A stretch of 64,000 nt of DNA from contig OY729426.1 in the NCBI GenBank assembly GCA_963422365.1, forward strand, positions 736,001-800,000. The letters run 5' to 3'. The notes beneath the pieces are model-generated. The model saw only the letters and a list, made by a program, of their open reading frames with translations, was not told where the DNA came from and did no database searches. Source of the DNA: Nitrospirales bacterium. Its GTDB lineage: Bacteria > Nitrospirota > Nitrospiria > Nitrospirales > UBA8639. Shown piece by piece: positions 1 through 64,000 of the stretch (position 1 is its first letter; the number at the start of each line of letters is the position of its first letter). The position numbers and the translations under genes were made by a program.

Positions 1-153
1 GCCAAATCAGAAGTTGCCACGTGAAAACGCCTGCCGTTTGAAGACGTTGACGGGACGGCTACAAGCGACATTCATTGAAGGATTTCTCAAGCAAGCCGTT
101 TTTTTCTTTGTGTTTTCTCGACATTTTGCTATATTTTCCTCATAGGCTGCCCC

Positions 154-426
154 ATGAGCTTTAACGCCTTGAAATACGTTGAAGAGTTAGAACAGGCAGG
201 GTTCACGGATGAACAGGCTAAAGCTCAAATTCGGGTTCTTCAAGAGGTGGTCGAATCCGACTTGGCCACCAAGCGCGATCTCCGAGAGCTTGAGCTTCGG
301 ATTACGGAACGGATGACGGCCATAGAATTGACCTTAACCAAACGGGTAGGGTTGATGATCGTCTCGACTGCCACGGTCTTGTGTGTGGGCTTGGTGGCCG
401 CCATGAAATTCTTTTCCCCTCAGTGA
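154..426 (+). CDS. DUF1640/CCDC90-like small coiled-coil protein with C-terminal TM helix
   Basis: FNALKYVEELEQAGFTDEQAKA...LATKRDL pattern; hydrophobic C-terminus. Confidence 0.75.
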   Translation: MSFNALKYVEELEQAGFTDEQAKAQIRVLQEVVESDLATKRDLRELELRITERMTAIELTLTKRVGLMIVSTATVLCVGLVAAMKFFSPQ

Positions 427-807
427 AAAATGATCGGGTGCTTGGCGGAGCGATCATCGAGTCACTCCACAAACGCCATATTTCGACGCTGCCAAGCGAA
501 CTAACGAGTCGTCCACGATGTGGAACGTCCCGGGGCCGAAGCACACGAAAAGCATGCTGGCAGTTTGTCCAATCATGTTTGTTATCCTGACGGGTACGGG
601 AATTTTTGCCCAAATGGATGCTGATAAAATGGAAAAAAGAAGCGCGAATACCTTACTGTCTACTGCGTGTATCAAACAATGTTGGAAAACCACTGGATCG
701 CTGAGTAGTATGCGGCTAGAGGGGGACAACAGAGTAAGGGGTACGAATACGACGGGAGTAATGAACTGGGTTCAGTCGCCTGGTAGAGCGAGAATAGCTG
801 GGGCAGA

Positions 808-1071
808 CCGTATCGGGTAGGGCAAAAGCAATCCAATGAACTGGGGCTGTATGACATGAGAGAGAACGTGACGGAATGGGTGCAGGATTGCTGGAATGAG
901 ATCTATGTGGGGTCACCGAGTGACGGTAGTGCCTGGGAGCAAAGGAATTGTAGCAAGGGGGTTTGGCATGGCGGCTCCTGGAACTTCGGACCGAGGTACC
1001 TCCGCTCCGCGTACCGCTACAGGGGCACCGCCGACAACCGCGGTTTCCTCGTGGCCCGGACGCTTCCTTAG
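808..1071 (+). pseudogene. C-terminal remnant of formylglycine-generating enzyme (FGE-sulfatase) domain protein
   Basis: Frame reads VGQKQSNELGLYDMRENVTEWVQDCW...HGGSW...RSAYR...GFLVARTLP, a degenerate FGE signature; upstream part is broken by stops. Confidence 0.75.
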
Positions 1072-1333
1072 GTCGTGTATTCTTACCTCTTTACCTTGGG
1101 ATGGCAGAGGGAGACGATTTCTGGTCTATGAGCAACTCACCTAGTCTGCCTGAGTTGTCTCACATGGACTGCACCTGGAAACTTCACGTTCTACAAATAC
1201 CGAACGCATCGCAATGCTACCGACACCGTTCTCTCTGCAGGTTGACACCAAGATTTTCACGTGATACCGTGCCTCGTTTTTTGCGCGAACAGCGCAAGCA
1301 CCATTTTTTTGCCTTTTTCTTCACAACTGATTC

Positions 1334-1873
1334 ATGATGAAAAATGCGATAGCACGGCGATATGCCCAGGCGTTTTTTCGCCTGTTACGCCACGAAGACA
1401 TAGTGGCTGCTCAGGACGGGTTACAGGCGCTGTCTCTAGCGGTGCAGGACTCTTCTGCGTTGAAGCATGTCCTTGCCTCGCCGGTGTTTACCGTAGAAGA
1501 AAAACTCGAAGTCCTCACGGCGTTGTGCGAACGGACAGGGTGCCCGCCGGTGATGGGACGATTCTGCGAACAATTGTTGAAAAAAAACCGAATAGGATTC
1601 TTGTCGGAAATTGCCGAGGCCTTTAGACGGTTAATGATCCGGCAAAGCGGCAAGCAACAAATTGTCGTTGTCTCGGCGAAAACGATTGACGACAACATGA
1701 AGCAGGACATTCTGGCTCAATTAGGTGCTACGGTAAAGAAAGAGGTGGAGATCGACTTTCAATCGGACCCTTCCTTGCTTTCAGGCGTACAAATACAAAT
1801 TGGGAGTAAAGTCTATGATAGTACGGTCAAGGGTCAACTCCACAAGATGCGGGCTCAATTGGTGAAGGGGTAA
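1334..1873 (+). CDS. atpH: ATP synthase F1 delta subunit
   Basis: IARRYAQA N-terminus; DPSLLSG...YDSTVKGQL C-terminus; precedes atpA. Confidence 0.93.
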   Translation: MMKNAIARRYAQAFFRLLRHEDIVAAQDGLQALSLAVQDSSALKHVLASPVFTVEEKLEVLTALCERTGCPPVMGRFCEQLLKKNRIGFLSEIAEAFRRLMIRQSGKQQIVVVSAKTIDDNMKQDILAQLGATVKKEVEIDFQSDPSLLSGVQIQIGSKVYDSTVKGQLHKMRAQLVKG

Positions 1874-1876
1874 GGC

Positions 1877-3385
1877 ATGCAGATCAAGGCAGAAGAAATC
1901 AGTTCAATTATTCAAGATAAAATTAAGGGCTTCGATCAGCGTGTTGATGTGACCGAAACCGGCTACGTCATTCAGGTAGGGGACGGCATTGCCAAAGTCT
2001 ATGGTCTCGAAGGTGCCATGGCCGGGGAATTGCTGGAATTTCCCGGGGAGGTGTTCGGTGTGGCGCTGAATCTTGAAGAAGACAGCGTTGGGGCCGTGCT
2101 GATGGGATCGGACACCGGGATTAAAGAAGGCGATCAGGTCAAACGAACAGGCCGGATTGCCGAAGTACCCGTGGGCGAGGCGCTCGTCGGACGGGTGGTC
2201 GATGCGATGGGACAACCTCTTGACGGAAAAGGTCCGATTCAAGTGACAGAGACTCGGTTGATTGAAGTTCGTGCCCCTGGCGTGGTGGAGCGTCAATCCG
2301 TCAGTGAGCCATTGCAGACGGGATTCAAAGCCATTGACGCCATGATCCCTATTGGCCGCGGGCAACGAGAGTTAATCATCGGCGATCGGCAAACCGGAAA
2401 GACGGCTATCGCCGTCGATACCATCATTAACCAAAAGGGGCTCGATGTCTTTTGCATCTACGTCGCGATCGGCCAGAAGCGGTCAACGGTTGCTCGTGTC
2501 GTGAAAACGTTCGAAGACCATGGTGCCATGGGCTACACCACCGTCGTGTCAGCCACGGCCAGTGATGCGGCTCCTCTCCAGTTTTTTGCGCCCTATGCCG
2601 GGGTGTCGATGGGTGAATATTTTCGTGACAATGGAAAGCATGCCCTCATTATCTATGACGATCTTTCCAAGCATGCCGTGGCGTATCGACAATTATCCTT
2701 GTTGCTCCGTCGGCCACCGGGTCGCGAGGCGTTTCCCGGTGACGTCTTCTTCCTGCACTCTCGGTTGCTGGAGCGTGCCGCTAAATTGAGTGACGAGCAG
2801 GGAGCAGGGAGCCTGACCGCCCTGCCCATTATTGAAACGCAAGCCGGCGACGTGTCGGCCTATATTCCCACCAATGTGATTTCAATTACCGACGGACAAA
2901 TTTACCTGGCCAGTGACTTGTTTTATTCAGGGATTCGTCCAGCCATTAACGTGGGGTTGTCGGTTTCCCGCGTGGGTGGGGCGGCCCAAATCAAAACCAT
3001 GAAACAGGTCGCCGGGACGCTTCGACTCGATTTAGCCCAATATCGAGAAATGGCCGCGTTTGCGCAGTTTGGCAGCGAATTGGATAAAACAACGCAGGCC
3101 CAGTTGGCTCGAGGAGCGCGAATGGTCGAACTGCTCAAACAGGAACAGTACAAACCCATGCCGGTGGCGGATCAGGTGTTGTCGATTTTTGCCGGGGTCA
3201 ATGGGTTTGTCGATGATGTGCCCGTGCAGAAGGTTCGTGCCTTTGAAGAGGGCCTCTTGACGTACATCAAAGCACAGCATCCTCAACTGCGGGAAGACGT
3301 CGTCGGCAAAAAGAAGATCGACGACGAGTTCGGCGGACAACTCAAGCAGGTCATTTCCGACTATAAAAAGACGAAACAATACTGA
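1877..3385 (+). CDS. atpA: ATP synthase F1 alpha subunit
   Basis: GDRQTGKT Walker [15 protein letters not shown]. Confidence 0.99.
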
Positions 3386-3408
3386 TCGAATCATCGCGAT
3401 AAGTCTCT

Positions 3409-5761
<2,353 letters not shown>

Positions 5762-5762
<1 letters not shown>

Positions 5763-6208
5763 TGGCGGCCACAAGCACAACCGTCCCCTCAGGAAAACTC
5801 CTGTTGGAAGTGGTCACACCCGATACACTCTTGGTGAGTGAATACGTGGATCAAGTTTCTGCACCAGGAACAGAAGGAGACTTTGGGGTCTTGCCGGGCC
5901 ATTGTCATTTTCTGACGACGCTTCGGATTGGCGAACTTCACTATAGAATAGGCGAAACCGTTCAGTATCTGTCGGTGTTATGGGGGTTTGCCGATGTGAC
6001 GCCCCAGCGGGTCACCATCCTTGCAGAGATTGCCGAGAAGGCAGAGGATATTGATGTTGAACACGCTCAAGCCGCCGTGGCCCAAGCCGAAGAACAGCTT
6101 GAGCGTGGCGGACTTCCGTCGGAAGTCGAAAAGGCCAAGGTGAGTTTGGAAAAAGCGCGACTTCGCCAAAAAGTGGCCGAACGGCTTCAGAAGCAAGGGC
6201 GCGCCTAA
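5762..6208 (+). CDS. atpC: ATP synthase F1 epsilon subunit
   Basis: LEVVTPD; PGTEGDFGVLPGH; follows atpD. Confidence 0.97.
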
Positions 6209-6236
6209 CCGAAGTCCATCCTTCCTGTATGCTTCC

Positions 6237-7193
6237 ATGCCGCACGTTGAAACGCGGACGGAGATTATCGTTTCACCGGGAGAAGGTCCTAAACGCTTGG
6301 ACCATTTTTTGGCCAACCGTGATCCGGATTTCTCTCGAACGATCCTCCAGCGATTAATCCTCGACGGCCATATCACAGTTGACGGTCAGATCACCAAGCC
6401 CAGTCACACAATACAACCCGGTGACGTCATTGTGCTCATGGTCCCCAGGGCCGAGCCTCTGACCATCAAGCCCGAGCCTATTCCCCTTGAAATTCTCTAT
6501 GAAGATGACGCCGTGTTAGTCTTGAATAAACACGCCGGCCTCGTGGTTCATCCAGCCCCCGGCAATTGGTCGGGAACCCTGGTCAATGCCCTGTTGCACC
6601 ATTTCAAAACCGAGACGGGATCGCTCTCCAACATTGGAGGAAAAGAACGGCCGGGGATGGTGCACCGATTGGATAAAAACACCACGGGCCTTATGGTCGT
6701 GGCCAAACACAATCAGGCTCATGCGCACTTGGTTAACCAGTTTAAGCGCCATACCATTAACAGAGCCTATGAAGCGCTAATCTGGGGGGGTGCGAAAAAA
6801 CCCGAAGGAGTGATAGACTTAGCAATCGGGAGAGATACCAAAGACCGGAAAAAATTTTCCGCTCGGACGGCCCGTCCCAAGGCTTCAGCAACGAAATATC
6901 GCGTGACAGAACGGTTTGAAAAGCTGGCGGCCTGTGTCGAGTTATTTCCTCAAACCGGTCGGACCCATCAACTTCGTGTGCATTTGTCGGCGATCGGGTG
7001 TCCCATCTTAGGAGACCCGACGTATGGAGGAAAGAAGGTGAGCGCGATCCACGACATCATCATCCCTCGCGTCATGCTTCATGCTAAAGTGCTCGGATTT
7101 CTCCATCCAAACTCGCAACAGACCATGAATTTTATCGCTCCCATGCCGACCGATATGGCAGAAATTGTGAGCCAATTACGAGACCGGATGTAG
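6237..7193 (+). CDS. rluD: RluA-family 23S rRNA pseudouridine synthase with S4 domain
   Basis: RLDHFL S4 domain; HRLDKNTTGL catalytic motif; TGRTHQLRVH. Confidence 0.92.
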   Translation: MPHVETRTEIIVSPGEGPKRLDHFLANRDPDFSRTILQRLILDGHITVDGQITKPSHTIQPGDVIVLMVPRAEPLTIKPEPIPLEILYEDDAVLVLNKHAGLVVHPAPGNWSGTLVNALLHHFKTETGSLSNIGGKERPGMVHRLDKNTTGLMVVAKHNQAHAHLVNQFKRHTINRAYEALIWGGAKKPEGVIDLAIGRDTKDRKKFSARTARPKASATKYRVTERFEKLAACVELFPQTGRTHQLRVHLSAIGCPILGDPTYGGKKVSAIHDIIIPRVMLHAKVLGFLHPNSQQTMNFIAPMPTDMAEIVSQLRDRM

Positions 7194-7205
7194 CGACGGC
7201 ATCTC

Positions 7206-7691
7206 ATGCCGCCCCCAACGAGAAAACAGACAGGCAAGGTGACGATGGGTCTGACTCCACGAAAAGAACTGGTAGCCACTCAAGTGCTGGATACCTTTGG
7301 AGAATTGATAGCGGCGTTGGCCGCGTTGGCCGCGCAAGTACCGGCAAAGTCGTTCATGGCGATTCCCGGAGGGATCCGTCCCACTGAAGAAGCCCTCGAC
7401 AAATATGAAATGGTCGTCTACCGGTTTCGAGATCAAGCGGGGTCACCGTATCGGATCCTCTATAGCTTTTTCATGGATTCGGTCGAAGCCTTTGAAGCCG
7501 GGCGAATCTTTGATGCCGTGCCGCCCCTGCTTCAGGCGATAGAGCGGTTGGTAGATCTCCACAAAGCAGAAAAAGTCTGTTTCAGTTTCACAGAGCAGGA
7601 GCGCATTCGCGAGTTTCAACAACGCCTGGAAAAAATTCTTCCGGAAGCGAGCAAGCCGGAAGTGGATCTTCCCACCCCGGAGACCTATTAA
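7206..7691 (+). CDS. hypothetical protein
   Basis: 161-aa ORF 12 bp downstream of rluD; no motif recognised. Confidence 0.7.
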   Translation: MPPPTRKQTGKVTMGLTPRKELVATQVLDTFGELIAALAALAAQVPAKSFMAIPGGIRPTEEALDKYEMVVYRFRDQAGSPYRILYSFFMDSVEAFEAGRIFDAVPPLLQAIERLVDLHKAEKVCFSFTEQERIREFQQRLEKILPEASKPEVDLPTPETY

Positions 7692-7752
7692 GTCCTGGGG
7701 GCCTGAAGCGGTGTTGCGAGATTCGCAATGGACACGGGGCGAGAAGCCCAGG

Positions 7753-9249
7753 CTAGTTGACACGGCGGGGGATTTTGGGATCAGGGAGTCCGGCTCTGGT
7801 TTTAGCCATTGGTTTTTTCAGGCCCATCCTTTGTATCCGTGTCGTCAAGGTTGTTGGGGGGATGCCAAGTAACGCTGCGGCTCCAGTTTCTCCGAAAATT
7901 TTCCAGTTCGCACTCTGTAAGGCATTGAGAATGTTTTCGCGTTCAAATTGTTTGATGTCATCAAACGTGAGAACGGTGCCAGAGGCATGAACGAATTGAT
8001 TTTGCGGCAAGACGTTTCTATTTTGGGGGCTTTGGGGTAAATCGAACACTAACCTGTTGGCCCGTGCAATAATAACGGCACGCTCAATCACATGTTGCAG
8101 TTCTCTAATATTACCAGGCCAGTCATAATGCCCAAGCGTGAGTAAATTTGCCTTGGATAAATGAATCCCCGTCCGATTGAATTTTTCTTGCGCAAGTTTA
8201 AAGAAATGACTAGCTAATGCAGGGATATCTTCTTTTCTTTCTCTTAATGGCGGTATTTCTAAAGGAAAAACATTTAAACGATAAAAAAGATCTTCCCGAA
8301 ACTTTCCACTTTCCACCTCATTTTTTAAGTGACGATTGGTTGCCCCTATCACGCGAACATCCGATTGTATCGTTTTGTCATCTCCTACACGTTCGAAAGT
8401 GCCTTCCTGAAGGACTCGCAGTAATTTACTTTGCAGGTCCAACGGAATTTCTCCGACTTCATCCAAAAAAAGCGTGCCTCCATTGGCCAATGCAAACCGT
8501 CCCCTCCGATCCTTGAAGGCGCCCGTAAATGCTCCTTTCACGTGACCAAAGAACTCACTTTCATATAATTCCCTTGGAATCGAAGCGCAGTTGACTCGAA
8601 TCAACGGTCGTGAAGCGCGAGGGCTCCGTTTGTGAATTGCATGTACGAGGAGTTCCTTGCCTGTTCCGGATTCTCCAGTAATCAGGATATTTGCGTCGGT
8701 GGGAGCAACTAATTCGATTTGTTTCAAGATATTTTGTAGTGATAAACTGTTCCCGATGATGTTGCCAAACGCGTGGAGTTCCATCACTTCTTCATGCAGA
8801 TACTCGTTCTCAAGTTCTAACTGTTCGCGTAATCGATTGATTTCTTCAAACGCGTTGGCTTGTTCCTCTTCAAATTTCTTCCGGCTGGTGATGTCTCGGA
8901 TAAACGCGACCGCGTACTCTCGCTTATCACATTCCAAATAATTGACGGTGATGTCTACAGGAATCACTGTGCCACCTCTGGAACGATGACGGGCTTCGAA
9001 TGTCAGCGTTTTAGCTTGTTTGAGTTCCGTCCAAAATGTTTGCCAAGTCTTTTTACTGGAATCAGGATTAATGTCCTGAATCGTCAGACCGATTAATTCT
9101 GTTTCCGAATAATCGAGAAGTCTGCAAGCCGCTGTATTTGCATTTAAAATCACCCCCTGACAATCGTGAAAAATGATGGCATCACCAGAATGTTCAATAG
9201 TGAATTCAGCCAGTTCTAACGTTTGGTCCTTATTGAATTTTTCCCCCAT
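7753..9249 (-). CDS. PAS-domain sigma-54-dependent transcriptional activator
   Basis: N-terminal [34 protein letters not shown]-terminal HTH; start placed at ATG 9249. Confidence 0.95.
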
Positions 9250-9310
9250 CGTGAGTCTCCCGATTTTTAAAAGCCACCACAAAGCAACTCCCGCCACAAA
9301 AACATACGAG

Positions 9311-9357
9311 TTTGAGTAGATTGTCTACTTAAAATATTAATATACCAATTTGAGTAG
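9311..9357. promoter_or_regulatory. candidate upstream activator site for the sigma-54 activator
   Basis: Inverted repeat TTTGAGTAGA-ttg-TCTACTTAAA (1 mismatch) plus half-site TTTGAGTAG at 9349, 70-115 bp upstream of the -24/-12 promoter. Confidence 0.55.
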
Positions 9358-9424
9358 TAGCTTCAATGGAAAGGGGGTCACAAAAAACATATATTCCATA
9401 AGAGGTGATGCAACGCAAACGTTA

Positions 9425-9441
9425 TTGGCACAGTCTATGCT
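9425..9441 (+). promoter_or_regulatory. sigma-54 (-24/-12) promoter
   Basis: TTGGCACAGTCTATGCT with GG-N10-GC spacing, upstream of the pirin gene and divergent from a sigma-54 activator. Confidence 0.85.
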
Positions 9442-9488
9442 TCTGATAAGGAGGACAGCCACATTCAAGAATTGAAAGGAAAGCGCCA

Positions 9489-10289
9489 ATGGACCAGATA
9501 GAGAAATCCCTGGGCGTCACCATTTACCCGCCAGAAGTCCAAGGGACCGGAGAGTTTGATGGAGGGAGAATCATCGAAACCAAGCCCCTTGGTTTTCCTG
9601 GAGAAGGTCCCAGTGTTCCCCATACGGGCCCCTTGGTTTACTGGGCCTGGGCGACTGCCAAGGGGTACGGGAAAATTGGGCTCCATCCTCATCGGGGCGT
9701 TGAAATCATGAGTTATGCCCTCGAAGGGGAAATCGGCCATTACGATACGATGGGAAATCGAAGCCGAGTGAGAGCCGGAGGAGCTCAGGTGATGCAGACG
9801 GGTTCAGGGGTCTCTCATGAAGAAGAAACGGTCAGCGATCACAATGAATTTTTTCAAATCTGGTTCGAACCGAACCTGAAGAAAACCGTACACCAGACAC
9901 CGACGTATGCCGAGTTTCACCATGAAACCTTTCCCACAGAGATTCGTAACGGGGTGACCCTGAAACACGTCATTGGTAACGGTGCGCCGATATCGATCGT
10001 GGCGGAGGTGGTGATGCAGGATATTCTCATTCCATTGAACCATCGTTACCCGCGCGAACTTTCCGAAAACCGCACGTTGGCCATGGTGGTCATCAATGGG
10101 AAAGGAAAGCTGATAGCTGAAGCCTATTCAGAAAACCATGATCTCGAGCCAGGAGATTTTGCGGTCGTTCATGCCGGCAATAACGAGTCGATCTCCATTC
10201 AAGCGTGGGAAGACGCTCCTCTTCGTCTCGCCATGATCGAGGTCCCGGCCGAGGTGGATTACCCGTTATCGAGGGAAGAATGGCGTTGA
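9489..10289 (+). CDS. pirin family protein
   Basis: LHPHRGVEIMSY; HYDTMGN; MQTGSGVSHEE; FQIW. Confidence 0.92.
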   Translation: MDQIEKSLGVTIYPPEVQGTGEFDGGRIIETKPLGFPGEGPSVPHTGPLVYWAWATAKGYGKIGLHPHRGVEIMSYALEGEIGHYDTMGNRSRVRAGGAQVMQTGSGVSHEEETVSDHNEFFQIWFEPNLKKTVHQTPTYAEFHHETFPTEIRNGVTLKHVIGNGAPISIVAEVVMQDILIPLNHRYPRELSENRTLAMVVINGKGKLIAEAYSENHDLEPGDFAVVHAGNNESISIQAWEDAPLRLAMIEVPAEVDYPLSREEWR

Positions 10290-10361
10290 GCTGTTTTTTA
10301 TCTGGCAGAATGTTGAAAAAGTCCGCAGAGCGTTTTCACCGTTAACCACCGGAGGAATCCT

Positions 10362-11375
10362 ATGATGAACAAAAGAAACTTCAACCCAAAAGAATTGGGC
10401 GTTCGCAGGTTCACGATACCGTTCACGTGTTCTCTGTTGCTGTTGAGCGGGGTTGTGACTACGGTGGGGGCCGAGGTGATTTGGAACCCTGCACGTGTCG
10501 TTCTAGAACGGCAGCAAGTCGGCCAGGGTGTGTATGCCCTGATTCCTCAAGGGGCTGCTGAAGCCAATGAAAAGGGATATCCCGTCGCGACCTCTGGAGG
10601 GTTTGTGGTCGGAGAACACGGCGTATTGGTCATTGAATCGATGATCAATAAGGCGTTGGCACACCAAGTCATGGATTTAGTCAAACACGTGACGCAGAAA
10701 CCGATTCGCTATGTCGTGAACACGAGCTATCACGGAGATCATAGTTACGGGAATTATGCCTTCCCTTCCGATGTCACGATTATTCATCACCCGCAAACGA
10801 AGGCCTACATCGGAAACCCGGAAATTTTCAAGGCGGACAAGGCCTTTATGATTCAATACTTCGGAACCAACGTTGGTATTGAAGAAGTGATCGGACGCAC
10901 GGCAGATATGGTAGTCGATGACCACGTGACCATTGATCTGGGAAAGAAGGAAGTGCAAATCATGCACTGGGGGTTTGCCCAAACTCCCGGAGACCTGTTT
11001 GTGTGGGTGCCGGACGAACACGTGTTTTGGACGGGCAATCCACTCGTGGGCCCTCCTCCGGCACTTCCCTGGCTCTTAGAGGGAGGACATCGCGAGTCCT
11101 TAGCCACGATGAAGAAAGTCCGAGCGTTTTTGCCTCCGGACACGACCGTTGTTCCTGGTCATGGAAGACCCATGAAACCCGAGGAAATTGATTTCACTAT
11201 TCAATACTTGGAAACATTGGACCATAAAGTTCACACAGCCATAGCCAGCGGATTATCGCTTGAGCAGACACAACACTCTCTTTCCATGCCCGCGTTTAAG
11301 GGCTATGCGCTCTGGGATTGGGTTCATACGGGCCTCAATATCTCCGCTGTGTATAAGGCCCTCTCAGCGCAATAA
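10362..11375 (+). CDS. secreted MBL-fold metallo-hydrolase
   Basis: Signal-like N-terminus; variant motif NTSYHGDHSYGN; VVPGHG. Confidence 0.85.
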   Translation: MMNKRNFNPKELGVRRFTIPFTCSLLLLSGVVTTVGAEVIWNPARVVLERQQVGQGVYALIPQGAAEANEKGYPVATSGGFVVGEHGVLVIESMINKALAHQVMDLVKHVTQKPIRYVVNTSYHGDHSYGNYAFPSDVTIIHHPQTKAYIGNPEIFKADKAFMIQYFGTNVGIEEVIGRTADMVVDDHVTIDLGKKEVQIMHWGFAQTPGDLFVWVPDEHVFWTGNPLVGPPPALPWLLEGGHRESLATMKKVRAFLPPDTTVVPGHGRPMKPEEIDFTIQYLETLDHKVHTAIASGLSLEQTQHSLSMPAFKGYALWDWVHTGLNISAVYKALSAQ

Positions 11376-11472
11376 CGAGCATGCGGTCGATCGACTTTCT
11401 ATCGCCCGTTTACGAAAGAAGTCCGAAAAAAGACCGTTGTCACAACTGGTTTCTCAACGGAAGGAAAAATCG

Positions 11473-13439
11473 ATGGCCGCTTCAATACCTCAAGAAGGTG
11501 TTTGCATGTCGGGAATATTCGGACTCAATATTTCACGCACACACGGAACGGTGGATTCTCAATCACAGACAAACCAAGACGCACCCGTGCGAGGGCATGA
11601 ACCCCATGCACGATGGGTGTGGAGCATGCTTGTTGTGACGGTGTGTGCCATGAGTCCCGCCTGGAGCATACTTCAGGTATCCGATTCGTATGCTCACGAG
11701 ATTCAATCGAAAACCGACCAAGGGATCTCGTTAATTATCCACAATAGCCACATCACGACTTTGGATGATGCCCACCCATCAGCCACCGCTGTGGCAATTC
11801 AAAATGGTCGATTTGCTAAAGTCGGAACGGATGAGGAAATCCTGGCAATGCGTGGGGAACCCACTCAAGTCATCAATGCGCATGGCCGGCGGATGATCCC
11901 AGGGCTGAACGACTCCCATTCTCATTATATTCGTGGGGGCCTAGCGTTTAATGCGATTCTTCGTTGGGATGGCGTCCCCACAGTAGCCGATGGGTTGGAG
12001 ATGATTCGCCAGCAGGCTCTTCGGACTCCGCAAGGACAATGGATCCGCATAATCGGCGGATGGACTCCTCACCAATTTCAAGAAAAACGATTGCCCACGC
12101 CAGAAGAACTCACCAAAGCGGCCCCCCACACGCCCGTCTATGTGCAATATTTTTACAGTCGTGGCGTCGTGAATAAAGCGGGCCTTAACGCGATCGGATT
12201 TGATGAACACACCAAAACCCCCGAAGGGTCGCGTTTGGAATTGGGCACAGATGGCAAGCCCACTGGACTGTTGATCGCCGATCCTCACCCTGCCTTGCTG
12301 TATACATCCATTGCCAGTCTGCCGGCGCTCTCATCCGATGAACAGATCAATTCCACGATTCAGCTTTTTTACCAACTAGCCCGTTTCGGGTTGACCAGCG
12401 TCATCGATGTGGGAGGCGGGGGCCAGCATTATCCCAAGCATTACAAAATCGCTGAGCAACTCGCTACGCAAGCCAAGTTTCCCTTGCGTGTTTCCTCTTT
12501 CCTTTTTGCGCAAACTCCGGGGAACGAATATTCCGATTTCCAAGAGTGGGTCAACATGGTTTCACCGAATACGAACACCGATCCCTTGCGCAAGGACGGG
12601 TATGTCATCGAGGGCGGCGGTGAGTATTTGGTGTGGGATGCAGCGGATTTTGAAAATTTTATGTCGCCGCGCCCGGAACTCAATCCCGATATGGCTCAGA
12701 ATTTAGACAAGGTGGTCATGCTGTTCGTCAAGAACCGATGGCCTTTTCGGTTACATGTCACCGATGACGAATCCATTTCCAAAATTTTGGATGTCTTGGA
12801 GAAGGTCAATAAGAAAACGTCTTTTCATGGACTTCGGTGGTCAATCGAACACGCAGAAACCCTGAAAGAGCCGAATATTGATCGAATCCTCGCCCTCGGT
12901 GGAGGCGTGGCTATTCAAGATCGAATGGTCTTTTTAGGCGACGATTTTCTGAAGCGGTATGGAGCGGAAGCGGCTTCTCACACCCCCCGATTCGAATGCT
13001 CTTGGACAAAGGCGTGCCCGTTGGCATGGGCACTGATGGCACCCGTGGGTCGAGCTTTAATCCGTGGGTTGGTCTGCATTGGTTAGTGACTGGGGAAACC
13101 GCCGGTGGAGCCCGGCTGTATGGGCCAGGCAATCTTCTCACGCGAGAGGAAGCGTTACGCCTGTATACCATTGGCAGCGCCTGGTTCTCCCATGAAGAGA
13201 ATGTCAAAGGCCGGATCGCGCCAGGCCAGTACGCTGATTTCGCCGTTTTATCGGCTGATTATATGAAGGTTCCCGTAGAAGATATTAAAAAAATTGAATC
13301 GGTCTTAACGGTCGTTGATGGGAAAATTGTGTATAGAGCACAAGACTATGCACCACTGATGCCTGCACTCCCTCCGATACAACCAGACTGGTCACCCGTG
13401 AACTATTTTGGGAGTTATTGGAAGAAAAAAAGTCATTAA
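11473..13439 (+). pseudogene. amidohydrolase-3 family protein, frameshifted near 12983-12988
   Basis: IPGLNDSHSH; RLH; SIEHAE; C-terminal GTDG...GRIAPGQYADFAVLS lies in another frame; adding one C to the C6 run restores SHTPPIRMLLDKG. Confidence 0.85.
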
Positions 13440-13492
13440 CGTTCAAGAGTACGCTAACCATGGGTTGAACAAATTTTTTAGGACGCCTCACG

Positions 13493-13701
13493 ATGAATGT
13501 AGAGTATGAAGAAAAAAACGTTTCAATTGCATGTGCCCCAAATGGGCCGCTTGTTGTCAACAATCTGACCTCTTTGAAAAAGTCACAAGGTCAATTGCAG
13601 GCAAAGACGTCATGACCTTGTGCCGCTGTGGGCAATCGAAAACCAGTCCTTTTTGTGATGGCACCCATCGCCCCGTCGATTTTCATGACGCGAAAACTTA
13701 A
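13493..13701 (+). pseudogene. CDGSH iron-sulfur domain protein, frameshifted (absent from ORF track)
   Basis: 13493 frame gives MNVEYEEKNVSIACAPNGPLVV...; 13612 frame gives MTLCRCGQSKTSPFCDGTH, the CDGSH motif. Confidence 0.8.
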
Positions 13702-13706
13702 GAAGT

Positions 13707-14613
13707 TCAATAACAATGAAGGAGCTTCTCCACATTTTCCCGTGACGGCGCAAACCAGTATGAACTTGTGACCGGTTTGGAATAGTGGATAAGCCGGTCG
13801 GAAATCCCGTCTCCGGAGGCACCGAACATACGCTCCAGCAGGACCTGAAACCGGTGCAGCTCACAGGAGAAGGCGAGGAAGTCCAAGTCATACTCTTCGA
13901 CCGTTCCGTAGGGCGCACTCCGTCTGACAATCTTCAGGACCTTCCCGTTTTCTTGATAATCGGTCCGGCTTACGTGTGAAGCCGGGGGCATGGCCTCGCC
14001 TTTGAGTTCAAGGCTGTCCGGCTTGGTCCGGCCCACGACCTGTTCCTGTTCGGACAGGAACAGGTGATTGAAAGCGGGGAAGTCATGCCCCACTGCTGAG
14101 ACAACACAACCGCTCCTCCCGCCCCGTCTGCCCTTCAGGGATCAGAGCGGCTTCACGAGCCTTGTCTTCTTTGGGATTCGCGCTTCCGTCAATGAATCCA
14201 ATGAGGTCTCGTGACTCCCGGTACTGAAATCCAGCCCAGTCAAGCTTGAGTGCTCCGACTGTTCGCATGAACGAATGGATGGCCAGCACAACCTGCATGT
14301 TGACATCCAGGCGACCGCTCTGAATCCAAAACAGGATGTCCCGTTGCGTTGAAGGAACGGAATAGCCATCGACTCCTGAAAGAGCCGAAAAGGCTTGTAA
14401 TCCCTCAGGGTGCCACGAGGGGTTCAATGGCTCCCAAGTGTCTTTGCCAAATGCGAGAACAGGATCGGATGCCTCCCCTCCTTTGATAGCCAGTGCTGAC
14501 TGAATAGCCCGTCGTATATCTTGCGTCGCAGCATGAGGGTGAAGTTGATACTCCAAGTAATCAAAATGAGTGCGGCCTTCAGTAAAAATCCCTGCTTGTG
14601 GTAACGATGTCAT
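13707..14613 (-). pseudogene. DyP-type peroxidase, frameshifted near 14122-14125
   Basis: RDLIGFIDGSANP (GxxDG) in first ORF; QEQVVGRTK and IVRRSAPYG in second ORF; one extra base in a G4 run joins them. Confidence 0.88.
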
Positions 14614-14750
14614 CGTCCGGTTACCTTTTCCGCTTCGGTTATTTCCTCTCTATTAGACAGGACTCAGGTCACCCTGTTTTTTCGGGGAACGTCGTTGGTG
14701 ACGTCACGGGTTGACAGACCCTTGAAAATAGGGGACAAAGACGGTCGGAT

Positions 14751-14826
14751 GCGCCCGTAGCTCAATGGATAGAGCATCAGACTTCGGATCTGAGGGTTGG
14801 GGGTTCGACTCCCTCCGGGCGCGCCA
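14751..14826 (+). tRNA. tRNA-Arg (anticodon TCG)
   Basis: GCGCCCG/CGGGCGC acceptor stem; TCAGA-CTTCGGA-TCTGA anticodon arm; GTTCGAC T-loop; encoded CCA; TTGACA at 14711. Confidence 0.97.
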
Positions 14827-14829
14827 TCC

Positions 14830-14907
14830 CATCCGATAACCCAGGGCAAGATCGAGTGCTGGCATCAGGCCTTAAAGAACCGCCTCCTGTTGGAAAACTC
14901 CTGCCTA
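14830..14907 (+). mobile_element. IS3-family transposase (integrase core) fragment
   Basis: Translates as HPITQGKIECWHQALKNRLLLENSCL, resembling the IS3-type HPQTQGKIERWHQTLKNRILLEN segment; directly 3' of the tRNA. Confidence 0.7.
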
Positions 14908-15028
14908 GTTTATCTGGCGAATCAAAAATCGGGCATAAATTAGCTCGATGCTCGTTGAATAGGCAGCCAAGGATTTGGTAAGTTCTTTTCAATTAGGTGA
15001 AAAATACCTTTCAAATTTAAAGCCCTAT

Positions 15029-15811
15029 ATGGCATCACAGCCAATAGTACCGTCCTATTCCCACCCCCCAGTTCGAGAAGCCATCATTGATATTCAAATA
15101 GATGCGCTTTCTGAAGAGTTGCTTCCCAAACTAAAAGACTGCGGCACTGAGATTGAATCCGATTATCCTAAGACAAAAACTCAGCGAGGTACGATCTCTC
15201 TGAAGGTTTCTGATGGTGACGTGACATCGGAACAAAACCGACAACTTTTTGGTGGTTATAGTTTCCACTCCTCAGATGAAAGCAGATGCGTTCAATTGAG
15301 ACTCGATGGGTTTACTTTCAATCTCCTAAAGCCAGACCCTATGGCAGCATGGCCTGGTTGGAATGTTCTACGGGATGAAGCTCAAAGGGTATGGGATAAA
15401 TACGTAATGGTAACGAATACGGTTGAAATCAAACGTCTTGCAGTTCGGTACATCAATCAGATCGTTATTCCTGCCGGTGAAATAGAACTCCTTGATTATT
15501 TTACTGAACCACCGAGAATTCCAAATGGACTTCCCCAACATCTAAATCATTTTTTTAGTCGTATCGTGGTTAATAATCCAGACCCGAAAGCCTTTGTTAT
15601 TATTACACAAACCCCAGAACCTCAACCGCACCAAAGTCAACCAACTTTCACCCTCGATATTGATGTCATAAAAGAACAACGTCTGCCGTTAGACAGTTTT
15701 GATTTGTGGAGTACCCTTGATCGCTTCCGTGAGTTGAAGAATACTGTCTTTGAGGCAAGTTTACATCCAAAAGCCAAAAAACTTTTTGGACCGGAGGAAA
15801 GAAACAAATGA
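15029..15811 (+). CDS. TIGR04255-like protein
   Basis: YSHPPVREAIIDIQ; RLAVRYINQI; LDIDV...FRELKNTVFE pattern; AT-richer than flanks. Confidence 0.75.
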   Translation: MASQPIVPSYSHPPVREAIIDIQIDALSEELLPKLKDCGTEIESDYPKTKTQRGTISLKVSDGDVTSEQNRQLFGGYSFHSSDESRCVQLRLDGFTFNLLKPDPMAAWPGWNVLRDEAQRVWDKYVMVTNTVEIKRLAVRYINQIVIPAGEIELLDYFTEPPRIPNGLPQHLNHFFSRIVVNNPDPKAFVIITQTPEPQPHQSQPTFTLDIDVIKEQRLPLDSFDLWSTLDRFRELKNTVFEASLHPKAKKLFGPEERNK

Positions 15812-16326
15812 GTTTTGGAACGTTAGAAATGGCACCTGCTTCCAACACCTTAGAAAAAGGTGTCGGGAAGGATTCAAACCAGTTGTGGAAAACTGACAAA
15901 GAAGTGTCTCGTCATGCCACTCAACCGATCACATCAGGTGGTTGGAAACGTCTACTCGTGAGCGAGGCTTTTGAAATTTATAGCGAATGCTCAGAACCTG
16001 GTTGGGATGGGTATGATGCCTTGCCACTTTCCAAAGATTCCTTTTTACATGCACTCAGCTTTATCGACCTGATTCCGGTCTGGGCAGCCCCGCCCGATCT
16101 TGTCCCATCTCCTGATGGGTGGATCTCTTTTGAATGGCGTTCGCGCCAGGATAGAATTTTGTCAGTCACTCCAGAAAACGGAGTTTTGATCTATGCGACA
16201 ACGGTAGGCCCCAAAAATGTGCATTATGGGGGAGTTCCTTTGGAAGGATATCGAGAAAAATTACCACCTAACATAGCTGAAATATTATGTGAGTATTTTT
16301 ACAATGAAAGAACGTTCTCCTTCTGA
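15808..16326 (+). CDS. hypothetical protein (GWDGYDA...PDGWISFEW family)
   Basis: ATGA overlap with upstream gene; 172 aa. Confidence 0.7.
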   Translation: MSFGTLEMAPASNTLEKGVGKDSNQLWKTDKEVSRHATQPITSGGWKRLLVSEAFEIYSECSEPGWDGYDALPLSKDSFLHALSFIDLIPVWAAPPDLVPSPDGWISFEWRSRQDRILSVTPENGVLIYATTVGPKNVHYGGVPLEGYREKLPPNIAEILCEYFYNERTFSF

Positions 16327-16735
16327 TGTCGTTTCCGAAGAGCGCATTAGCCGGTATATTTTGAATAGGAGACACATCAAGCCTGAAAAGGATGAAATTA
16401 AGGTTGATGCCTTTCTGCCAACCAACCCTAAACCGGAACAACCGGAACGGCAAATTTCTGTTTACCGCACTATAAATTGTGAAGAAACTGAAATCTGGTC
16501 TATTGGCGCTCAATATGTCGAAAATCCCGGGAAAAATCGTGTGGTCCTTGCAAGAGGCGATCTCTTGGCACAAACGGTATACAGTCAGGATTTACGTATA
16601 GTTCCTCATCCTTTCCCCCATCCTCGTCACGCCAATATTGTCAATTGGCCGAATGAAGAGAACAAAGCACGTCGAAAAGTCAAAGCCGTATTGTTAGCTC
16701 AAAAATCGAGGCTTATTGTTAGACCTTCGACATAA
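16304..16735 (+). CDS. hypothetical protein, possible ADP-ribosyltransferase/RES-like toxin
   Basis: Overlaps previous gene; motifs ERISR, AFLP, ISVYR, HANI; fold is inferred. Confidence 0.55.
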   Translation: MKERSPSDVVSEERISRYILNRRHIKPEKDEIKVDAFLPTNPKPEQPERQISVYRTINCEETEIWSIGAQYVENPGKNRVVLARGDLLAQTVYSQDLRIVPHPFPHPRHANIVNWPNEENKARRKVKAVLLAQKSRLIVRPST

Positions 16736-16932
16736 AGTTACTCCCTCTAGGGTGTATTGCTAGGTCATTCATTTTCATGTCCTGGAGCCATCCATCAATT
16801 TGGTATGAGATCTGATATAACAAGTTTCCCTGGGATCGAAAAAGACCGACCTCGCCCCCCTGTTTTCGCCACTCCAATTGCCCCACCATACTGAGCCGGA
16901 CTCATCCGGTCGTCAAAAAGAGGATCAGCGCA

Positions 16933-18489
16933 GTGATCGACGCCTTCATCATCATTAGCTATTTCGTCATCATTCTGCTCATTGGCCTTTGGTCACGGGT
17001 CAGGGCCAAGGACGTGTCGGTCAACGAGTATTTTTTAAGCTCGAATCGCCTGCGATGGCCCACCATCGCCATGTCGACCATCGGCACGAACATTCATGCC
17101 GGCCACTTCCTGGGGATGATGGGCTCTGCCTACCTGTACGGCCTGGCCCAGGCCAATTTAGAGATCAATGCGATTTTCGGCATTCTCGTCGCTGCGTTTA
17201 TCTTCGTCCCCTTCTATTTGAAACACAGGGTCATCACCATCTCGCAATTTTTTGAAGAGAAATTCGGCCCCCGCGTGGCGCTGACCTACTCCCTCTTGAG
17301 CCTCGCTCTCTTCGCCACGGTGTACGTCGGCGCGGTCCTGTTTTGGGGAGCATATGCGGTCCATGCCACGTTTGGCGACCACCTGCATTTCATCAGTGAC
17401 AATCCCGTGATACGAGTCGCCGTGATCCTTGTTCTGTTAGGCATGTTCTCGGCGATCTACACGCTGTTAGGTGGACTCACGGCCGTCGTGCGCACGGACG
17501 TCTTTCAATGTGTTCTGTTGCTGCTGGGCGGGGTGATTCTCCTGTATCTCTCCGTGAAGGAGTTGGGAGGCTGGGAGCAGCTTTACGAGAAGACGCCTCA
17601 GCTGATGCACCTCCACCTTCCCACGGATCATCCGACGTTGCCGTGGACCGCCATTTTCAGCATGCTGCTGCTGAACCTCAACTACTGGGGGTGTAATCAG
17701 GTCATCCTCCAGCGAGCCCTGGCTGCCAAGAATTTGCGAGAGGCTCAGATCGGGCTGTTGGTGGGGGGCGTACTCAAATACGTCATGGCCGGGATCATCA
17801 TTCTCCCCGGCGTGGCCTTGGCCGGCATGTTGATGGACAATCCTCTCCAAGACCCCGACCAGAGTTATATCGTCTTGATTGATACGCTTCTCCCCACGGG
17901 GTTGCGTGGCGTCATTCTTGTGGGACTGTTTGCCTCGCTCATGAGCTCGGTGGATTCCATGTTTCATTCGTTGTCCACGTTGTGGTCGATCGACGTGTAC
18001 AAACGGTATCTCAATCCCACGGCCAGCGACCAACAGGTCGTCAGGGTCGGTAAATGGGCCATCGTGGTCTGCTTGGTGACCGGCATCCTGTTTGGCTTCT
18101 TGCAACTGTACGTCAAATATCAGGACCCCGGCTTTGCCCTGACCCATTGGTTTAATGACGTGTCGTACTATATGAAGAATGGCTTCGTGGTGTTGATCTG
18201 CACGGCGATTTTCTTGATCAAGCCCTCTCCCAAGCTGGTGCTTTATGCCCTCTTCTTGAGCATCGCGGTGTCCCTGGGTTTGAAATTCACCGTTCCCGAT
18301 ATGGCGTATTTTAACCGCGCCCTGTATACCATTGTCCTCACCTTTGCCGTGGTGGCGATTCCCACGGTGGCCAAAAACGGGTGGCGAATCAAAAGGCAAG
18401 ACCTTGTTCAGATCGCCAGCCCGACAATCGGATACTGTGCCCTCGGTCTGGGCCTTTCCCTCATGGTCGTACATGTGGTCTTTCACTGA
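16933..18489 (+). CDS. sodium:solute symporter family transporter
   Basis: YTLLGGLTAVVRTDVFQ; NQVILQRALAAK; SLMSSVDS; many TM helices. Confidence 0.93.
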   Translation: MIDAFIIISYFVIILLIGLWSRVRAKDVSVNEYFLSSNRLRWPTIAMSTIGTNIHAGHFLGMMGSAYLYGLAQANLEINAIFGILVAAFIFVPFYLKHRVITISQFFEEKFGPRVALTYSLLSLALFATVYVGAVLFWGAYAVHATFGDHLHFISDNPVIRVAVILVLLGMFSAIYTLLGGLTAVVRTDVFQCVLLLLGGVILLYLSVKELGGWEQLYEKTPQLMHLHLPTDHPTLPWTAIFSMLLLNLNYWGCNQVILQRALAAKNLREAQIGLLVGGVLKYVMAGIIILPGVALAGMLMDNPLQDPDQSYIVLIDTLLPTGLRGVILVGLFASLMSSVDSMFHSLSTLWSIDVYKRYLNPTASDQQVVRVGKWAIVVCLVTGILFGFLQLYVKYQDPGFALTHWFNDVSYYMKNGFVVLICTAIFLIKPSPKLVLYALFLSIAVSLGLKFTVPDMAYFNRALYTIVLTFAVVAIPTVAKNGWRIKRQDLVQIASPTIGYCALGLGLSLMVVHVVFH

Positions 18490-18613
18490 CGTGGCCGGCC
18501 TGTGATTGAGAAGCGATCTCAAATGTGTCATTCTGCATTCTGCAGAACGCGCGACGAACGGTCATCCCTGCAGTGTGTGGCGGGGATCTAGGAATTTCAA
18601 ACCTCTGCCTTGC

Positions 18614-18796
18614 CACATGGTGGTGTACGCTGGGGCGTGCCATAGCTTCACCAATTCCGGTGCTGATGCGCACGGGATCGACGCCTTGAAGTACGATCAA
18701 CGGGCCAATGAGCGGTCTTGGAAGCACATGCAGCTTTTTTTCGATGAAATCTTTCACGGTTCCGAGCAGGGACTTCCACCGTCTTTAGCCCACTGA
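18614..18796 (+). pseudogene. dienelactone hydrolase C-terminal fragment
   Basis: VVYAGACHSFTNSGAD...YDQRANERSWKHMQLFFDEIF; N-terminal domain absent. Confidence 0.7.
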
Positions 18797-18811
18797 TCAT
18801 TGCAACGTTTC

Positions 18812-18840
18812 TGTCATTCCCGCGACAGCGGGAATCCGGA
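18812..18840. repeat. REP-like palindromic element, copy 1
   Basis: TGTCATTCCCGCGACAGCGGGAATCCGGA; 26/29 identical to 61378-61406. Confidence 0.7.
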
Positions 18841-18902
18841 TTGGTGGCTCAAACGCCTTTGGACCGCTGATCGTTTCAGCCAACTGGAATCTCCTCCTCC
18901 CC

Positions 18903-20138
18903 ATGGATTTATTTGACATCCTCGCCGTGGTACTCACTCTGACTGCCGGATTCTCGTATCTCAACTGCCGGTTCGTTGGATTACCAGTCACCATCGGCGT
19001 GATGGTGATTGCCTTAGCGGTTTCTCTCCTGCTGCAGGGGATTGATCTCTTGGGGTATCACCTGGAGGCCCATGCAGCCGGGTGGCTTCAATCAATCGAC
19101 TTTAATCAGACGCTGCTTCACGGCATGTTGAGTTTTTTGCTCTTTGCCGGAGCCTTGCACGTGAATCTCAACGATCTGTTCAACCAAAAATGGACCATCG
19201 GGTCGTTGGCCACCGTCGGCATCCTGCTCTCGACCGTGTTGGTCGGGACCTTCACGTATGAGGTGTTGGCCCTGATCGGCATTCCGCTTCCCTATCTCAC
19301 CTGCCTGGTTTTTGGAGCCTTGATTTCTCCGACTGATCCCATTGCGGTGTTGAGCATCTTGAAAAACGCCAAAGCTCCCAAAAGCTTGGAAGTGAAGATT
19401 ACCGGAGAATCGCTCTTTAACGATGGCGTGGGCGTCGTGGTCTTTGTAGTCCTGGCTGAAGTGGCGGCTGGAACCCACGAACCCACCTTGACCCATATCG
19501 TGGGTCTGTTCGCCCAAGAAGCCGTGGGTGGACTCGTCTTTGGATTAGGATTGGGCTATCTGACCTATTGGCTCGTCAAAAGCATCGACAATTATCAAGT
19601 CGAAGTCATGATTACCCTGGCTGCCGTGACCGGCGGCTATGCGTTGGCCAGCGCGCTCCACCTTTCCGGTCCCCTTGCTGTGGTGGTGGCCGGGTTGCTG
19701 GTGGGCAATCAGGGTCGAGTGTTGGGGATGTCGGAGAAAACGCGGGAGCATCTTGATACATTTTGGGAACTGGTCGATGAAATCTTGAACGCGGTCCTGT
19801 TTGTCTTGATCGGCCTGGAAGTGCTGGTTCTCACGTTTACCCAGGAATATCTCCTCGCAAGCGCGGTGATGATTCCTCTGATTCTCCTGTCGCGGCTTGC
19901 GGCGATTGGGCTGCCCCTTGCGCTTCTGCGTCGCGTGCGATCATTCACCCCCTGGGCCACGTGGTTGATGACGTGGGGAGGCTTGCGTGGAGGCATCAGC
20001 GTTGCCCTGGCCTTGTCACTCCCCACCGGACCAGAACGAGACGTCATCCTGGCGATGACCTACGTGGTGGTCGTCTTCTCCATCGTGGTCCAGGGGCTGA
20101 CCATGGAAAAGCTGGTCAAAGCCCTGATCCCCCGTTGA
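18903..20138 (+). CDS. CPA1-family Na+/H+ antiporter
   Basis: ISPTDPIAV; GESLFNDG; WGGLRGGISVALAL. Confidence 0.95.
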   Translation: MDLFDILAVVLTLTAGFSYLNCRFVGLPVTIGVMVIALAVSLLLQGIDLLGYHLEAHAAGWLQSIDFNQTLLHGMLSFLLFAGALHVNLNDLFNQKWTIGSLATVGILLSTVLVGTFTYEVLALIGIPLPYLTCLVFGALISPTDPIAVLSILKNAKAPKSLEVKITGESLFNDGVGVVVFVVLAEVAAGTHEPTLTHIVGLFAQEAVGGLVFGLGLGYLTYWLVKSIDNYQVEVMITLAAVTGGYALASALHLSGPLAVVVAGLLVGNQGRVLGMSEKTREHLDTFWELVDEILNAVLFVLIGLEVLVLTFTQEYLLASAVMIPLILLSRLAAIGLPLALLRRVRSFTPWATWLMTWGGLRGGISVALALSLPTGPERDVILAMTYVVVVFSIVVQGLTMEKLVKALIPR

Positions 20139-20426
20139 GTGAAAGAGGAATGCCACCCACAAGAAAGAGCATCCTGCATAGGCAATGTTGAAGACAGGAA
20201 CAACTTCGTGAACTTCGGCAACGACACGGATGAAATTTTGAAAAATAGGGACGGGAACACTTCGGTCACCCCTGCAACGGTCCTACTCCATCGGCGGATC
20301 GGCACCTCGCCCGCTCCCCGGATGTTGACACCATACGAAATCGACTTGCTACGGCAAAGCAAGCGAGAAATCGACCAAGTCGAACACGAAGTCTTCGCGC
20401 GCAAAAACAAGAGATCGCAAACCTGA
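20139..20426 (+). CDS. small hypothetical protein (true start uncertain)
   Basis: ORF only; C-terminal MLTPYEIDLLRQSKREI looks protein-like. Confidence 0.35.
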   Translation: MKEECHPQERASCIGNVEDRNNFVNFGNDTDEILKNRDGNTSVTPATVLLHRRIGTSPAPRMLTPYEIDLLRQSKREIDQVEHEVFARKNKRSQT

Positions 20427-20523
20427 AGCGCGTTTGCAAGACGGTTTTCGCAGTGTTCAACCGCAGCCCAGTTGTGATAAAGTGGATGGAAGGATGAGAG
20501 GGTCGTATGAGAGGGTCGTGATC

Positions 20524-20610
20524 GTGAATGACGATTTCAACGCAGATTTCGAGAAACTCATGGGGTTTCCTCCGTTCGATTGGCAGAAATGCTTTTTGCC
20601 ACAATTCTTT
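20524..20610 (+). pseudogene. N-terminal remnant of another type I-G cas3
   Basis: GTG-start NDDFNADFEKLMGFPPFDWQ matches the Cas3 Q-motif start (compare FTKITGYDKAYQWQ of the intact gene). Confidence 0.55.
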
Positions 20611-20721
20611 CGTCAAGAGCCATATTCCTTCCGTGCTCGATCCCGATGAGTCTCGGCAAAGCTTCGGTCATGGCGATCTGATATCTGTTCCTGAAGACCG
20701 AGGATAGAATACATCGCTGTC

Positions 20722-23700
20722 ATGAATGCGTTTGACCATCTCTTCACCAAAATTACTGGGTATGACAAGGCGTATCAGTGGCAAGTGGAACTTGCGAGTC
20801 CAACCGACTGCGGGAATCGCCTGATTTGCATTCCGACCGGCTTTGGCAAGACCCTGGGCGTTCTCGCAACCTGGGTGTGGCATCGCGTACACAACCCCAG
20901 TGACACTTGGCCGCGCCGTCTGGTCTGGTGTCTGCCCATGCGGGTGCTGGTCGAGCAGACGGAAAGCGAAGTCCGCGCGGCGCTCGACCGTCTGGGGCTG
21001 CTATGGGATGGGAAAAGCCCTCACGACGGCAAGGTTGGCGTTCACCTGCTGATGGGCGGTGCCGACGCCGGCCAATGGCACCTCTATCCGGAATGCGACG
21101 CCGTGCTGATCGGGACGCAGGACATGCTGCTTTCACGAGCCATGAACCGGGGCTATGCGAGCCCCCGGGCGCGCTGGCCCATGGAGTTCGGGCTGCTGAA
21201 CCAGGATGCCCTGTGGGTGATGGACGAGGTGCAGTTGATGGATGTGGGCCTTGCCACCTCAGGACAACTTCAGGTGTTTCGGGGCGATGACCAAGCCGCC
21301 AAGAAGTCGTTGCGGCCCTGCTTCACTTGGTGGATGAGCGCAACGTTGCAGCGCACTTGGCTGGAAAAGAGCCCGGACACGGCCGACTTGACCGCTGAGC
21401 TCGCCCGGAAGACGCACGGCATTGGCTCCAAGGATCGGGTGGGCCGCCTATGGAATGACGTGATCAAGCCTTGGGAAGCCGTTCCGTTCACCAATCCGCA
21501 GGAGCTCGCTGAGGATCTGTCCCAACGTCACCGTGATCTTGGTTGCGGAAAGAAGGGGCCGACGCTGGTTGTGCTCAATACGGTGGAGCGGGCCGTTGCA
21601 GTCTGGACGGCGCTTCGGCGGGACAGGACGCTGCGGGACGCGGATACGGACATTCGCTTGACGCACAGCCGCTTCCGCCCCGTCGAACGCCAAGCTTGGC
21701 GCGCAGAATTCCTGAACCGCGAGGCTTGCAGCCCGGGAACGAATCGCATCATCGTTTCCACCCAGGTCGTCGAGGCGGGCGTGGACATCTCGGCATCACT
21801 GCTGGTCACCGAGCTGGCACCCTGGCCAAGTTTGGTGCAGCGGTTCGGCCGGTGCGCACGGTGGGGTGGAATGGGTCGGGTCGTCGTTGCGGACTTCGGG
21901 CACGACAGCGACAAGAAAGCCGCTCCCTACTCAGAGGATGAGCTCGATGCCGCGTGTGAAGCCTGCAAGGATCTGCCGTACGTTGGGCCCATCCATCTCG
22001 AATGCTTCGAGGATGCGCATGAAGCGTTGCTGCCGCGCCTCTATCCCTATGAACCCAGGCACTTGTTGCTGCGCCACGAATTGGACGAACTGTTCGACAC
22101 TTCTCCAGATTTGTCCGGGGCGGACATCGATATCAGCCGTTTCATACGCTCTGGCGACGAACGCGACGTGCAGGTCTTTTGGGCCGATGTCGAAGACAAG
22201 TCGCATCCAGCATCGAACCTGAAGCCGAAGCGCGACGAGCTTTGCAGCGTACCCTTCCTCAAGGCTCGCGAATGGCTATGCGCATCACCGAAGTCGGAGA
22301 AGCTGAAACCCGACGCTCACGCATGGGTCTGGGACTGGCTTGACCGCAAGTGGCGCCGTGCCGGACGCCGTGACCTCCATCCGGGCCAGACGGTGCTGGT
22401 TGACAGCGGAGTGGGGGGCTACGACCGTGCTCGAGGCTGGGACCCGAATTCCAAGGCTCCGGTCGAGCCAGTGAGCCTCGTGGACGAGGAGCCCACTGGT
22501 CACCGCCCTTGCTGGAAACGCGACGGCGACGGCTGGCTTCCGAGCGAGCGTCGCATTCGCAAGCTTCCGCCCGAGGACCTCGCCGATGACGCTGAAGAAG
22601 ATGAATCGCTGAGTGTGTCCGGTTGGCAGACCATCGCCAGCCACGGCCTGCAGGTGGGCGAGGAGGTCGAATGCATTGCCAAGGGGGTTGCGCCATCGGA
22701 AGCTCGGCTGCTGCACTTGGCCGGACGCTGGCACGATCTCGGCAAGGCGCATCCGGCTTTTCAAGGCTCCATTCAGGCCCACGACCGCCCTGAACGAGAC
22801 GACATCGCCAAAGCGCCGGACCGCGCTTGGCCGTGCAGCCCGAACAACATGTACCGCATCGATGTTACGGACCAACGGCGCGGATTTCGCCACGAACTGG
22901 CGAGCGCACTCGGCCTGTTCGGCGTTCTGCAACGACATGATTCGCAGCATCCGGCGCTGCTCGGCCCGTGGCGCGAGTGGTTCGACGCCATGGGAGATGC
23001 CCATACGACGGAAGATTCCACTTGCGGCGCGGTCACTGCCAAGCCCACGGCCATCGAACAGGAGATACTCGATCTCGCCGCCGCCGAGTTCGACTTGCTC
23101 GCCTATCTGGTTTGCGCCCACCACGGCAAGGTGCGGATGGCTTGGCACGCAAGCCCCGCCGACCAGAAGGCGGATGATCGCCGGCTGCGCATACGAGGCG
23201 TTCGGGAGGACGACATATTGCCGCCGCTGCCATTGGCCGACGCCGCCGGCAAGTTCCAGGAACTGCCCGCGACGGCGCTGGACCTGTCTCCTTCCGAAGC
23301 GGGTTTGAGCGTTCGAACCGGCAGGAGCTGGACCGAGCGCGTGCTGAATCTCGTCGAGCGCTTCGGACCGTTCACGTTGGCCTGGCTGGAAGCTCTGCTG
23401 CGCGCCGCCGATCAGCGCGCCTCGATGAAAGTGATTACGGATACGCTGTTACAGGAACAGGAGAACAACGATGCCGGACAATCATTGGGTAAAAGCCATC
23501 GAACACTGGCGCCTCCTGCCGGAGGAGGAGCGTCAACGACGCCACCAGGAGTCGATCCCCCGTCACGTCGCCAACTCCATGGCGATGGAGGGCGAGCCGG
23601 TGGACGAAGCGTGGATTCGGGAACGACTCGCCCTCCGCATTCGGCCACCCGCTACGTCGAAACCGCCCTCGGCATCCTGAGCTATCAGGAACTCGCCCCG

Positions 23701-24219
23701 CTGCTCGCGGAGCGAGTAGCCGATGCCGAATTCGCCATTTCGGGCCGGAAATTTGCGCATCAGCCCATTCACGACCTTCTGCTTGATCTTCACCGGCACA
23801 TCTGCGCCGACTTGATACCGGACATGGCGGGGCGTTGGCGACTTCGAGACGTTCGCGTCGGCGAACATCAAGCGCCGTCGCATTGGCAGGTTCCCATACT
23901 GATGCGCAACTATGCCGCCGACCTCGATGTGCGACTAGCGAACCTGGACGAGGATCCCGGCGAACGGCTCATCGATGACCTCGCCTTTGCCGAAGGCCGT
24001 CTCCTGCACATCCACCCGTTCGAGGATTTCAACGGGCGGGTTTCCCGCCTGTTCCTCGTCGAACTGCTCTACCGGTTGAATCTGCCGGTGATCGATCCCG
24101 CCGCGTCGTCGGAGGAGGAGACCAAGCGCTACTTTTCTGCCTTGCAGGCGTATGACCGATGCGACCCGCGCCCTCTTACTGCAATCTGGTGCCTCCGTTT
24201 CACACAGGGAAGCTCCTGA
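20722..24219 (+). CDS. cas3: type I-G Cas3 (helicase followed by HD nuclease) fused to a C-terminal Fic domain
   Basis: PTGFGKT; DEVQ; SAT; STQVVEAGVD; QRFGRCAR; HD motif WHDLGK; HHG; LLRAADQRAS; then Fic motif HPFEDFNGRVSR at 24013-24048. Confidence 0.95.
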   Translation: MNAFDHLFTKITGYDKAYQWQVELASPTDCGNRLICIPTGFGKTLGVLATWVWHRVHNPSDTWPRRLVWCLPMRVLVEQTESEVRAALDRLGLLWDGKSPHDGKVGVHLLMGGADAGQWHLYPECDAVLIGTQDMLLSRAMNRGYASPRARWPMEFGLLNQDALWVMDEVQLMDVGLATSGQLQVFRGDDQAAKKSLRPCFTWWMSATLQRTWLEKSPDTADLTAELARKTHGIGSKDRVGRLWNDVIKPWEAVPFTNPQELAEDLSQRHRDLGCGKKGPTLVVLNTVERAVAVWTALRRDRTLRDADTDIRLTHSRFRPVERQAWRAEFLNREACSPGTNRIIVSTQVVEAGVDISASLLVTELAPWPSLVQRFGRCARWGGMGRVVVADFGHDSDKKAAPYSEDELDAACEACKDLPYVGPIHLECFEDAHEALLPRLYPYEPRHLLLRHELDELFDTSPDLSGADIDISRFIRSGDERDVQVFWADVEDKSHPASNLKPKRDELCSVPFLKAREWLCASPKSEKLKPDAHAWVWDWLDRKWRRAGRRDLHPGQTVLVDSGVGGYDRARGWDPNSKAPVEPVSLVDEEPTGHRPCWKRDGDGWLPSERRIRKLPPEDLADDAEEDESLSVSGWQTIASHGLQVGEEVECIAKGVAPSEARLLHLAGRWHDLGKAHPAFQGSIQAHDRPERDDIAKAPDRAWPCSPNNMYRIDVTDQRRGFRHELASALGLFGVLQRHDSQHPALLGPWREWFDAMGDAHTTEDSTCGAVTAKPTAIEQEILDLAAAEFDLLAYLVCAHHGKVRMAWHASPADQKADDRRLRIRGVREDDILPPLPLADAAGKFQELPATALDLSPSEAGLSVRTGRSWTERVLNLVERFGPFTLAWLEALLRAADQRASMKVITDTLLQEQENNDAGQSLGKSHRTLAPPAGGGASTTPPGVDPPSRRQLHGDGGRAGGRSVDSGTTRPPHSATRYVETALGILSYQELAPLLAERVADAEFAISGRKFAHQPIHDLLLDLHRHICADLIPDMAGRWRLRDVRVGEHQAPSHWQVPILMRNYAADLDVRLANLDEDPGERLIDDLAFAEGRLLHIHPFEDFNGRVSRLFLVELLYRLNLPVIDPAASSEEETKRYFSALQAYDRCDPRPLTAIWCLRFTQGSS
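23471..23680 (+). CDS. putative Fic antitoxin (FicA/VbhA-like), overprinted in an alternate frame of cas3-fic
   Basis: AGGAG RBS just upstream of ATG; 69 aa; VANSMAMEG fits the (S/T)xxxE(G/N) inhibitory motif; sits just before the Fic domain. Confidence 0.75.
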   Translation: MPDNHWVKAIEHWRLLPEEERQRRHQESIPRHVANSMAMEGEPVDEAWIRERLALRIRPPATSKPPSAS

Positions 24220-26498
24220 TGATCCACGTCCATACACTCGACGGCTGCGCACCCGCGCCGCTGGCGCATTACCTCAAGGCGCTCGGCATCCTGCGGTTAG
24301 TCGCCGAGCAGGCCGACAGCGATGTGCGCGGGTGGTGGGCGGGAGATCGTTTTCGGCTGGCGACGAAGCTGGGCAGGGAGGAGCTGGAGGGGTTCTTTTT
24401 GAAGGACTACCAGCCCACGCCGCTCGTGTCTCCGTGGAACAAGGGTGCAGGTTTCTTCTTCGAGAACGACCCGGGAGTATCTCCCCTGGAGAAATCGACA
24501 AGCCCTCGATTCGCAGCCTTCCGTTCGGGCATCAAGGCAAGCCGATCACAACTTGAAAAACTGTCAGAGGTGGACCAGAAGGTCCGCGACATCAAAGCGG
24601 AAACCAAAATTAGGGGAATGAGCAAAGCGGAAAGAACCCGGATGCGGAGCTCTGAGGAATACAAGCAACGACTTCGAGAAGCAGAGAAGAGGTTCAAGCA
24701 GATCAAGGCGGATCTGATCCCCAGTTTCCGCTTGAATTGGCGGGGAACTCATCGAGAGTGGATGGATTCCGCGATGGTGTTGGGAGACGACGGAACTCCG
24801 AAATATCCTGCGCTGCTTGGCACCGGGGGCAACGACGGTCGACTCGATTTTACCAACAACTTCATGAAACGGCTTGGAGAAGTGTTCGATCTCGGCAGCG
24901 ATGACGGTGCGCCGCGGTCTGCAGCAACGTCTTGGGTGTCCGGGGCCCTTGGGGGCTCGCCGGTTCCGGGCAATCTGGCAGGACAACCTGTCGGTCAGTA
25001 CCTGCCAGGTACGGCCGGGGGCGCGAACAATGGGAATGGCCCCGATTCAGACAGTATGGTGAATCCGGTGGATTTCATCCTGATGCTCGAAGGCGCCATC
25101 GTATTTGCGTCGCACGTCTCCCGACGTTTCGGCTCGTTGGAATCCTCCCGCGCCGCTTCGCCGTTCGCGGTCAACGCCTGCGGAGCAGCATACGCGAGCG
25201 CGTCGACGGATGATGAGAGCGCGAGGGGCGAACAATGGATGCCGCTATGGTCGCGGCCGTCAACTTACGGGGAACTGCGCCGTCTTCTGGCCGAGGGCCG
25301 CGCTCAGATCGGCACTCGAAGCGCAAGAGAACCGCTGGATCTTGCTCGAGCGGTCAAACGTCTGGGCACCGCACGCGGTATTCGAAAATTCCAACGTTAC
25401 GGCTACATTGAGCGCAACGGGCAATCCAATCTGGCGGTTCCCCTGGGTCGTTTCGACGTGGCGGAACGTCAATCCGAACATCTAGTCTGCATGGAAGATC
25501 TCCATCTCTGGTTGCGGCGTCTGCGTCAAGAGGCGCGCGGCCAGAACGCACCAGCTCGCTTATTCATTGCGGAAAAAAGTCTTGCGGATGCGCTCTTTGC
25601 TGTCACTGAACACTCCGGCACCCCGGAATGCTGGCAACGCATTCTTGCGCAGTTGGCGGAAATCGAAGGAATCATGGCCCACGGCAGCGGCTTCAACGCC
25701 CAGACCATTCCGCGTCTGTGCCCGGAATGGGTGTCCGCGAGCGATGACGGAACGCCGGAATTCCGCTTGGCTCTCGCCTTTGCATTGCAGGCGCAAGATT
25801 TCCACCGGTTATGGAAGACGCCAATCGATCCGATTCGGCGTCACTGGCTTCCCCTTGACCGAAAGCAGCCATCGCGCTTTGCCACGACCGGCACAGGCGC
25901 CACAACAAGGCTCGATTTGCAGCCGGAAGTGGTCATGCACGGCCGCCGGGGGCTTGACGACGCCATCGCCCTGGTCGAGCGGCGTCTGGTGGAGGCTTCC
26001 CAGCGCGCAGGCCGCCATCTGCCGCTTAAGGCAGCGCCGTGTGCGGCCGCTGGCATAGCCGACCTTGCGGCGTTGCTCTATGGCCATGTGGATCTGGATC
26101 GCACCCTGGCTCTGGCGCGCGCCCTCATGGCGCTGGATCGCAAGGCATGGGTTGAGCGCCACATACCCATCGAGTTCCCTCGCGCTTCGGATTGGTCGGA
26201 CGATGCCTGGCTGGCGATCCGTCTGTGTACGCTGCCTTGGCCGCTCAAGACGCGCTCCGGGTTCAAGCTCGACATCGGAACCAACCGGGCCATCGTCCGC
26301 CGTCTTGCCGTCGGCGACGCTGCCTCCGCCGTCACCATTGCGTTACGCCGTCTGGGTGCGGCCGGCGTCCGCTGCACCGTCCGTGCCGGTGCAGCGTCTC
26401 CCGAGACTTCTCGGTTGTGGGCCGCAGCCCTGGCTTTCCCCATCACCCAAGGAACCGCTAGGCGGTTTCTCTATTGCTTAGATCCGAATAAGGAGTAA
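24219..26498 (+). CDS. csx17: type I-G Cascade large subunit (Csx17/Cas8g)
   Basis: PLAHYLKALGILRL; PTPLVSPWN; LLGTGGNDGRLDFTNNF; RGEQWMPLW; RNGQS; TGATG coupling to cas3. Confidence 0.92.
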   Translation: MIHVHTLDGCAPAPLAHYLKALGILRLVAEQADSDVRGWWAGDRFRLATKLGREELEGFFLKDYQPTPLVSPWNKGAGFFFENDPGVSPLEKSTSPRFAAFRSGIKASRSQLEKLSEVDQKVRDIKAETKIRGMSKAERTRMRSSEEYKQRLREAEKRFKQIKADLIPSFRLNWRGTHREWMDSAMVLGDDGTPKYPALLGTGGNDGRLDFTNNFMKRLGEVFDLGSDDGAPRSAATSWVSGALGGSPVPGNLAGQPVGQYLPGTAGGANNGNGPDSDSMVNPVDFILMLEGAIVFASHVSRRFGSLESSRAASPFAVNACGAAYASASTDDESARGEQWMPLWSRPSTYGELRRLLAEGRAQIGTRSAREPLDLARAVKRLGTARGIRKFQRYGYIERNGQSNLAVPLGRFDVAERQSEHLVCMEDLHLWLRRLRQEARGQNAPARLFIAEKSLADALFAVTEHSGTPECWQRILAQLAEIEGIMAHGSGFNAQTIPRLCPEWVSASDDGTPEFRLALAFALQAQDFHRLWKTPIDPIRRHWLPLDRKQPSRFATTGTGATTRLDLQPEVVMHGRRGLDDAIALVERRLVEASQRAGRHLPLKAAPCAAAGIADLAALLYGHVDLDRTLALARALMALDRKAWVERHIPIEFPRASDWSDDAWLAIRLCTLPWPLKTRSGFKLDIGTNRAIVRRLAVGDAASAVTIALRRLGAAGVRCTVRAGAASPETSRLWAAALAFPITQGTARRFLYCLDPNKE

Positions 26499-26503
26499 TA
26501 ACT

Positions 26504-27535
26504 ATGACTATTGACTTGAAGCCACTGGAAAACGCCAATCGTTTGCTGTTCAGGATTCCCTTGGAGCCGTTGCAGGGAGGCCGATTTCAACCCACCGGAT
26601 TCCCCTCCCTGGGTGCTGCAGAGTTTCAGACTGTCAACGGCAAAAGCCTTTTGGTGGAGTCAGCGCAGAGCATGGCCAACCGCTTGGAGATGACCGTTTG
26701 GGATACTGCTAAGAACAATGTTAAGGAGGATCTGAACGGGCTGTCGCATGTGCGCGTAACCCGAAATGGCGCGTTTCTGACCGATACGATCTTGGATTCG
26801 CATCGGTTAAACAGTCCCTACCTGCTCGAAGGCAAGAAGGATAGGACGTTCCTCAATACGCTCAAGGATGAACTCGGAGTATTGGAGACTGGCCCAATTG
26901 ATCGTCAAAAGCTTGCCGAGGTGCTGTTGAAATACGACGTCAACTCGCTGATACACGGGGTGTTTCTGGCGAAAAAGGAGTTGGCGGGTGGCCGCCTGCG
27001 CATCGCCCGCGCTTTGTCGGCTTTCATCGAAGCGGACAATGTCCAGGTCGCGGCCTCTGGCGGCGTGAAGAATGACCACGTCAATCCATCGGGCGACGCC
27101 AAGGCAGGTTTCGGCAACGTTCCATTCGCACGGGACGAATACACCGCTGAGTCGATCACCCTATACGTCAATCTGGACTTGGTGCAGATCCGGGGCTATG
27201 GGCTGGGAGATGCAGTAGAACGCCTTCTGATTCTGTTGTCGCTATACAAGCTGCGCGCCCTGACCGGCGCAGGGATGCGCTTACGCACGGCCTGCGACCT
27301 GAAGGTCGTAGACAAAGATATCCAGGCGACGATGTCGGAGAGATGGGCGCTTCCCGGACTCGAAGACTTGGCAAGCGAAGTAACGTCCGCTATAGCCAAA
27401 TGCAAAGACTCCGATGGCAAAGACCGAATGAAGGTGACCCCCGTAACATTCGAAGACGAACTCAAGAAGGGTAAGGCGGAAGGCCAGGCAGGGCTGGACG
27501 ACGACGCCAACGACCACGAGGATGCCAGCGAGTAG
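26504..27535 (+). CDS. csb1: type I-G Cas7 (Csb1)
   Basis: FQPTGFP; LVESAQSMANRLE; HRLNSPY; SLIHGVF; GFGNVP; LRTACDL. Confidence 0.93.
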   Translation: MTIDLKPLENANRLLFRIPLEPLQGGRFQPTGFPSLGAAEFQTVNGKSLLVESAQSMANRLEMTVWDTAKNNVKEDLNGLSHVRVTRNGAFLTDTILDSHRLNSPYLLEGKKDRTFLNTLKDELGVLETGPIDRQKLAEVLLKYDVNSLIHGVFLAKKELAGGRLRIARALSAFIEADNVQVAASGGVKNDHVNPSGDAKAGFGNVPFARDEYTAESITLYVNLDLVQIRGYGLGDAVERLLILLSLYKLRALTGAGMRLRTACDLKVVDKDIQATMSERWALPGLEDLASEVTSAIAKCKDSDGKDRMKVTPVTFEDELKKGKAEGQAGLDDDANDHEDASE

Positions 27536-27539
27536 AGCC

Positions 27540-29234
27540 ATGCCGCTATCTGTCGCTTTTGGGTTCCTCGCGGGACGCTACCACGCCACGCCGTTCGGGC
27601 ACCACGTCAACGAGGGGTTGATCGAGTGGCCGCCTTCGCCCTGGCGGCTGCTGCGGGCGCTGATTTCCGCCGGCTACACGGCCGGTGCCTGGGACGGTGC
27701 CGGTCCGCCGGATGTTGCTCGCAGCCTCATCGAAAAACTGTCCGCCGAGCTGCCACGCTATCGCCTGCCGCCTGCGGTCGGCACCCACAGCCGCCATTAC
27801 ATGCCCATCGGCGTATTGGACAGCAAAACGAAGATCGAAAAGACGACCCTGGTGTTCGACACCTGGGCGCGCATTGAAGACGAAGAATTGACGGTCACCT
27901 GGAACGATGCCCGTCTGGACGAGGTCGAGCGCTCCCTCCTCGGCGTTCTGGTGGCGCGCCTGAGCTACCTGGGGCGCTCGGAAAGCTGGGTGTCAGGCCG
28001 GGTAATGGGAGAGCACGAACCGACGCCAGACGCCAACTGCTTTCCCGAACGCCAGGGAGAGACGCCCGGCCACGGCTGGGAGCAGGTGCCTCTGCTTGCG
28101 GCCATAAGCGCCGCCGACTTCGCGGCTTGGCGCACAAAGCAACTTGACCATGCCCTCGCCAAACACCCCTTGCCAGACGGGAGGAACCCGTCCGAAACGC
28201 TCCTCAACAAAAGTAAAAAAGCCGCAGCGCCCTACCCCGACGACCTGCTGGATTGCCTGCAAAGGGACACGAACTGGCTGCGCTCCCACGGATGGAGCCA
28301 GCCGCCCGGCAGTCGGCGCGTCTTCTACTGGCGGATGTCCAATGCCGTCGCAGTGGGCGCGCCGAAGACGACAAGAAGAGCAACTCCATCCGCGCCACGG
28401 GTCGAGGCCATGCTCCTGTCCCTCACCAACGCCAGCCGTAACGACCATGCGCTGCCGCCGGTGACCCGAACCTTGCCGCAAGCGGAGTTGCTGCATCGTG
28501 CGCTTGTCGGCATCGCTACTCGGCACGGTGCGCCACCGCCTGAACTCACCGGACGCGACGAGAACCGCCAACCGCTTCAAGGACCGCATGAACACGCGCA
28601 CATCAATCCTCTCGATCTGGACGGCGACGGGCACCTGGACCACATCCTGATTTGGGCGCCCGTGGGCCTCGGCGCCGAGGCCCAAGCCGCCATCCGCGCC
28701 GCACGAAGAACGTTTACGAAGGGCGGCATTGAACCGTTGCGTCTCGCTTTGGCGGCGACGGGGGAACTGAGCGATCTGGTCCGATTGCCAAGGAGGTACG
28801 GGCAGCGGGTTGCCCGCATCACGGATTGTGCGTCAATCTGGCAATCGGCGACGCCCTTTGTTCCGCCTAGATACATCAAGGTGCGCGGCAAGAACACGCT
28901 CGAAGGGCAGATACGAGCCGAACTGTCTTCGCGGGGATTTCCCGAACCGATCGCGGTGCATCAGCTCGCGTCCATGCCTCGGAATCGAAACGATACCGTG
29001 CCGACGAATGGAGCTGCCGATGAAAGAGGCAAGGCGACTTGGAGTCGGCTCCGCCATTTCAAACTTGTGCGCCGACGCGGGCCAGAGCCGCCGGCAGCTT
29101 GCGGATTCGCCATTCGGCTGGAATTCGAGCCTCCGATCTCCGGCCCCATCGCGCTTGGCTATGGGTCGCATTTCGGCCTGGGGTTGTTCGAGCGGATACC
29201 CTCCGAGGCGGTCATTGACTATGGCGACGAGTAA
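27540..29234 (+). CDS. csb2: type I-G Cas5/Cas6 fusion (Csb2)
   Basis: GRYHATP; EWPPSPWRLLRAL; YLGRSES; WQSATP; GPIALGYGSHFGLGLF. Confidence 0.95.
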   Translation: MPLSVAFGFLAGRYHATPFGHHVNEGLIEWPPSPWRLLRALISAGYTAGAWDGAGPPDVARSLIEKLSAELPRYRLPPAVGTHSRHYMPIGVLDSKTKIEKTTLVFDTWARIEDEELTVTWNDARLDEVERSLLGVLVARLSYLGRSESWVSGRVMGEHEPTPDANCFPERQGETPGHGWEQVPLLAAISAADFAAWRTKQLDHALAKHPLPDGRNPSETLLNKSKKAAAPYPDDLLDCLQRDTNWLRSHGWSQPPGSRRVFYWRMSNAVAVGAPKTTRRATPSAPRVEAMLLSLTNASRNDHALPPVTRTLPQAELLHRALVGIATRHGAPPPELTGRDENRQPLQGPHEHAHINPLDLDGDGHLDHILIWAPVGLGAEAQAAIRAARRTFTKGGIEPLRLALAATGELSDLVRLPRRYGQRVARITDCASIWQSATPFVPPRYIKVRGKNTLEGQIRAELSSRGFPEPIAVHQLASMPRNRNDTVPTNGAADERGKATWSRLRHFKLVRRRGPEPPAACGFAIRLEFEPPISGPIALGYGSHFGLGLFERIPSEAVIDYGDE

Positions 29235-29529
29235 GAAGCTGTGCGACGCCGCGTCCATACTGCGCATGATTCGAGATGCCCTTGGCAAGCAGATCAGCGG
29301 CAGGACGTTCGAGGAAGAGCGACCCTCCGTGCGGCGGCGTCTCCATGAGCCTGCGGTATCGCCGGTACCGGCAATGATGATTCCACAAAAACCGGCTCGC
29401 CGCGGATGGCAGAGACGAGTCGTGACGTATGCTGCCGAAAGGATCCGCACGATTCCGTGCAAGCGAAGATCCGGCGTTTCAGGACAGCGCGGCGAGTCGC
29501 ACGTGGAACCCAACGGAAGCGGCCTTTAA
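29221..29529 (+). CDS. small hypothetical protein overlapping the end of csb2 (possibly degenerate)
   Basis: ATG at 29221; MATSKKLCDAASILRMIRDALGKQISGRTFEEER. Confidence 0.35.
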   Translation: MATSKKLCDAASILRMIRDALGKQISGRTFEEERPSVRRRLHEPAVSPVPAMMIPQKPARRGWQRRVVTYAAERIRTIPCKRRSGVSGQRGESHVEPNGSGL

Positions 29530-29627
29530 CCATCGGAAGAGGGAATGCGATACGTCAATCGGCAAAACCGGTTGATCGTTGATGGCGCACGTGGGGAGCA
29601 ATATTCGAGTGCCCTGCCCATTCCACC

Positions 29628-31220
29628 TCAGGGTACAGCGGGAACGGCCCGGCGGAGTTTCTGCATCACTTTAAAAAAGCCATGCCGACCGGTGACGGCA
29701 GCTGCGGCTGAGACCCCGCCCATGAGCGCACCGACAATGCCCACTGCGCAGACGTCCGACCCACTGAGGTATAACCCGGGCACCGGTGTTTGAGGTGTGA
29801 GCCAATCCAGCCCGTAGCGCGCCGGCACGGCCGGCAGGCCGTACATCATGCCGTGCTCTCTGCTGGTAAAGTTCCGGATCGTCAGCGGTGTCGACAACTC
29901 CTGGAAGGCAATCAACTCGCTAAACCCGGGATAATGGCTCTCGACCAGTTTCACCATGCCGTCGGCAATGGTCCGTTTCAATCCGTCATACGCCTTGCCC
30001 CGATTCCTCCAGGGTTTGTCCTGCCATTGCGTAAAATGAGCATACTCCGTAAAACAGATGATCTCGGCCGTGGCGCTCTTTGCATCCGAGTTTTTCAGGG
30101 AGGGAAAGGAGAGATAACAGGCCCGGCAGCGCCCTTCCAGCAGCGCGTTGGTGTCATGGAGCAACCCATCGTGATCGTACCCTGTAAAAATCCAGTGATT
30201 TTCTCCGTTGAAACCCAAGGCGCGCGGGTCATCCTTGAATCCGATATACAGGGTCACGGCGCTGCATGCGCACCTGAAACGATGCAACTCATCCAGGAAG
30301 GGGATGGGAATGGATGCCGGCAGGAGTTTGTTATATGTCAGGTCTGCGCCCACGTTGGAAATCACGATGGGGGCGGAAAACGTGAGCGACTCCCGTCTTG
30401 CGCCCTTGATTGTTTCCACGGCCACGCCTACCGCCCGATTATCATGAACAAGAATCCTGACGGCCTCATGGTTGACCAAACACCGCCCGCCTCGGGCTTC
30501 AATCACGGGCAGAATGGAACGCGCCACGCGCGTGCTGCCGCCCTTTGGAAACCAGGCCCCGTTCAGGAAATGATGGACAATCAACGCATGGATCGCGAAC
30601 GCGCTGTCGGCAGGTGGTAGGCCGTAATCGCCCCACTGCGAGGCGAGTACCGCCTTCAATTGCGGATCATTAAAATACTTGTCCAGAATCGTTCTGGTTG
30701 TCGAGAGGGCCAGCTTTTTGCCTGGCAGGTTGCTCAATCGGATAAACGGTTGCACCCAGGCCGGCATAACGGGCCTCAGGAACTGTCTCTGCGACCATGC
30801 CGCCGCACGGTGAATGGCCTTGAAATAGGCGCGAATGGGCGCGTTCTCGTCGGGAAATTGCTTGACCAGGGCTGCCGTATAGGCCGCTTCATCGTCCGCC
30901 ACCTCAAAGGTAAAATCAGGATACACGAAACGCTCAAACACCGTGGGCAGTTTCTCCCAGTCCAGCCGGCCGTCGGAGATAAAGTCGAACACCTGCCTTG
31001 GCAGGTCACCGCGTTGCATCTCGCCGACATAATGCAGCCCGACGTCAAAATGATAATCGCCCCGCCGGAATTCATGAGTGAGCCCGCCTGGGATCCAGTG
31101 CTTCTCGAGGATCAGCACCTTTTTATGGTTTATCTTTGCCAGCAACGCGGCACTGGTCAGACCGCCGATGCCGGATCCGATGACGATAACGTCGTACGTA
31201 TGCTCAGCCTGCAGCGCCAT
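29628..31220 (-). CDS. phytoene desaturase/retinol saturase-like FAD-dependent oxidoreductase
   Basis: YDVIVIGSGIGGL; FDVGLHY; STPLT; TPVPGLYLSGSD. Confidence 0.9.
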   Translation of the reverse strand: MALQAEHTYDVIVIGSGIGGLTSAALLAKINHKKVLILEKHWIPGGLTHEFRRGDYHFDVGLHYVGEMQRGDLPRQVFDFISDGRLDWEKLPTVFERFVYPDFTFEVADDEAAYTAALVKQFPDENAPIRAYFKAIHRAAAWSQRQFLRPVMPAWVQPFIRLSNLPGKKLALSTTRTILDKYFNDPQLKAVLASQWGDYGLPPADSAFAIHALIVHHFLNGAWFPKGGSTRVARSILPVIEARGGRCLVNHEAVRILVHDNRAVGVAVETIKGARRESLTFSAPIVISNVGADLTYNKLLPASIPIPFLDELHRFRCACSAVTLYIGFKDDPRALGFNGENHWIFTGYDHDGLLHDTNALLEGRCRACYLSFPSLKNSDAKSATAEIICFTEYAHFTQWQDKPWRNRGKAYDGLKRTIADGMVKLVESHYPGFSELIAFQELSTPLTIRNFTSREHGMMYGLPAVPARYGLDWLTPQTPVPGLYLSGSDVCAVGIVGALMGGVSAAAAVTGRHGFFKVMQKLRRAVPAVP

Positions 31221-31221
31221 A

Positions 31222-31695
31222 TCAGACCGGTTGATCAACCATCCAATAGACTGAGAGAAGGGGGAAGATCGCCGCGCTCGTGCCGAAGCCGTTCCAGATG
31301 CGGGTCAAACGCCGGTATTGCGCCGGGATCACCCCGCCAGCGCTAAAGGCCCGTGCCAACCTGGTTTGTTTGATCTGCACCGGCACCAATCTGCTGACCC
31401 AGATAATCCCGGACGAGATAATCAGTATCCGGCCATTCGCTAGCCAGGCCAGGCCCGGCGCATTGTCCATCAAGGCATGCACCATACTCCCCTGTAGCAA
31501 CCAGCAGGGCGCGACCCCCAGGGCGGTAAAGACAGAATCCGTCAGGGTCACCTGACGTTGGGCAAACGCGACGATTGTCGCATCACGGGTTTGGTCGGCT
31601 ATGATCTTCCACCGCGTCGTAACGATCATGTTGCCGAGAAACAGCATGACACCGAGCATAGGCAGGCTCTTGAATCATACATCGTGATCGGCCAT
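31222..31695 (-). pseudogene. DUF2269-like membrane protein with in-frame TGA at 31675-31677
   Basis: MADHDV*FKSLPMLGVMLFLGNMIVT...LVPVQIKQ...WNGFG pattern. Confidence 0.65.
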
Positions 31696-31697
31696 GG

Positions 31698-32162
31698 TCA
31701 GCGAGTCCTCAGATTGACGTTCACAGTCTTGGCGGGGACGCTGAACGCAAACCGCGCCTCTTCATAGCTGGCCGGACCGAAGAAAGCCTGGGGGTTGTTC
31801 GAAAAACCATAGCCTTCCTTCGGGATACCGGTAAAATTTTTGTCCAGTTTGCCGTTGTTATTTTCATCGTGGTAGAGCTTGATGGCGTATTCCCCATAGG
31901 GCAGCCGTTCGAATACATACTCGGCCTGCCCGTCATGCACCTCGGCAGTCACGGACTGATAGGCCTGTTTACTATCTTCGTCCCCCCGCCCGTGGTCTGC
32001 GTCGTAGGTTTCTCGGGAAGTGAACAGGCCTATCATCAGGACGCCCCGGTCCGGGGCAAACCCCTCCACGGATAATGTCAAATCGCCATGCAAGGGTTCG
32101 GCCGCAGCCGAAAACAGACAACCGAGCGACAGCCACGCAGAAAAGAATAGTTTAGACGTCAT
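31698..32162 (-). CDS. DUF2141 family secreted protein
   Basis: Signal peptide; GEYAIKLYHDENNNGKLDKNFTGIPKEGYGFSNN. Confidence 0.9.
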   Translation of the reverse strand: MTSKLFFSAWLSLGCLFSAAAEPLHGDLTLSVEGFAPDRGVLMIGLFTSRETYDADHGRGDEDSKQAYQSVTAEVHDGQAEYVFERLPYGEYAIKLYHDENNNGKLDKNFTGIPKEGYGFSNNPQAFFGPASYEEARFAFSVPAKTVNVNLRTR

Positions 32163-32213
32163 GGAATGTTCCTCCCTCTTCTTCAGCAGCGTACGGTATA
32201 TGATTATATATGC

Positions 32214-32233
32214 ATATACAAATAGTTGCATAT
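32214..32233. promoter_or_regulatory. AphA/PadR-type operator
   Basis: ATATACA-N6-TGCATAT, one mismatch from the AphA box ATATGCA-N6-TGCATAT; lies between divergent genes. Confidence 0.7.
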
Positions 32234-32360
32234 AGGATAAAAAAGTATAGGATCACGTTTCGGATTAGTCAAGACCGACTACATCTGTTGTATTGACGGA
32301 CCGGACCATGCCGTTGCTACAGAACAAGGCAAAGCCATTCAACAAGACAGGAGATCCATC

Positions 32361-32912
32361 ATGTCGTTACGTCACGCCTTACTCGTATCATTGAGCAGAA
32401 AACAGGGTACGGGTTACGAAATCGCCAACGAATTCGACCGAGGGCTGGGTTATTTCTGGCCGGCCAGCCACCAGCAAATCTATCAGGAACTCGGCAAAAT
32501 GGCAGTTGAGAGGCTGGTGGCGTTCACGCGGCGACAACAACCGGATAAACCACCGAAGAAAATTTATCGCGTAACCGGAAATGGACGAAAATCCCTGATT
32601 GCATGGCTGGCAACACCGGTCGATATGCCAGCGGTCAAAGACCCCCTGTTGATTAAATTGTTTGCCGGAGACTTGATACCAGCGCAAACGCTGCTTGATG
32701 AAATCGACCGTCATAACGCGATCAACGCGGAAATACTTTCACGCTACCGTTCAATAGAGAAACAATATTTTGACAATCCCGATGCATTGCCCGCCACCAG
32801 TCAGTTCATATATATGACCCTGTTACGGGGGATTACCGCGAGAAAAGCGTGGCGTGCCTGGGCTCTGCGAGTCAGGCGTTTTTTGGAAAATCAGGCGCAC
32901 AACGCATCGTGA
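32361..32912 (+). CDS. PadR-family (AphA-like) transcriptional regulator
   Basis: MSLRHALL...TGYEI..EF...GYFWPASHQQIYQEL. Confidence 0.93.
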   Translation: MSLRHALLVSLSRKQGTGYEIANEFDRGLGYFWPASHQQIYQELGKMAVERLVAFTRRQQPDKPPKKIYRVTGNGRKSLIAWLATPVDMPAVKDPLLIKLFAGDLIPAQTLLDEIDRHNAINAEILSRYRSIEKQYFDNPDALPATSQFIYMTLLRGITARKAWRAWALRVRRFLENQAHNAS

Positions 32913-32945
32913 CAATAGAGAACGAATAGCCCCAAGATTCACCGT

Positions 32946-34658
32946 ATGACCCACGAACGGCAACTCTCTCTTCCCTTGCCACCGCCGCCGGCCGACGCGG
33001 ATGTGCCGCTCATTCCGGCGCGCATGGTCAATGAATGGGTGTATTGTCCGCGGCTTGCCTATCTGGAGTGGGTGGAGGGCGAATGGGCGGAGAGCGGCGA
33101 TACCGCCGAGGGGAGGCGCGTGCATGCCCGGGTTGATGAGGGCGGGGGCCATCTGCCCGAGCCCGAGGATCTCGACGAAGAAATGGCTCGGGCTCGAGCG
33201 GTCACCATGTCTTCGGAACGCCTGGGCATGATCGCAAAGATGGACGTGGTGGAGGCGGACGGGGGAATAGTCATGCCCGTGGATTTCAAGAAGGGCAAGC
33301 GGCCGCACGTCGCCGCGGGCGCCTACGAGCCTGAGCGGGTCCAGGTCTGCACCCAGGCCATGATTCTCGAAGACAACGGGTACACAGTCGAGCGGGGCGC
33401 GTTGTGGTACGCCGGGTCGCGTGAGAAGGTGCCGGTCGTCTTAGACGATGAACTCCGTGCCCTGACGCTGGAAGCCATCTTTGGCCTTCGTTCGGCCGCT
33501 GTCTCAAGGCACCGGCCGCCGCCGCTCGAAAACAGCCCCAAGTGTCCGCGTTGCTCACTGGCCGGCATCTGCCTGCCGGATGAGACCAACCTCTTCCGAA
33601 AGGGATATCCCCCACGGCCGCTCAACCCGGCCGACGATCCGGCGCTTCCGCTCTACGTGCAGACCCCGGGCGCACGACTGCGCAAGAGCGGCGAACAATT
33701 GATCGTCGAGATCGAAGAAGAGAAGGTGGCAATGCCCATGATTGACGTGTCCCAGGTGGCTCTCTTCGGTCCGGTCTCGGTGACCACACCGGCTCTGCAT
33801 GAACTGATGCGTGCCGAAATTCCGGTATCATGGTTCTCTACCGGTGGCTGGTTCCTCGGCCATACGATTGGAACCGGCAACGGCAACGTGGCCGTGCGCG
33901 AGGCACAATACCGGGTGGCCTTTGATGAACGTCGTTGCCTCGCGTTCTCGCGTGATCTCGTTGCGGCGAAAGTACGAAACTCACGCACGCTGTTGCGCCG
34001 CAACTGGCGCACGGACAGGGGTCTCGGTGCCAGAGAAGAGACTCTGACCAGACTGAATCGCATCGCCCAACAAGCACCCCACGTCAAGGACATTCCACAG
34101 CTCTTAGGCATTGAGGGTGAGGCCGCAGCCGTCTACTTCGCTTGCTTCGAGAACATGCTCGCAACGGACGCAAAAGAAAGCCTGGCCGCGTTTTCCTTCT
34201 CGACGCGCAACCGACGTCCGCCCACGGACCCCGTGAACGCGATGTTGTCGTTGGCGTATGCCCTGCTGACGCGCACCTTCGCGACGACGATCTCGGCGAC
34301 CGGGTTGGACCCCTACATGGGCCTCTACCATCGTCCGCGCCAGGGGCGTCCGGCGCTGGCCCTCGACGTGATGGAGCCGTTCCGACCCATTGTTGCCGAT
34401 TCCTGTGTGATCCAGGCCGTCAACAACGGCGAGGTCAAGCCGGGTGATTTCGTGTTCAACGGGCCAGCGTGTGCGCTGAAACCCGGAGGTCGTAAGGCGT
34501 TCATGGCCGCGTTCGAGCGCCGCATGGAACAGGAGACCACCCATCCGCTTTTCGGCTATCGCGTCTCCATGCGCCGGTTGATCGACGTTCAGGCGCGGCT
34601 GCTCGCCCGATATTTGCAAGGCGAACTCTCCACCTATCCGCATTATCTCCCCCGGTAA
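32946..34658 (+). CDS. cas1: Cas4-Cas1 fusion
   Basis: Cas4 part VYCPR, DFKKG, CPRCSLAGIC; Cas1 part LLGIEGEAA, RRPPTDPVNAMLS, ALALDVMEPFR. Confidence 0.96.
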   Translation: MTHERQLSLPLPPPPADADVPLIPARMVNEWVYCPRLAYLEWVEGEWAESGDTAEGRRVHARVDEGGGHLPEPEDLDEEMARARAVTMSSERLGMIAKMDVVEADGGIVMPVDFKKGKRPHVAAGAYEPERVQVCTQAMILEDNGYTVERGALWYAGSREKVPVVLDDELRALTLEAIFGLRSAAVSRHRPPPLENSPKCPRCSLAGICLPDETNLFRKGYPPRPLNPADDPALPLYVQTPGARLRKSGEQLIVEIEEEKVAMPMIDVSQVALFGPVSVTTPALHELMRAEIPVSWFSTGGWFLGHTIGTGNGNVAVREAQYRVAFDERRCLAFSRDLVAAKVRNSRTLLRRNWRTDRGLGAREETLTRLNRIAQQAPHVKDIPQLLGIEGEAAAVYFACFENMLATDAKESLAAFSFSTRNRRPPTDPVNAMLSLAYALLTRTFATTISATGLDPYMGLYHRPRQGRPALALDVMEPFRPIVADSCVIQAVNNGEVKPGDFVFNGPACALKPGGRKAFMAAFERRMEQETTHPLFGYRVSMRRLIDVQARLLARYLQGELSTYPHYLPR

Positions 34659-34663
34659 CCGTC

Positions 34664-34957
34664 ATGGCCGACGAACGTCTCTACATCGTGACGTACGACA
34701 TTGCTGAGCCGAAGCGCTGGCGGCGGGTCTTCAAGGTGATGAAGGGCTACGGCCACTGGCTGCAATTGTCGGTCTTCCAATGTCGGCTGACAGCTAGGCG
34801 GCGCGCCGAAATGACCGCGCGTTTGGAAGGCTTGATCAAATTAGCGGAGGATCACGTTCTGATCCTTGACCTAGGTCTTGCCGACCAAGTTGATCCCCAC
34901 GTCGAGAGCTTGGGCAAGGTCTATGAAATGCCGACCCGGCAGGCGACAATTGTCTAG
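34664..34957 (+). CDS. cas2: CRISPR-associated Cas2
   Basis: YIVTYDI...WLQLSVFQC. Confidence 0.96.
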   Translation: MADERLYIVTYDIAEPKRWRRVFKVMKGYGHWLQLSVFQCRLTARRRAEMTARLEGLIKLAEDHVLILDLGLADQVDPHVESLGKVYEMPTRQATIV

Positions 34958-35166
34958 GCTCTGATGTGCCGATCTTCAGGCGAGTGCTTCGGTACCCCAG
35001 AAATTATGGGCAGTCCTCGCATCGCGTTGTTCTCTTGTCTGAGAAGGAGATACCCGAAACCTATGTGGATATTGAAAGAGAGTTCAGGTATTCTTGGAGA
35101 CATCAGAGTCCAGTGCTCGCGGTGCATCGAAATAAGCCAAACCACTCAAGGAGATCGAAGGCGGCT
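34958..35166 (+). promoter_or_regulatory. CRISPR leader
   Basis: Non-coding stretch between cas2 and the first repeat; variant repeats lie at the far end of the array. Confidence 0.75.
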
Positions 35167-37006
35167 AATTCCGAGGCATATTTGCCTCGGCCTCATTGAA
35201 GCGCCGCCCGCGTCCGTCCGGCGTTGGCGCTCGGGGAAAATTCCGAGGCATATTTGCCTCGGCCTCATTGAAGCAAATTCTTTTTGATCGCGGACAAGGT
35301 TTTGCAATTAATTCCGAGGCATATTTGCCTCGGCCTCATTGAAGCCTACGCCGCCGATTCCGGTGTGGTGCAGATCGAGAGAATTCCGAGGCATATTTGC
35401 CTCGGCCTCATTGAAGCTTGTCACTGTGGCGCTTGCGATTAATCTCATCTTGCAATTCCGAGGCATATTTGCCTCGGCCTCATTGAAGCCCCGCCTCGTG
35501 TGGGGACGGACACCACCGGGAAGAGGGAATTCCGAGGCATATTTGCCTCGGCCTCATTGAAGCGGCCGTCCACTGCGCCGCGACACTGACGATATTACTG
35601 AATTCCGAGGCATATTTGCCTCGGCCTCATTGAAGCCTCTCGAGAGTCCGCAAGCCCTGCGGCCATGCGCTAATTCCGAGGCATATTTGCCTCGGCCTCA
35701 TTGAAGCCTCGGATCATTGCTACCGCCGGCCGAGTGAGGGATCAAATTCCGAGGCATATTTGCCTCGGCCTCATTGAAGCGACGGTCGCCGAGGCGGTAT
35801 ATTGGCGCCCGGGCTGCCAATTCCGAGGCATATTTGCCTCGGCCTCATTGAAGCCTTTTTATTTTTCCCTTCTTCCCTCTTCCTTTTTAAATTCCGAGGC
35901 ATATTTGCCTCGGCCTCATTGAAGCTATTTCCACTCGCACCGCGAGTGGGGTGGGCGTGAGAATTCCGAGGCATATTTGCCTCGGCCTCATTGAAGCTTA
36001 GAATCTGATTCTAAAAACTGAATCCTCATCTCGAATTCCGAGGCATATTTGCCTCGGCCTCATTGAAGCTTTAGTCAGGGTGAGGGGCTCTCGCGCGAGC
36101 ACCAGAATTCCGAGGCATATTTGCCTCGGCCTCATTGAAGCTTTTTTGCCTTCGATTTTCATTCTTGGCGGTGTGCTAAATTCCGAGGCATATTTGCCTC
36201 GGCCTCATTGAAGCGCTCCTTGTGTCCGCCTCTCTATTTTTTTTGCCGTGAATTCCGAGGCATATTTGCCTCGGCCTCATTGAAGCCGTATACTGCGGCG
36301 CCGGCGCCGCAGCAGGCCTGGCAATTCCGAGGCATATTTGCCTCGGCCTCATTGAAGCCTTCTCCCCTTCTTCCTTCTTAATTCTTCCTTCTTAAATTCC
36401 GAGGCATATTTGCCTCGGCCTCATTGAAGCTCGAGTGCCCCCACTAATTCCTTCAAAGACTCGGATTAATTCCGAGGCATATTTGCCTCGGCCTCATTGA
36501 AGCCTTGCATGACTGATAGTAGGGGTTCCTTCAGGAACAATTCCGAGGCATATTTGCCTCGGCCTCATTGAAGCCCAGAGGGGGTATCCCTAGATGGGTA
36601 CACCCCTTCGAATTCCGAGGCATATTTGCCTCGGCCTCATTGAAGCTTGTTGCCCAAATTTGGAAAATAGAAAGGGGAAAAAATTCCGAGGCATATTTGC
36701 CTCGGCCTCATTGAAGCTTTGCTAATATTGTCAATTTGCATTCGAGCGCTATTAATTCCGAGGCATATTTGCCTCGGCCTCATTGAAGCTTGGACTCCTG
36801 CCCGCTTTCTCGACGACAATTGGATGAATTCCGAGGCATATTTGCCTCGGCCTCATTGAAGCAAAACAGACTCAGAGATAGAAGATTCTGGATTCTTACA
36901 TTCCGAGGCATATTTGCCTCGGCCTCATTGAAGCATGACGGCTGACGATCGTAATCCTCATGTCTGCACTCATTCCGAGGCATATTTGCCTCGGCCTCAT
37001 TGAAGC
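35167..37006 (+). CRISPR. CRISPR array with 26 repeats and 25 spacers (35-38 nt)
   Basis: 36-nt repeat AATTCCGAGGCATATTTGCCTCGGCCTCATTGAAGC with hairpin CCGAGGCA/TGCCTCGG and type I-G-style ATTGAAGC end; last two repeats begin with C. Confidence 0.99.
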
Positions 37007-37269
37007 CGCTCGCCGCCACTCCGTCACCAGCCCGCCGCTATGGCAAGCGGGGATGGCGCTGCTACACCAGAGGAAAGAACGGGAATTGTCAACGAATTCG
37101 TGAACATATTCTATTCCAGGGATGGGATGGTGTGCTGCAAAACAAAAAGTTGTGAAAATTTGGCGTTCTGTTTGAGCCGAAGTGTATACTGTCAATATGA
37201 GCAGCTTTTCTTCGTTGCAAGGTGATATCGAAAAGCCAAGGTCCATTGAATCTGGAAAGAAGTGAAGTC

Positions 37270-37638
37270 ATGAAGCGATCCACACTGAGTGTGCTTCTTG
37301 TGTTGTTGATCCTGAACGCTTCATTGGTCTTTGCCGCTTCTTCACCGTTTAGGATTCAAATGGAATCCTGGTCTCCGTATTTCACCCCCTTAGCCGCCAC
37401 TGTGACTGCTGGCAGCACGATTCGTTGGGAGAATCCCACCGGTACGCATCACACCATTACCCATGATGGATGCCTGGGAACCGATACGTGCGTCTTTGAT
37501 TCAGGGTCCATCCATCCTGATGGCGTGTTTGAAATATCAGGGCTTCCCCCTGGTCTGTATACGTACCATTGCACGCTGCATCCCATTATGCGCGGGGCGG
37601 TGGTTATCATAAGTTCTGAGCACTCCTCCGAAATTTAA
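37270..37638 (+). CDS. secreted cupredoxin (plastocyanin/azurin-like)
   Basis: Signal peptide; HHTIT; YHCTLHPIM type-1 copper ligands. Confidence 0.88.
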   Translation: MKRSTLSVLLVLLILNASLVFAASSPFRIQMESWSPYFTPLAATVTAGSTIRWENPTGTHHTITHDGCLGTDTCVFDSGSIHPDGVFEISGLPPGLYTYHCTLHPIMRGAVVIISSEHSSEI

Positions 37639-37796
37639 GACCCCTCCATTCAAAAATCTGTGGCGTTGTCAAGACTCTACAAATGGGTGCCAAGCAATGG
37701 GGTTCGTGAAAAATTTTTAATTTCCCCTTGACTCCGGCACATGTATTTATATTATGAAACAGGATGGAGCAATCGGAAGGGTGAAGGGAGAGAACA

Positions 37797-38753
37797 GTGG
37801 GATCGATGGTTGAGCTACGACAGCTTCGGAAAACTTTCGGACCGATTATTGCGGTAGACGAGGTGTCGTTTACGGTCAGCCAGGGCGAGGTGCTGGGATT
37901 TTTAGGGCCGAATGGTGCGGGGAAATCCACGACCATGAAAATGGTCACAGGGTTTCTGACTCCAACCAGGGGAACGGTCAAGGTCAACGGATTCGATGTT
38001 CAGGAAGAGCCTCTCGATGCCAAAAAAAGCCTGGGGTATCTCCCGGAAGGTGCCCCGGCCTATGGAGAGATGACGCCGCTGAGTTTTTTGTTGTTTATTG
38101 GTGAAATGCGCGGTTTTCGTGGAGCGGATTTGCATCACCGAGTGTCAGAGACTATGGAAAAAGTGAATCTTGAGGGTGTGATTCATCAGCCCATTGAAAC
38201 CCTTTCCAAGGGATTCAGGCGGCGAGTAGGATTGGCCCAGGCCATTATGCATGATCCTTCCGTGTTGATTCTTGACGAACCAACCGACGGGCTTGATCCC
38301 AATCAAAAGCATGAAGTGCGTGGGCTCATCAAAACCATGGCGCGAGAAAAAGCCATTATTCTGTCGACGCATGTTTTAGAAGAAGTTCACGCGGTGTGCA
38401 CTCGCGCCATGATTATCGCCAAAGGCAAGGTAATCACCGATGGCACGCCGGCCGACTTGGAGGCCCGATCCCGCTATCACAATGCGGTGATCCTTCGATT
38501 GCAAGGGCCCCTCCCCGATGGCGTACAAGCGATTCTTGAAGGGGTCCTTGGCGTCAAGAGGGCCGAAGTCATCGATGAGGGCAAGGCGGAGCATGAATAT
38601 CGAATCATCCCGGAAGACGGGCAACCCATCATCAGTGCGGTCAGCCAGTGTGTGCACCGTCAAAACTGGGACATGGTTGAGCTATCCGTGGACCACGGGC
38701 ACTTGGATGAGGTCTTTCGAGTGCTAACCATGCCCGCTCAAGCCCTCACGTAG
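37797..38753 (+). CDS. ABC transporter ATP-binding protein (GldA-like)
   Basis: GPNGAGKST; LSKGF; ILDEPT. Confidence 0.93.
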   Translation: MGSMVELRQLRKTFGPIIAVDEVSFTVSQGEVLGFLGPNGAGKSTTMKMVTGFLTPTRGTVKVNGFDVQEEPLDAKKSLGYLPEGAPAYGEMTPLSFLLFIGEMRGFRGADLHHRVSETMEKVNLEGVIHQPIETLSKGFRRRVGLAQAIMHDPSVLILDEPTDGLDPNQKHEVRGLIKTMAREKAIILSTHVLEEVHAVCTRAMIIAKGKVITDGTPADLEARSRYHNAVILRLQGPLPDGVQAILEGVLGVKRAEVIDEGKAEHEYRIIPEDGQPIISAVSQCVHRQNWDMVELSVDHGHLDEVFRVLTMPAQALT

Positions 38754-38804
38754 AGAACCCATGGTGAGAAAGGGCCGAGGAAAGGATCGGCAAAACGGCA
38801 GGTT

Positions 38805-39539
38805 ATGGGCAGAATCGGCGTCATTTTTAAACGAGAACTGATCGGGTACTTTGCGACTCCGATTGCGGCAGTGTTCATTATCATCTTCTTGATGCTTACG
38901 GGGGCCTTTACCTTTTATCTGGGGAACTTTTTTGCTCGTGGCCAAGCGGATCTCATCCCCTTTTTCGATTTTCATCCATGGCTCTATTTGGTCTTGATCC
39001 CGGCCTTGGCCATGCGGCTCTGGGCAGAGGAACGGCGAGGGGGAACCATCGAATTGCTGTTCACGCTCCCTGTGACCCTGTGGGAAGCGGTGGTGGGCAA
39101 GTTTTTGGCGGCTTGGTGTTTTACGGGCATTGCTCTCGCCCTGACCTTTCCTGCGTGGGTGACCGTGAATATCTTGGGGGAACCGGATAACGGGGTGATT
39201 CTGGCGGGTTACCTCGGAAGCTTTTTAATGGCGGGTGGCTTTATGGCGCTTGGCTCATGTGTGTCGGCCCTCACCAAAAACCAGGTGATTGCCTTTGTGA
39301 TCAGTGTGGTCGTCGGGTTGGGTTTTGTCCTCAGCGGCTTCCCCTTGGTGTTGGATTTTTTTAACGGGTGGGCCCCGCAATTCTTGTTGGAACTGATCAG
39401 CTCTTTCAGTTTCCTGACACACTTTCATGCCTTGAGTCGTGGGGTCATCGATGTGCGCGACTTGGTGTATTTTCTCTCGCTCATTGGCTTTTGGTTGTTT
39501 GCAACAGCGCTCATTCTGGAATGGAAAAAGGCTGAGTAA
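38805..39539 (+). CDS. ABC-2 permease (GldF-like)
   Basis: MRLWAEERRGGTIELL; ALTKNQVIAF. Confidence 0.9.
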   Translation: MGRIGVIFKRELIGYFATPIAAVFIIIFLMLTGAFTFYLGNFFARGQADLIPFFDFHPWLYLVLIPALAMRLWAEERRGGTIELLFTLPVTLWEAVVGKFLAAWCFTGIALALTFPAWVTVNILGEPDNGVILAGYLGSFLMAGGFMALGSCVSALTKNQVIAFVISVVVGLGFVLSGFPLVLDFFNGWAPQFLLELISSFSFLTHFHALSRGVIDVRDLVYFLSLIGFWLFATALILEWKKAE

Positions 39540-39552
39540 AGGATCGAGGTCC

Positions 39553-41505
39553 ATGAACCCCAGACTCTTAACAGGAAGTGGATTGGCGATCTCGGTGGTG
39601 TTATTTTTCACGGTGAACGTCTTAAGTCACGTGGCTTTTCGATCGGCCCGTTTCGATCTCACGGAACAACAGATCTATACCCTCTCTGAGGGCAGCAGAA
39701 ACATTTTGCAGAGCCTTGATGAGCCGATGACCCTACGGGTGTACCTGTCAAAGAAGCTGGTGACGGAATTGCCCGGCATTCAGAGCTATACCAACCGGGT
39801 GCTGGAATTGTTGCAGGAGTATGAGCAGGTCGCCGCTGGGAATCTGACCCTGCACGTCATCGACCCTGAACCTTTTTCAGAGGCAGAAGATCGGGCGGTC
39901 GGATATGGACTCAGGGGAGTTCCACTGGAGGCGGGAAACGTTCAATTCTATTTTGGATTGGTGGCCACCAATTCCATTGATGATCAGGAGATCATTCCGT
40001 TTTTTCAGCAGAGTCGGGAAGAATTTCTCGAATATGATCTCACCAAGATGGTGTACCGGTTAGCCAATCCCAAACAAAAAATCGTCGGCCTGTTCAGCAC
40101 CCTTCCCTTGGAGGGTGGTCCGCCGATGCCGTTTCTGCAAGCACAAGGTGGCCGTGCGCCCTGGATGATCATGGACAGCATCCGGGACGTGATGCAGATC
40201 ATGCCTCTCGACAAAGACATTACGGATATCCCCGAAGAAGTTGAGGTACTCATGGTGGTGCATCCCAAGGGCTTAGGTGATCCGGCCTTATATGCCATTG
40301 ACCAGTTTGTCTTGCGAGGCGGGCGAGCTTTAGTCTTTGTGGATCCCCATAGTGAAGCCGACCGGATTCTTCCCAATCCCCAAAACCCGATGGGCATGCA
40401 AGGTCCCCGCAATTCTGATCTCGGTCCGGTCTTTGATGCCTGGGGAATCGAGTTGGTCGAAGGAAAAGTGGCGGGCGATCTCCCTTTAGCCAAAAAAGTG
40501 AACTTTCAAAAACAATCCCGCACGGTTGTGGCGGATTACCCCATTTGGATTGACCTGACGCCTCGGCAGTTGAATGCCGAGGACGTCGTGACCGCAAAGC
40601 TCCCGAATCTCACCATGGCCTCAGCAGGGGTTCTTCGCAAAAAGGAAGGCCGTGCGATCGAGTTTACGCCTTTGGTGAAAACCGACGAACACGCCATGCA
40701 AATCGATTCCGCCAGTCTGCGGTTTATGCCCGACGTCGAAGACATCTTGCGGGCCTATCGGCCGGAAGGCGACCCCCTTGTGTTGGCCGCACGCGTGACC
40801 GGCAAGGTCAAAACAGCCTTTCCTGATGGCAGGCCGAACGCAGCGGATTCAGACCGACAAGGGAACCCTCAGGACGAAAAACAATCAAAACAGCACCCGC
40901 ATCTGACCGAATCTGCGGACCTCATTCACGTAATCGTGGTGGCTGACACCGACATGCTGCAAGATCGATTTTGGGTGCAAGTCCAAAATTTCCTGGGACA
41001 GCGGATCGGGATTCCCACCGCCGCGAATAATGATTTCGTGACCAATGCCTTGGACAACCTGACCGGGAGTCACGACCTGATCAGCGTCAGGAGTCGAGGG
41101 AGTATCTCTCGCCCCTTCACGTTGGTCAGATCCATTCAACAGGAGGCGGAAGCGCAGTTCCGTCAAAAAGAACAAGCCCTGCAACAACGCTTACAGGATA
41201 CCGAGCGAAAGATTCGCGAACTGCAGAACAAGAAAGAAGATCAGACCACGGTCATTTTGAGTGCTGAACAGGAGGCCACTCTTGATGGGTTCCGACAACA
41301 GTTGGTGGCGACCAGAAAAGAATTGCGGAGCGTGCAACACGAATTGCAAAAAAACATTGAACGTCTCGAAGGCGTCGTGAAGTTTTTCAACGTTGGACTC
41401 ATGCCGCTGCTTATTGCCGTCGGCGGTGTGGTTTTCAGTGCCTACAGAATGCGTTGCCGTCTCCGTGGCAACGAAGCAGGACACGGAGCCGCCACAAGAC
41501 CATGA
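39553..41505 (+). CDS. GldG-family ABC auxiliary protein
   Basis: RFDLTEQQIYTLS; LEYDLT; AIDQFVLRGG. Confidence 0.88.
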   Translation: MNPRLLTGSGLAISVVLFFTVNVLSHVAFRSARFDLTEQQIYTLSEGSRNILQSLDEPMTLRVYLSKKLVTELPGIQSYTNRVLELLQEYEQVAAGNLTLHVIDPEPFSEAEDRAVGYGLRGVPLEAGNVQFYFGLVATNSIDDQEIIPFFQQSREEFLEYDLTKMVYRLANPKQKIVGLFSTLPLEGGPPMPFLQAQGGRAPWMIMDSIRDVMQIMPLDKDITDIPEEVEVLMVVHPKGLGDPALYAIDQFVLRGGRALVFVDPHSEADRILPNPQNPMGMQGPRNSDLGPVFDAWGIELVEGKVAGDLPLAKKVNFQKQSRTVVADYPIWIDLTPRQLNAEDVVTAKLPNLTMASAGVLRKKEGRAIEFTPLVKTDEHAMQIDSASLRFMPDVEDILRAYRPEGDPLVLAARVTGKVKTAFPDGRPNAADSDRQGNPQDEKQSKQHPHLTESADLIHVIVVADTDMLQDRFWVQVQNFLGQRIGIPTAANNDFVTNALDNLTGSHDLISVRSRGSISRPFTLVRSIQQEAEAQFRQKEQALQQRLQDTERKIRELQNKKEDQTTVILSAEQEATLDGFRQQLVATRKELRSVQHELQKNIERLEGVVKFFNVGLMPLLIAVGGVVFSAYRMRCRLRGNEAGHGAATRP

Positions 41506-42659
41506 CCACCAAAACCGTGACCATCATGGCAGTCATCACTGTCGTTCTGATTGCCGCGGCAGTGTTGGTGTCCCAACGAAAAGACGCCACGTTCCCACAA
41601 ACGGGGCAACCAGTCTTCCCGGGATTCATGGCGTCAATAAATGACGTGTCTGAAATGAGCGTGTTGACGCAAACCGGAACGATCACGATTCTCCGGGAGG
41701 AACCGTCATGGCGCGTCAAAGAGAAACACCATTACCCCGCCGATATGGGAAAAATTCGTGAAGCACTCTTCGGCTTCGCAGAATTAAAAATTCTCGAGGC
41801 GAAGACCGGGAAGCCTGAATTCTATGAGAAGCTGGGGTTGCAGGATGTGGGCGCGGAGGGATCGTTGTCCACGGGAGTGACACTCAAGGACGTGGCAGGA
41901 AACACTTTGGCCGCGGTTATTGTCGGCAATGACCGACCAGCCAAGGGAAATCCCGATCAAAAGGAAGTGTTTATCCGCAAACCGGGGAATCCGCAAACCT
42001 GGCTGGCCATGGGGAGACTCTCGATCGAGAAGAACCCTGGTGAGTGGTTGGACAAGGATTTGTTAGAGATCGAGCCGAAGCGAGTCCGGCACCTTCAGAT
42101 CGTCCACCCTGACGCGACCACAGTAATATTGGAGAAAGAACAGCCCGATGAACTGGATTTCAAGGTGGCGAATATTCCCGGAGGAACGGAAGTGCAATCG
42201 CAATTTGCGGTCAACAATATGGTGTCCACGGTCACGTCCCTGTCGTTCGATGACGTCAGCCCAAAGAGCGAGGTCCCGTTCGAAGACCAAGCAGTCGTAA
42301 CCGCTGTTTTTGAGACCTTTGATGGCCTCGAAGGGACGCTGACATTGCTTCGAAAAGACGAGAAGCATTATGTGAAGGTCTCGGCAGCCTTCAAGAGCGA
42401 TCTGATCTGGGAACCCGAATCTGAAAAAAACGCGAAAACCGAAAAGCAAGCCGAAGGGGCTCGGGAGACGGAGAAAACAGAGAAAGACAAGACAGACTTT
42501 CCAAAACTTGCGAACCCTGGCATGAAACCAGAGGCAGAAGTCAAAGCTGAAATCGAAGCCCTCAACAAAAAAGTCGCAAAATGGGTCTACGTGATTCCCC
42601 AATTCCACGCCGATACCATCCTCAAGAAGCCGCACCACCTCGTCAAACAGTCCTCATAA
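41502..42659 (+). CDS. DUF4340 domain protein
   Basis: N-terminal anchor; YPAD, LGL motifs; usual fourth gene of this operon type. Confidence 0.75.
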   Translation: MTTKTVTIMAVITVVLIAAAVLVSQRKDATFPQTGQPVFPGFMASINDVSEMSVLTQTGTITILREEPSWRVKEKHHYPADMGKIREALFGFAELKILEAKTGKPEFYEKLGLQDVGAEGSLSTGVTLKDVAGNTLAAVIVGNDRPAKGNPDQKEVFIRKPGNPQTWLAMGRLSIEKNPGEWLDKDLLEIEPKRVRHLQIVHPDATTVILEKEQPDELDFKVANIPGGTEVQSQFAVNNMVSTVTSLSFDDVSPKSEVPFEDQAVVTAVFETFDGLEGTLTLLRKDEKHYVKVSAAFKSDLIWEPESEKNAKTEKQAEGARETEKTEKDKTDFPKLANPGMKPEAEVKAEIEALNKKVAKWVYVIPQFHADTILKKPHHLVKQSS

Positions 42660-42695
42660 AGTGCCACGGAGCTTTTCCTCTGTAGGGGAAGCATC

Positions 42696-43424
42696 TTATC
42701 CTGCCTCTTCGGATGGAGAAGAGCCGGAGGATGGCTTACTCTTTTTTAGCCAGATCTCGAGGAGTTCTTGATATACCTGCATCAACCGAGAATCTTCGAG
42801 GCGATAGGCCAGGGACACCATAATCAAACCGAAAAGCAAGACCAAGCCCCCTAATCCGGTCACTCCCAACGCTAAGAGCAGCCCGCCGGCTGAATCAAAG
42901 CCACCATCAATCCCGAACACGATCAGAAAAACGGCGGTGCCAATCGTCACGAGTCCTAGCCAGGTCATGGTGAGAAGACTTGAAGACCAGGGCACGCGTT
43001 TCGTGAGGTGCAATTCCACACCGGCCGCAGTGGGCTGAAGTGTGATGGTTCCTTTCAGTGGCCACGCGGTACGAAACCGCATGGAGAAGAATTGGTAAGA
43101 GGGACGAAGCGAAATCACCTCTTGCGCCCCAAACCAGCGAGCAACGCCATGTGGCAGGGCCATCGTATGGTGTTGGCCGAATTGCTGAAGAAGGGAGTGA
43201 CGGGTGAGGTGGTCGAGACGGTCATGCCGGTGGGCAATGCCGAACCCGTATTGGGCAGACAATGGCCGGAGATTGGTGAACTGATACCAGTCCGCAATAA
43301 TCAGCAGCACAAACAGAATGCCTCCAAAGATTCCGGCCAGGACCATTGTTTCTGGAACATAGCACAACTGACCCCAATTCTGTGAAGATGTCCTTTGCAG
43401 AGTCAGCGATTTGACTTTGTTCAT
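42696..43424 (-). CDS. hypothetical membrane protein
   Basis: Three hydrophobic segments; start uncertain. Confidence 0.7.
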   Translation of the reverse strand: MNKVKSLTLQRTSSQNWGQLCYVPETMVLAGIFGGILFVLLIIADWYQFTNLRPLSAQYGFGIAHRHDRLDHLTRHSLLQQFGQHHTMALPHGVARWFGAQEVISLRPSYQFFSMRFRTAWPLKGTITLQPTAAGVELHLTKRVPWSSSLLTMTWLGLVTIGTAVFLIVFGIDGGFDSAGGLLLALGVTGLGGLVLLFGLIMVSLAYRLEDSRLMQVYQELLEIWLKKSKPSSGSSPSEEAG

Positions 43425-43445
43425 GACGCTTCGCTACTATGCCTC

Positions 43446-43804
43446 TGCGGGGTGGAGCAGTCTGGTAGCTCGTTGGGCTCAATTCCGTAGGAGAGAAGGA
43501 GTGATCCGCTGATTGCTTCAGAGAGGACAATCTCTCCTACAATGGGCTGTGCAGAGGGAAACTTCTGTACGATCACCTGTCAAATTCGGGGAAGCCGGTA
43601 GCGAGGTAACCCCGAGCCAAGCTTCAAGAGTCATAGGCTCTGAAAGAAGGTGTAGAGACTTGATGGCAGGCATCCTAACGGCGGCCAAGCCGGTCCGAGG
43701 ATGAAGAGAAAGTCCAGACCACAAACTGGATTCACCAGGCAGCGAAAGCTGTAGTGGTACGCATAACCCAAAGGTCGAGGGTTCAAATCCCTCCCCCGCA
43801 ACCA
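43446..43804 (+). tRNA. initiator tRNA-Met (CAT); exons 43446-43479 and 43762-43804
   Basis: Joined exons form a cloverleaf with TTGGG-CTCATAA-CCCAA anticodon arm (3 G-C pairs), A11-U24 and encoded CCA. Confidence 0.95.
43480..43761 (+). ncRNA. group I self-splicing intron (282 nt) in tRNA-fMet anticodon loop
   Basis: 5' exon ends in U, intron ends in G; P AAATTCGGGGAA, Q AACCCCGAGC, R GTAGAGACT, S AAGAGAAAGTCC; P3 CCTGTCA/TGGCAGG. Confidence 0.93.
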
Positions 43805-43823
43805 TTGCTCTCTTCAGGCTGAC

Positions 43824-43857
43824 GGGATCGTTCTCGTAGGACGATCCCATTTTTTTT
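43824..43857 (+). terminator. intrinsic terminator after tRNA-fMet
   Basis: GGGATCGT...ACGATCCC hairpin followed by a T-run. Confidence 0.85.
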
Positions 43858-43999
43858 GCCTTGGACATAACGGTGATGATGACTTGCATCGGATGGAATC
43901 ATCTGGGGCATTCAGCAGAAGTCGCACTGGGGATAAGTGTTTTATAGAATAACCCGAAGCCGTGTCTCATGTATTTTGGGAAAACGCAGGGAGGCAAGA

Positions 44000-44248
44000 G
44001 TGGTCAACATACGATGGTTGTGGATTCCTATGGTTGGGGCGAGCGTGTTTCTGGCATTGCCCGGCAACTCGACGATTGAAGGGGTGCTGGGCGACGTGGT
44101 GGGGCATTTTTTTACCGCTGCGCTGGTGGCCGTCGTGCCGATCGCCGGGTATCGCCTGATTTATAAATACATTGGTGAAAAGGAAATGACTTACATCTTT
44201 GCGGCAGCATGGTCCTATCTCGTGATCTCGCAATTTTTGAGGTGGTAA
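44000..44248 (+). CDS. small hypothetical membrane protein
   Basis: GGAGG RBS before GTG; three hydrophobic segments. Confidence 0.6.
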   Translation: MVNIRWLWIPMVGASVFLALPGNSTIEGVLGDVVGHFFTAALVAVVPIAGYRLIYKYIGEKEMTYIFAAAWSYLVISQFLRW

Positions 44249-44621
44249 GAAAACCGTTGTGCTGTTCCCCTTTCATCAAGCCAGCTTCGTTCGCTTCGCT
44301 CAGCAAGACAAACGGTTGTCGATCCCTGCCGTGACGTTCATCCCTCATCCGCCATGCTCGACGGCTGCCCCCAAATAGAGCAGGAGGGATTCCATGTCTT
44401 TTGACCTATGGTTTTTTAATGGAGAGTTCTGCTTCTTCCCTTCATTCTCCAGTTTTTCTCCCCACAACGGTAACGTCCATCAAGACAACGTCTTGGTTTT
44501 GGGAGCGGCATTCTCAAACACAGGTTCGAGGGGTTCCCGTTGCTGAATGAATGAGATGGGAGGAAAGCGCCAGGGCGCTTAAGCGAAATTGTGCGTGAGG
44601 ATCTTCACGAAAACGTGGCGA

Positions 44622-45491
44622 TTAGGAGGACCGGCGCAAAGAACTGGTGAGCCCCATGAGGGAAAGACCGTAGATGAGCCACTTTGATGGATCAAAGTTA
44701 TACCACTGGGGGCCATTCCGATAATCACTTTGATACATGTGGTGATAATTATGGTATCCCTCTCCGAAGGTGATGAGCGAGACCCACCAACTGTCACGAC
44801 TGGAATCGGATGCTCCGTGAGGTTGGGCGCCCCACAGGTGGCAAATGGAATTAATGCAAAACGTGGAATTTAAAACAAAAAAGGTTCGCCCGACTCCGGC
44901 GAGCAAGAAACATCCCAGTCCCCCAACCCAGCCGTCGTACAAAAATCCCACTACAAAGGGAAGTATCAAGCCGGAAAGGACAATGGGGATATAATAACGA
45001 TGTTGCCACATGACCACAGGGTCCTGTTTCAGCTTGGTGGCATATTTCTCGTCTCTATGGGGATCCTTCGAGAATAGCCAACCACAATGACTATGCCAAA
45101 ATCCTCGCTGAGCATTATAGGGATCCTCTTCCTGGTCGCACCGGGCATGATGACGGATATGATCTGATGCCCATTTGAGGCCTGAATTTTGTAGAGCCCA
45201 TCCTCCTGCGATCAAAAAAATACCTTTCACCCAATTAGGGCAAGCAAAACTTCGATGAGCCAGTAAGCGGTGGTATCCCACGGTGATGCCTAGTCCTGTG
45301 ATGATATAGAGCATCACAAACATGGCCCAATCAACCCAAGAATAATCATAAAAATACGCGTAGGCCGGCAACCCGACTATGGCACTGCCGGTGACACTGG
45401 AAAACAAGATAAAATTCAATTGATCAGGGGGTCGTGATGTGGGAATTGCTGTTTGTGAATCGGTCAGAGTCGTCATAGGGGTCTCGTCCAT
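44622..45491 (-). CDS. acyl-CoA/acyl-lipid delta-9 fatty acid desaturase
   Basis: His boxes GYHRLLAH, DHIRHH, GEGYHNYHH; DPSKW. Confidence 0.95.
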   Translation of the reverse strand: MDETPMTTLTDSQTAIPTSRPPDQLNFILFSSVTGSAIVGLPAYAYFYDYSWVDWAMFVMLYIITGLGITVGYHRLLAHRSFACPNWVKGIFLIAGGWALQNSGLKWASDHIRHHARCDQEEDPYNAQRGFWHSHCGWLFSKDPHRDEKYATKLKQDPVVMWQHRYYIPIVLSGLILPFVVGFLYDGWVGGLGCFLLAGVGRTFFVLNSTFCINSICHLWGAQPHGASDSSRDSWWVSLITFGEGYHNYHHMYQSDYRNGPQWYNFDPSKWLIYGLSLMGLTSSLRRSS

Positions 45492-45777
45492 TGTGCGATC
45501 AGTCGAGTCGCGTTTGTTTGAGAAACAATCGGCATTCAAATATTGTGAAAAGAGAATGTGCTGACCTTCACCGGAAACTCGCGTCAGTCTCTTCTTCTCG
45601 ATAGCTCGTGCACTTTTTTGATGAAGCAGCACTCCAAAAGGCAAGTTATCTAAGAATACCTTACCCACGGATGGATTGTAAAGGCTGAACCCTTGCGAGG
45701 TTGTGAGATGCCCACTTTTGTTGGTTTCGGTAAGTGACGAAAAGGGCAATGGGTGCACCTAGGATAGCGGGAAGGTG

Positions 45778-46050
45778 TTACCTTCGTGGGCCAAAAGATT
45801 GTTCTTTGGGTCTCGCTTCATTCACCACAAGATTTCTGCCTTGGAAGTCTGAGCCATTGAGAGCCTTAATAGCTTGCTGCGCGTCCTCTCCACTTCCCAT
45901 TTCCACAAATCCGAACCCTCTGGACTGTCCGGTCTATCGATCCGTGACCACATTGGCGGATTGGACGGTTCCATGTTGCGCAAACAGATCCGGTAGTTCT
46001 TGGTCCGTTGTGGTACAGGACAGGTTCCCAACGTATAACGTTTGATTCAC
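45778..46050 (-). pseudogene. RRM RNA-binding protein with in-frame TAG at 45934-45936
   Basis: Manual translation MNQTLYVGNL...VVTDR*TGQSRGFGFVEM...NLVVNEARP (RNP2 and RNP1); GGAGG RBS. Confidence 0.9.
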
Positions 46051-46359
46051 TCATCCCTCCATCTTGAAAAATGGCAAAAAGGAAACAAATGAAGGCGTGG
46101 TATCAGGAAAAGGCCGACTCAGGAGTAGGCTCATGCGAGGAGTTTTCTTTGAAGGTTACGGTGTGTCAATCAAATGCTTTCCCTCTAGCATCGCCAAGGG
46201 GCTTGGCGATGCTAGACTTTCGTTATGTCGTGTCAAGAGAACAGGGATTCTGGAGACGTGCGGGTAGACAAGTGGGTGTCGATGACAGGAGAAGCTCACC
46301 GTTTTGCCACAGGCCTGAAGGCCGCCTTTCATTTTCCAGAGACCCTGTGATCATTCGAC

Positions 46360-46692
46360 TTAGAGTTCCTGGGGTTTGTCGGATTTGAGCAAATTGGGCT
46401 TTTCGCGAAATTTTTTGATTTCAGTCGTAGCCGCCTTAAACGCGGAGCGAATCGCTTCCTCGAAACTTTTGGCGTCTTTCCGTGCGGTAATGGTATGGCG
46501 TGGAGGAAGGTTCAAGACGATCAGCGCTTCAGCGTTATCGTCTCCCTTTTTATGATGTGGGTTTTTGGTGAGTGTGATTCGGGCATGGGTAAGGTTGTCG
46601 TACTCTGTTTGGAGCGTGGCAATCCGATCTTCGATCTCTTGTTTCCATCTCGGCGTCATGCTGACGTTCCGACTGTCAATTTTCAAATCCAT
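46360..46692 (-). CDS. HPF/RaiA-family ribosome-associated protein
   Basis: MDLKIDSRNVSMT; HARITL; SFEEAIRSAF. Confidence 0.75.
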   Translation of the reverse strand: MDLKIDSRNVSMTPRWKQEIEDRIATLQTEYDNLTHARITLTKNPHHKKGDDNAEALIVLNLPPRHTITARKDAKSFEEAIRSAFKAATTEIKKFREKPNLLKSDKPQEL

Positions 46693-46916
46693 CGTTCTTC
46701 TCCCCGCTTGGGTTTGTCACGATCACGAGTTTCTGACGGTATCACCTAAGAAGAGTATCTCATGAATGATCTTATGTTGTCATGAGAGGTCGTGCGCAAG
46801 CGGGGCAGAGAGCGCCACACATTTTAAGAATCGCGCTCGCAAAATCCTCGGATTCCAATCTTGTGTAGCAAGAGACTTCTGAGGTACCATCAACCCTCAT
46901 AGCTCAAGGAGGGGTC

Positions 46917-47687
46917 ATGGATCAAACAAAAGGGTCTGACAAAGAGAAAAATCGCGCGCTCGATCAGAACATTGATCGATTTCGTCAACAAGTCTCGAAC
47001 TTGAAAACCTTTATTATGGGAGGCTTACCCAAGCATTCATCGATAGAAGAATTTGACTTGACCACCGAAGAACTTATTGCCGAGACGTTAGGAAGTTCCT
47101 CCAGCATGTTAGAGGCCTATGAATATGCTCAGTTGGGGGAGGCAGGAGGCCTAGTCAATCTCTCAGATGAAGCTCCGGAAGGAGCAGGTCTGGATAATGA
47201 ACGGGAAACTCTGCGACAACGGCAACGCGTGCTGGAAAGTTGCATCGCGGATTTGGAGGCTCGCAGGGCTCAGGCCAGTTCGAGCCAACGGTCTAAGGCA
47301 ATGAGCGGCCCCACAGTGAAAGACTTTACGTCCAAGGTGATTCGATCCGTGTCGCATGATGCGACCCTTCGGGAAGCGGGAAAATTATTACAGGAATGGA
47401 AAATTGGCTCACTGTTAGTCGATAGTGGCGAGGAATTCATCGGAAGTATCACGGAAACCGAGTTGACCCAAGAGGTGGTTGCCAATGGGGTCGACCCCAC
47501 GACAACGACGGTCAAAACCTGCATGCGAGAACCTATCCTGACAATTGAAAGTCGTGAACCGGTCGTGGCGGCCGTGCAGTTAATGAAAGAAAAAGCAACT
47601 CGTCATGTGTGTGTGACCGAAAGTGGCAAAATCATGGGACTGATTTCCGTGTCGGACATTCTGCGATATTATTCCGGGGTGAGGTGA
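46917..47687 (+). CDS. CBS domain pair protein
   Basis: C-terminal IGSLLV...GSITETE...RHVCV...GLISVSDIL. Confidence 0.85.
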   Translation: MDQTKGSDKEKNRALDQNIDRFRQQVSNLKTFIMGGLPKHSSIEEFDLTTEELIAETLGSSSSMLEAYEYAQLGEAGGLVNLSDEAPEGAGLDNERETLRQRQRVLESCIADLEARRAQASSSQRSKAMSGPTVKDFTSKVIRSVSHDATLREAGKLLQEWKIGSLLVDSGEEFIGSITETELTQEVVANGVDPTTTTVKTCMREPILTIESREPVVAAVQLMKEKATRHVCVTESGKIMGLISVSDILRYYSGVR

Positions 47688-47959
47688 CAGAACCCCGACG
47701 CCAGTAAGTTTTTCAGTTGACTTCACCGCTTCGCGTTTTGATTCGAGCATTCCCACCACCGCCGCAGGGTCAAATCGGGTGTCTGTCTGAGTGAATCAGC
47801 ACAGTCGTGGCTCGTTCATCCGGTCCGAGGGTTCTCGGCCTTGCTCCTGTTGTGTGAGTACGGAAAGCTCGGCTTCTGAGACATCAGAAGCCTTGACCGC
47901 TTTTGCTGCGACTCGTCGGCGAAGGGTCGTTGGAGTTGCATGCATATCCAGTTTCAGGA

Positions 47960-48313
47960 AGGGTATCTTCAGTAAAGCAGCCAGCTTTCGATCGGCCGTG
48001 AACTGTCACATGTTCACGGCGAATTCAAAGGGTTCGCCTTGTCCATCCGGCCGCGGAGGCTCAGGTGTTCCGGAAATCGGCATGACATCAACATAGATGT
48101 CCTGTGCCAACTGCCGATTCAAGCGAATCTCGTCAGTACAAAAAATAACGTTGAGTGAGGGAAGAAAAGTCTACGAACCCCAAATTGACGGGTTTTTGAT
48201 CTTGCAGGCAAAGGGTCCGCTCAGGAGAACCCATGAACGATGCGTTTCCCGACATTCAAAATGGGTGACCGGAGGGTAGAGATAGATGCTGTAGGGCTTG
48301 AAGAAGTGTGCAT
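47960..48313 (-). pseudogene. remnant of aminoglycoside phosphotransferase-like/AAA kinase protein; ends approximate
   Basis: Broken frames give ETHRSWVLLSGPFACKIK / PVNLGFVDFSSL / FCTDEIRLNRQLAQDIYVDVMPI. Confidence 0.75.
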
Positions 48314-48816
48314 GACTCGTCGAGTCTCACGGTTCAAAAATAGGGTAAACGGGACCAGTTTCAAACGAGAACCTTAGAGGTCCCCAAAGTCGGATATTAC
48401 CGCGATCTTGCGTATCCTGACTGAGAGCAAAATTGAAGCCATATGGGGAATGATATTTCCACAGAATCTGGGGATAACCTGGTAAAATTTTTTGATCACT
48501 GGGATTCTATACCCATAGGATCATAAAGTGAGCAGATTGCACATTTTTTGTGCATGGTAGAAGACAATATCTTGCTACTAAATATAGTGGGTTGGTAACG
48601 TCTGCGTATATTTTGAGAGCTATTGAAAGATATTATACAAATTGTAGCGTGGGAAAGGCTTTTTGCACATGACACGCTCAGGCGGACTAAGAAAATGAAA
48701 CATATCCACAATGGCTGTTGACAAAGTCGTGAGTCAGCCGCAGCAGTGGAAGCACATCCTAGTCTTCCTTGAGAAGCGGGGTGTCATGCTGTTTTTGGAG
48801 GAATCACGTCGCGAGC

Positions 48817-49218
48817 ATGCAGGGAATCTCCACATTGGCCACCATCATTTCTGTTTTCAGTTTTTCGTTGATGTGTGTGGTGATGCTGTACCCTAACCTG
48901 TCGAGGTTCAAAAGTCGATGGAAGGGGTTCGCATTCTATGGCGGCATCTCAGTGGGTACCTTATTGGTGGCGGCGTTGACCGGCCATGATCCTGCGTTGT
49001 CCGATCAAGAATGGTCCTGGGTTGATTGGACGGTGCTTGGTTTAGGCGTAGGGAGCGGTCTTGCAGTGGTGACGAGATATTGGTGCTGGCCTTCTCGAGA
49101 AGAGAAGGGGGCTGCCTCGGCTGTGCAGGAAAAGGGAGAGAAGCCGGTCAAAGGGGGAAAAGCGTCCTTCGCAAAACAGAAGCACTCAAGATCATTGAAG
49201 AAGAGAGAGCCGAATTGA
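48817..49218 (+). CDS. hypothetical membrane protein
   Basis: Three TM segments and a basic tail. Confidence 0.6.
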   Translation: MQGISTLATIISVFSFSLMCVVMLYPNLSRFKSRWKGFAFYGGISVGTLLVAALTGHDPALSDQEWSWVDWTVLGLGVGSGLAVVTRYWCWPSREEKGAASAVQEKGEKPVKGGKASFAKQKHSRSLKKREPN

Positions 49219-49459
49219 CGCTGGTTCTTTTGCCTCTCCATTCTCGAGCACTATTCCGAGCAGACGACCACGCTCAGCTTCCTCAATCTCGCGCTCTCGC
49301 GCGTGAGAATCTCTATTGAAGAAGAGCCGGTTCGCCGGGATTGTCCTTCAAGGTTGCCATGGTGTTAACATGGACGGGCAAAGAAACGTGAGCGCAGATG
49401 CAGTAGATTTCATCACGGAACACAAAAGACATCAGACAAGAAAATAACGTGAAATCTCT

Positions 49460-50143
49460 ATGAGCCATCAGCGTCTAAAAATGTTGACCATGGCGAGTCT
49501 GTCAGCCCTGTCGATGGTGTCACACTCCGTGGCTTCAGAGGTGGCGCCTCCGAGCCAGTTTCGTCACCAATCAATTCCTGTGCTTGGGATGACCCTTGAT
49601 AAGGCGCAGCAACCCGTTGGAATCGTGATGTACGTGATGATTCACTTTCACCAACGATCGGATCATGATGGGCTCAAGGTGCACTTTCGAAAAGTACCCG
49701 GGCGTTTCGGCCCCATTGCCCGAAAAGCCGTGGCGACCGCCATCCATCGCGTGGCAAAATCCGCGAAGCTTCAGGATGACTCGTGGACCGTGGTCTTGAC
49801 GTTTCCCTACTCAGGGTTGACCATGTATGGTGCCAGCCTGTCGGCGATGGTGGCGTTAAGTGTGGTGGCCCTTGCCAAAAACGAGGCGATCGTTTATGGC
49901 CGAACGCTGACCGGAACCATTACGGAGGATGGTCACATTGGGAAAGTCGCCGGTGTCCCGTATAAAGTGTATGCGGCCTATGCAGAAGACTTGGGCCGGG
50001 TCCTTATTCCTGAAGAACATGATCCCAGCGACGGTGAATGGCGAACCCCCTTCCTCATGCACGTGTCGCACGTTGGGACGCTGGAAAAAGCCTATCAGGG
50101 ATTAACGGGTCATTCCTTGTTTCCTGAAAAATCGTTGCAATAA
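49460..50143 (+). CDS. secreted stand-alone Lon (S16) protease-like domain protein
   Basis: GASLS (Ser) ... TGTITEDGHIGKVAGVPYK (Lys) ... VLIP; signal peptide. Confidence 0.75.
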   Translation: MSHQRLKMLTMASLSALSMVSHSVASEVAPPSQFRHQSIPVLGMTLDKAQQPVGIVMYVMIHFHQRSDHDGLKVHFRKVPGRFGPIARKAVATAIHRVAKSAKLQDDSWTVVLTFPYSGLTMYGASLSAMVALSVVALAKNEAIVYGRTLTGTITEDGHIGKVAGVPYKVYAAYAEDLGRVLIPEEHDPSDGEWRTPFLMHVSHVGTLEKAYQGLTGHSLFPEKSLQ

Positions 50144-50263
50144 GTTCCACGGCCATTGTTGCGACAGGCGTTCCGGGTTTTCAAAACGAGCGAAACACGT
50201 AGCCGAATCTGTAGACGAAACAACTCGTGGCCGAATAACTTAGGTGAAAACGGAGGGTTCCCT

Positions 50264-51010
50264 GTGGCAACTTTGTCTTTGTGTCTCATCACGCTGCTCG
50301 GTCTGCCATTCGTGACGCCGATAACAGGAATGAGTATGGAAGTCGAGCCCTTCGTCCATCCCTCTCCTCGACAAAGCGAACGGGATCATATGGTGAGGGA
50401 GCAACTTCTCGCGCGCGGGATCAGCGATCAAGCCGTCATCCAAGCCATGCGAGAAGTTCCTCGTCATGAATTTGTGTTGGCCGAGGATTCAGCCGAAGCC
50501 TATGATGATCATCCGCTGCCTATCGGGTATGGGCAAACCATTTCACAACCCTACATCGTGGCCTATATGACCGAAGCGCTGCATCTCAACAAAGATGACC
50601 GCGTGTTGGAAATTGGAACGGGATCGGGGTATCAGGCCGCGATTTTGGCAAAGTTAGGGGCAAAGGTCTTCACCATTGAGATCGTCGAGGAGCTCGCCGA
50701 ACGCGCTCGCCAAACGTTTCACGCGTTGGGCATTCCCCCTATCACGAGTCGAGCGGGTGACGGGTATCAAGGTTGGCCGGAGGAGGCTCCCTTTGATGCG
50801 ATCATTCTCACAGCCGCCCCGGAGCATATTCCCCAATCATTGGTGGATCAGCTCGCGCTTGGGGGGCGAATGGTTTTGCCTCTGGGGAAAACGCGACAAC
50901 GACTGATCCTCCTCACGAACACTGCTGCGGGGATACAGCGCAACGAGTTGCTGCCGGTTGCGTTCGTTCCGATGACAGGAGCGGCGCAGCCACGCCTGCC
51001 GGATCAATAG
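50264..51010 (+). CDS. pcm: protein-L-isoaspartate O-methyltransferase
   Basis: PIGYGQTISQP; VLEIGTGSGYQAA; APFDAIILTAA; FVPM. Confidence 0.96.
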   Translation: MATLSLCLITLLGLPFVTPITGMSMEVEPFVHPSPRQSERDHMVREQLLARGISDQAVIQAMREVPRHEFVLAEDSAEAYDDHPLPIGYGQTISQPYIVAYMTEALHLNKDDRVLEIGTGSGYQAAILAKLGAKVFTIEIVEELAERARQTFHALGIPPITSRAGDGYQGWPEEAPFDAIILTAAPEHIPQSLVDQLALGGRMVLPLGKTRQRLILLTNTAAGIQRNELLPVAFVPMTGAAQPRLPDQ

Positions 51011-51092
51011 GGTGGCAAGCCTTCTGGCGGTTCGGGCCACAACACGGGTTTCTGTAGGGCCGCATCGTAGGCGGCCTAGAAGAAAAGGAAAC

Positions 51093-51665
51093 ATGCGAAT
51101 GAATAAAAAAAATGGACACGTCTCATGCCGAAAGTCCGGGCTCAAGCTCCGTCTGATAGGGGCCATGGTGTTAGGTGTGACAGCAGGGGGATTGATCCTT
51201 GCACACGCCCAACCTTTACCCAAAGAAGCGGTGCTGCCCTTGGCGTTGGCCCAAAAAGCCGCGATAGCAGGATTAGCCAAATGTGAAGAAGGCGGGTACA
51301 AAGTCAGTGTCGCCATCGCCGACCGTGGGGGGAACCTGAAGGTCTTGTTGCGCAGTGATGGTGCAGGCCCTCACACCACGGACAGCAGTTTTCGGAAAGC
51401 CTATACCGCGGCGAGTTTGCGACGTTCCACGCTGCACCTAGCTGAACTCATCACCGACATTCCCAGTATCCAGGCTTTGCGTGACATGAACGACAAGATT
51501 CTGATATTGGGCGGCGGGTTGCCGATTGAACTCGAAGGCGAAGTCGTCGGTGGGATCGGCGTCGGTGGAGCTCCGGGGGATCATCTGGATGAAGCCTGTG
51601 CTGCCGCGGGACTCGTCAGTCTGGGGAAGCCCAAGGAGCCCAAACGAAAAGCCCTTGGGAAATGA
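51093..51665 (+). CDS. GlcG/HbpS-family heme-binding protein
   Basis: VSVAIADRGG; RKAYTA; GGLPI..GEVVGGIGVGG. Confidence 0.9.
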   Translation: MRMNKKNGHVSCRKSGLKLRLIGAMVLGVTAGGLILAHAQPLPKEAVLPLALAQKAAIAGLAKCEEGGYKVSVAIADRGGNLKVLLRSDGAGPHTTDSSFRKAYTAASLRRSTLHLAELITDIPSIQALRDMNDKILILGGGLPIELEGEVVGGIGVGGAPGDHLDEACAAAGLVSLGKPKEPKRKALGK

Positions 51666-51675
51666 TCCGGCAACG

Positions 51676-52677
51676 TCACCCGACGGTCAGTACCCCGGCT
51701 CCATTGATCGTCCCCGCTTTGAGGGCTTGAAGGGCTTGGTTCGCCTCTTCCAGCCTGAAGGCTTGGGTCTGCGTGCGAATGGAAATTTCTGCCGCGACTC
51801 GAAACAGGTCCAACCCATCCTGCCTCGTATTGGCCGTGACGCTTTGGAGTGTTCTTTCTTGAAACAAATCGCGGTCATACACTAACGACGGAATGTCGGA
51901 CGAATAAATGCCGGCCATTGCGACTGTCCCGCCCCGTTCAAGGGCTTGAAGCGCATGAGGCACGAGGTGCCCAACCGGCGCAAAAATGATCGAGGCATGG
52001 AGTGTCTCGGGTGGCGAGTCGGTCGAATGTCCCACCCACGTGGCGCCGAACTGTTGAGCGAGACGTTGATGGGCCTCTCTGTGCGAAAAGACATACACCG
52101 AGCAGCCCCAGTGCCGCGCTATCTGAATCGTGATATGAGCGGATGCGCCAAACCCATACAGTCCCAGTCGTTGTCCGGGCTTGAGATGACTCCGGCGTAA
52201 TGCCCGATACCCGATCATCCCTGCACACAGAAGCGGCGCGGCTTCTGCATCGGAAAACATCGAAGGAATGGGGTACGCAAAGCATGCAGGCACCAGCGCA
52301 TATTCCGCAAACCCGCCATGCACGTGATAGCCGGAAAACGTTGCGCTCTGGCACAGATTTTCACGGCCTGTCGTACAGAACTCACAGGTCCGGCACGTAT
52401 CCTGTAGCCAGGCGATCCCCACTCGTTCGTCAAGTTTGAGAGTGGTCACCCCCGCTCCGAGTTGATCAACGACCCCGACCGTTTGATGGCCGGGAATGAT
52501 GGGTCTCGTGGAAGGCGGCAGATCTGCTTCCACTACGTGCAAATCCGTTCGGCACACGCCACACACGTGCACTTTCACTCGCACGTGGCCAGGTCCTGGC
52601 TCTGGCACAGGCACCTCCCGAAGTTGCAAGGGAGCCGTGCTGACATCGGCATCATGCTCAAGAATCATCGCTTTCAC
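51676..52677 (-). CDS. zinc-binding alcohol dehydrogenase family protein
   Basis: CGVCRTDLH; PGHQ; CRTCEFC...C; GLYGFGASA. Confidence 0.93.
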   Translation of the reverse strand: MKAMILEHDADVSTAPLQLREVPVPEPGPGHVRVKVHVCGVCRTDLHVVEADLPPSTRPIIPGHQTVGVVDQLGAGVTTLKLDERVGIAWLQDTCRTCEFCTTGRENLCQSATFSGYHVHGGFAEYALVPACFAYPIPSMFSDAEAAPLLCAGMIGYRALRRSHLKPGQRLGLYGFGASAHITIQIARHWGCSVYVFSHREAHQRLAQQFGATWVGHSTDSPPETLHASIIFAPVGHLVPHALQALERGGTVAMAGIYSSDIPSLVYDRDLFQERTLQSVTANTRQDGLDLFRVAAEISIRTQTQAFRLEEANQALQALKAGTINGAGVLTVG

Positions 52678-52879
52678 GAGGACCACCGTTTGAAAAATAT
52701 ACCACGTGAGGGTGTCGCACGGAAGCAAGAGAAAGCCATCATGTCACTCCCAAGAAAATGTGGAAGGGAGAGGAGTTTTTGAGGGGTCTCTATTCGAATT
52801 TCTATTGACATCCCGAGCAAAAGAGGCATGGAATTTTTCTGAAGCAATAATAAAAAAATTGGTATGAACAAGAGGGGTC

Positions 52880-53260
52880 AAACATGAATGACCTCAGTCC
52901 GCCAAAAGCGTAAGGCCCGCAGCGAGCGAAGGGAGAGGCTTTCTTCGGAATGCGGGCTCACATGGTTGCCGAGAGGCTCCGCTCTGATCTCCGGACAGTG
53001 CTTAGAAGCACACGGTCGGAAAGACCACAGAAAAGCCGGAACGTAAAGCCGAACAAAGAAGAATTCCAAAACCTGTCCCCGACGTTCTCTATCGGAGCTC
53101 TAATCGGGGAGAGAATTCTCCCTCTGGTGACAGCTCCTTCAGACGAAGAACACACAGGCTGCGCCGCGAGCGGGTCGATGACAGCAGAGAAAAATAGGGC
53201 GCATCATGCGCATGACTCAGACGGGCCTGCTTTCGAAAGGAAGCAGGCCCGCAGTCGTTT
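52880..53260 (+). ncRNA. candidate structured non-coding RNA (class unknown)
   Basis: Dense nested hairpins with A-rich linkers; TTGACA at 52805; terminal CGGGCCTGCTT/AAGCAGGCCCG hairpin. Confidence 0.45.
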
Positions 53261-53269
53261 TAGGGCAGA

Positions 53270-53451
53270 GTGCAAGACGTGTTGTTCAAAAACATTCCGG
53301 CTTAGTCAGAAAGGAAAAAGGAAGAAGGGGGGAAAGGGAGAAGGTGCAAGACGTGTTCAAAAACATTCCGGCTTAGTCAGAAAGGAAAAAGGAAGAAGGG
53401 GGGAAAGGGAGAAGGTGCAAGACGTGTTCAAAAACATTCCGGCTTAGTCAG
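53270..53451. repeat. 71-bp tandem repeat (about 2.5 copies) with purine-only tracts
   Basis: GTGCAAGACG starts at 53270, 53344, 53415; identical AAAGGAAAAAGGAAGAAGG... segments between them. Confidence 0.95.
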
Positions 53452-53562
53452 GCCGACTGCAACCAAACTGCGGAATGAAGATTTTTAATGACATTTCCAC
53501 GCAAGAGCGGTCTGGTGTCTTTGACCGCGAGATGGCGTTCTGTGTACATTTTTCCAAGGACA

Positions 53563-54444
53563 ATGCTTGGAAAAATGCTCAATTCCTTTTTTAAAGGCCA
53601 CGGATTAGGCAATGATTATATTGCCCTCGATCCCAAGCAGTTGACGTTCAGGTTGACCGCTAAAACCATTCGAGCGATTTGTGATCGAAATTGGGGAGTG
53701 GGAAGTGATGGGATCTTGGCGCTGGTGCCCTCAAAAAAGGCCGACTTCGGATTACGGATTTTCAATCCTGATGGGAGTGAAGCAGAAAAATCCGGAAACG
53801 GCTTACGGATTTTCGGATGTTTCCTCTATGCCACGAAAAAGACGAAGCGCTGGTCTTTTTCAGTTGAAACCAAGGGTGGGCTGGTTCATGTGGAGTTGGC
53901 ATTCGATCGGAACGGGCAGGTCAAGGGGGCGACCGTCGAAATGGGTCGAGCCTCGTTGAAGCCGAGGGACTTGCCCTGTACCAGTAAGGCCCCGGAGTTA
54001 GTCCTGCAGCCGATCAAGGCCGTAGGGCAGTCCCTGCGCTTTACAGGGGTGAGTGTCGGTAACCCACATTGTGTGGTGTTTAGAGACCAGGGCGAGCCGT
54101 GGACTCGGGAGGATTTACTTCGACTGGGGCCGGAATTGGAAACCCATCCTACCTTTCCCAAGCGTACGAATGTTCAACTGGCTGTTCCCACCGGCCCTCA
54201 TGCCGCGTCCATTTTAATCTGGGAGCGGGGGGCCGGAGAGACCCAGGCGTCCGGCTCATCTGCCTGCGCGGTTGCCAGTGCAGGGGTTCGCTTGGGGTTA
54301 GTGAAAAGCCCCGTCAGGGTGGTTGCGCCCGGTGGCAAACTGGACATCACGGTTGATGCCCAGTACAACCTGACCATGAAAGGTCCTGTAGCCGAAGTCT
54401 ATCAAGGACGGTTCGGCGGAGGATTGTTCTCTAGAGTACGGTAG
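53563..54444 (+). CDS. dapF: diaminopimelate epimerase
   Basis: KGHGLGNDY; GVGSDG; NPDGSEAEKSGNG; GNPH; WERGAGETQASGS. Confidence 0.9.
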   Translation: MLGKMLNSFFKGHGLGNDYIALDPKQLTFRLTAKTIRAICDRNWGVGSDGILALVPSKKADFGLRIFNPDGSEAEKSGNGLRIFGCFLYATKKTKRWSFSVETKGGLVHVELAFDRNGQVKGATVEMGRASLKPRDLPCTSKAPELVLQPIKAVGQSLRFTGVSVGNPHCVVFRDQGEPWTREDLLRLGPELETHPTFPKRTNVQLAVPTGPHAASILIWERGAGETQASGSSACAVASAGVRLGLVKSPVRVVAPGGKLDITVDAQYNLTMKGPVAEVYQGRFGGGLFSRVR

Positions 54445-54478
54445 TTGGCCATACCGTCAAGACTCGTCTCGTCCGGCC

Positions 54479-55561
54479 TTACTGGGGGAATTGGGTTGGT
54501 GGCGTGACGTTCCAGCCCTCCCCATTCAGTGAGCGCAGAAATGCTACGACATCTTCTTTTTCCTGCTCTGTTAAATTCAAGGGCTTGATCCCGGGAGCAA
54601 GATGAGGATTCGGTATTCCACCTTGATCGTAAAAATCGATCACTTGGCGTAAGGTCGCAAGGCTGCCATCATGCATGTAGGGTGCTGTTTTGGCAATTTC
54701 ACGAAGCGTCGGGGTTTTGAACGCGCCGAGATCCTTCGGATCGTTTGTCACGGCATAGCGGCCGACGTGGCGAGGATCTTGGTCCCAGCCTACCCCCAGG
54801 TTATGAAATTGTTCGTCGGTAAAATTGAATCCGAAATGACAGCGGAGACACTGCCCCTTGCCCAAGAACACGCGAAACCCATGTTGGGCATTGGCCGATA
54901 GTGCCTGCTCATCGTTCCCCTCGACAAAACGGTCGTAGTGGCTGTTCCCGGAGAGCAAGGTGCGTTGAAAGCTGGCAATGGCTTTGCCGATCAAGTCAAT
55001 CGTCATGGCAGTCGACCCGAAGGCCCGTTCAAAGAGTGGGGGATAGCCGGCAAGGTTCTTCACTTTGGCTACCAGTTCGTCGTGATCCGTAAACCCGTGC
55101 TCCACGGGATTGATGAATGGGCCAATGGATTGGGCTTCGAGCGTGGCGGCCCGCCCATCCCAAAATTGGGCTGAGCTAAAGACGCGGTTGATGGCCGTCG
55201 GAGCATTTCGCCCCCCTTGTTGTCCATGAATACCCGTGGAGACCGGCTGCCCATCGGTAAAGGCCAGAGCCGGCAGGTGACAGTTCGCACAGGCGATCGT
55301 ATTATTTGCCGACAATCGCTTGTCAAAGAACAACAGCTTCCCAAGTTCCACTTTTTCTTTGGTTAAGGGGTTATCCTTGGGGACCACGAGGCCGTCTTCT
55401 TTCAACCCCAAAGGAAGATGAAGAGAAAATTCCGATTGGGCGAGGGACGTTCCGGGATAGGTGGTCAAGGATAGCACCAGGAGTCCCAGAACCAAACCCC
55501 ATCGGACCCGGAAATCGTTGAACGTGACTCGATAAGAATTCTCTTCCTGGTTGCCGGTCAT
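54479..55561 (-). CDS. di-heme cytochrome c peroxidase (CcpA/MauG family)
   Basis: CANCH and CLRCH heme motifs; QFWDGRA; FKTPTLRE..TAPYMHDG. Confidence 0.95.
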   Translation of the reverse strand: MTGNQEENSYRVTFNDFRVRWGLVLGLLVLSLTTYPGTSLAQSEFSLHLPLGLKEDGLVVPKDNPLTKEKVELGKLLFFDKRLSANNTIACANCHLPALAFTDGQPVSTGIHGQQGGRNAPTAINRVFSSAQFWDGRAATLEAQSIGPFINPVEHGFTDHDELVAKVKNLAGYPPLFERAFGSTAMTIDLIGKAIASFQRTLLSGNSHYDRFVEGNDEQALSANAQHGFRVFLGKGQCLRCHFGFNFTDEQFHNLGVGWDQDPRHVGRYAVTNDPKDLGAFKTPTLREIAKTAPYMHDGSLATLRQVIDFYDQGGIPNPHLAPGIKPLNLTEQEKEDVVAFLRSLNGEGWNVTPPTQFPQ

Positions 55562-55732
55562 GATGTGCCTCCTATCACGGGACAATAAATAGGTTCAGCA
55601 TGCTTCTTCCAAACACAAAAGATGATGGTTGTTGCTAGAGTCAGAGTATACCACTTCACGGGGAAATTTAAATCACCGACCAGGCCCGAGTACGAGCCGT
55701 TCCGCAACGTCCCGATGAACGGTTCGGTGCCT

Positions 55733-56473
55733 CTATTTCGCATCATGGAAAATAATGCCCAGGACGTGGCGATGACCGGTCTTGAGTGGACTGACCCCGT
55801 GCCGCATCGAGGCCCGAACATATCCGCGCTTCCCCTGGAGAGGCCGTTCATGAACGGGGAAAATGAGAAGGTCTCCCAAATCAGGAGTGAAGACAGTCGC
55901 GCTGGCCTGTTGACGAGGCCGGTTTTCGACGAGCACAAATTCGCCTCCCTCAAACTCGTGCCCTTTCTGGCTCAGCATGACCATCGCTTGAAGAGGAAAG
56001 TGCGTTGGACCATAGAGATCCCGATGCAAGCAATTAAAATCTCCACTGTGATACCGAAGCAGCAAGGGGGTTGGTTGGGTTTGTCCTTGACGGCGACATT
56101 CTTTTTGAAAGGCCGCAAGGGTTGAGGGGTACTGCTGGGAGCGGTTCATTGTTTCCATCATGCGATTGGCAATGGGAGCCAGATGCGTATACAAGCGGGT
56201 GCGTAGATGGGAAACCAGCACGGGCAAGGGATACGCAAAATATGAGTACTCTCCCTGTCCAAATTGATAGCGTGCCATGACAATCCTGGATCGAAAATAT
56301 TGGTCGTGGTCGTAGAGTGTGCGTAGGGATCGACAGGCAGAAGATTGGACAACCTTCGATAAATGGGCATACCCACTCGTGAGGATCGAGTGTTCGATGG
56401 CAACCCAATCCAACGAGTGAAGATTCGGAAGGCGATGTCGGTCTGACAAAAGTGTTCGCTTCGTTCTAACCAT
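55733..56473 (-). CDS. 2OG-Fe(II) oxygenase (DUF2086-like)
   Basis: GQGEYSYF; CLHRDLYG; FEGGEFVLVE; MRHGVS; LGIIFHDA. Confidence 0.9.
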   Translation of the reverse strand: MVRTKRTLLSDRHRLPNLHSLDWVAIEHSILTSGYAHLSKVVQSSACRSLRTLYDHDQYFRSRIVMARYQFGQGEYSYFAYPLPVLVSHLRTRLYTHLAPIANRMMETMNRSQQYPSTLAAFQKECRRQGQTQPTPLLLRYHSGDFNCLHRDLYGPTHFPLQAMVMLSQKGHEFEGGEFVLVENRPRQQASATVFTPDLGDLLIFPVHERPLQGKRGYVRASMRHGVSPLKTGHRHVLGIIFHDAK

Positions 56474-59291
56474 GGTGGCTACACGTTCAATTCCCCTCTG
56501 GGGCAGGGTTGTTTGGTGGTCAGGGGTCTTAGCGTCGTTCCTTCTCGCACTTTTGATGCTCCTTCCTCACCTCGTCTCCCTTGTTGTGGAACGACAATTT
56601 GAAGCTTTCGGCTGCAAGCATGTCAATGTGGTCGTCGAATCCCCCGGTTTACGGCGAACGGTCATTCCGCTGGTTTCTTTTCAAAAAGACATGGGGGCGG
56701 AAACGGCTCGACTGACGATCAGAGGATTGACCCTTGAATATCAGCTTCCTCAATTATTGAGGGGTTTTCTCAGAGAGGGACGTATCGAAGAATTACATCT
56801 GGACCTGATGGGGGTCCCGACCGACCAATCTCCGGATCTCCCCGACGAACCTTCAATGGCAGCGGTTGCCGTCGCACTGGACGCTTTATCAGAATTCCTG
56901 CTCGATCCCCTGGTTGGGCGACTCGCTTTGACGAACGCGACCATCTTTCGAGAACAGGCGACTGGCCCGTTCCGGCGGTTAAAGATCTCCGGAGCGCTTC
57001 GCAACGAAAACGGAACACTGAATGGGGCGGTCTCGTTTCAGGGGATGGAAGGAGAGCCGTATACCCTGCGACTCACGATGAATCCCCGTGGCAGGATGAA
57101 GGTTCTGCTGCATTCCGGCAGAGGCATTGCCGAATCCCTACTCGATCTTGAGTCTACCGTACAGGTCTCCAGTCAGACGGGCCTTCACTGGCAAGGCTCC
57201 TTGAATGCGAATCTGAAGAGAGCCACCCCGTTTTTAGCCTTACTGCTGCCACTTGGGTCTGATCTCGAACAAGTCGATGGGGTTGTGGCATTTCAAGGGG
57301 AGGGAGTGACGGAGCAGATAGGATCATTTCACCGTATGCTCAGGGATGCATCCACCCGCCTTCATGGCGTTTTTCAAGCCTCCGTGGAACTTCCGGCCTG
57401 GGGAGAGATCAGTGAAGAGATAGCCGTGACGCTCTCTGGTGAATTGAACGCGCATTCGACGGCTGTCGCGTTGACTCTCTTCCCGTTCTCTTCAGTGAGA
57501 GGCAGGGTTCATCCCCTTGAGCGACTGTTGAAAGGGACTCCTTTCCTGGGCAGATTCAAAGAAAAAGAACCAATTCGTCTTCAATTGCAGGATAAAGTCA
57601 ACGGTCGGTTTTCTTTGGATCCTGATGATCTCCGGTGGACTCTCGATGGCCCCATTCGCGTTCAATACGGCATGGAGCATTCGCCGATTGGGCTCAATGC
57701 CCTTGTGACGAACGCCTCCGGTCTGTTCAGTGACCCCTTGTCCACGGAAGCCAACATGCACTGTCACTTCTGGGGTGCGTTGTCCGTTCTTGAGCCATCA
57801 CCGATACAAGTCCAAGATATCCGCTGGAACGTCACAGGCAAGGTGGCGTTCCAAAAGCAAGCCATCCACGCGGACGTGGGAAAAGGCTCCTGGATGAAAA
57901 CCGGACCACTTCGATTTGAGCAAGGTACGGCGAATTTTACAGAGTTTCACGTCAGTCGCACCGTTCCGGTTTCTGTAGAATTGTCCTCGAAAAAGTGGAA
58001 CATTGGTCCAACCACGGTACACATCAAGCTTCCCCTGATTCATTGGGGTGGCCAAAGAGTCACAATCGAGAAAGTGGGATTGCGCGTTCAAGAAGCGAGC
58101 GGGGAGGGAAACAAATGGCAAACCACAGGCACGGCGAAATTTTTGGGACTGTCTTCCGTGCTGAACGAGTTCGTCCCTCCGAAGACCAATTTCGTTATCG
58201 GATTCGATGCCACCTCCGCTGTCGTGAAGGCCGGCGTTGTGGCTGAAACAGTGGATCAGTCCGTGAAGGTGACAGGGCTGGTCAACCATGATTTGCTGAC
58301 GAATCAAGGAGTGCTTCGAGCGACGATGGCGCTCCGACCTTTTTCTTCGTCGGAAAGGACCTTGAGCCGCTTGATCACGCCCTGGAATTATCCGTTTGAT
58401 TTCACCGCGGGCCGGCTTGGCCTGTCCACGGTTGTGACGTGGTCCGTCGATGATGAGGACAATCCAGGTAGCGTGAACGTCAGGCAAGGCGAGGTCACCA
58501 TTACGGCCAAGGACCTGGACGGATACTATGAGAAAATTTTGCTGGAAGACGTCAATACGACGATGAAACTTGCCGCCGCGAGCCTCGACGATTTAACAAT
58601 GGTGGTTCCGGCTCACGTGAGCATGGGCCGGGTCGATTCCGGGATCGAGATCGAAAATATCGCGTTTACTCTTCGACTCGGGCGTCTTGGGTTCGGTCAC
58701 GGTGAAGGACGACCTGCCATAGAGATAAAGGACTTCTCAGGGCACACGTTGGGGGGACATGTCTCGAGTGCACGGATTTACGTTGATCCGGCTCGACCGC
58801 CGAGTCTGTTCACGTTGAAGTTTGAGGGCCTTCAGCTTGATCGATTGTTTCAGTTGGAACAGCAAAAAGGATTGGAAGGGACCGGCGTGCTTGACGGCAG
58901 TATCCCGATCACGTTGAATGGTGAGACGATCACGATTCGAGATGGTCAGATGGCGGCCAGGCCTCCGGGAGGGATGATTCGTTTTGAGCCTCTTGAAGAA
59001 ACCAGGCAGAGGCTGGTTCAGGCGAAACCGGAAATGGTCTTTGTTTTGCGAGTCTTGGAGAATTTTCGTTATGATGCGTTGCGGGCCGAAGTGAACTATC
59101 ACGAGGATGGGACTCTTTTGCTGGCAACCCGACTGGAAGGCAGAAATCCGGACATGAAAGAATCCCCCCCTATTCATGTGAATGTGAATGTGAATGTGGA
59201 AGAGAATCTTCCCGCGCTTCTTCAAAGCGTGCAGGTTGTGAACGGCCTCGAAAAGCAGTTAGGAAACGTGTTCCGGCAATCATTATTCTAA
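56472..59291 (+). CDS. ydbH: YdbH-family (AsmA-like) protein
   Basis: N-terminal anchor; C-terminal GVLDGSIP, LENFRY, LEGRNP, EENLPALLQS; followed by ynbE and ydbL. Confidence 0.85.
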   Translation: MVATRSIPLWGRVVWWSGVLASFLLALLMLLPHLVSLVVERQFEAFGCKHVNVVVESPGLRRTVIPLVSFQKDMGAETARLTIRGLTLEYQLPQLLRGFLREGRIEELHLDLMGVPTDQSPDLPDEPSMAAVAVALDALSEFLLDPLVGRLALTNATIFREQATGPFRRLKISGALRNENGTLNGAVSFQGMEGEPYTLRLTMNPRGRMKVLLHSGRGIAESLLDLESTVQVSSQTGLHWQGSLNANLKRATPFLALLLPLGSDLEQVDGVVAFQGEGVTEQIGSFHRMLRDASTRLHGVFQASVELPAWGEISEEIAVTLSGELNAHSTAVALTLFPFSSVRGRVHPLERLLKGTPFLGRFKEKEPIRLQLQDKVNGRFSLDPDDLRWTLDGPIRVQYGMEHSPIGLNALVTNASGLFSDPLSTEANMHCHFWGALSVLEPSPIQVQDIRWNVTGKVAFQKQAIHADVGKGSWMKTGPLRFEQGTANFTEFHVSRTVPVSVELSSKKWNIGPTTVHIKLPLIHWGGQRVTIEKVGLRVQEASGEGNKWQTTGTAKFLGLSSVLNEFVPPKTNFVIGFDATSAVVKAGVVAETVDQSVKVTGLVNHDLLTNQGVLRATMALRPFSSSERTLSRLITPWNYPFDFTAGRLGLSTVVTWSVDDEDNPGSVNVRQGEVTITAKDLDGYYEKILLEDVNTTMKLAAASLDDLTMVVPAHVSMGRVDSGIEIENIAFTLRLGRLGFGHGEGRPAIEIKDFSGHTLGGHVSSARIYVDPARPPSLFTLKFEGLQLDRLFQLEQQKGLEGTGVLDGSIPITLNGETITIRDGQMAARPPGGMIRFEPLEETRQRLVQAKPEMVFVLRVLENFRYDALRAEVNYHEDGTLLLATRLEGRNPDMKESPPIHVNVNVNVEENLPALLQSVQVVNGLEKQLGNVFRQSLF

Positions 59292-59372
59292 AAAAAGAGC
59301 CCGCCGTCCGATTGGTTGCGTCACTCGAAGCGGGACGTTTCAACGACCCATACCGGAAGAGGTAAGACGAGA

Positions 59373-59582
59373 ATGAGCCGCAGACGTTGTCAGAGTTTTG
59401 GGCAAGGGTTGCTCTTGGGACTGAGTTGCCTGCTGTCGAGCTGTACGACGCATACCGTTCAAGTGGAAGCGCCGGATAAACCCATTACCATCAATCTGAA
59501 CGTCAAGATCGACCATGAAGTACTGGTGAAAGTGGAGAAAGATTTGAATGAAGTCTTTGCTGAAGGCAGTGAATTGTTTTGA
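59373..59582 (+). CDS. ynbE: YnbE-family lipoprotein
   Basis: Lipobox LSSC; APDKPITINLNVKIDHE. Confidence 0.9.
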   Translation: MSRRRCQSFGQGLLLGLSCLLSSCTTHTVQVEAPDKPITINLNVKIDHEVLVKVEKDLNEVFAEGSELF

Positions 59583-59604
59583 AAATGAGGAAGGAGCCCC
59601 GGCG

Positions 59605-59964
59605 ATGCACGGAAAGACGCCTCACGGCCGACGTTTTGCTTTCTTGACGATGGTTCTGCTGGGGGGGCTGCTCGCAGGACCAGGAAGTCTGTGGGCTTTG
59701 ACTTTGGGAGAAGCCAAGGCCAGGGGATTGGTCGGAGAAACCCCTGCCGGGTACCTTGGCATGGTATCGGGAAAGGGGTCATCAGGGGTTCGGGCCTTGA
59801 TGCACGACGTGAACCAAAAGCGCAAGCAGAAATATCAAGGCATTGCCAAACGCAATGGCACCAGTCTTCGAGCCGTGGAAACATTGGCAGGAAAAACCGC
59901 TATCAAAAAAACCCGATCAGGCCACTACATCCAGCTTCCATCCGGAAAATGGACAACAAAGTAA
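59605..59964 (+). CDS. ydbL: YdbL-family protein
   Basis: EAKARGLVGE..GYLG; VNQKRKQKYQGIAKRNG. Confidence 0.9.
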   Translation: MHGKTPHGRRFAFLTMVLLGGLLAGPGSLWALTLGEAKARGLVGETPAGYLGMVSGKGSSGVRALMHDVNQKRKQKYQGIAKRNGTSLRAVETLAGKTAIKKTRSGHYIQLPSGKWTTK

Positions 59965-60093
59965 CGCGTGGTTGGCAGCCGTTTTCATCCTCTTCATCTC
60001 AATCCTATCTTTCATGGGATCCGTGTCTCGGTATGACCGATAAGGAAGGAGTGAGGCAGGTTCCGGTGAAGGCCACGGCGACAACGTTCGTGC

Positions 60094-61302
60094 ATGCAGA
60101 TTCAGCCGGACGGTCATGAAAGGCCCGCGATAATGGAATTCGGCGAACACATGGCGGTGGTTTGGCAAACGGGCGTGCTCGGGGTCAGCCTGGGGGAGGT
60201 CGTGACGGCTCTCCTCGTGCTGTTCGCCTTTCTCGGCCTGCGTCGCATCTTTTTCCGGTTTGTGGTGTCCTCGCTTCGCAACGTGACCAAGAGGACCAAA
60301 ACGAATTTTGACGATCTGTTCCTCAGCGCCGTGGAAAAACCCTTGGAATTCGGCTTTGTGGTCGTGGGGGTATCCGTGGCGGGTCAGGTCCTCCCCATGT
60401 CCGCGGCCGTCGGTGAGATTTTCGACCAGTTCATTCGATCCCTGATCGCGCTGATGTTGTTCTGGGTGTTGTTTCGAGCCATTGATCCGTTGTCTTCCTT
60501 TATGGACCGCGGTCTTGACATGATGGGAAGTTCGAGCATGCGCGATACCATGAAGAGCTTCTTTGTGAAACTCGCCAAGTTCGTCGTGATCTGCCTGGGG
60601 GTCGCGGCCGTCTTTCAAGAGTGGGGATTCAACGTGGCGGCGGTGCTGGGCAGCTTGGGGCTCGTCGGGATGGCCGTGGCGTTGGGAGCCAGAGAGTTCA
60701 TTGCGAACTTATTCGCGGGGCTGACCATCTTTCTGGATCGCATGTTCGAAAAAAGCAACTGGATCCGCACGCCGGACGTGGAAGGACTCGTGGAGGACAT
60801 CGGGTTTCGCGCCACGAAAATTCGACGCTTCGACAAAGCCTTGGTGACCATTCCCAATGCGAGGTTGGCCGGGGAGGCCCTCATCAATTTTTCTCGAATG
60901 ACGAATCGGAGAATTTACTGGAGCATTGGCGTCGAATATCGCACGACCCAGGACCAACTGCGGGTGATTATCCGGGATATTCAGGAATACGTGAACGCCA
61001 GCGAGGATTTTGAAACGGATCCGGCGAAAACCAAAACGTTCGTGTTCGTGGATGCGTTTGGCGCCTCAAGCATCGATCTGATGCTCTATTGTTTTACCAG
61101 GACCACGGAGTGGGGGGAGTGGCTGGCCTGTAAGGAACGGCTGGCCTACAAGGTCAAAGACATCGTCGAAGGCCACGGCGCGGCATTTGCGTTCCCCTCG
61201 ACGTCGCTCTACGTCGAAACGCTGCCGCTCGGCAAACCCGAGACGTTTCCGCTCCCCGGGCACGACCGGCCCCAACCGGTTCCTTCTTCGGTCAGAACGT
61301 GA
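60094..61302 (+). CDS. MscS-family mechanosensitive channel
   Basis: LGLVGMAVALGA; VEDIGFRATKIR; TIPN; FAFPS. Confidence 0.93.
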   Translation: MQIQPDGHERPAIMEFGEHMAVVWQTGVLGVSLGEVVTALLVLFAFLGLRRIFFRFVVSSLRNVTKRTKTNFDDLFLSAVEKPLEFGFVVVGVSVAGQVLPMSAAVGEIFDQFIRSLIALMLFWVLFRAIDPLSSFMDRGLDMMGSSSMRDTMKSFFVKLAKFVVICLGVAAVFQEWGFNVAAVLGSLGLVGMAVALGAREFIANLFAGLTIFLDRMFEKSNWIRTPDVEGLVEDIGFRATKIRRFDKALVTIPNARLAGEALINFSRMTNRRIYWSIGVEYRTTQDQLRVIIRDIQEYVNASEDFETDPAKTKTFVFVDAFGASSIDLMLYCFTRTTEWGEWLACKERLAYKVKDIVEGHGAAFAFPSTSLYVETLPLGKPETFPLPGHDRPQPVPSSVRT

Positions 61303-61377
61303 AACGGCCAGAGAGGATTCTCTGAATGCCTGCATGGGGGTGTCCGATGAGAGGCCATTCGTCATTCAAACGCCATG

Positions 61378-61406
61378 TGTCATGCCCGCGAAGGCGGGAA
61401 TCCGGA
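61378..61406. repeat. REP-like palindromic element, copy 2
   Basis: TGTCATGCCCGCGAAGGCGGGAATCCGGA; near-identical to 18812-18840. Confidence 0.7.
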
Positions 61407-61494
61407 GCCTGGGAATCTCCAGGGGGTGGGTCGGGATCATGAACCCCGTCGGGAGATGTGGTGATCATAAGTCTTTCAACAAAGGAGGAACACC

Positions 61495-63435
61495 GTGTCA
61501 GTGATGGAAATCGGAAAAGGTATGGTCGCCTCGGTGCTGCTGGTGCTTGCACTGCTCTGCGCACCGGCCGCGGGAGCGCAGACAGACGACGAAGCCAAGG
61601 CGGCGTCTGAGCGCGGCGACCATGCCGCCGACTTTTCGAGTCGTTCCACGCCCTTGCCGAGCAGGGCCAAGCCGAGGCTCAGTACAATCTCGGGTGGATG
61701 TACGCCAATGGGAGGGGCGTGCCGCAGGATGATGCGGAGGCCGCACGCTGGTATCGGCAGGCGGCCGAGCAGGGCCATGCCGGCGCTCAGTACAATCTCG
61801 GGTTGATGTATGCCAAGGGGAGGGGCGTGCCGCAGGATGACGCGGAGGCGGTACGCTGGTATCGGCAGGCGGCCGAGCAGGGCCAAGCCGAGGCTCAGGT
61901 CAATCTCGGGTTGATGTATGCCAAGGGGAGGGGCGTGCCGCAGGATGACGCGGAGGCGGTACGCTGGTATCGGCAGGCGGCCGAGCAGGGCCATGCCGGC
62001 GCTCAGTACAATCTCGGGTTGATGTATGCCAAGGGGAGGGGCGTGCCGCAGGATGACGCGGAGGCGGTACGCTGGTATCGGCAGGCGGCCGAGCAGGGCC
62101 AAGCCGAGGCTCAGGTCAATCTCGGGGTCATGTACGACGGGGGGATAGGCGTGCTGCAGGATGACGCGGAGGCGGTACGCTGGTATCGGCAGGCGACCGA
62201 GCAGGGCGATGCCGATGCTCAGTACAATCTCGGGCGGATGTACGCCAAGGGGAGGGGGGTACCGCAGGACGAAGTGGAGGCCGCACGCTGGTATCTGCAG
62301 GCGGCCGAGCAGGGCCAGACCAGGGCTCAGGTCAATCTCGGGTGGAGGTACGCCGAGGGGGAGGGCGTGCCGCAGGATGATGCGGAGGCCGCACGCTGGT
62401 GGCGGCAGGCGGCCGAGCAGGGCCAGACCAGGGCTCAGGTCAATCTCGGGTGGAGGTACGCCGAGGGGGAGGGCGTGCCGCAGGATGATGCGGAGGCCGC
62501 ACGCTGGTGGCGGCAGGCGGCCGAGCAGGGCCAGACCAGGGCTCAGGTCAATCTCGGGTGGAGGTACGCCGAGGGGGAGGGCGTGCCGCAGGATGATGCG
62601 GAGGCCGCACGCTGGTGGCGGCAGGCGGCCGAGCAGGGCCAAGCCGAGGCTCAGGTCAATCTCGGGTGGATGTACGCCGAGGGGCTGGGCGTGCCGCAGG
62701 ACGAAGTGGAGGCCGTACGCTGGTATCGGCAGGCGGCCGAGCAGGGCGATGCCAAGGCTCAGGGCATTCTCGGGGTCATGTACGCCGAGGGGAGGGGCGT
62801 GCTGCAGGATGACGCGGAGGCGGTACGCTGGTATCGGCAGGCGGCCGAGCAGGGCGATGCCGATGCTCAGTTCAATCTCGGGCGGATGTACGCCAAGGGG
62901 AGGAGGGTACCGCAGGATGATGTTCAAGCGCACAAATGGTTCAATCTTGCCGTTGTCGCATTCCAGTCTTCTGATCAGGAGTCTCGCGACGTGGCTGTGG
63001 AAGCCCGCAACAAGGTCGCCTCGAAAATGACCCGGACCCAGCTCGAGGCCCAGCGGCTGGCGAGGGAGTGGGAGCCAAAGGACTCCTCCTCTTCCCCTGT
63101 CCCAGACGCGTCTGAGTAACGTAGACCCTCTGCCCGCTACCCTGTTGAAAAGGCGTCGACCGGCTCTGGTTTTTTTGTCAGCAGCAGAGGACACGTCCTC
63201 ACCAACGCGCACGTGGTGAGCGAGTGCGCGGACGTGGTCGTGATCGGCTCTCCGCTACGTGATCTCGTCGCTTCCGAAGCGAACGTGACCACGGGCAACG
63301 TCAGCGCACTTGCCGGTCCGGGCGAGGACCGTCGTCTGTTCCAGATGACCGCGCCCGTTCAGCCCGGCAACAGCGGCGGACCCATGCCGGATACATCGGG
63401 CCACGCAGTCGGGGTGACGGTGTCCAAGCTTCATA
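61495..63435 (+). pseudogene. secreted Sel1-repeat protein (12 repeats) originally fused to a trypsin-like serine protease
   Basis: Signal peptide ORF at 61495 is out of frame with the Sel1 ORF 61698-63119; after TAA the same frame gives STGSGFFV..GHVLTNAHVV and QPGNSGGP. Confidence 0.8.
61660..62940 (+). repeat. 108-bp tandem Sel1 coding repeats
   Basis: Recurrent GGCCGAGCAGGGC...AATCTCGGG units, several adjacent copies near-identical. Confidence 0.92.
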
Positions 63436-63458
63436 CGGCAGGGAAGAGGGGCCATGAG

Positions 63459-63491
63459 GCCTGTCCCCCGTACAGGGTACGGGGGACAGGC
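63459..63491. repeat. perfect 15-bp inverted repeat
   Basis: GCCTGTCCCCCGTAC-agg-GTACGGGGGACAGGC. Confidence 0.85.
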
Positions 63492-63577
63492 TCTGCCGCC
63501 GACAGGGATGGCGCAGCTCACGAGAGGGGGACCCTGCGCCATGAGGCCTAGAAGGTGTCGTGTCTAGGCGACGGGGG

Positions 63578-63964
63578 TTAGTGGTAGCCGTGGTGCCGGT
63601 AACATTCGAGGGCGTCGAGAAACGCTCGGTTCGCCAGGTTGGCGGCTTTCGCCATATAGTACCGCTCCACGGTGTTGCAGTATCCGCTTCGTTCCCTTCG
63701 CTGACAAGGCTTCAAGGGGCCGTCGGGATTTTTCGAGACGTCTCGGGCGATGAAGTCGGCACTTTTTTCCACGCGGACCTGATGTTGAATTTCTTTCTGA
63801 AGAAAGGCTATTTGCGCCTTGATCCCATCGGCCTGCTCAATGGCTTGCGGGATAGACGCCTGGAGAGAAGAGCGAATCGTGCGTTTGAATGCTTTGACGT
63901 GCACCCCCTTGAGTAGCGTGTCCATTGCTTCACTGAGGTGAGACAAATTTTCCGGGCAGGTCAC
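63578..63964 (-). CDS. hypothetical protein, probably extending beyond the window edge
   Basis: Open frame only. Confidence 0.4.
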   Translation of the reverse strand: MTCPENLSHLSEAMDTLLKGVHVKAFKRTIRSSLQASIPQAIEQADGIKAQIAFLQKEIQHQVRVEKSADFIARDVSKNPDGPLKPCQRRERSGYCNTVERYYMAKAANLANRAFLDALECYRHHGYH

Positions 63965-64000
63965 ATGTTCCGCCGCCTGCGCCGACGACGAGGAAACAGC

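Follow-up and report, generated by a model that had tools for sequence, protein, structure and literature searches.

A 69-aa gene overprinted on the linker of a type I-G cas3g-fic fusion, a probable inhibitor of the Fic domain

Results

Gene content of the locus

We analysed a window of 64,000 nucleotides from a Nitrospirales bacterium (assembly GCA_963422365.1, contig OY729426.1, positions 736,001 to 800,000 of the forward strand); all positions below are those of the window. The gene of interest, cas3g-fic (20722..24219, + strand), is one open frame of 1165 aa with a G+C content of 62.8% and with matches to both TIGR02621 and PF02661. Residues 4-901 of the product correspond to Cas3g (TIGR02621, E 1.9e-222), and the Cas3g model ends at residue 901-903 in NCBIfam and PADLOC. 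The gene can be read in three parts, all on the + strand: the Cas3g helicase-nuclease part (residues 1-901, 20722..23424), which terminates in ...AADQRAS and whose C-terminal part has a pN/pS of 0.47; a variable, low-complexity but open linker (residues 902-963, 23425..23610); and the Fic domain (residues 964-1165, 23611..24219), with the PF02661 match at residues 1018-1116.

The same operon encodes Cas8g/Csx17, Cas7g/Csb1, and Csb2 (24159..29234, + strand; NCBIfam TIGR04113 with E 6.4e-176, TIGR02570, and TIGR02165). Further along the window lie Cas4g/Cas1g (32946-34658, + strand; NF049935, E 4.1e-234) and a CRISPR array at about 35310-37006, with a period of 72-73 nt and a conserved unit of ~36 nt. 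The locus is of type I-G: Cas3g, Cas8g/Csx17, Cas7g/Csb1, Csb2, and Cas4g/Cas1g all score above the NCBIfam curated cut-offs, and the array is present. The Fic domain of the window was found in 179 long proteins (E <= 1e-10), and Cas3 helicase Pfam domains were present in 118 of the 119 long Fic-bearing proteins among the matches listed, the query excluded.

The Fic domain starts at GTG 23611, the position at which its free-standing homologues of ~200 aa (198-205 aa) begin. In one source, free-standing Fic relatives carry the label 'Cas3'. The nearest solved sequence is FICD (E 2.5e-11), and PADLOC assigns the domain to PDC-S04 (E 8.8e-20) and SoFic (4e-10). The Fic signature, HPFEDFNGRVSR (residues 1098-1109, 24013..24048, + strand), is of the HPFxDFNGR type, and its H, P, F, D, F, N, G, R, and second R are invariant among 25 family members. 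Compared with the canonical HxFx(D/E)GNGRxxR, as given in the available part of PMC3667792, F replaces the first G in 25/25 members, while His, Asp, Asn, the second Gly, and both Arg are retained. The same part of that source considers Fic proteins that deviate from the consensus to possess other activities. The family alignment and the AlphaFold2 model revealed no conserved inhibitory-motif helix within the Fic part itself; the sole conserved T-x-x-x-E falls in a predicted beta-hairpin.

A small ORF nested in the +1 frame

An earlier note on this DNA, made from the sequence alone, had reported that a 69-aa ORF lies wholly inside cas3-fic in the +1 frame, preceded by AGGAG and containing SMAMEG, and every coordinate was verified. 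The small ORF, a predicted Fic inhibitor (antitoxin) gene, spans 23471..23680 on the + strand, in the +1 frame relative to 20722-24219. A Shine-Dalgarno-like AGGAG (23459..23463, + strand) lies 7 nt 5' of its ATG, and the frame is shut by a TGA at 23432-23434, 36 nt 5' of the ATG. Dozens of ORFs of at least 50 aa exist in alternate frames inside cas3, so in a gene with this G+C content its size alone is unremarkable; it is conservation that puts the small ORF above chance.

The small ORF was intact in 21/21 fused loci (the window and 20 others) from Gammaproteobacteria, Alphaproteobacteria, Vicinamibacterales, Rhodothermales, and Nitrospirales. Homologous loci retain the S...E motif and the start codon along with the ORF itself, and conservation of ORF and motif was a check that the earlier note had wanted. 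Of the 21 close fused loci, 20 have a Shine-Dalgarno-like word 5' of the start; in 18 of the 21, and in several distant ones, it is GGAG at -11 with varying adjacent bases. The position of the stop is conserved within the clade of the window. The tree comes from a quick search and is rooted at its midpoint, and SH-aLRT is its only measure of support. Homologues numbered 124 at E <= 0.01, most of them exactly 69 aa long, and a profile search of a library of 1.84 billion proteins recovered 293 cluster representatives of the family at E <= 0.001. Since contigs from three independent sequencing runs span 23452-23664 with zero indels, the arrangement of the frames is no assembly error.

The predicted structure of the small protein consists of three helices (mean pLDDT 84.7) and a tail that is modelled with low confidence and varies in sequence and length across homologues. 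No RNA runs containing the nested-ORF stretch were found among sequencing records. One contig from a run presumed to be RNA matches 23393-23530 and then continues into unlike, A-rich sequence.

Selection on the two frames

Per-frame comparison supported the earlier claim that the alternate frame is the constrained one. In the overlap core, the small frame had a pN/pS of 0.26, the Cas3 frame 1.49, and the third frame 1.50, and inside this core only, the most variable codon position moves to the third position of the small frame. Judged by these comparisons, the small ORF truly codes for a protein, whose sequence is under strong purifying selection.

In the Cas3 frame, residues 902 to about 975 are rich in G, P, T, S, A, and R, and AlphaFold2 predicted residues 918-977 with pLDDT below 50 and zero secondary structure. 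Even so, over codons 1-47 of the small ORF no Cas3-frame stop was present in any of the 42 copies preceded by Cas3, vs. 36 of the 88 others (Fisher p = 4e-8, with copies that are non-independent). Synonymous resampling gave 0.8-3.3 expected stops per locus and a probability of an open frame of 0.015-0.41 per locus. The aligned loci thus indicate that the Cas3 frame across the small ORF is free in sequence and maintained in openness. This amounts to the dual constraint of an overprinted pair, with the small frame kept by sequence and the Cas3 frame by openness.

The last part of the small ORF behaves differently. Where its tail overlaps the Fic N-terminus (23611..23680, + strand), the Fic frame is the constrained one, with a pN/pS of 0.41 vs. 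0.76 in the small frame. Thus, the proposed coincidence of the ORF with a low-complexity Cas3 stretch holds for the core and fails for the final ~70 nt, which lie over the conserved Fic N-terminus.

Candidate inhibitory motif and predicted complex with Fic

The candidate inhibitory motif SMAMEG (23576..23593, + strand), with Ser36 and Glu40, forms the C-terminal end of predicted helix 2. S36, M37, and E40 were invariant in 39/39 diverse aligned members of the small-protein family. The residue following Glu40 was G in 101 of 132 copies, N in 1, R in 22, and another residue in 8; since 30/132 copies have R or another residue there, the G/N position is not family-wide. The motif (S/T)xxxE(G/N) and the Fic class definitions used here come from the available part of PMC3667792. 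The earlier reading of SMAMEG as the motif of VbhA/FicA antitoxins is sustained for the invariant Ser and Glu; it falls short at the G/N position (102/132) and in that no sequence match to VbhA or FicA was found.

The small ORF is also linked to Fic by position. Among 79 metagenome loci retrieved by Fic similarity alone, many of them without a cas gene in the retrieved flanks, all 79 had a +1-frame small-ORF core overlapping the start of Fic.

Structure co-prediction with the Fic domain, which the earlier note had put forward as a check, is compatible with binding: the pair scored 0.90, and the best of 3 controls scored 0.00. At the same mark, 116/157 solved complexes and 2/215 mismatched pairs pass. 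Three runs agreed in at least 92% of contacts, with a partner pLDDT of at least 80. The predicted interface joins residues 28-40 of the small protein to Fic residues 142-143 and 146 (pairs 146:36 and 143:36), so that Ser36 contacts R143 and R146, the two signature arginines. The pass may stem from likeness to solved complexes of Fic with inhibitors, and we read it as a plausible fit rather than as binding.

Relatives of the small protein

Searches of the small protein against Pfam, NCBIfam, and PADLOC gave nothing significant; in Pfam, DUF4172 was sub-threshold noise (4/39 members matched, best E 0.065). Profile searches of PDB sequences found no VbhA or FicA at E <= 10; the rows obtained, an enoyl-CoA hydratase among them, were chance ones. 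With the model of the small protein, Foldseek returned no match at E <= 0.001, and VIA-align in wide mode gave all Z < 4, with EcFicA (5jff_B) at rank 12 (Z 3.5, rmsd 5.4, 49 aligned), level with helical proteins unrelated to it. For a helical protein of 69 aa, such fold searches are uninformative.

In the profile search of 1.84 billion proteins, the 150 matches listed were almost exclusively proteins of 49-150 aa, and no family fusing the small ORF in frame to Fic was among them. Longer products were considered as in-frame, class II-like relatives and rejected. A match of 304 aa joins a small-ORF homologue to a non-Fic sequence, which we take to be Cas5/Cas6-like (glycine-rich), and matches of 169 aa and 184 aa look like derivatives of deletions or frameshifts. 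In a further locus, L095, both frames are joined, and its cas3 is frameshifted too.

Free-standing and Fic-less copies

The small ORF and Fic also occur as a free-standing pair, and there gene callers detect the small ORF. The nested copies were absent from a catalogue of 15 billion proteins in 10 of 10 exact look-ups, and the host Cas3-Fic proteins of the same ten records were present. The earlier expectation that standard gene callers would discard the nested ORF agrees with its absence there.

In fourteen type I-G loci, the small ORF is present and a full Fic is missing. In one of them (L037) the copy lies 50 nt 5' of a Fic-less Cas3g, and in two others (L028 and L031) it lies 5' of Cas7g, Csb2, and Cas3g. 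A close Fic elsewhere in the genome was absent in the five such genomes checked (best E 3.6e-15). The core of the Fic-less copies has a pN/pS of 0.22, and one pair (L034/L041) differs by 16 synonymous vs. 8 non-synonymous codon changes. The ends of the deletions vary among loci and always spare residues 1 to about 54. These copies were retrieved by the small-ORF search, so loci that have lost both genes are invisible. The persistence of Fic-less copies, together with their pN/pS, suggests a role independent of this Fic.

Discussion

We consider the 69-aa ORF a real gene nested in the +1 frame of cas3g-fic, and it probably encodes an inhibitor (antitoxin) of the Fic domain downstream. The data are best read as a class I-type Fic antitoxin that bears an inhibitory helix and whose gene is overprinted on the linker. 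The small protein would be translated from its own GGAG and ATG within the cas3-fic mRNA. Its three helices would dock on Fic and bring Ser36...Glu40, at the end of helix 2, onto the signature loop at G142, R143, and R146 (Fic-domain numbering). As in VbhA/VbhT, Glu40 would then substitute for the ATP gamma-phosphate at the second arginine. The Cas3-tethered Fic would thus be held inactive until some trigger removes the small protein. The ancestral state was presumably a free-standing two-gene module, in which the small ORF shared at most ~70 nt with the start of Fic. Any fusion to the N-terminus of Fic must then traverse the antitoxin gene in another frame, and this would have created the overprinted linker.

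The main competitor, which we find rather unlikely, accepts the gene and gives it chiefly an accessory or regulatory role in type I-G loci, for instance in Cas3g binding or operon control; the adjacency to Fic would then reflect shared ancestry, and the S...E pair would serve another contact. The fourteen copies that sit in type I-G loci lacking a full Fic speak for such a role, as do the five checked genomes that lack a close Fic, the continuing purifying selection on these copies, and the missing sequence match to known Fic antitoxins. However, the small ORF was found in all 79 Fic loci, many of them without a cas gene in their flanks, and the predicted partner in the co-fold is Fic, with the invariant Ser modelled on the signature arginines. 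The Fic-less copies are also open to another reading. Loss of the toxin first, with the antitoxin kept, is the expected path of decay of a toxin-antitoxin pair, retrieval by the small ORF hides the loci lacking both genes, and the deletions, wherever they end, leave the first ~54 residues in place. Another alternative makes the fusion inconsequential: three separate products would be made, Fic mainly from the internal GTG 23611, and the open Cas3 frame would be tolerated, functionless read-through. Free-standing homologues do begin exactly at the position of this GTG, and 20 of the 21 close fused loci have ATG, GTG, or CTG at the site; yet this prevalence follows from the Trp codon that overlaps the site and determines its last two bases. 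Since the codon is CTG in 6 of these loci and CAG in 1, the internal Fic start is not maintained, and stops ahead of Fic are missing from 42/42 Cas3-preceded copies, where resampling predicts 0.8-3.3 per locus and 36/88 other copies are stopped. We therefore hold this account to be improbable.

Programmed -1 frameshifting could also join the small ORF to the Fic frame and yield a Fic that, like class II proteins, carries its inhibitory helix at the N-terminus. Among solved sequences, class II FICD is the nearest to the Fic domain, and SMAMEG lies ~64 codons before the FICD-aligned residue, a spacing that we assume to be similar to that between inhibitory helix and core in FICD. The single contig that holds the small ORF and Fic in one frame (L095) would fit as well, but its cas3 has several frameshifts, which apparently marks poor or decaying sequence. 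By reading, no slippery heptamer was seen in the 70-nt overlap, the position of the small-ORF stop is conserved in the clade of the window, and an in-frame fusion family was absent among the 150 matches listed from 1.84 billion proteins, so that we give frameshifting very little credence. As for a chance open frame in G+C-rich DNA with a coincidental motif, the abundance of alternate-frame ORFs of at least 50 aa inside cas3 and the shortness of the motif would allow it. It is refuted by the conservation of length, start, Shine-Dalgarno, and sequence across phyla, by a pN/pS of 0.26, and by hundreds of homologues, and we regard it as practically excluded.

Read as an antitoxin, the small protein resembles VbhA of VbhA/VbhT (Bartonella schoenbuchensis) and EcFicA of EcFicA/EcFicT, small helical proteins encoded directly 5' of Fic. 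As in VbhA/FicA modules, the Ser and the Glu four residues further on are invariant and the Fic lacks an inhibitory helix of its own; in the predicted complex, the motif falls on the signature arginines. However, sequence searches detected no match between the small protein and VbhA or FicA, R often follows the Glu, and the HPFxDFNGR signature is not the canonical one. Also unlike class I modules, the antitoxin gene in the clade of the window reaches about 70 nt into the toxin gene, and here it lies wholly within a Cas3g-toxin fusion ORF. The Fic domain itself is similar to those of class II FICD/HYPE and SoFic, whereas the predicted inhibitory helix is on a separate polypeptide in another frame.

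A link between Fic and cas3 had been described before. Zhang et al. 2013 (PMC3936711, in the part available) count 10 Fic/DOC genes among type I loci that contain cas3, describe the signature as 'slightly different' in 8 of these genes, and argue that immunity is coupled with dormancy or suicide. The antitoxin that they name there is a TIGR02612-type protein beside a canonical Fic in Geobacter; that part of the paper mentions neither a Cas3-Fic fusion nor a nested antitoxin, the two features of the window. In the openly accessible main texts searched, we found no published Cas3-Fic fusion or nested Fic antitoxin.

Overprinted genes –nested and dual-coding– are best known from viruses. Toxin genes have also been 'entangled' by engineering (bioRxiv 10.1101/2023.02.27.530340, as far as its available part describes). 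The arrangement reported here resembles both in that a gene lies wholly inside another frame and one frame bears the sequence constraint. It differs from them in being natural, cellular, and spread across phyla, in that the host frame is an open linker only, and in that the nested gene is predicted to regulate the C-terminal domain of the host protein.

At the functional level, Cas3g-Fic and its nested inhibitor could form a CRISPR-triggered toxin switch, an idea that we offer as speculative and rather doubtful. The inhibitor made from the same mRNA would silence Fic, and the recruitment of Cas3g to target-bound type I-G Cascade, or the depletion of the inhibitor during infection, would free Fic to modify a protein of the host or the phage. 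Being overprinted, the inhibitor gene would stay locked to the cas3 that bears the toxin, and the Fic-less copies would provide immunity against incoming Cas3-Fic modules or a second, regulatory role in type I-G. If true, such a switch would complement DNA degradation with an arm of abortive infection.

Conclusions

The nested gene exposes a blind spot of annotation, with host proteins catalogued and the nested gene missing in 10/10 fused loci. It represents a natural, complete gene that spans phyla and is overprinted on a cellular gene, with a protein predicted to fold in one frame and an open linker in the other. It is also a good model for the origin of overlapping genes, since the N-terminal fusion to Fic forces read-through of the putative antitoxin gene. 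Finally, a Fic toxin that is probably regulated and is covalently tied to the effector nuclease of type I-G would make the coupling of CRISPR with dormancy or suicide testable in one polypeptide.

The locus and its nested small ORF

A complete type I-G CRISPR-Cas locus lies in the window and begins with cas3g-fic (20722-24219), which encodes a protein of 1165 aa, with the Cas3g model matching residues 4-901 (E 1.9e-222) and the Fic domain at residues 1018-1116. Cas8g/Csx17, Cas7g/Csb1, Csb2, and Cas4g/Cas1g follow, and then a repeat array (about 35310-37006). About 3.7 kb with long ORFs on both strands (29235-32945) separate csb2 from cas4g/cas1g; an NCBIfam search of one of these long ORFs gave no match, and a PadR-like ORF was weakly matched at 32361-32912. 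The cas3-fic gene presents 62.8% G+C vs. 54.4% for the whole window, a difference compatible with the locus having been acquired horizontally. The small-ORF/Fic family is spread across many phyla at high identity.

The small ORF lies where the earlier note had placed it, in the +1 frame relative to cas3-fic, with its ATG at 23471, its stop at 23678-23680, and 69 aa. AGGAG is found upstream of the ATG (23459-23463) and SMAMEG within the ORF (23576-23593). A TGA 36 nt 5′ of the ATG closes the frame, so the ORF is not the continuation of anything upstream. At this G+C content, dozens of alternate-frame ORFs of at least 50 aa exist inside cas3, and the open frame taken alone is no more than chance; its conservation is what decides that it is more than chance.

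A protein search retrieved 124 homologues (E <= 0.01), mostly of exactly 69 aa and with 59-94% identity. Scanning one genome per species gave 51 loci, in Gammaproteobacteria, Alphaproteobacteria, Vicinamibacterales, Rhodothermales, Latescibacterota, Nitrospirales, and others. The window and 20 of these loci form a close fused set (21 sequences), in which the 20 Cas3g parts are 64-76% identical to that of the window, end at the same point, and continue in frame into Fic. The ORF was kept in 21/21 at identical start and stop positions (20 ATG, one GTG), and a Shine-Dalgarno-like GGAG was retained at -11 in 18/21 despite variable neighbouring bases. A more diverse alignment of 39 members retained W13, P30, A34, S36, M37, E40, E42, and V44 as invariant.

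Selection on each frame

Pooled pairwise substitution counts over the 21 close fused sequences gave, for the overlap core, a pN/pS of 0.26 in the small-ORF frame vs. 1.49 in the Cas3 frame and 1.50 in the third frame. Thus, the alternate frame is the constrained one, as had been proposed. The Cas3 C-terminal part and the Fic body presented values of 0.47 and 0.45. Within the small ORF's last 66 nt, constraint reverts to the Fic frame (0.41, vs. 0.76 in the small-ORF frame), in agreement with the small protein's variable tail. The most variable codon position is the Cas3/Fic third everywhere outside the core and the small ORF's third inside it. These substitution patterns show a nested gene under purifying selection.

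The Cas3 frame is indeed of low complexity where the small ORF sits, and its sequence varies across loci; AlphaFold2 gave pLDDT <50 and no secondary structure for linker residues 918-977. We located 132 small-ORF copies in the window and 130 loci, two of them at contig edges. Across codons 1-47, the Cas3 frame had no stops in any of the 42 copies with a Cas3 C-terminus in frame before them, and at least one in 36/88 copies without a preceding Cas3 (Fisher p = 4e-8, a value that overstates the case, as the copies share ancestry and a few are almost identical). When the small ORF's codons were resampled synonymously, using the codon usage of each locus, 0.8-3.3 stops per locus were predicted, with a probability of 0.015-0.41 per locus that the frame stays open. 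The lack of stops together with this expectation argues that selection keeps the Cas3 frame open and leaves its sequence free, which is what a tether would need.

The fusion itself is not restricted to this assembly. Public catalogues contain 179 clusters of long proteins with a Fic domain of this family (E <= 1e-10), with source names 'Fic family protein' or 'Cas3'; among the matches listed, 118/119 long Fic proteins (query excluded) also presented Cas3 helicase Pfam domains. Contigs from three sequencing runs span 23452-23664, none with an indel. Relative to a homologous locus (L001:2111-5746), identity was 95-96% for the small ORF, linker, and Fic, but only 75.5% for the Cas3 part and only 63% for Cas8g. 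This contrast suggests that type I-G loci have recently exchanged the small-ORF-Fic segment.

Pairing with Fic and alternative arrangements

The Fic part starts where a free-standing family of ~200 aa starts (331 such proteins at E <= 1e-5), and the signature HPFxDFNGRxxR is common to 25/25 aligned family members. One source names many of the free-standing proteins (among P0123-P0242) 'CRISPR-associated endonuclease/helicase Cas3', probably an annotation carried over from fusion proteins. In all 79 metagenome loci fetched by Fic similarity alone, the small-ORF core overlaps the Fic start in the +1 frame, three of the copies being cut by contig ends or lacking a start and one (L095, see below) being in frame with Fic. 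Across this sample, the loci show an obligatory pairing of the small ORF with this Fic family.

In many free-standing loci, the Fic frame is closed by a stop located two or three codons upstream of the Fic ATG, so the briefly overlapping pair of genes also occurs as an independent module. A quick-search, midpoint-rooted Fic tree –some of its 'free-standing' rows are on short contigs– displayed one major clade of 40 rows without fused members, and another with 31 fused, 16 free-standing, and five 'Fic then Cas3' rows. Well-supported branches force at least five changes of state, and traces of the linker remain in free-standing relatives within the window's own clade.

A third arrangement places a separate same-strand cas3g downstream of the small ORF and Fic (L063, L064, L067, L071, L073, L076, L083, L086, L087, L094, and L097); L086 has its Fic end at 2636 and the start of its Cas3 match at 2639. 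In some cases (L067:238-1428, L081:1337-2425, L087:1884-2924, and protein P0153), Fic is joined to a conserved non-Cas3 N-terminal domain of ~60 aa, containing ...NLSQLRYFRSLSLREKLQAVE..., across the same overprinted stretch. Thus, the nested-antitoxin linker is not Cas3-specific.

Rearranged forms are rare: L095 (2860-3570) has the small ORF in frame with Fic, on a contig also with several cas3 frameshifts; P0344 (304 aa) joins a small-ORF homologue to a non-Fic, glycine-rich sequence; and P0347 and P0360 seem to derive from deletions or frameshifts. A Nitrospirales genome (L023) carries tandem copies, a small ORF with truncated Fic (5001-5374) and then a complete cas3g-fic that has another small ORF nested inside it (5894-9385). 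In L012 (2439-3269, minus strand), a type III-B Cmr4 adjoins a type I-G Csb2 and a free-standing module of small ORF and Fic, placing two CRISPR types side by side.

Fourteen loci, all of them type I-G cas loci, retain the small ORF without a full Fic (L025, L028, L029, L031-L035, L037, L041, L042, L045, L004, and L026; at about 5001 in most). In some of them, such as L037, it immediately precedes a Cas3g that lacks Fic, and it precedes Cas7g, Csb2, and Cas3g in L028 and L031. Five of these genomes were checked and none had a close Fic (best E 3.6e-15). The core of the Fic-less copies is still under purifying selection (pN/pS 0.22), and pairs seeming to share one Fic loss differ mostly at third positions. 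These copies fit the expected decay of a toxin-antitoxin pair, with the toxin lost first –loci having lost both could not be found–, and also leave room for a second role of the small protein.

Predicted inhibition of Fic

Class I Fic proteins are described as inhibited by a separate antitoxin encoded upstream, whose helix bears (S/T)xxxE(G/N); its Glu and the ATP gamma-phosphate compete for the signature's second arginine (PMC3667792). The small protein was confidently modeled as three helices (mean pLDDT 84.7), with S36 and E40 at the end of helix 2. The proposed SxxxEG motif held in part: S36 and E40 were invariant in the 39 aligned members, but G/N follows the Glu in 102/132 copies and R in 22. 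Sequence searches detected no match of the family to VbhA or FicA, nor to any curated family, and fold searches with the model gave no informative match.

As anticipated, the small protein was predicted to bind Fic: co-folding with the Fic domain, each with its own alignment, scored 0.90 vs. 0.00 for the best of three controls, at a mark passed by 116/157 solved complexes and 2/215 mismatched pairs. Runs agreed in at least 92% of contacts, with partner pLDDT of at least 80. The interface involves small-protein residues 28-40 and Fic G142, R143, and R146, with R146:S36 and R143:S36 among the most confident pairs. This is model support for the fit, and may lean on solved Fic-inhibitor complexes. 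The Fic signature has F instead of its first glycine, and deviant signatures are considered to mark other activities (PMC3667792); its chemistry and inhibition mode may thus differ from those of canonical Fic.

Novelty and biological meaning

A 2013 report already described Fic/DOC genes in loci containing cas3, the majority having a 'slightly different' signature (PMC3936711). Searches of a library of openly available papers gave no description of a Cas3-Fic fusion or a nested Fic antitoxin. Gene callers appear to overlook the nested ORF, as foreseen: the copies of 10/10 fused loci were absent from a 15-billion-protein collection, and copies from non-fused loci were present in the protein catalogue (L004 as P0012, L005 as P0018).

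We propose that translation from a ribosome-binding site of its own, within the cas3-fic mRNA, would produce the small protein, which would bind Fic on the same Cas3-Fic molecule or on another one and hold this domain inactive through Glu40. The nesting follows from geometry: because the antitoxin gene overlaps the Fic start, any N-terminal fusion to Fic must cross it in another frame. The loci with a non-Cas3 N-terminal domain fit this explanation.

Fic-related PADLOC matches (defence candidate PDC-S04 and SoFic), together with the Cas3 tether, suggest a role in defence, as a speculation. Overall, the small ORF probably encodes a Fic inhibitor that resembles those of class I but belongs to a new sequence family, conserved as an overprint inside a CRISPR effector gene.

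Follow-up and report, generated by a model that had tools for sequence, protein, structure and literature searches.

The only initiator tRNA gene of this Nitrospirales genome is interrupted by a 282-nt group I intron between U33 and C34 of the anticodon loop. Analysis of the gene, its relatives and the intron sequence makes it very likely that this intron is an ORF-less member of the tRNA-fMet intron family (site 33/34, type fMet.2Ug, reported as subgroup IC3), that it can be expected to splice, and that it most likely represents the fixed, immobile end state of an element once spread by an endonuclease. It is an added case of a known family, whose insertion site, endonuclease and presence in several phyla are on record or can be read directly from public genomes.

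The split initiator tRNA gene and its intron

With introns allowed, ARAGORN located a split tRNA-Met(cat) of 77 nt at positions 43446-43804 on the plus strand of the window (the whole 64,000-nt stretch of DNA that was analysed), in which a 282-nt intron separates ...GGGCU from CAUAA.... Without the intron option, the program missed the split gene, and its sole call in the window was a tRNA-Arg. The Rfam model RF00028 (Intron_gpI) matched positions 43524-43730 on the plus strand over model positions 1-253, with a score of 59.3 bits and an E value of 1.7e-12. The gathering score of this model is 50 bits, so the intron passes by only 9 bits; the score above the cut-off and the E value together indicate that the match is not due to chance. 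The elements of the gene and its surroundings are listed below, where cells are the base-pair positions counted over an alignment of relatives.

43411-43440, plus strand: promoter-like site, TTGACT, an 18-nt spacer and TACTAT (consensus match only)
43446-43479, plus strand: 5' exon, tRNA-fMet positions 1-33, last base U33 (ARAGORN, alignment)
43476-43481, plus strand: 5' strand of P1, GGCU/CA, with the 5' splice site after U43479 (helix paired in 98.8% of cells)
43480-43761, plus strand: group I intron of 282 nt without an ORF (RF00028, ARAGORN, helix count)
43487-43540, plus strand: hairpin inserted in the P1 loop, GUAGGAGAG...CUCUCCUAC (69% of cells paired)
43543-43548, plus strand: internal guide sequence UGGGCU, the 3' strand of P1 (invariant in 14 of 14 sequences)
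43549-43570, plus strand: P2 hairpin of 9 bp with a GAAA tetraloop (97.6% of cells paired)
43576-43714, plus strand: catalytic core (RF00028, helix count)
43576-43582 with 43664-43670, plus strand: P3, CCUGUCA with UGGCAGG (90.8% of cells paired)
43586-43591 with 43610-43615, plus strand: P4 (P4/P5 paired in 100% of cells)
43594-43596 with 43605-43607, plus strand: P5 (P4/P5 paired in 100% of cells)
43616-43651, plus strand: P6/6a/6b (compensatory changes)
43657-43661 with 43710-43714, plus strand: P7, GACUU with AAGUC (100% of cells paired)
43672-43702, plus strand: P8 (compensatory changes)
43719-43757, plus strand: 3' domain (helix count)
43719-43722 with 43754-43757, plus strand: P9.0, CCAC with GUGG (helix count)
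43726-43729 with 43735-43738, plus strand: P9 (2 pairs change on both sides)
43739-43752, plus strand: P9a with a GAAA loop (2 pairs change on both sides)
43761, plus strand: terminal (omega) G, just 5' of the 3' splice site (invariant in 14 of 14 sequences)
43762-43804, plus strand: 3' exon, from C34-A35-U36 to the encoded CCA (ARAGORN)
43824-43857, plus strand: intrinsic-terminator-like hairpin of 11 bp followed by eight T (sequence)

The helices were drawn on the sequence of this intron and then counted over an alignment of 14 Nitrospirota pre-tRNAs. Standard pairs occupy 93.6% of 1364 cells, compared with 39-47% when the partners are slid by 1-3 columns, a control that is flattering, as one of the aligned sequences was itself the source of the structure. 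Both sides change in 26 of 100 pairs, a number reached by 0 of 500 shuffles (12.8 ± 2.0). These compensatory changes are located in P2 (both sides changed in 5 of 9 pairs), P6, P8, P9 and the T stem; P1, P3, P4/P5 and P7 show almost no variation and therefore have no say on covariation either way. U33 (43479) pairs with G43545, and this pair is a U.G wobble in all 14 sequences. The insert in the P1 loop is 54 nt long with a 9-bp hairpin and is variable among relatives; it lies at the position where relatives carry an endonuclease ORF, and its hairpin is absent from short Omnitrophota and Planctomycetota introns. By eye, the guide region and the 3' exon showed no evident P10 pairing. Subgroup IC3, a label that itself comes from Williams 2020 (bioRxiv 10.1101/2020.01.27.920355), is in keeping with the absence of P5abc and with the GAAA loops that close P2 and P9a.

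Examination of the whole genome, a single closed contig of 2,495,695 bp with 53.4% G+C and no N, revealed 45 uninterrupted tRNAs by ARAGORN, only two of which read CAU. Both have a G1-C72 pair and lack the GGG/CCC anticodon stem, which identifies them as the Ile2 and elongator-Met types. Each exon string of the split gene occurs once in the genome. In the spliced cloverleaf, the split tRNA has a CAU anticodon and three G-C pairs at 29-31:39-41, and its D stem GAGC/GCUC provides A11:U24, a feature of bacterial initiator tRNAs. The textbook bacterial initiator has a C1-A72 mismatch and thus no strong pair at 1:72; here U1:A72 (43446 and 43800) forms a weak Watson-Crick pair. The 1:72 position is U:A in 11 of the 14 Nitrospirota sequences and C opposite A in the other 3, and U1 opposite A72 was also seen in some Acidobacteriota and Omnitrophota loci. 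The gene is the only initiator-type tRNA gene of the closed genome. As no other initiator gene is present, every round of translation initiation would depend on removal of the intron, and we infer that its splicing must be essential.

These results agree with much of the original prediction. The 282-nt group I intron after U33, with a U-G pair in P1, with P3 and P7, and with a terminal G, was borne out by RF00028, ARAGORN and the helix count, and the covariance model proposed as a check returned 59.3 bits against the cut-off of 50. The gene count that it called for, on which the essential role of splicing was made to depend, returned this gene as the only initiator, the two other CAU tRNAs being of the G1-C72 kind and the exon strings unique. 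The genome was also correctly judged to be non-cyanobacterial: the Pfam family Photo_RC gave 0 matches with a positive Synechococcus control, which rules out a cyanobacterial origin of the genome.

The surroundings of the gene contain putative signals for transcription. The promoter-like site has 9 of 12 consensus matches (1 site, compared with 0.5 ± 0.7 in shuffles) and ends 5 nt before tRNA position 1, and the terminator-like hairpin lies about 20 nt 3' of the CCA. Bracketed by these two sites, the split tRNA-fMet gene looks like a transcription unit of its own and, to judge from these motifs, is probably transcribed by itself. The ORFs on either side, 43937-44248 (plus strand, 103 aa) and 42696-43424 (minus strand, 242 aa), have no Pfam match; the region 3' of the tRNA gene is 74-84% conserved within the genus, though the ORF there has no such match. 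Elsewhere in the window, a CRISPR array at 35166-37006 (plus strand) contains 26 repeats of 37 nt that match RF01330 (CRISPR-DR16) with 35.5-42.3 bits.

Descent of the intron in Nitrospirota

The distribution of the split gene was followed by its junction pattern, a terminal G followed by the conserved 3' exon. Within the genus, the junction is present in 35 of the 37 other genomes, and an uninterrupted initiator tRNA gene was found in 0 of 38. The two that lack the junction are draft assemblies (90 and 150 contigs), in which no part of the gene was found. At the level of the order, the junction occurs in 48 of 201 sampled genomes, this genome included; by taxonomic family, the counts are 43 of 87 in its own and 3 of 87, 1 of 21 and 0 of 5 in the others. 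In the phylum, it was found in 24 of 301 sampled genomes, which include all 18 other genomes of the genus that were drawn and only four from outside the order. Both flanks of the gene are conserved (74-84%) in all 6 of the same-genus loci compared and in none of 7 more distantly related Nitrospirota loci. The introns themselves share 84-86% identity within the genus, and the split arrangement recurs in many single-contig genomes of the genus. The near-universal junction and the conserved flanks together indicate that the intron is fixed and vertically inherited in the genus. It is thus an old resident there, and sporadic elsewhere in the phylum.

The only tRNA-Asn(GUU) gene of the genome is also split (G000:C1:343624-343981, minus strand, outside the window), by a second group I intron of 282 nt that scores 62.6 bits with RF00028. 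This insertion lies inside the anticodon, between positions 35 and 36 (GGCUGU/...G/UAACCG). Unlike the fMet intron it is polymorphic: 18 of 38 genus genomes and 37 of 201 genomes of the order carry it, and in the rest the exons are contiguous.

For phylogenetic comparison, a first tree was built from 66 ORF-less introns; a second also included 13 introns with an ORF, of which 5 were complete and 8 were represented by their last 215 nt alone. Both are unrooted and rest on about 244 columns (243-244 kept), so no donor can be named from them. In the 66-intron tree, the 14 Nitrospirota rows form one group (93/76). The intron under study lies in a 9-row, all-Nitrospirota clade, with values of 98/92* for the 66 rows and 99/95* once the ORF-bearing introns are added; the latter tree also places two Methylomirabilota introns within the Nitrospirota group (95/84*). 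The intron also shares one starred group (98/82*) with 38 cyanobacterial rows. Starred pairs join Pseudomonadota with Vulcanimicrobiota, Actinomycetota with Muproteobacteria, Elusimicrobiota with Planctomycetota, and Bacteroidota with Elusimicrobiota; these cross-phylum pairs show that the tRNA-fMet intron family crosses phyla, with the caveat of binning errors. Identity between this intron and the cyanobacterial introns is about 69-72%, a value computed with a one-base offset of negligible effect, and this copy bears no sign of recent import from cyanobacteria.

Endonuclease, splicing and alternative explanations

Comparison with longer introns of the same type revealed how the family may have moved. 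All 13 of the same-type introns examined that extend past 500 nt contain an ORF. Three of these 13 ORFs were scanned with Pfam, and all three match PF11645, a PD-(D/E)XK endonuclease family, with 97-99 bits. One ORF searched against the PDB matched 2OST_A with an E value of 1.2e-40; its depositors named it "Putative endonuclease", and we take it to be I-Ssp6803I. The five complete introns, of 647-659 nt, come from Blastocatellia, Snowella, Methylomirabilota, a Nitrospiria genome and Planctomycetia. In these complete long introns, the endonuclease frame begins 20-30 nt past the 5' splice site, inside the P1 loop, and continues through the guide sequence (..QWA.. = CAAUGGGCU), P2, P3 and P4. In loci L128-L132, the catalytic core is thus made of bases that also encode protein (..QWA..PVKFGEA..).

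The core of the intron studied here is 84-86% identical to those of three long ORF-bearing introns. The intron itself contains no endonuclease, and its 282 nt leave no room for an ORF; a free-standing endonuclease beside the tRNA gene was likewise not found, the downstream ORF at 43937-44248 having no Pfam match. A genome-wide scan with PF11645 gave 0 matches, but its positive controls were silent too. We also considered the P1-loop insert as a remnant of an endonuclease gene and rejected this candidate, as only its last ~15 nt up to and including the guide resemble the 3' end of the ORF, which is too little.

The proposed mechanism is as follows. Transcription would start from the promoter-like site just upstream and run to the terminator-like hairpin about 20 nt past the gene. 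P1, with its U33.G wobble, would form in the precursor between the exon end GGCU and the internal guide UGGGCU, and a free guanosine bound at P7 would attack after U33. The terminal G43761 would next take the P7 site, leading to exon ligation. Ligation would join ...GGGCU to CAUAACCC, which would restore the anticodon loop CUCAUAA and the anticodon stem with the three G-C pairs of an initiator tRNA. As to its history, an ancestral element would have spread by endonuclease-driven homing into the conserved anticodon region of tRNA-fMet, and the present copy would be its fixed remnant.

A different view of the splicing step would keep the intron as real and make its removal in the cell dependent on a host protein or chaperone, as for several organellar group I introns. 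This is unlikely, although the 54-nt insertion in the P1 loop, the competition of P1 with the anticodon stem for G30-G31 and the lack of an evident P10 pairing point in that direction. The intron has a small, complete core and no maturase-like neighbour gene, the cyanobacterial tRNA-fMet intron is called 'self-splicing' in the title of a publication on it, and both P2 and P9a end in GAAA tetraloops, like the Azoarcus IC3 ribozyme. The latter ribozyme is self-splicing, with GAAA tetraloops on P2 and P9 and no P5abc extension. A dead intron in a pseudogene, or an artefact of assembly or binning, has an almost negligible probability. The genome is closed in one contig without N and has no other initiator gene, the exons are intact and invariant, and compensatory changes are present. 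In addition, the core is 93% conserved over the kept columns, compared with 74-84% for the flanks, and the same arrangement recurs in many single-contig genomes of the genus. These observations outweigh the failure of standard tRNA finders to call the gene and the origin of some related matches from dubious bins, such as a locus that falls inside Nostoc (L066).

Expected self-splicing of a fixed homing remnant, our preferred reading, was also weighed against two other views of how the intron came to be kept here. A recent lateral acquisition from a cyanobacterium is highly improbable: the intron lies in the all-Nitrospirota clade (99/95*), its best cyanobacterial identity of about 72% is well below the 84-86% within the genus, 35 of the 37 other genus genomes have the junction, its flanks being conserved, and the exons match the Nitrospirota type (U1, GUGGAGCAGUCUGG) and not the cyanobacterial one. 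What speaks for such an import is that cyanobacteria share both the insertion site and the intron family, that the tree puts cyanobacterial and Nitrospirota introns into a single region of poor resolution, and that the family has a homing endonuclease and starred cross-phylum pairs, yet the unrooted tree names no donor. Accordingly, the original prediction of horizontal spread to another phylum holds for the family, which the endonuclease ORFs and the starred pairs indicate to have moved, and fails for this copy as a recent cyanobacterial import, given its all-Nitrospirota clade, its fixation in the genus and its identity of ~70% versus 84-86%; the direction of spread that it implied found no support. 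It is also conceivable, though improbable, that the amount of initiator tRNA available is controlled by how the ribozyme folds, and with it by GTP and Mg2+ supply or temperature, which would make the intron a domesticated translation checkpoint and not a neutral homing relic. The basis of this suggestion is a small-genome genus in which every assembled copy of the only initiator tRNA gene carries the fixed intron and in which, for about half of the genus, a second ribozyme also interrupts the only tRNA-Asn gene.

The intron family across bacteria

A junction scan restricted to one genome per species found at least 119 loci, which were assigned to phyla by record title: at least 41 in Cyanobacteriota, at least 21 in Acidobacteriota, at least 18 in Nitrospirota, at least 10 in Omnitrophota, at least 7 in Actinomycetota, at least 4 in Pseudomonadota, at least 3 in Planctomycetota and at least 15 in other phyla together. 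Among the 119 matches listed, 78 have non-cyanobacterial titles. The 3' end of the present intron, of the ...GUGGUAnG type (pattern ...G(U/C)(A/G)G..nG), is shared by 93 of the 119 matches listed (40 cyanobacterial, 53 not); a different end, ...CAGAUCG, is found in 18 (15 Acidobacteriota and 3 Actinomycetota), and in 8 the type of end is unclear. The 5' exon is visible in 69 of the 119 matches listed, and in 68 of these 69 a gap of 193-344 nt follows GGGCU. Of 20 related loci tested, 14 reached the RF00028 cut-off, from Planctomycetia, Bacteroidia, Elusimicrobia, a proteobacterium, Omnitrophota, Actinomycetota, Acidobacteria and two cyanobacteria; the 6 below it include a Nostoc copy.

The best-known relative is the tRNA-fMet intron of Synechocystis sp. 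PCC 6803 with I-Ssp6803I, reportedly described by Biniszkiewicz in 1994 and by Bonocora and Shub in 2001. It shares the host gene and, by the fMet.2Ug label, the same U33/C34 site. The Synechocystis intron itself is outside the loci compared, and the long relatives of the present intron encode a 2OST_A-like protein. Compared with these ORF-bearing relatives of ~650 nt, the present intron has 282 nt and no ORF, resides in Nitrospirales, is a fixed feature of its genus and shows no evident mobility. The ORF-less cyanobacterial introns (Nostoc, Scytonema, Trichodesmium erythraeum IMS101) have the same site, architecture and ...GGUAnG end. They are 237-312 nt long, mostly 244 nt, and lie between exons of the cyanobacterial type with C1; the present intron has a larger P1-loop insertion. 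Another small bacterial tRNA group I ribozyme is the IC3 intron of Azoarcus pre-tRNA-Ile(CAU) (PMC13168695). It belongs to a different sequence family and interrupts tRNA-Ile2 on the 3' side of the anticodon, where the present intron occupies site 33/34 of tRNA-fMet.

A survey by Williams 2020 (bioRxiv 10.1101/2020.01.27.920355) reported 5292 split tRNA genes in 80,413 bacterial genomes and tabulated by phylum four classical bacterial types, one of which, fMet.2Ug, fits the present intron exactly (anticodon-loop position 2, U at -1, terminal g); the IC3 label of all four types comes from the intron database cited there. The novelty implied by the original prediction therefore did not survive, as 78 of the 119 matches listed are non-cyanobacterial and the class had already been tabulated by phylum in that survey. 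A full-text literature search, whose scope did not extend to the phylum table of Williams 2020, found no publication describing the Nitrospirales tRNA-fMet case. Passages of reviews describe bacterial tRNA group I introns as cyanobacterial and a few proteobacterial ones, with the tRNA-fMet intron as a laterally acquired cyanobacterial one (PMC4033280, PMC3984707), and I-Ssp6803I and its close homologues are, in a passage of a further paper, "generally encoded in cyanobacteria" (PMC3384342). In the relevant portion of the tRNAscan-SE 2.0 paper, group I introns are stated to hide tRNA-fMet or tRNA-Ile2 in 36 genomes, with two cyanobacteria named for fMet.

These observations matter for annotation, because standard finders miss the gene and make this genome and its relatives look as if they had neither an initiator tRNA nor a tRNA-Asn. 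They also bear on printed accounts, passages of which call tRNA-fMet introns and I-Ssp6803I essentially cyanobacterial (PMC4033280, PMC3384342); two thirds of the matches listed are not. With an ORF-less ribozyme fixed in an essential single-copy gene, the genus would illustrate cleanly, in nature, how a homing cycle ends, and it is a possible source of compact natural ribozymes.

The scan also detected a second kind of tRNA-fMet intron at the same junction, in L025, L038, L041 and 15 other loci (Acidobacteriota, Gaiellaceae). These introns are about 238-260 nt long, end in ...CAGAUCG, and repeat the start of the 3' exon (CAUAACC...) at their 5' end; all 3 of those tested reach the RF00028 cut-off, with 51-57 bits. 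Locus L066, titled Acetobacteraceae, has a Nostoc-type intron and exons and nests inside the Nostoc clade (see also L031 and L032). It is probably a mis-binned cyanobacterial contig, which means that taxon counts based on genome-bin titles carry some error. In locus L019, from an Acidobacteriaceae bin, a seemingly intact tRNA-fMet gene is directly followed by a second copy of the 3' exon, which looks like a partial duplication of the 3' half of the gene.
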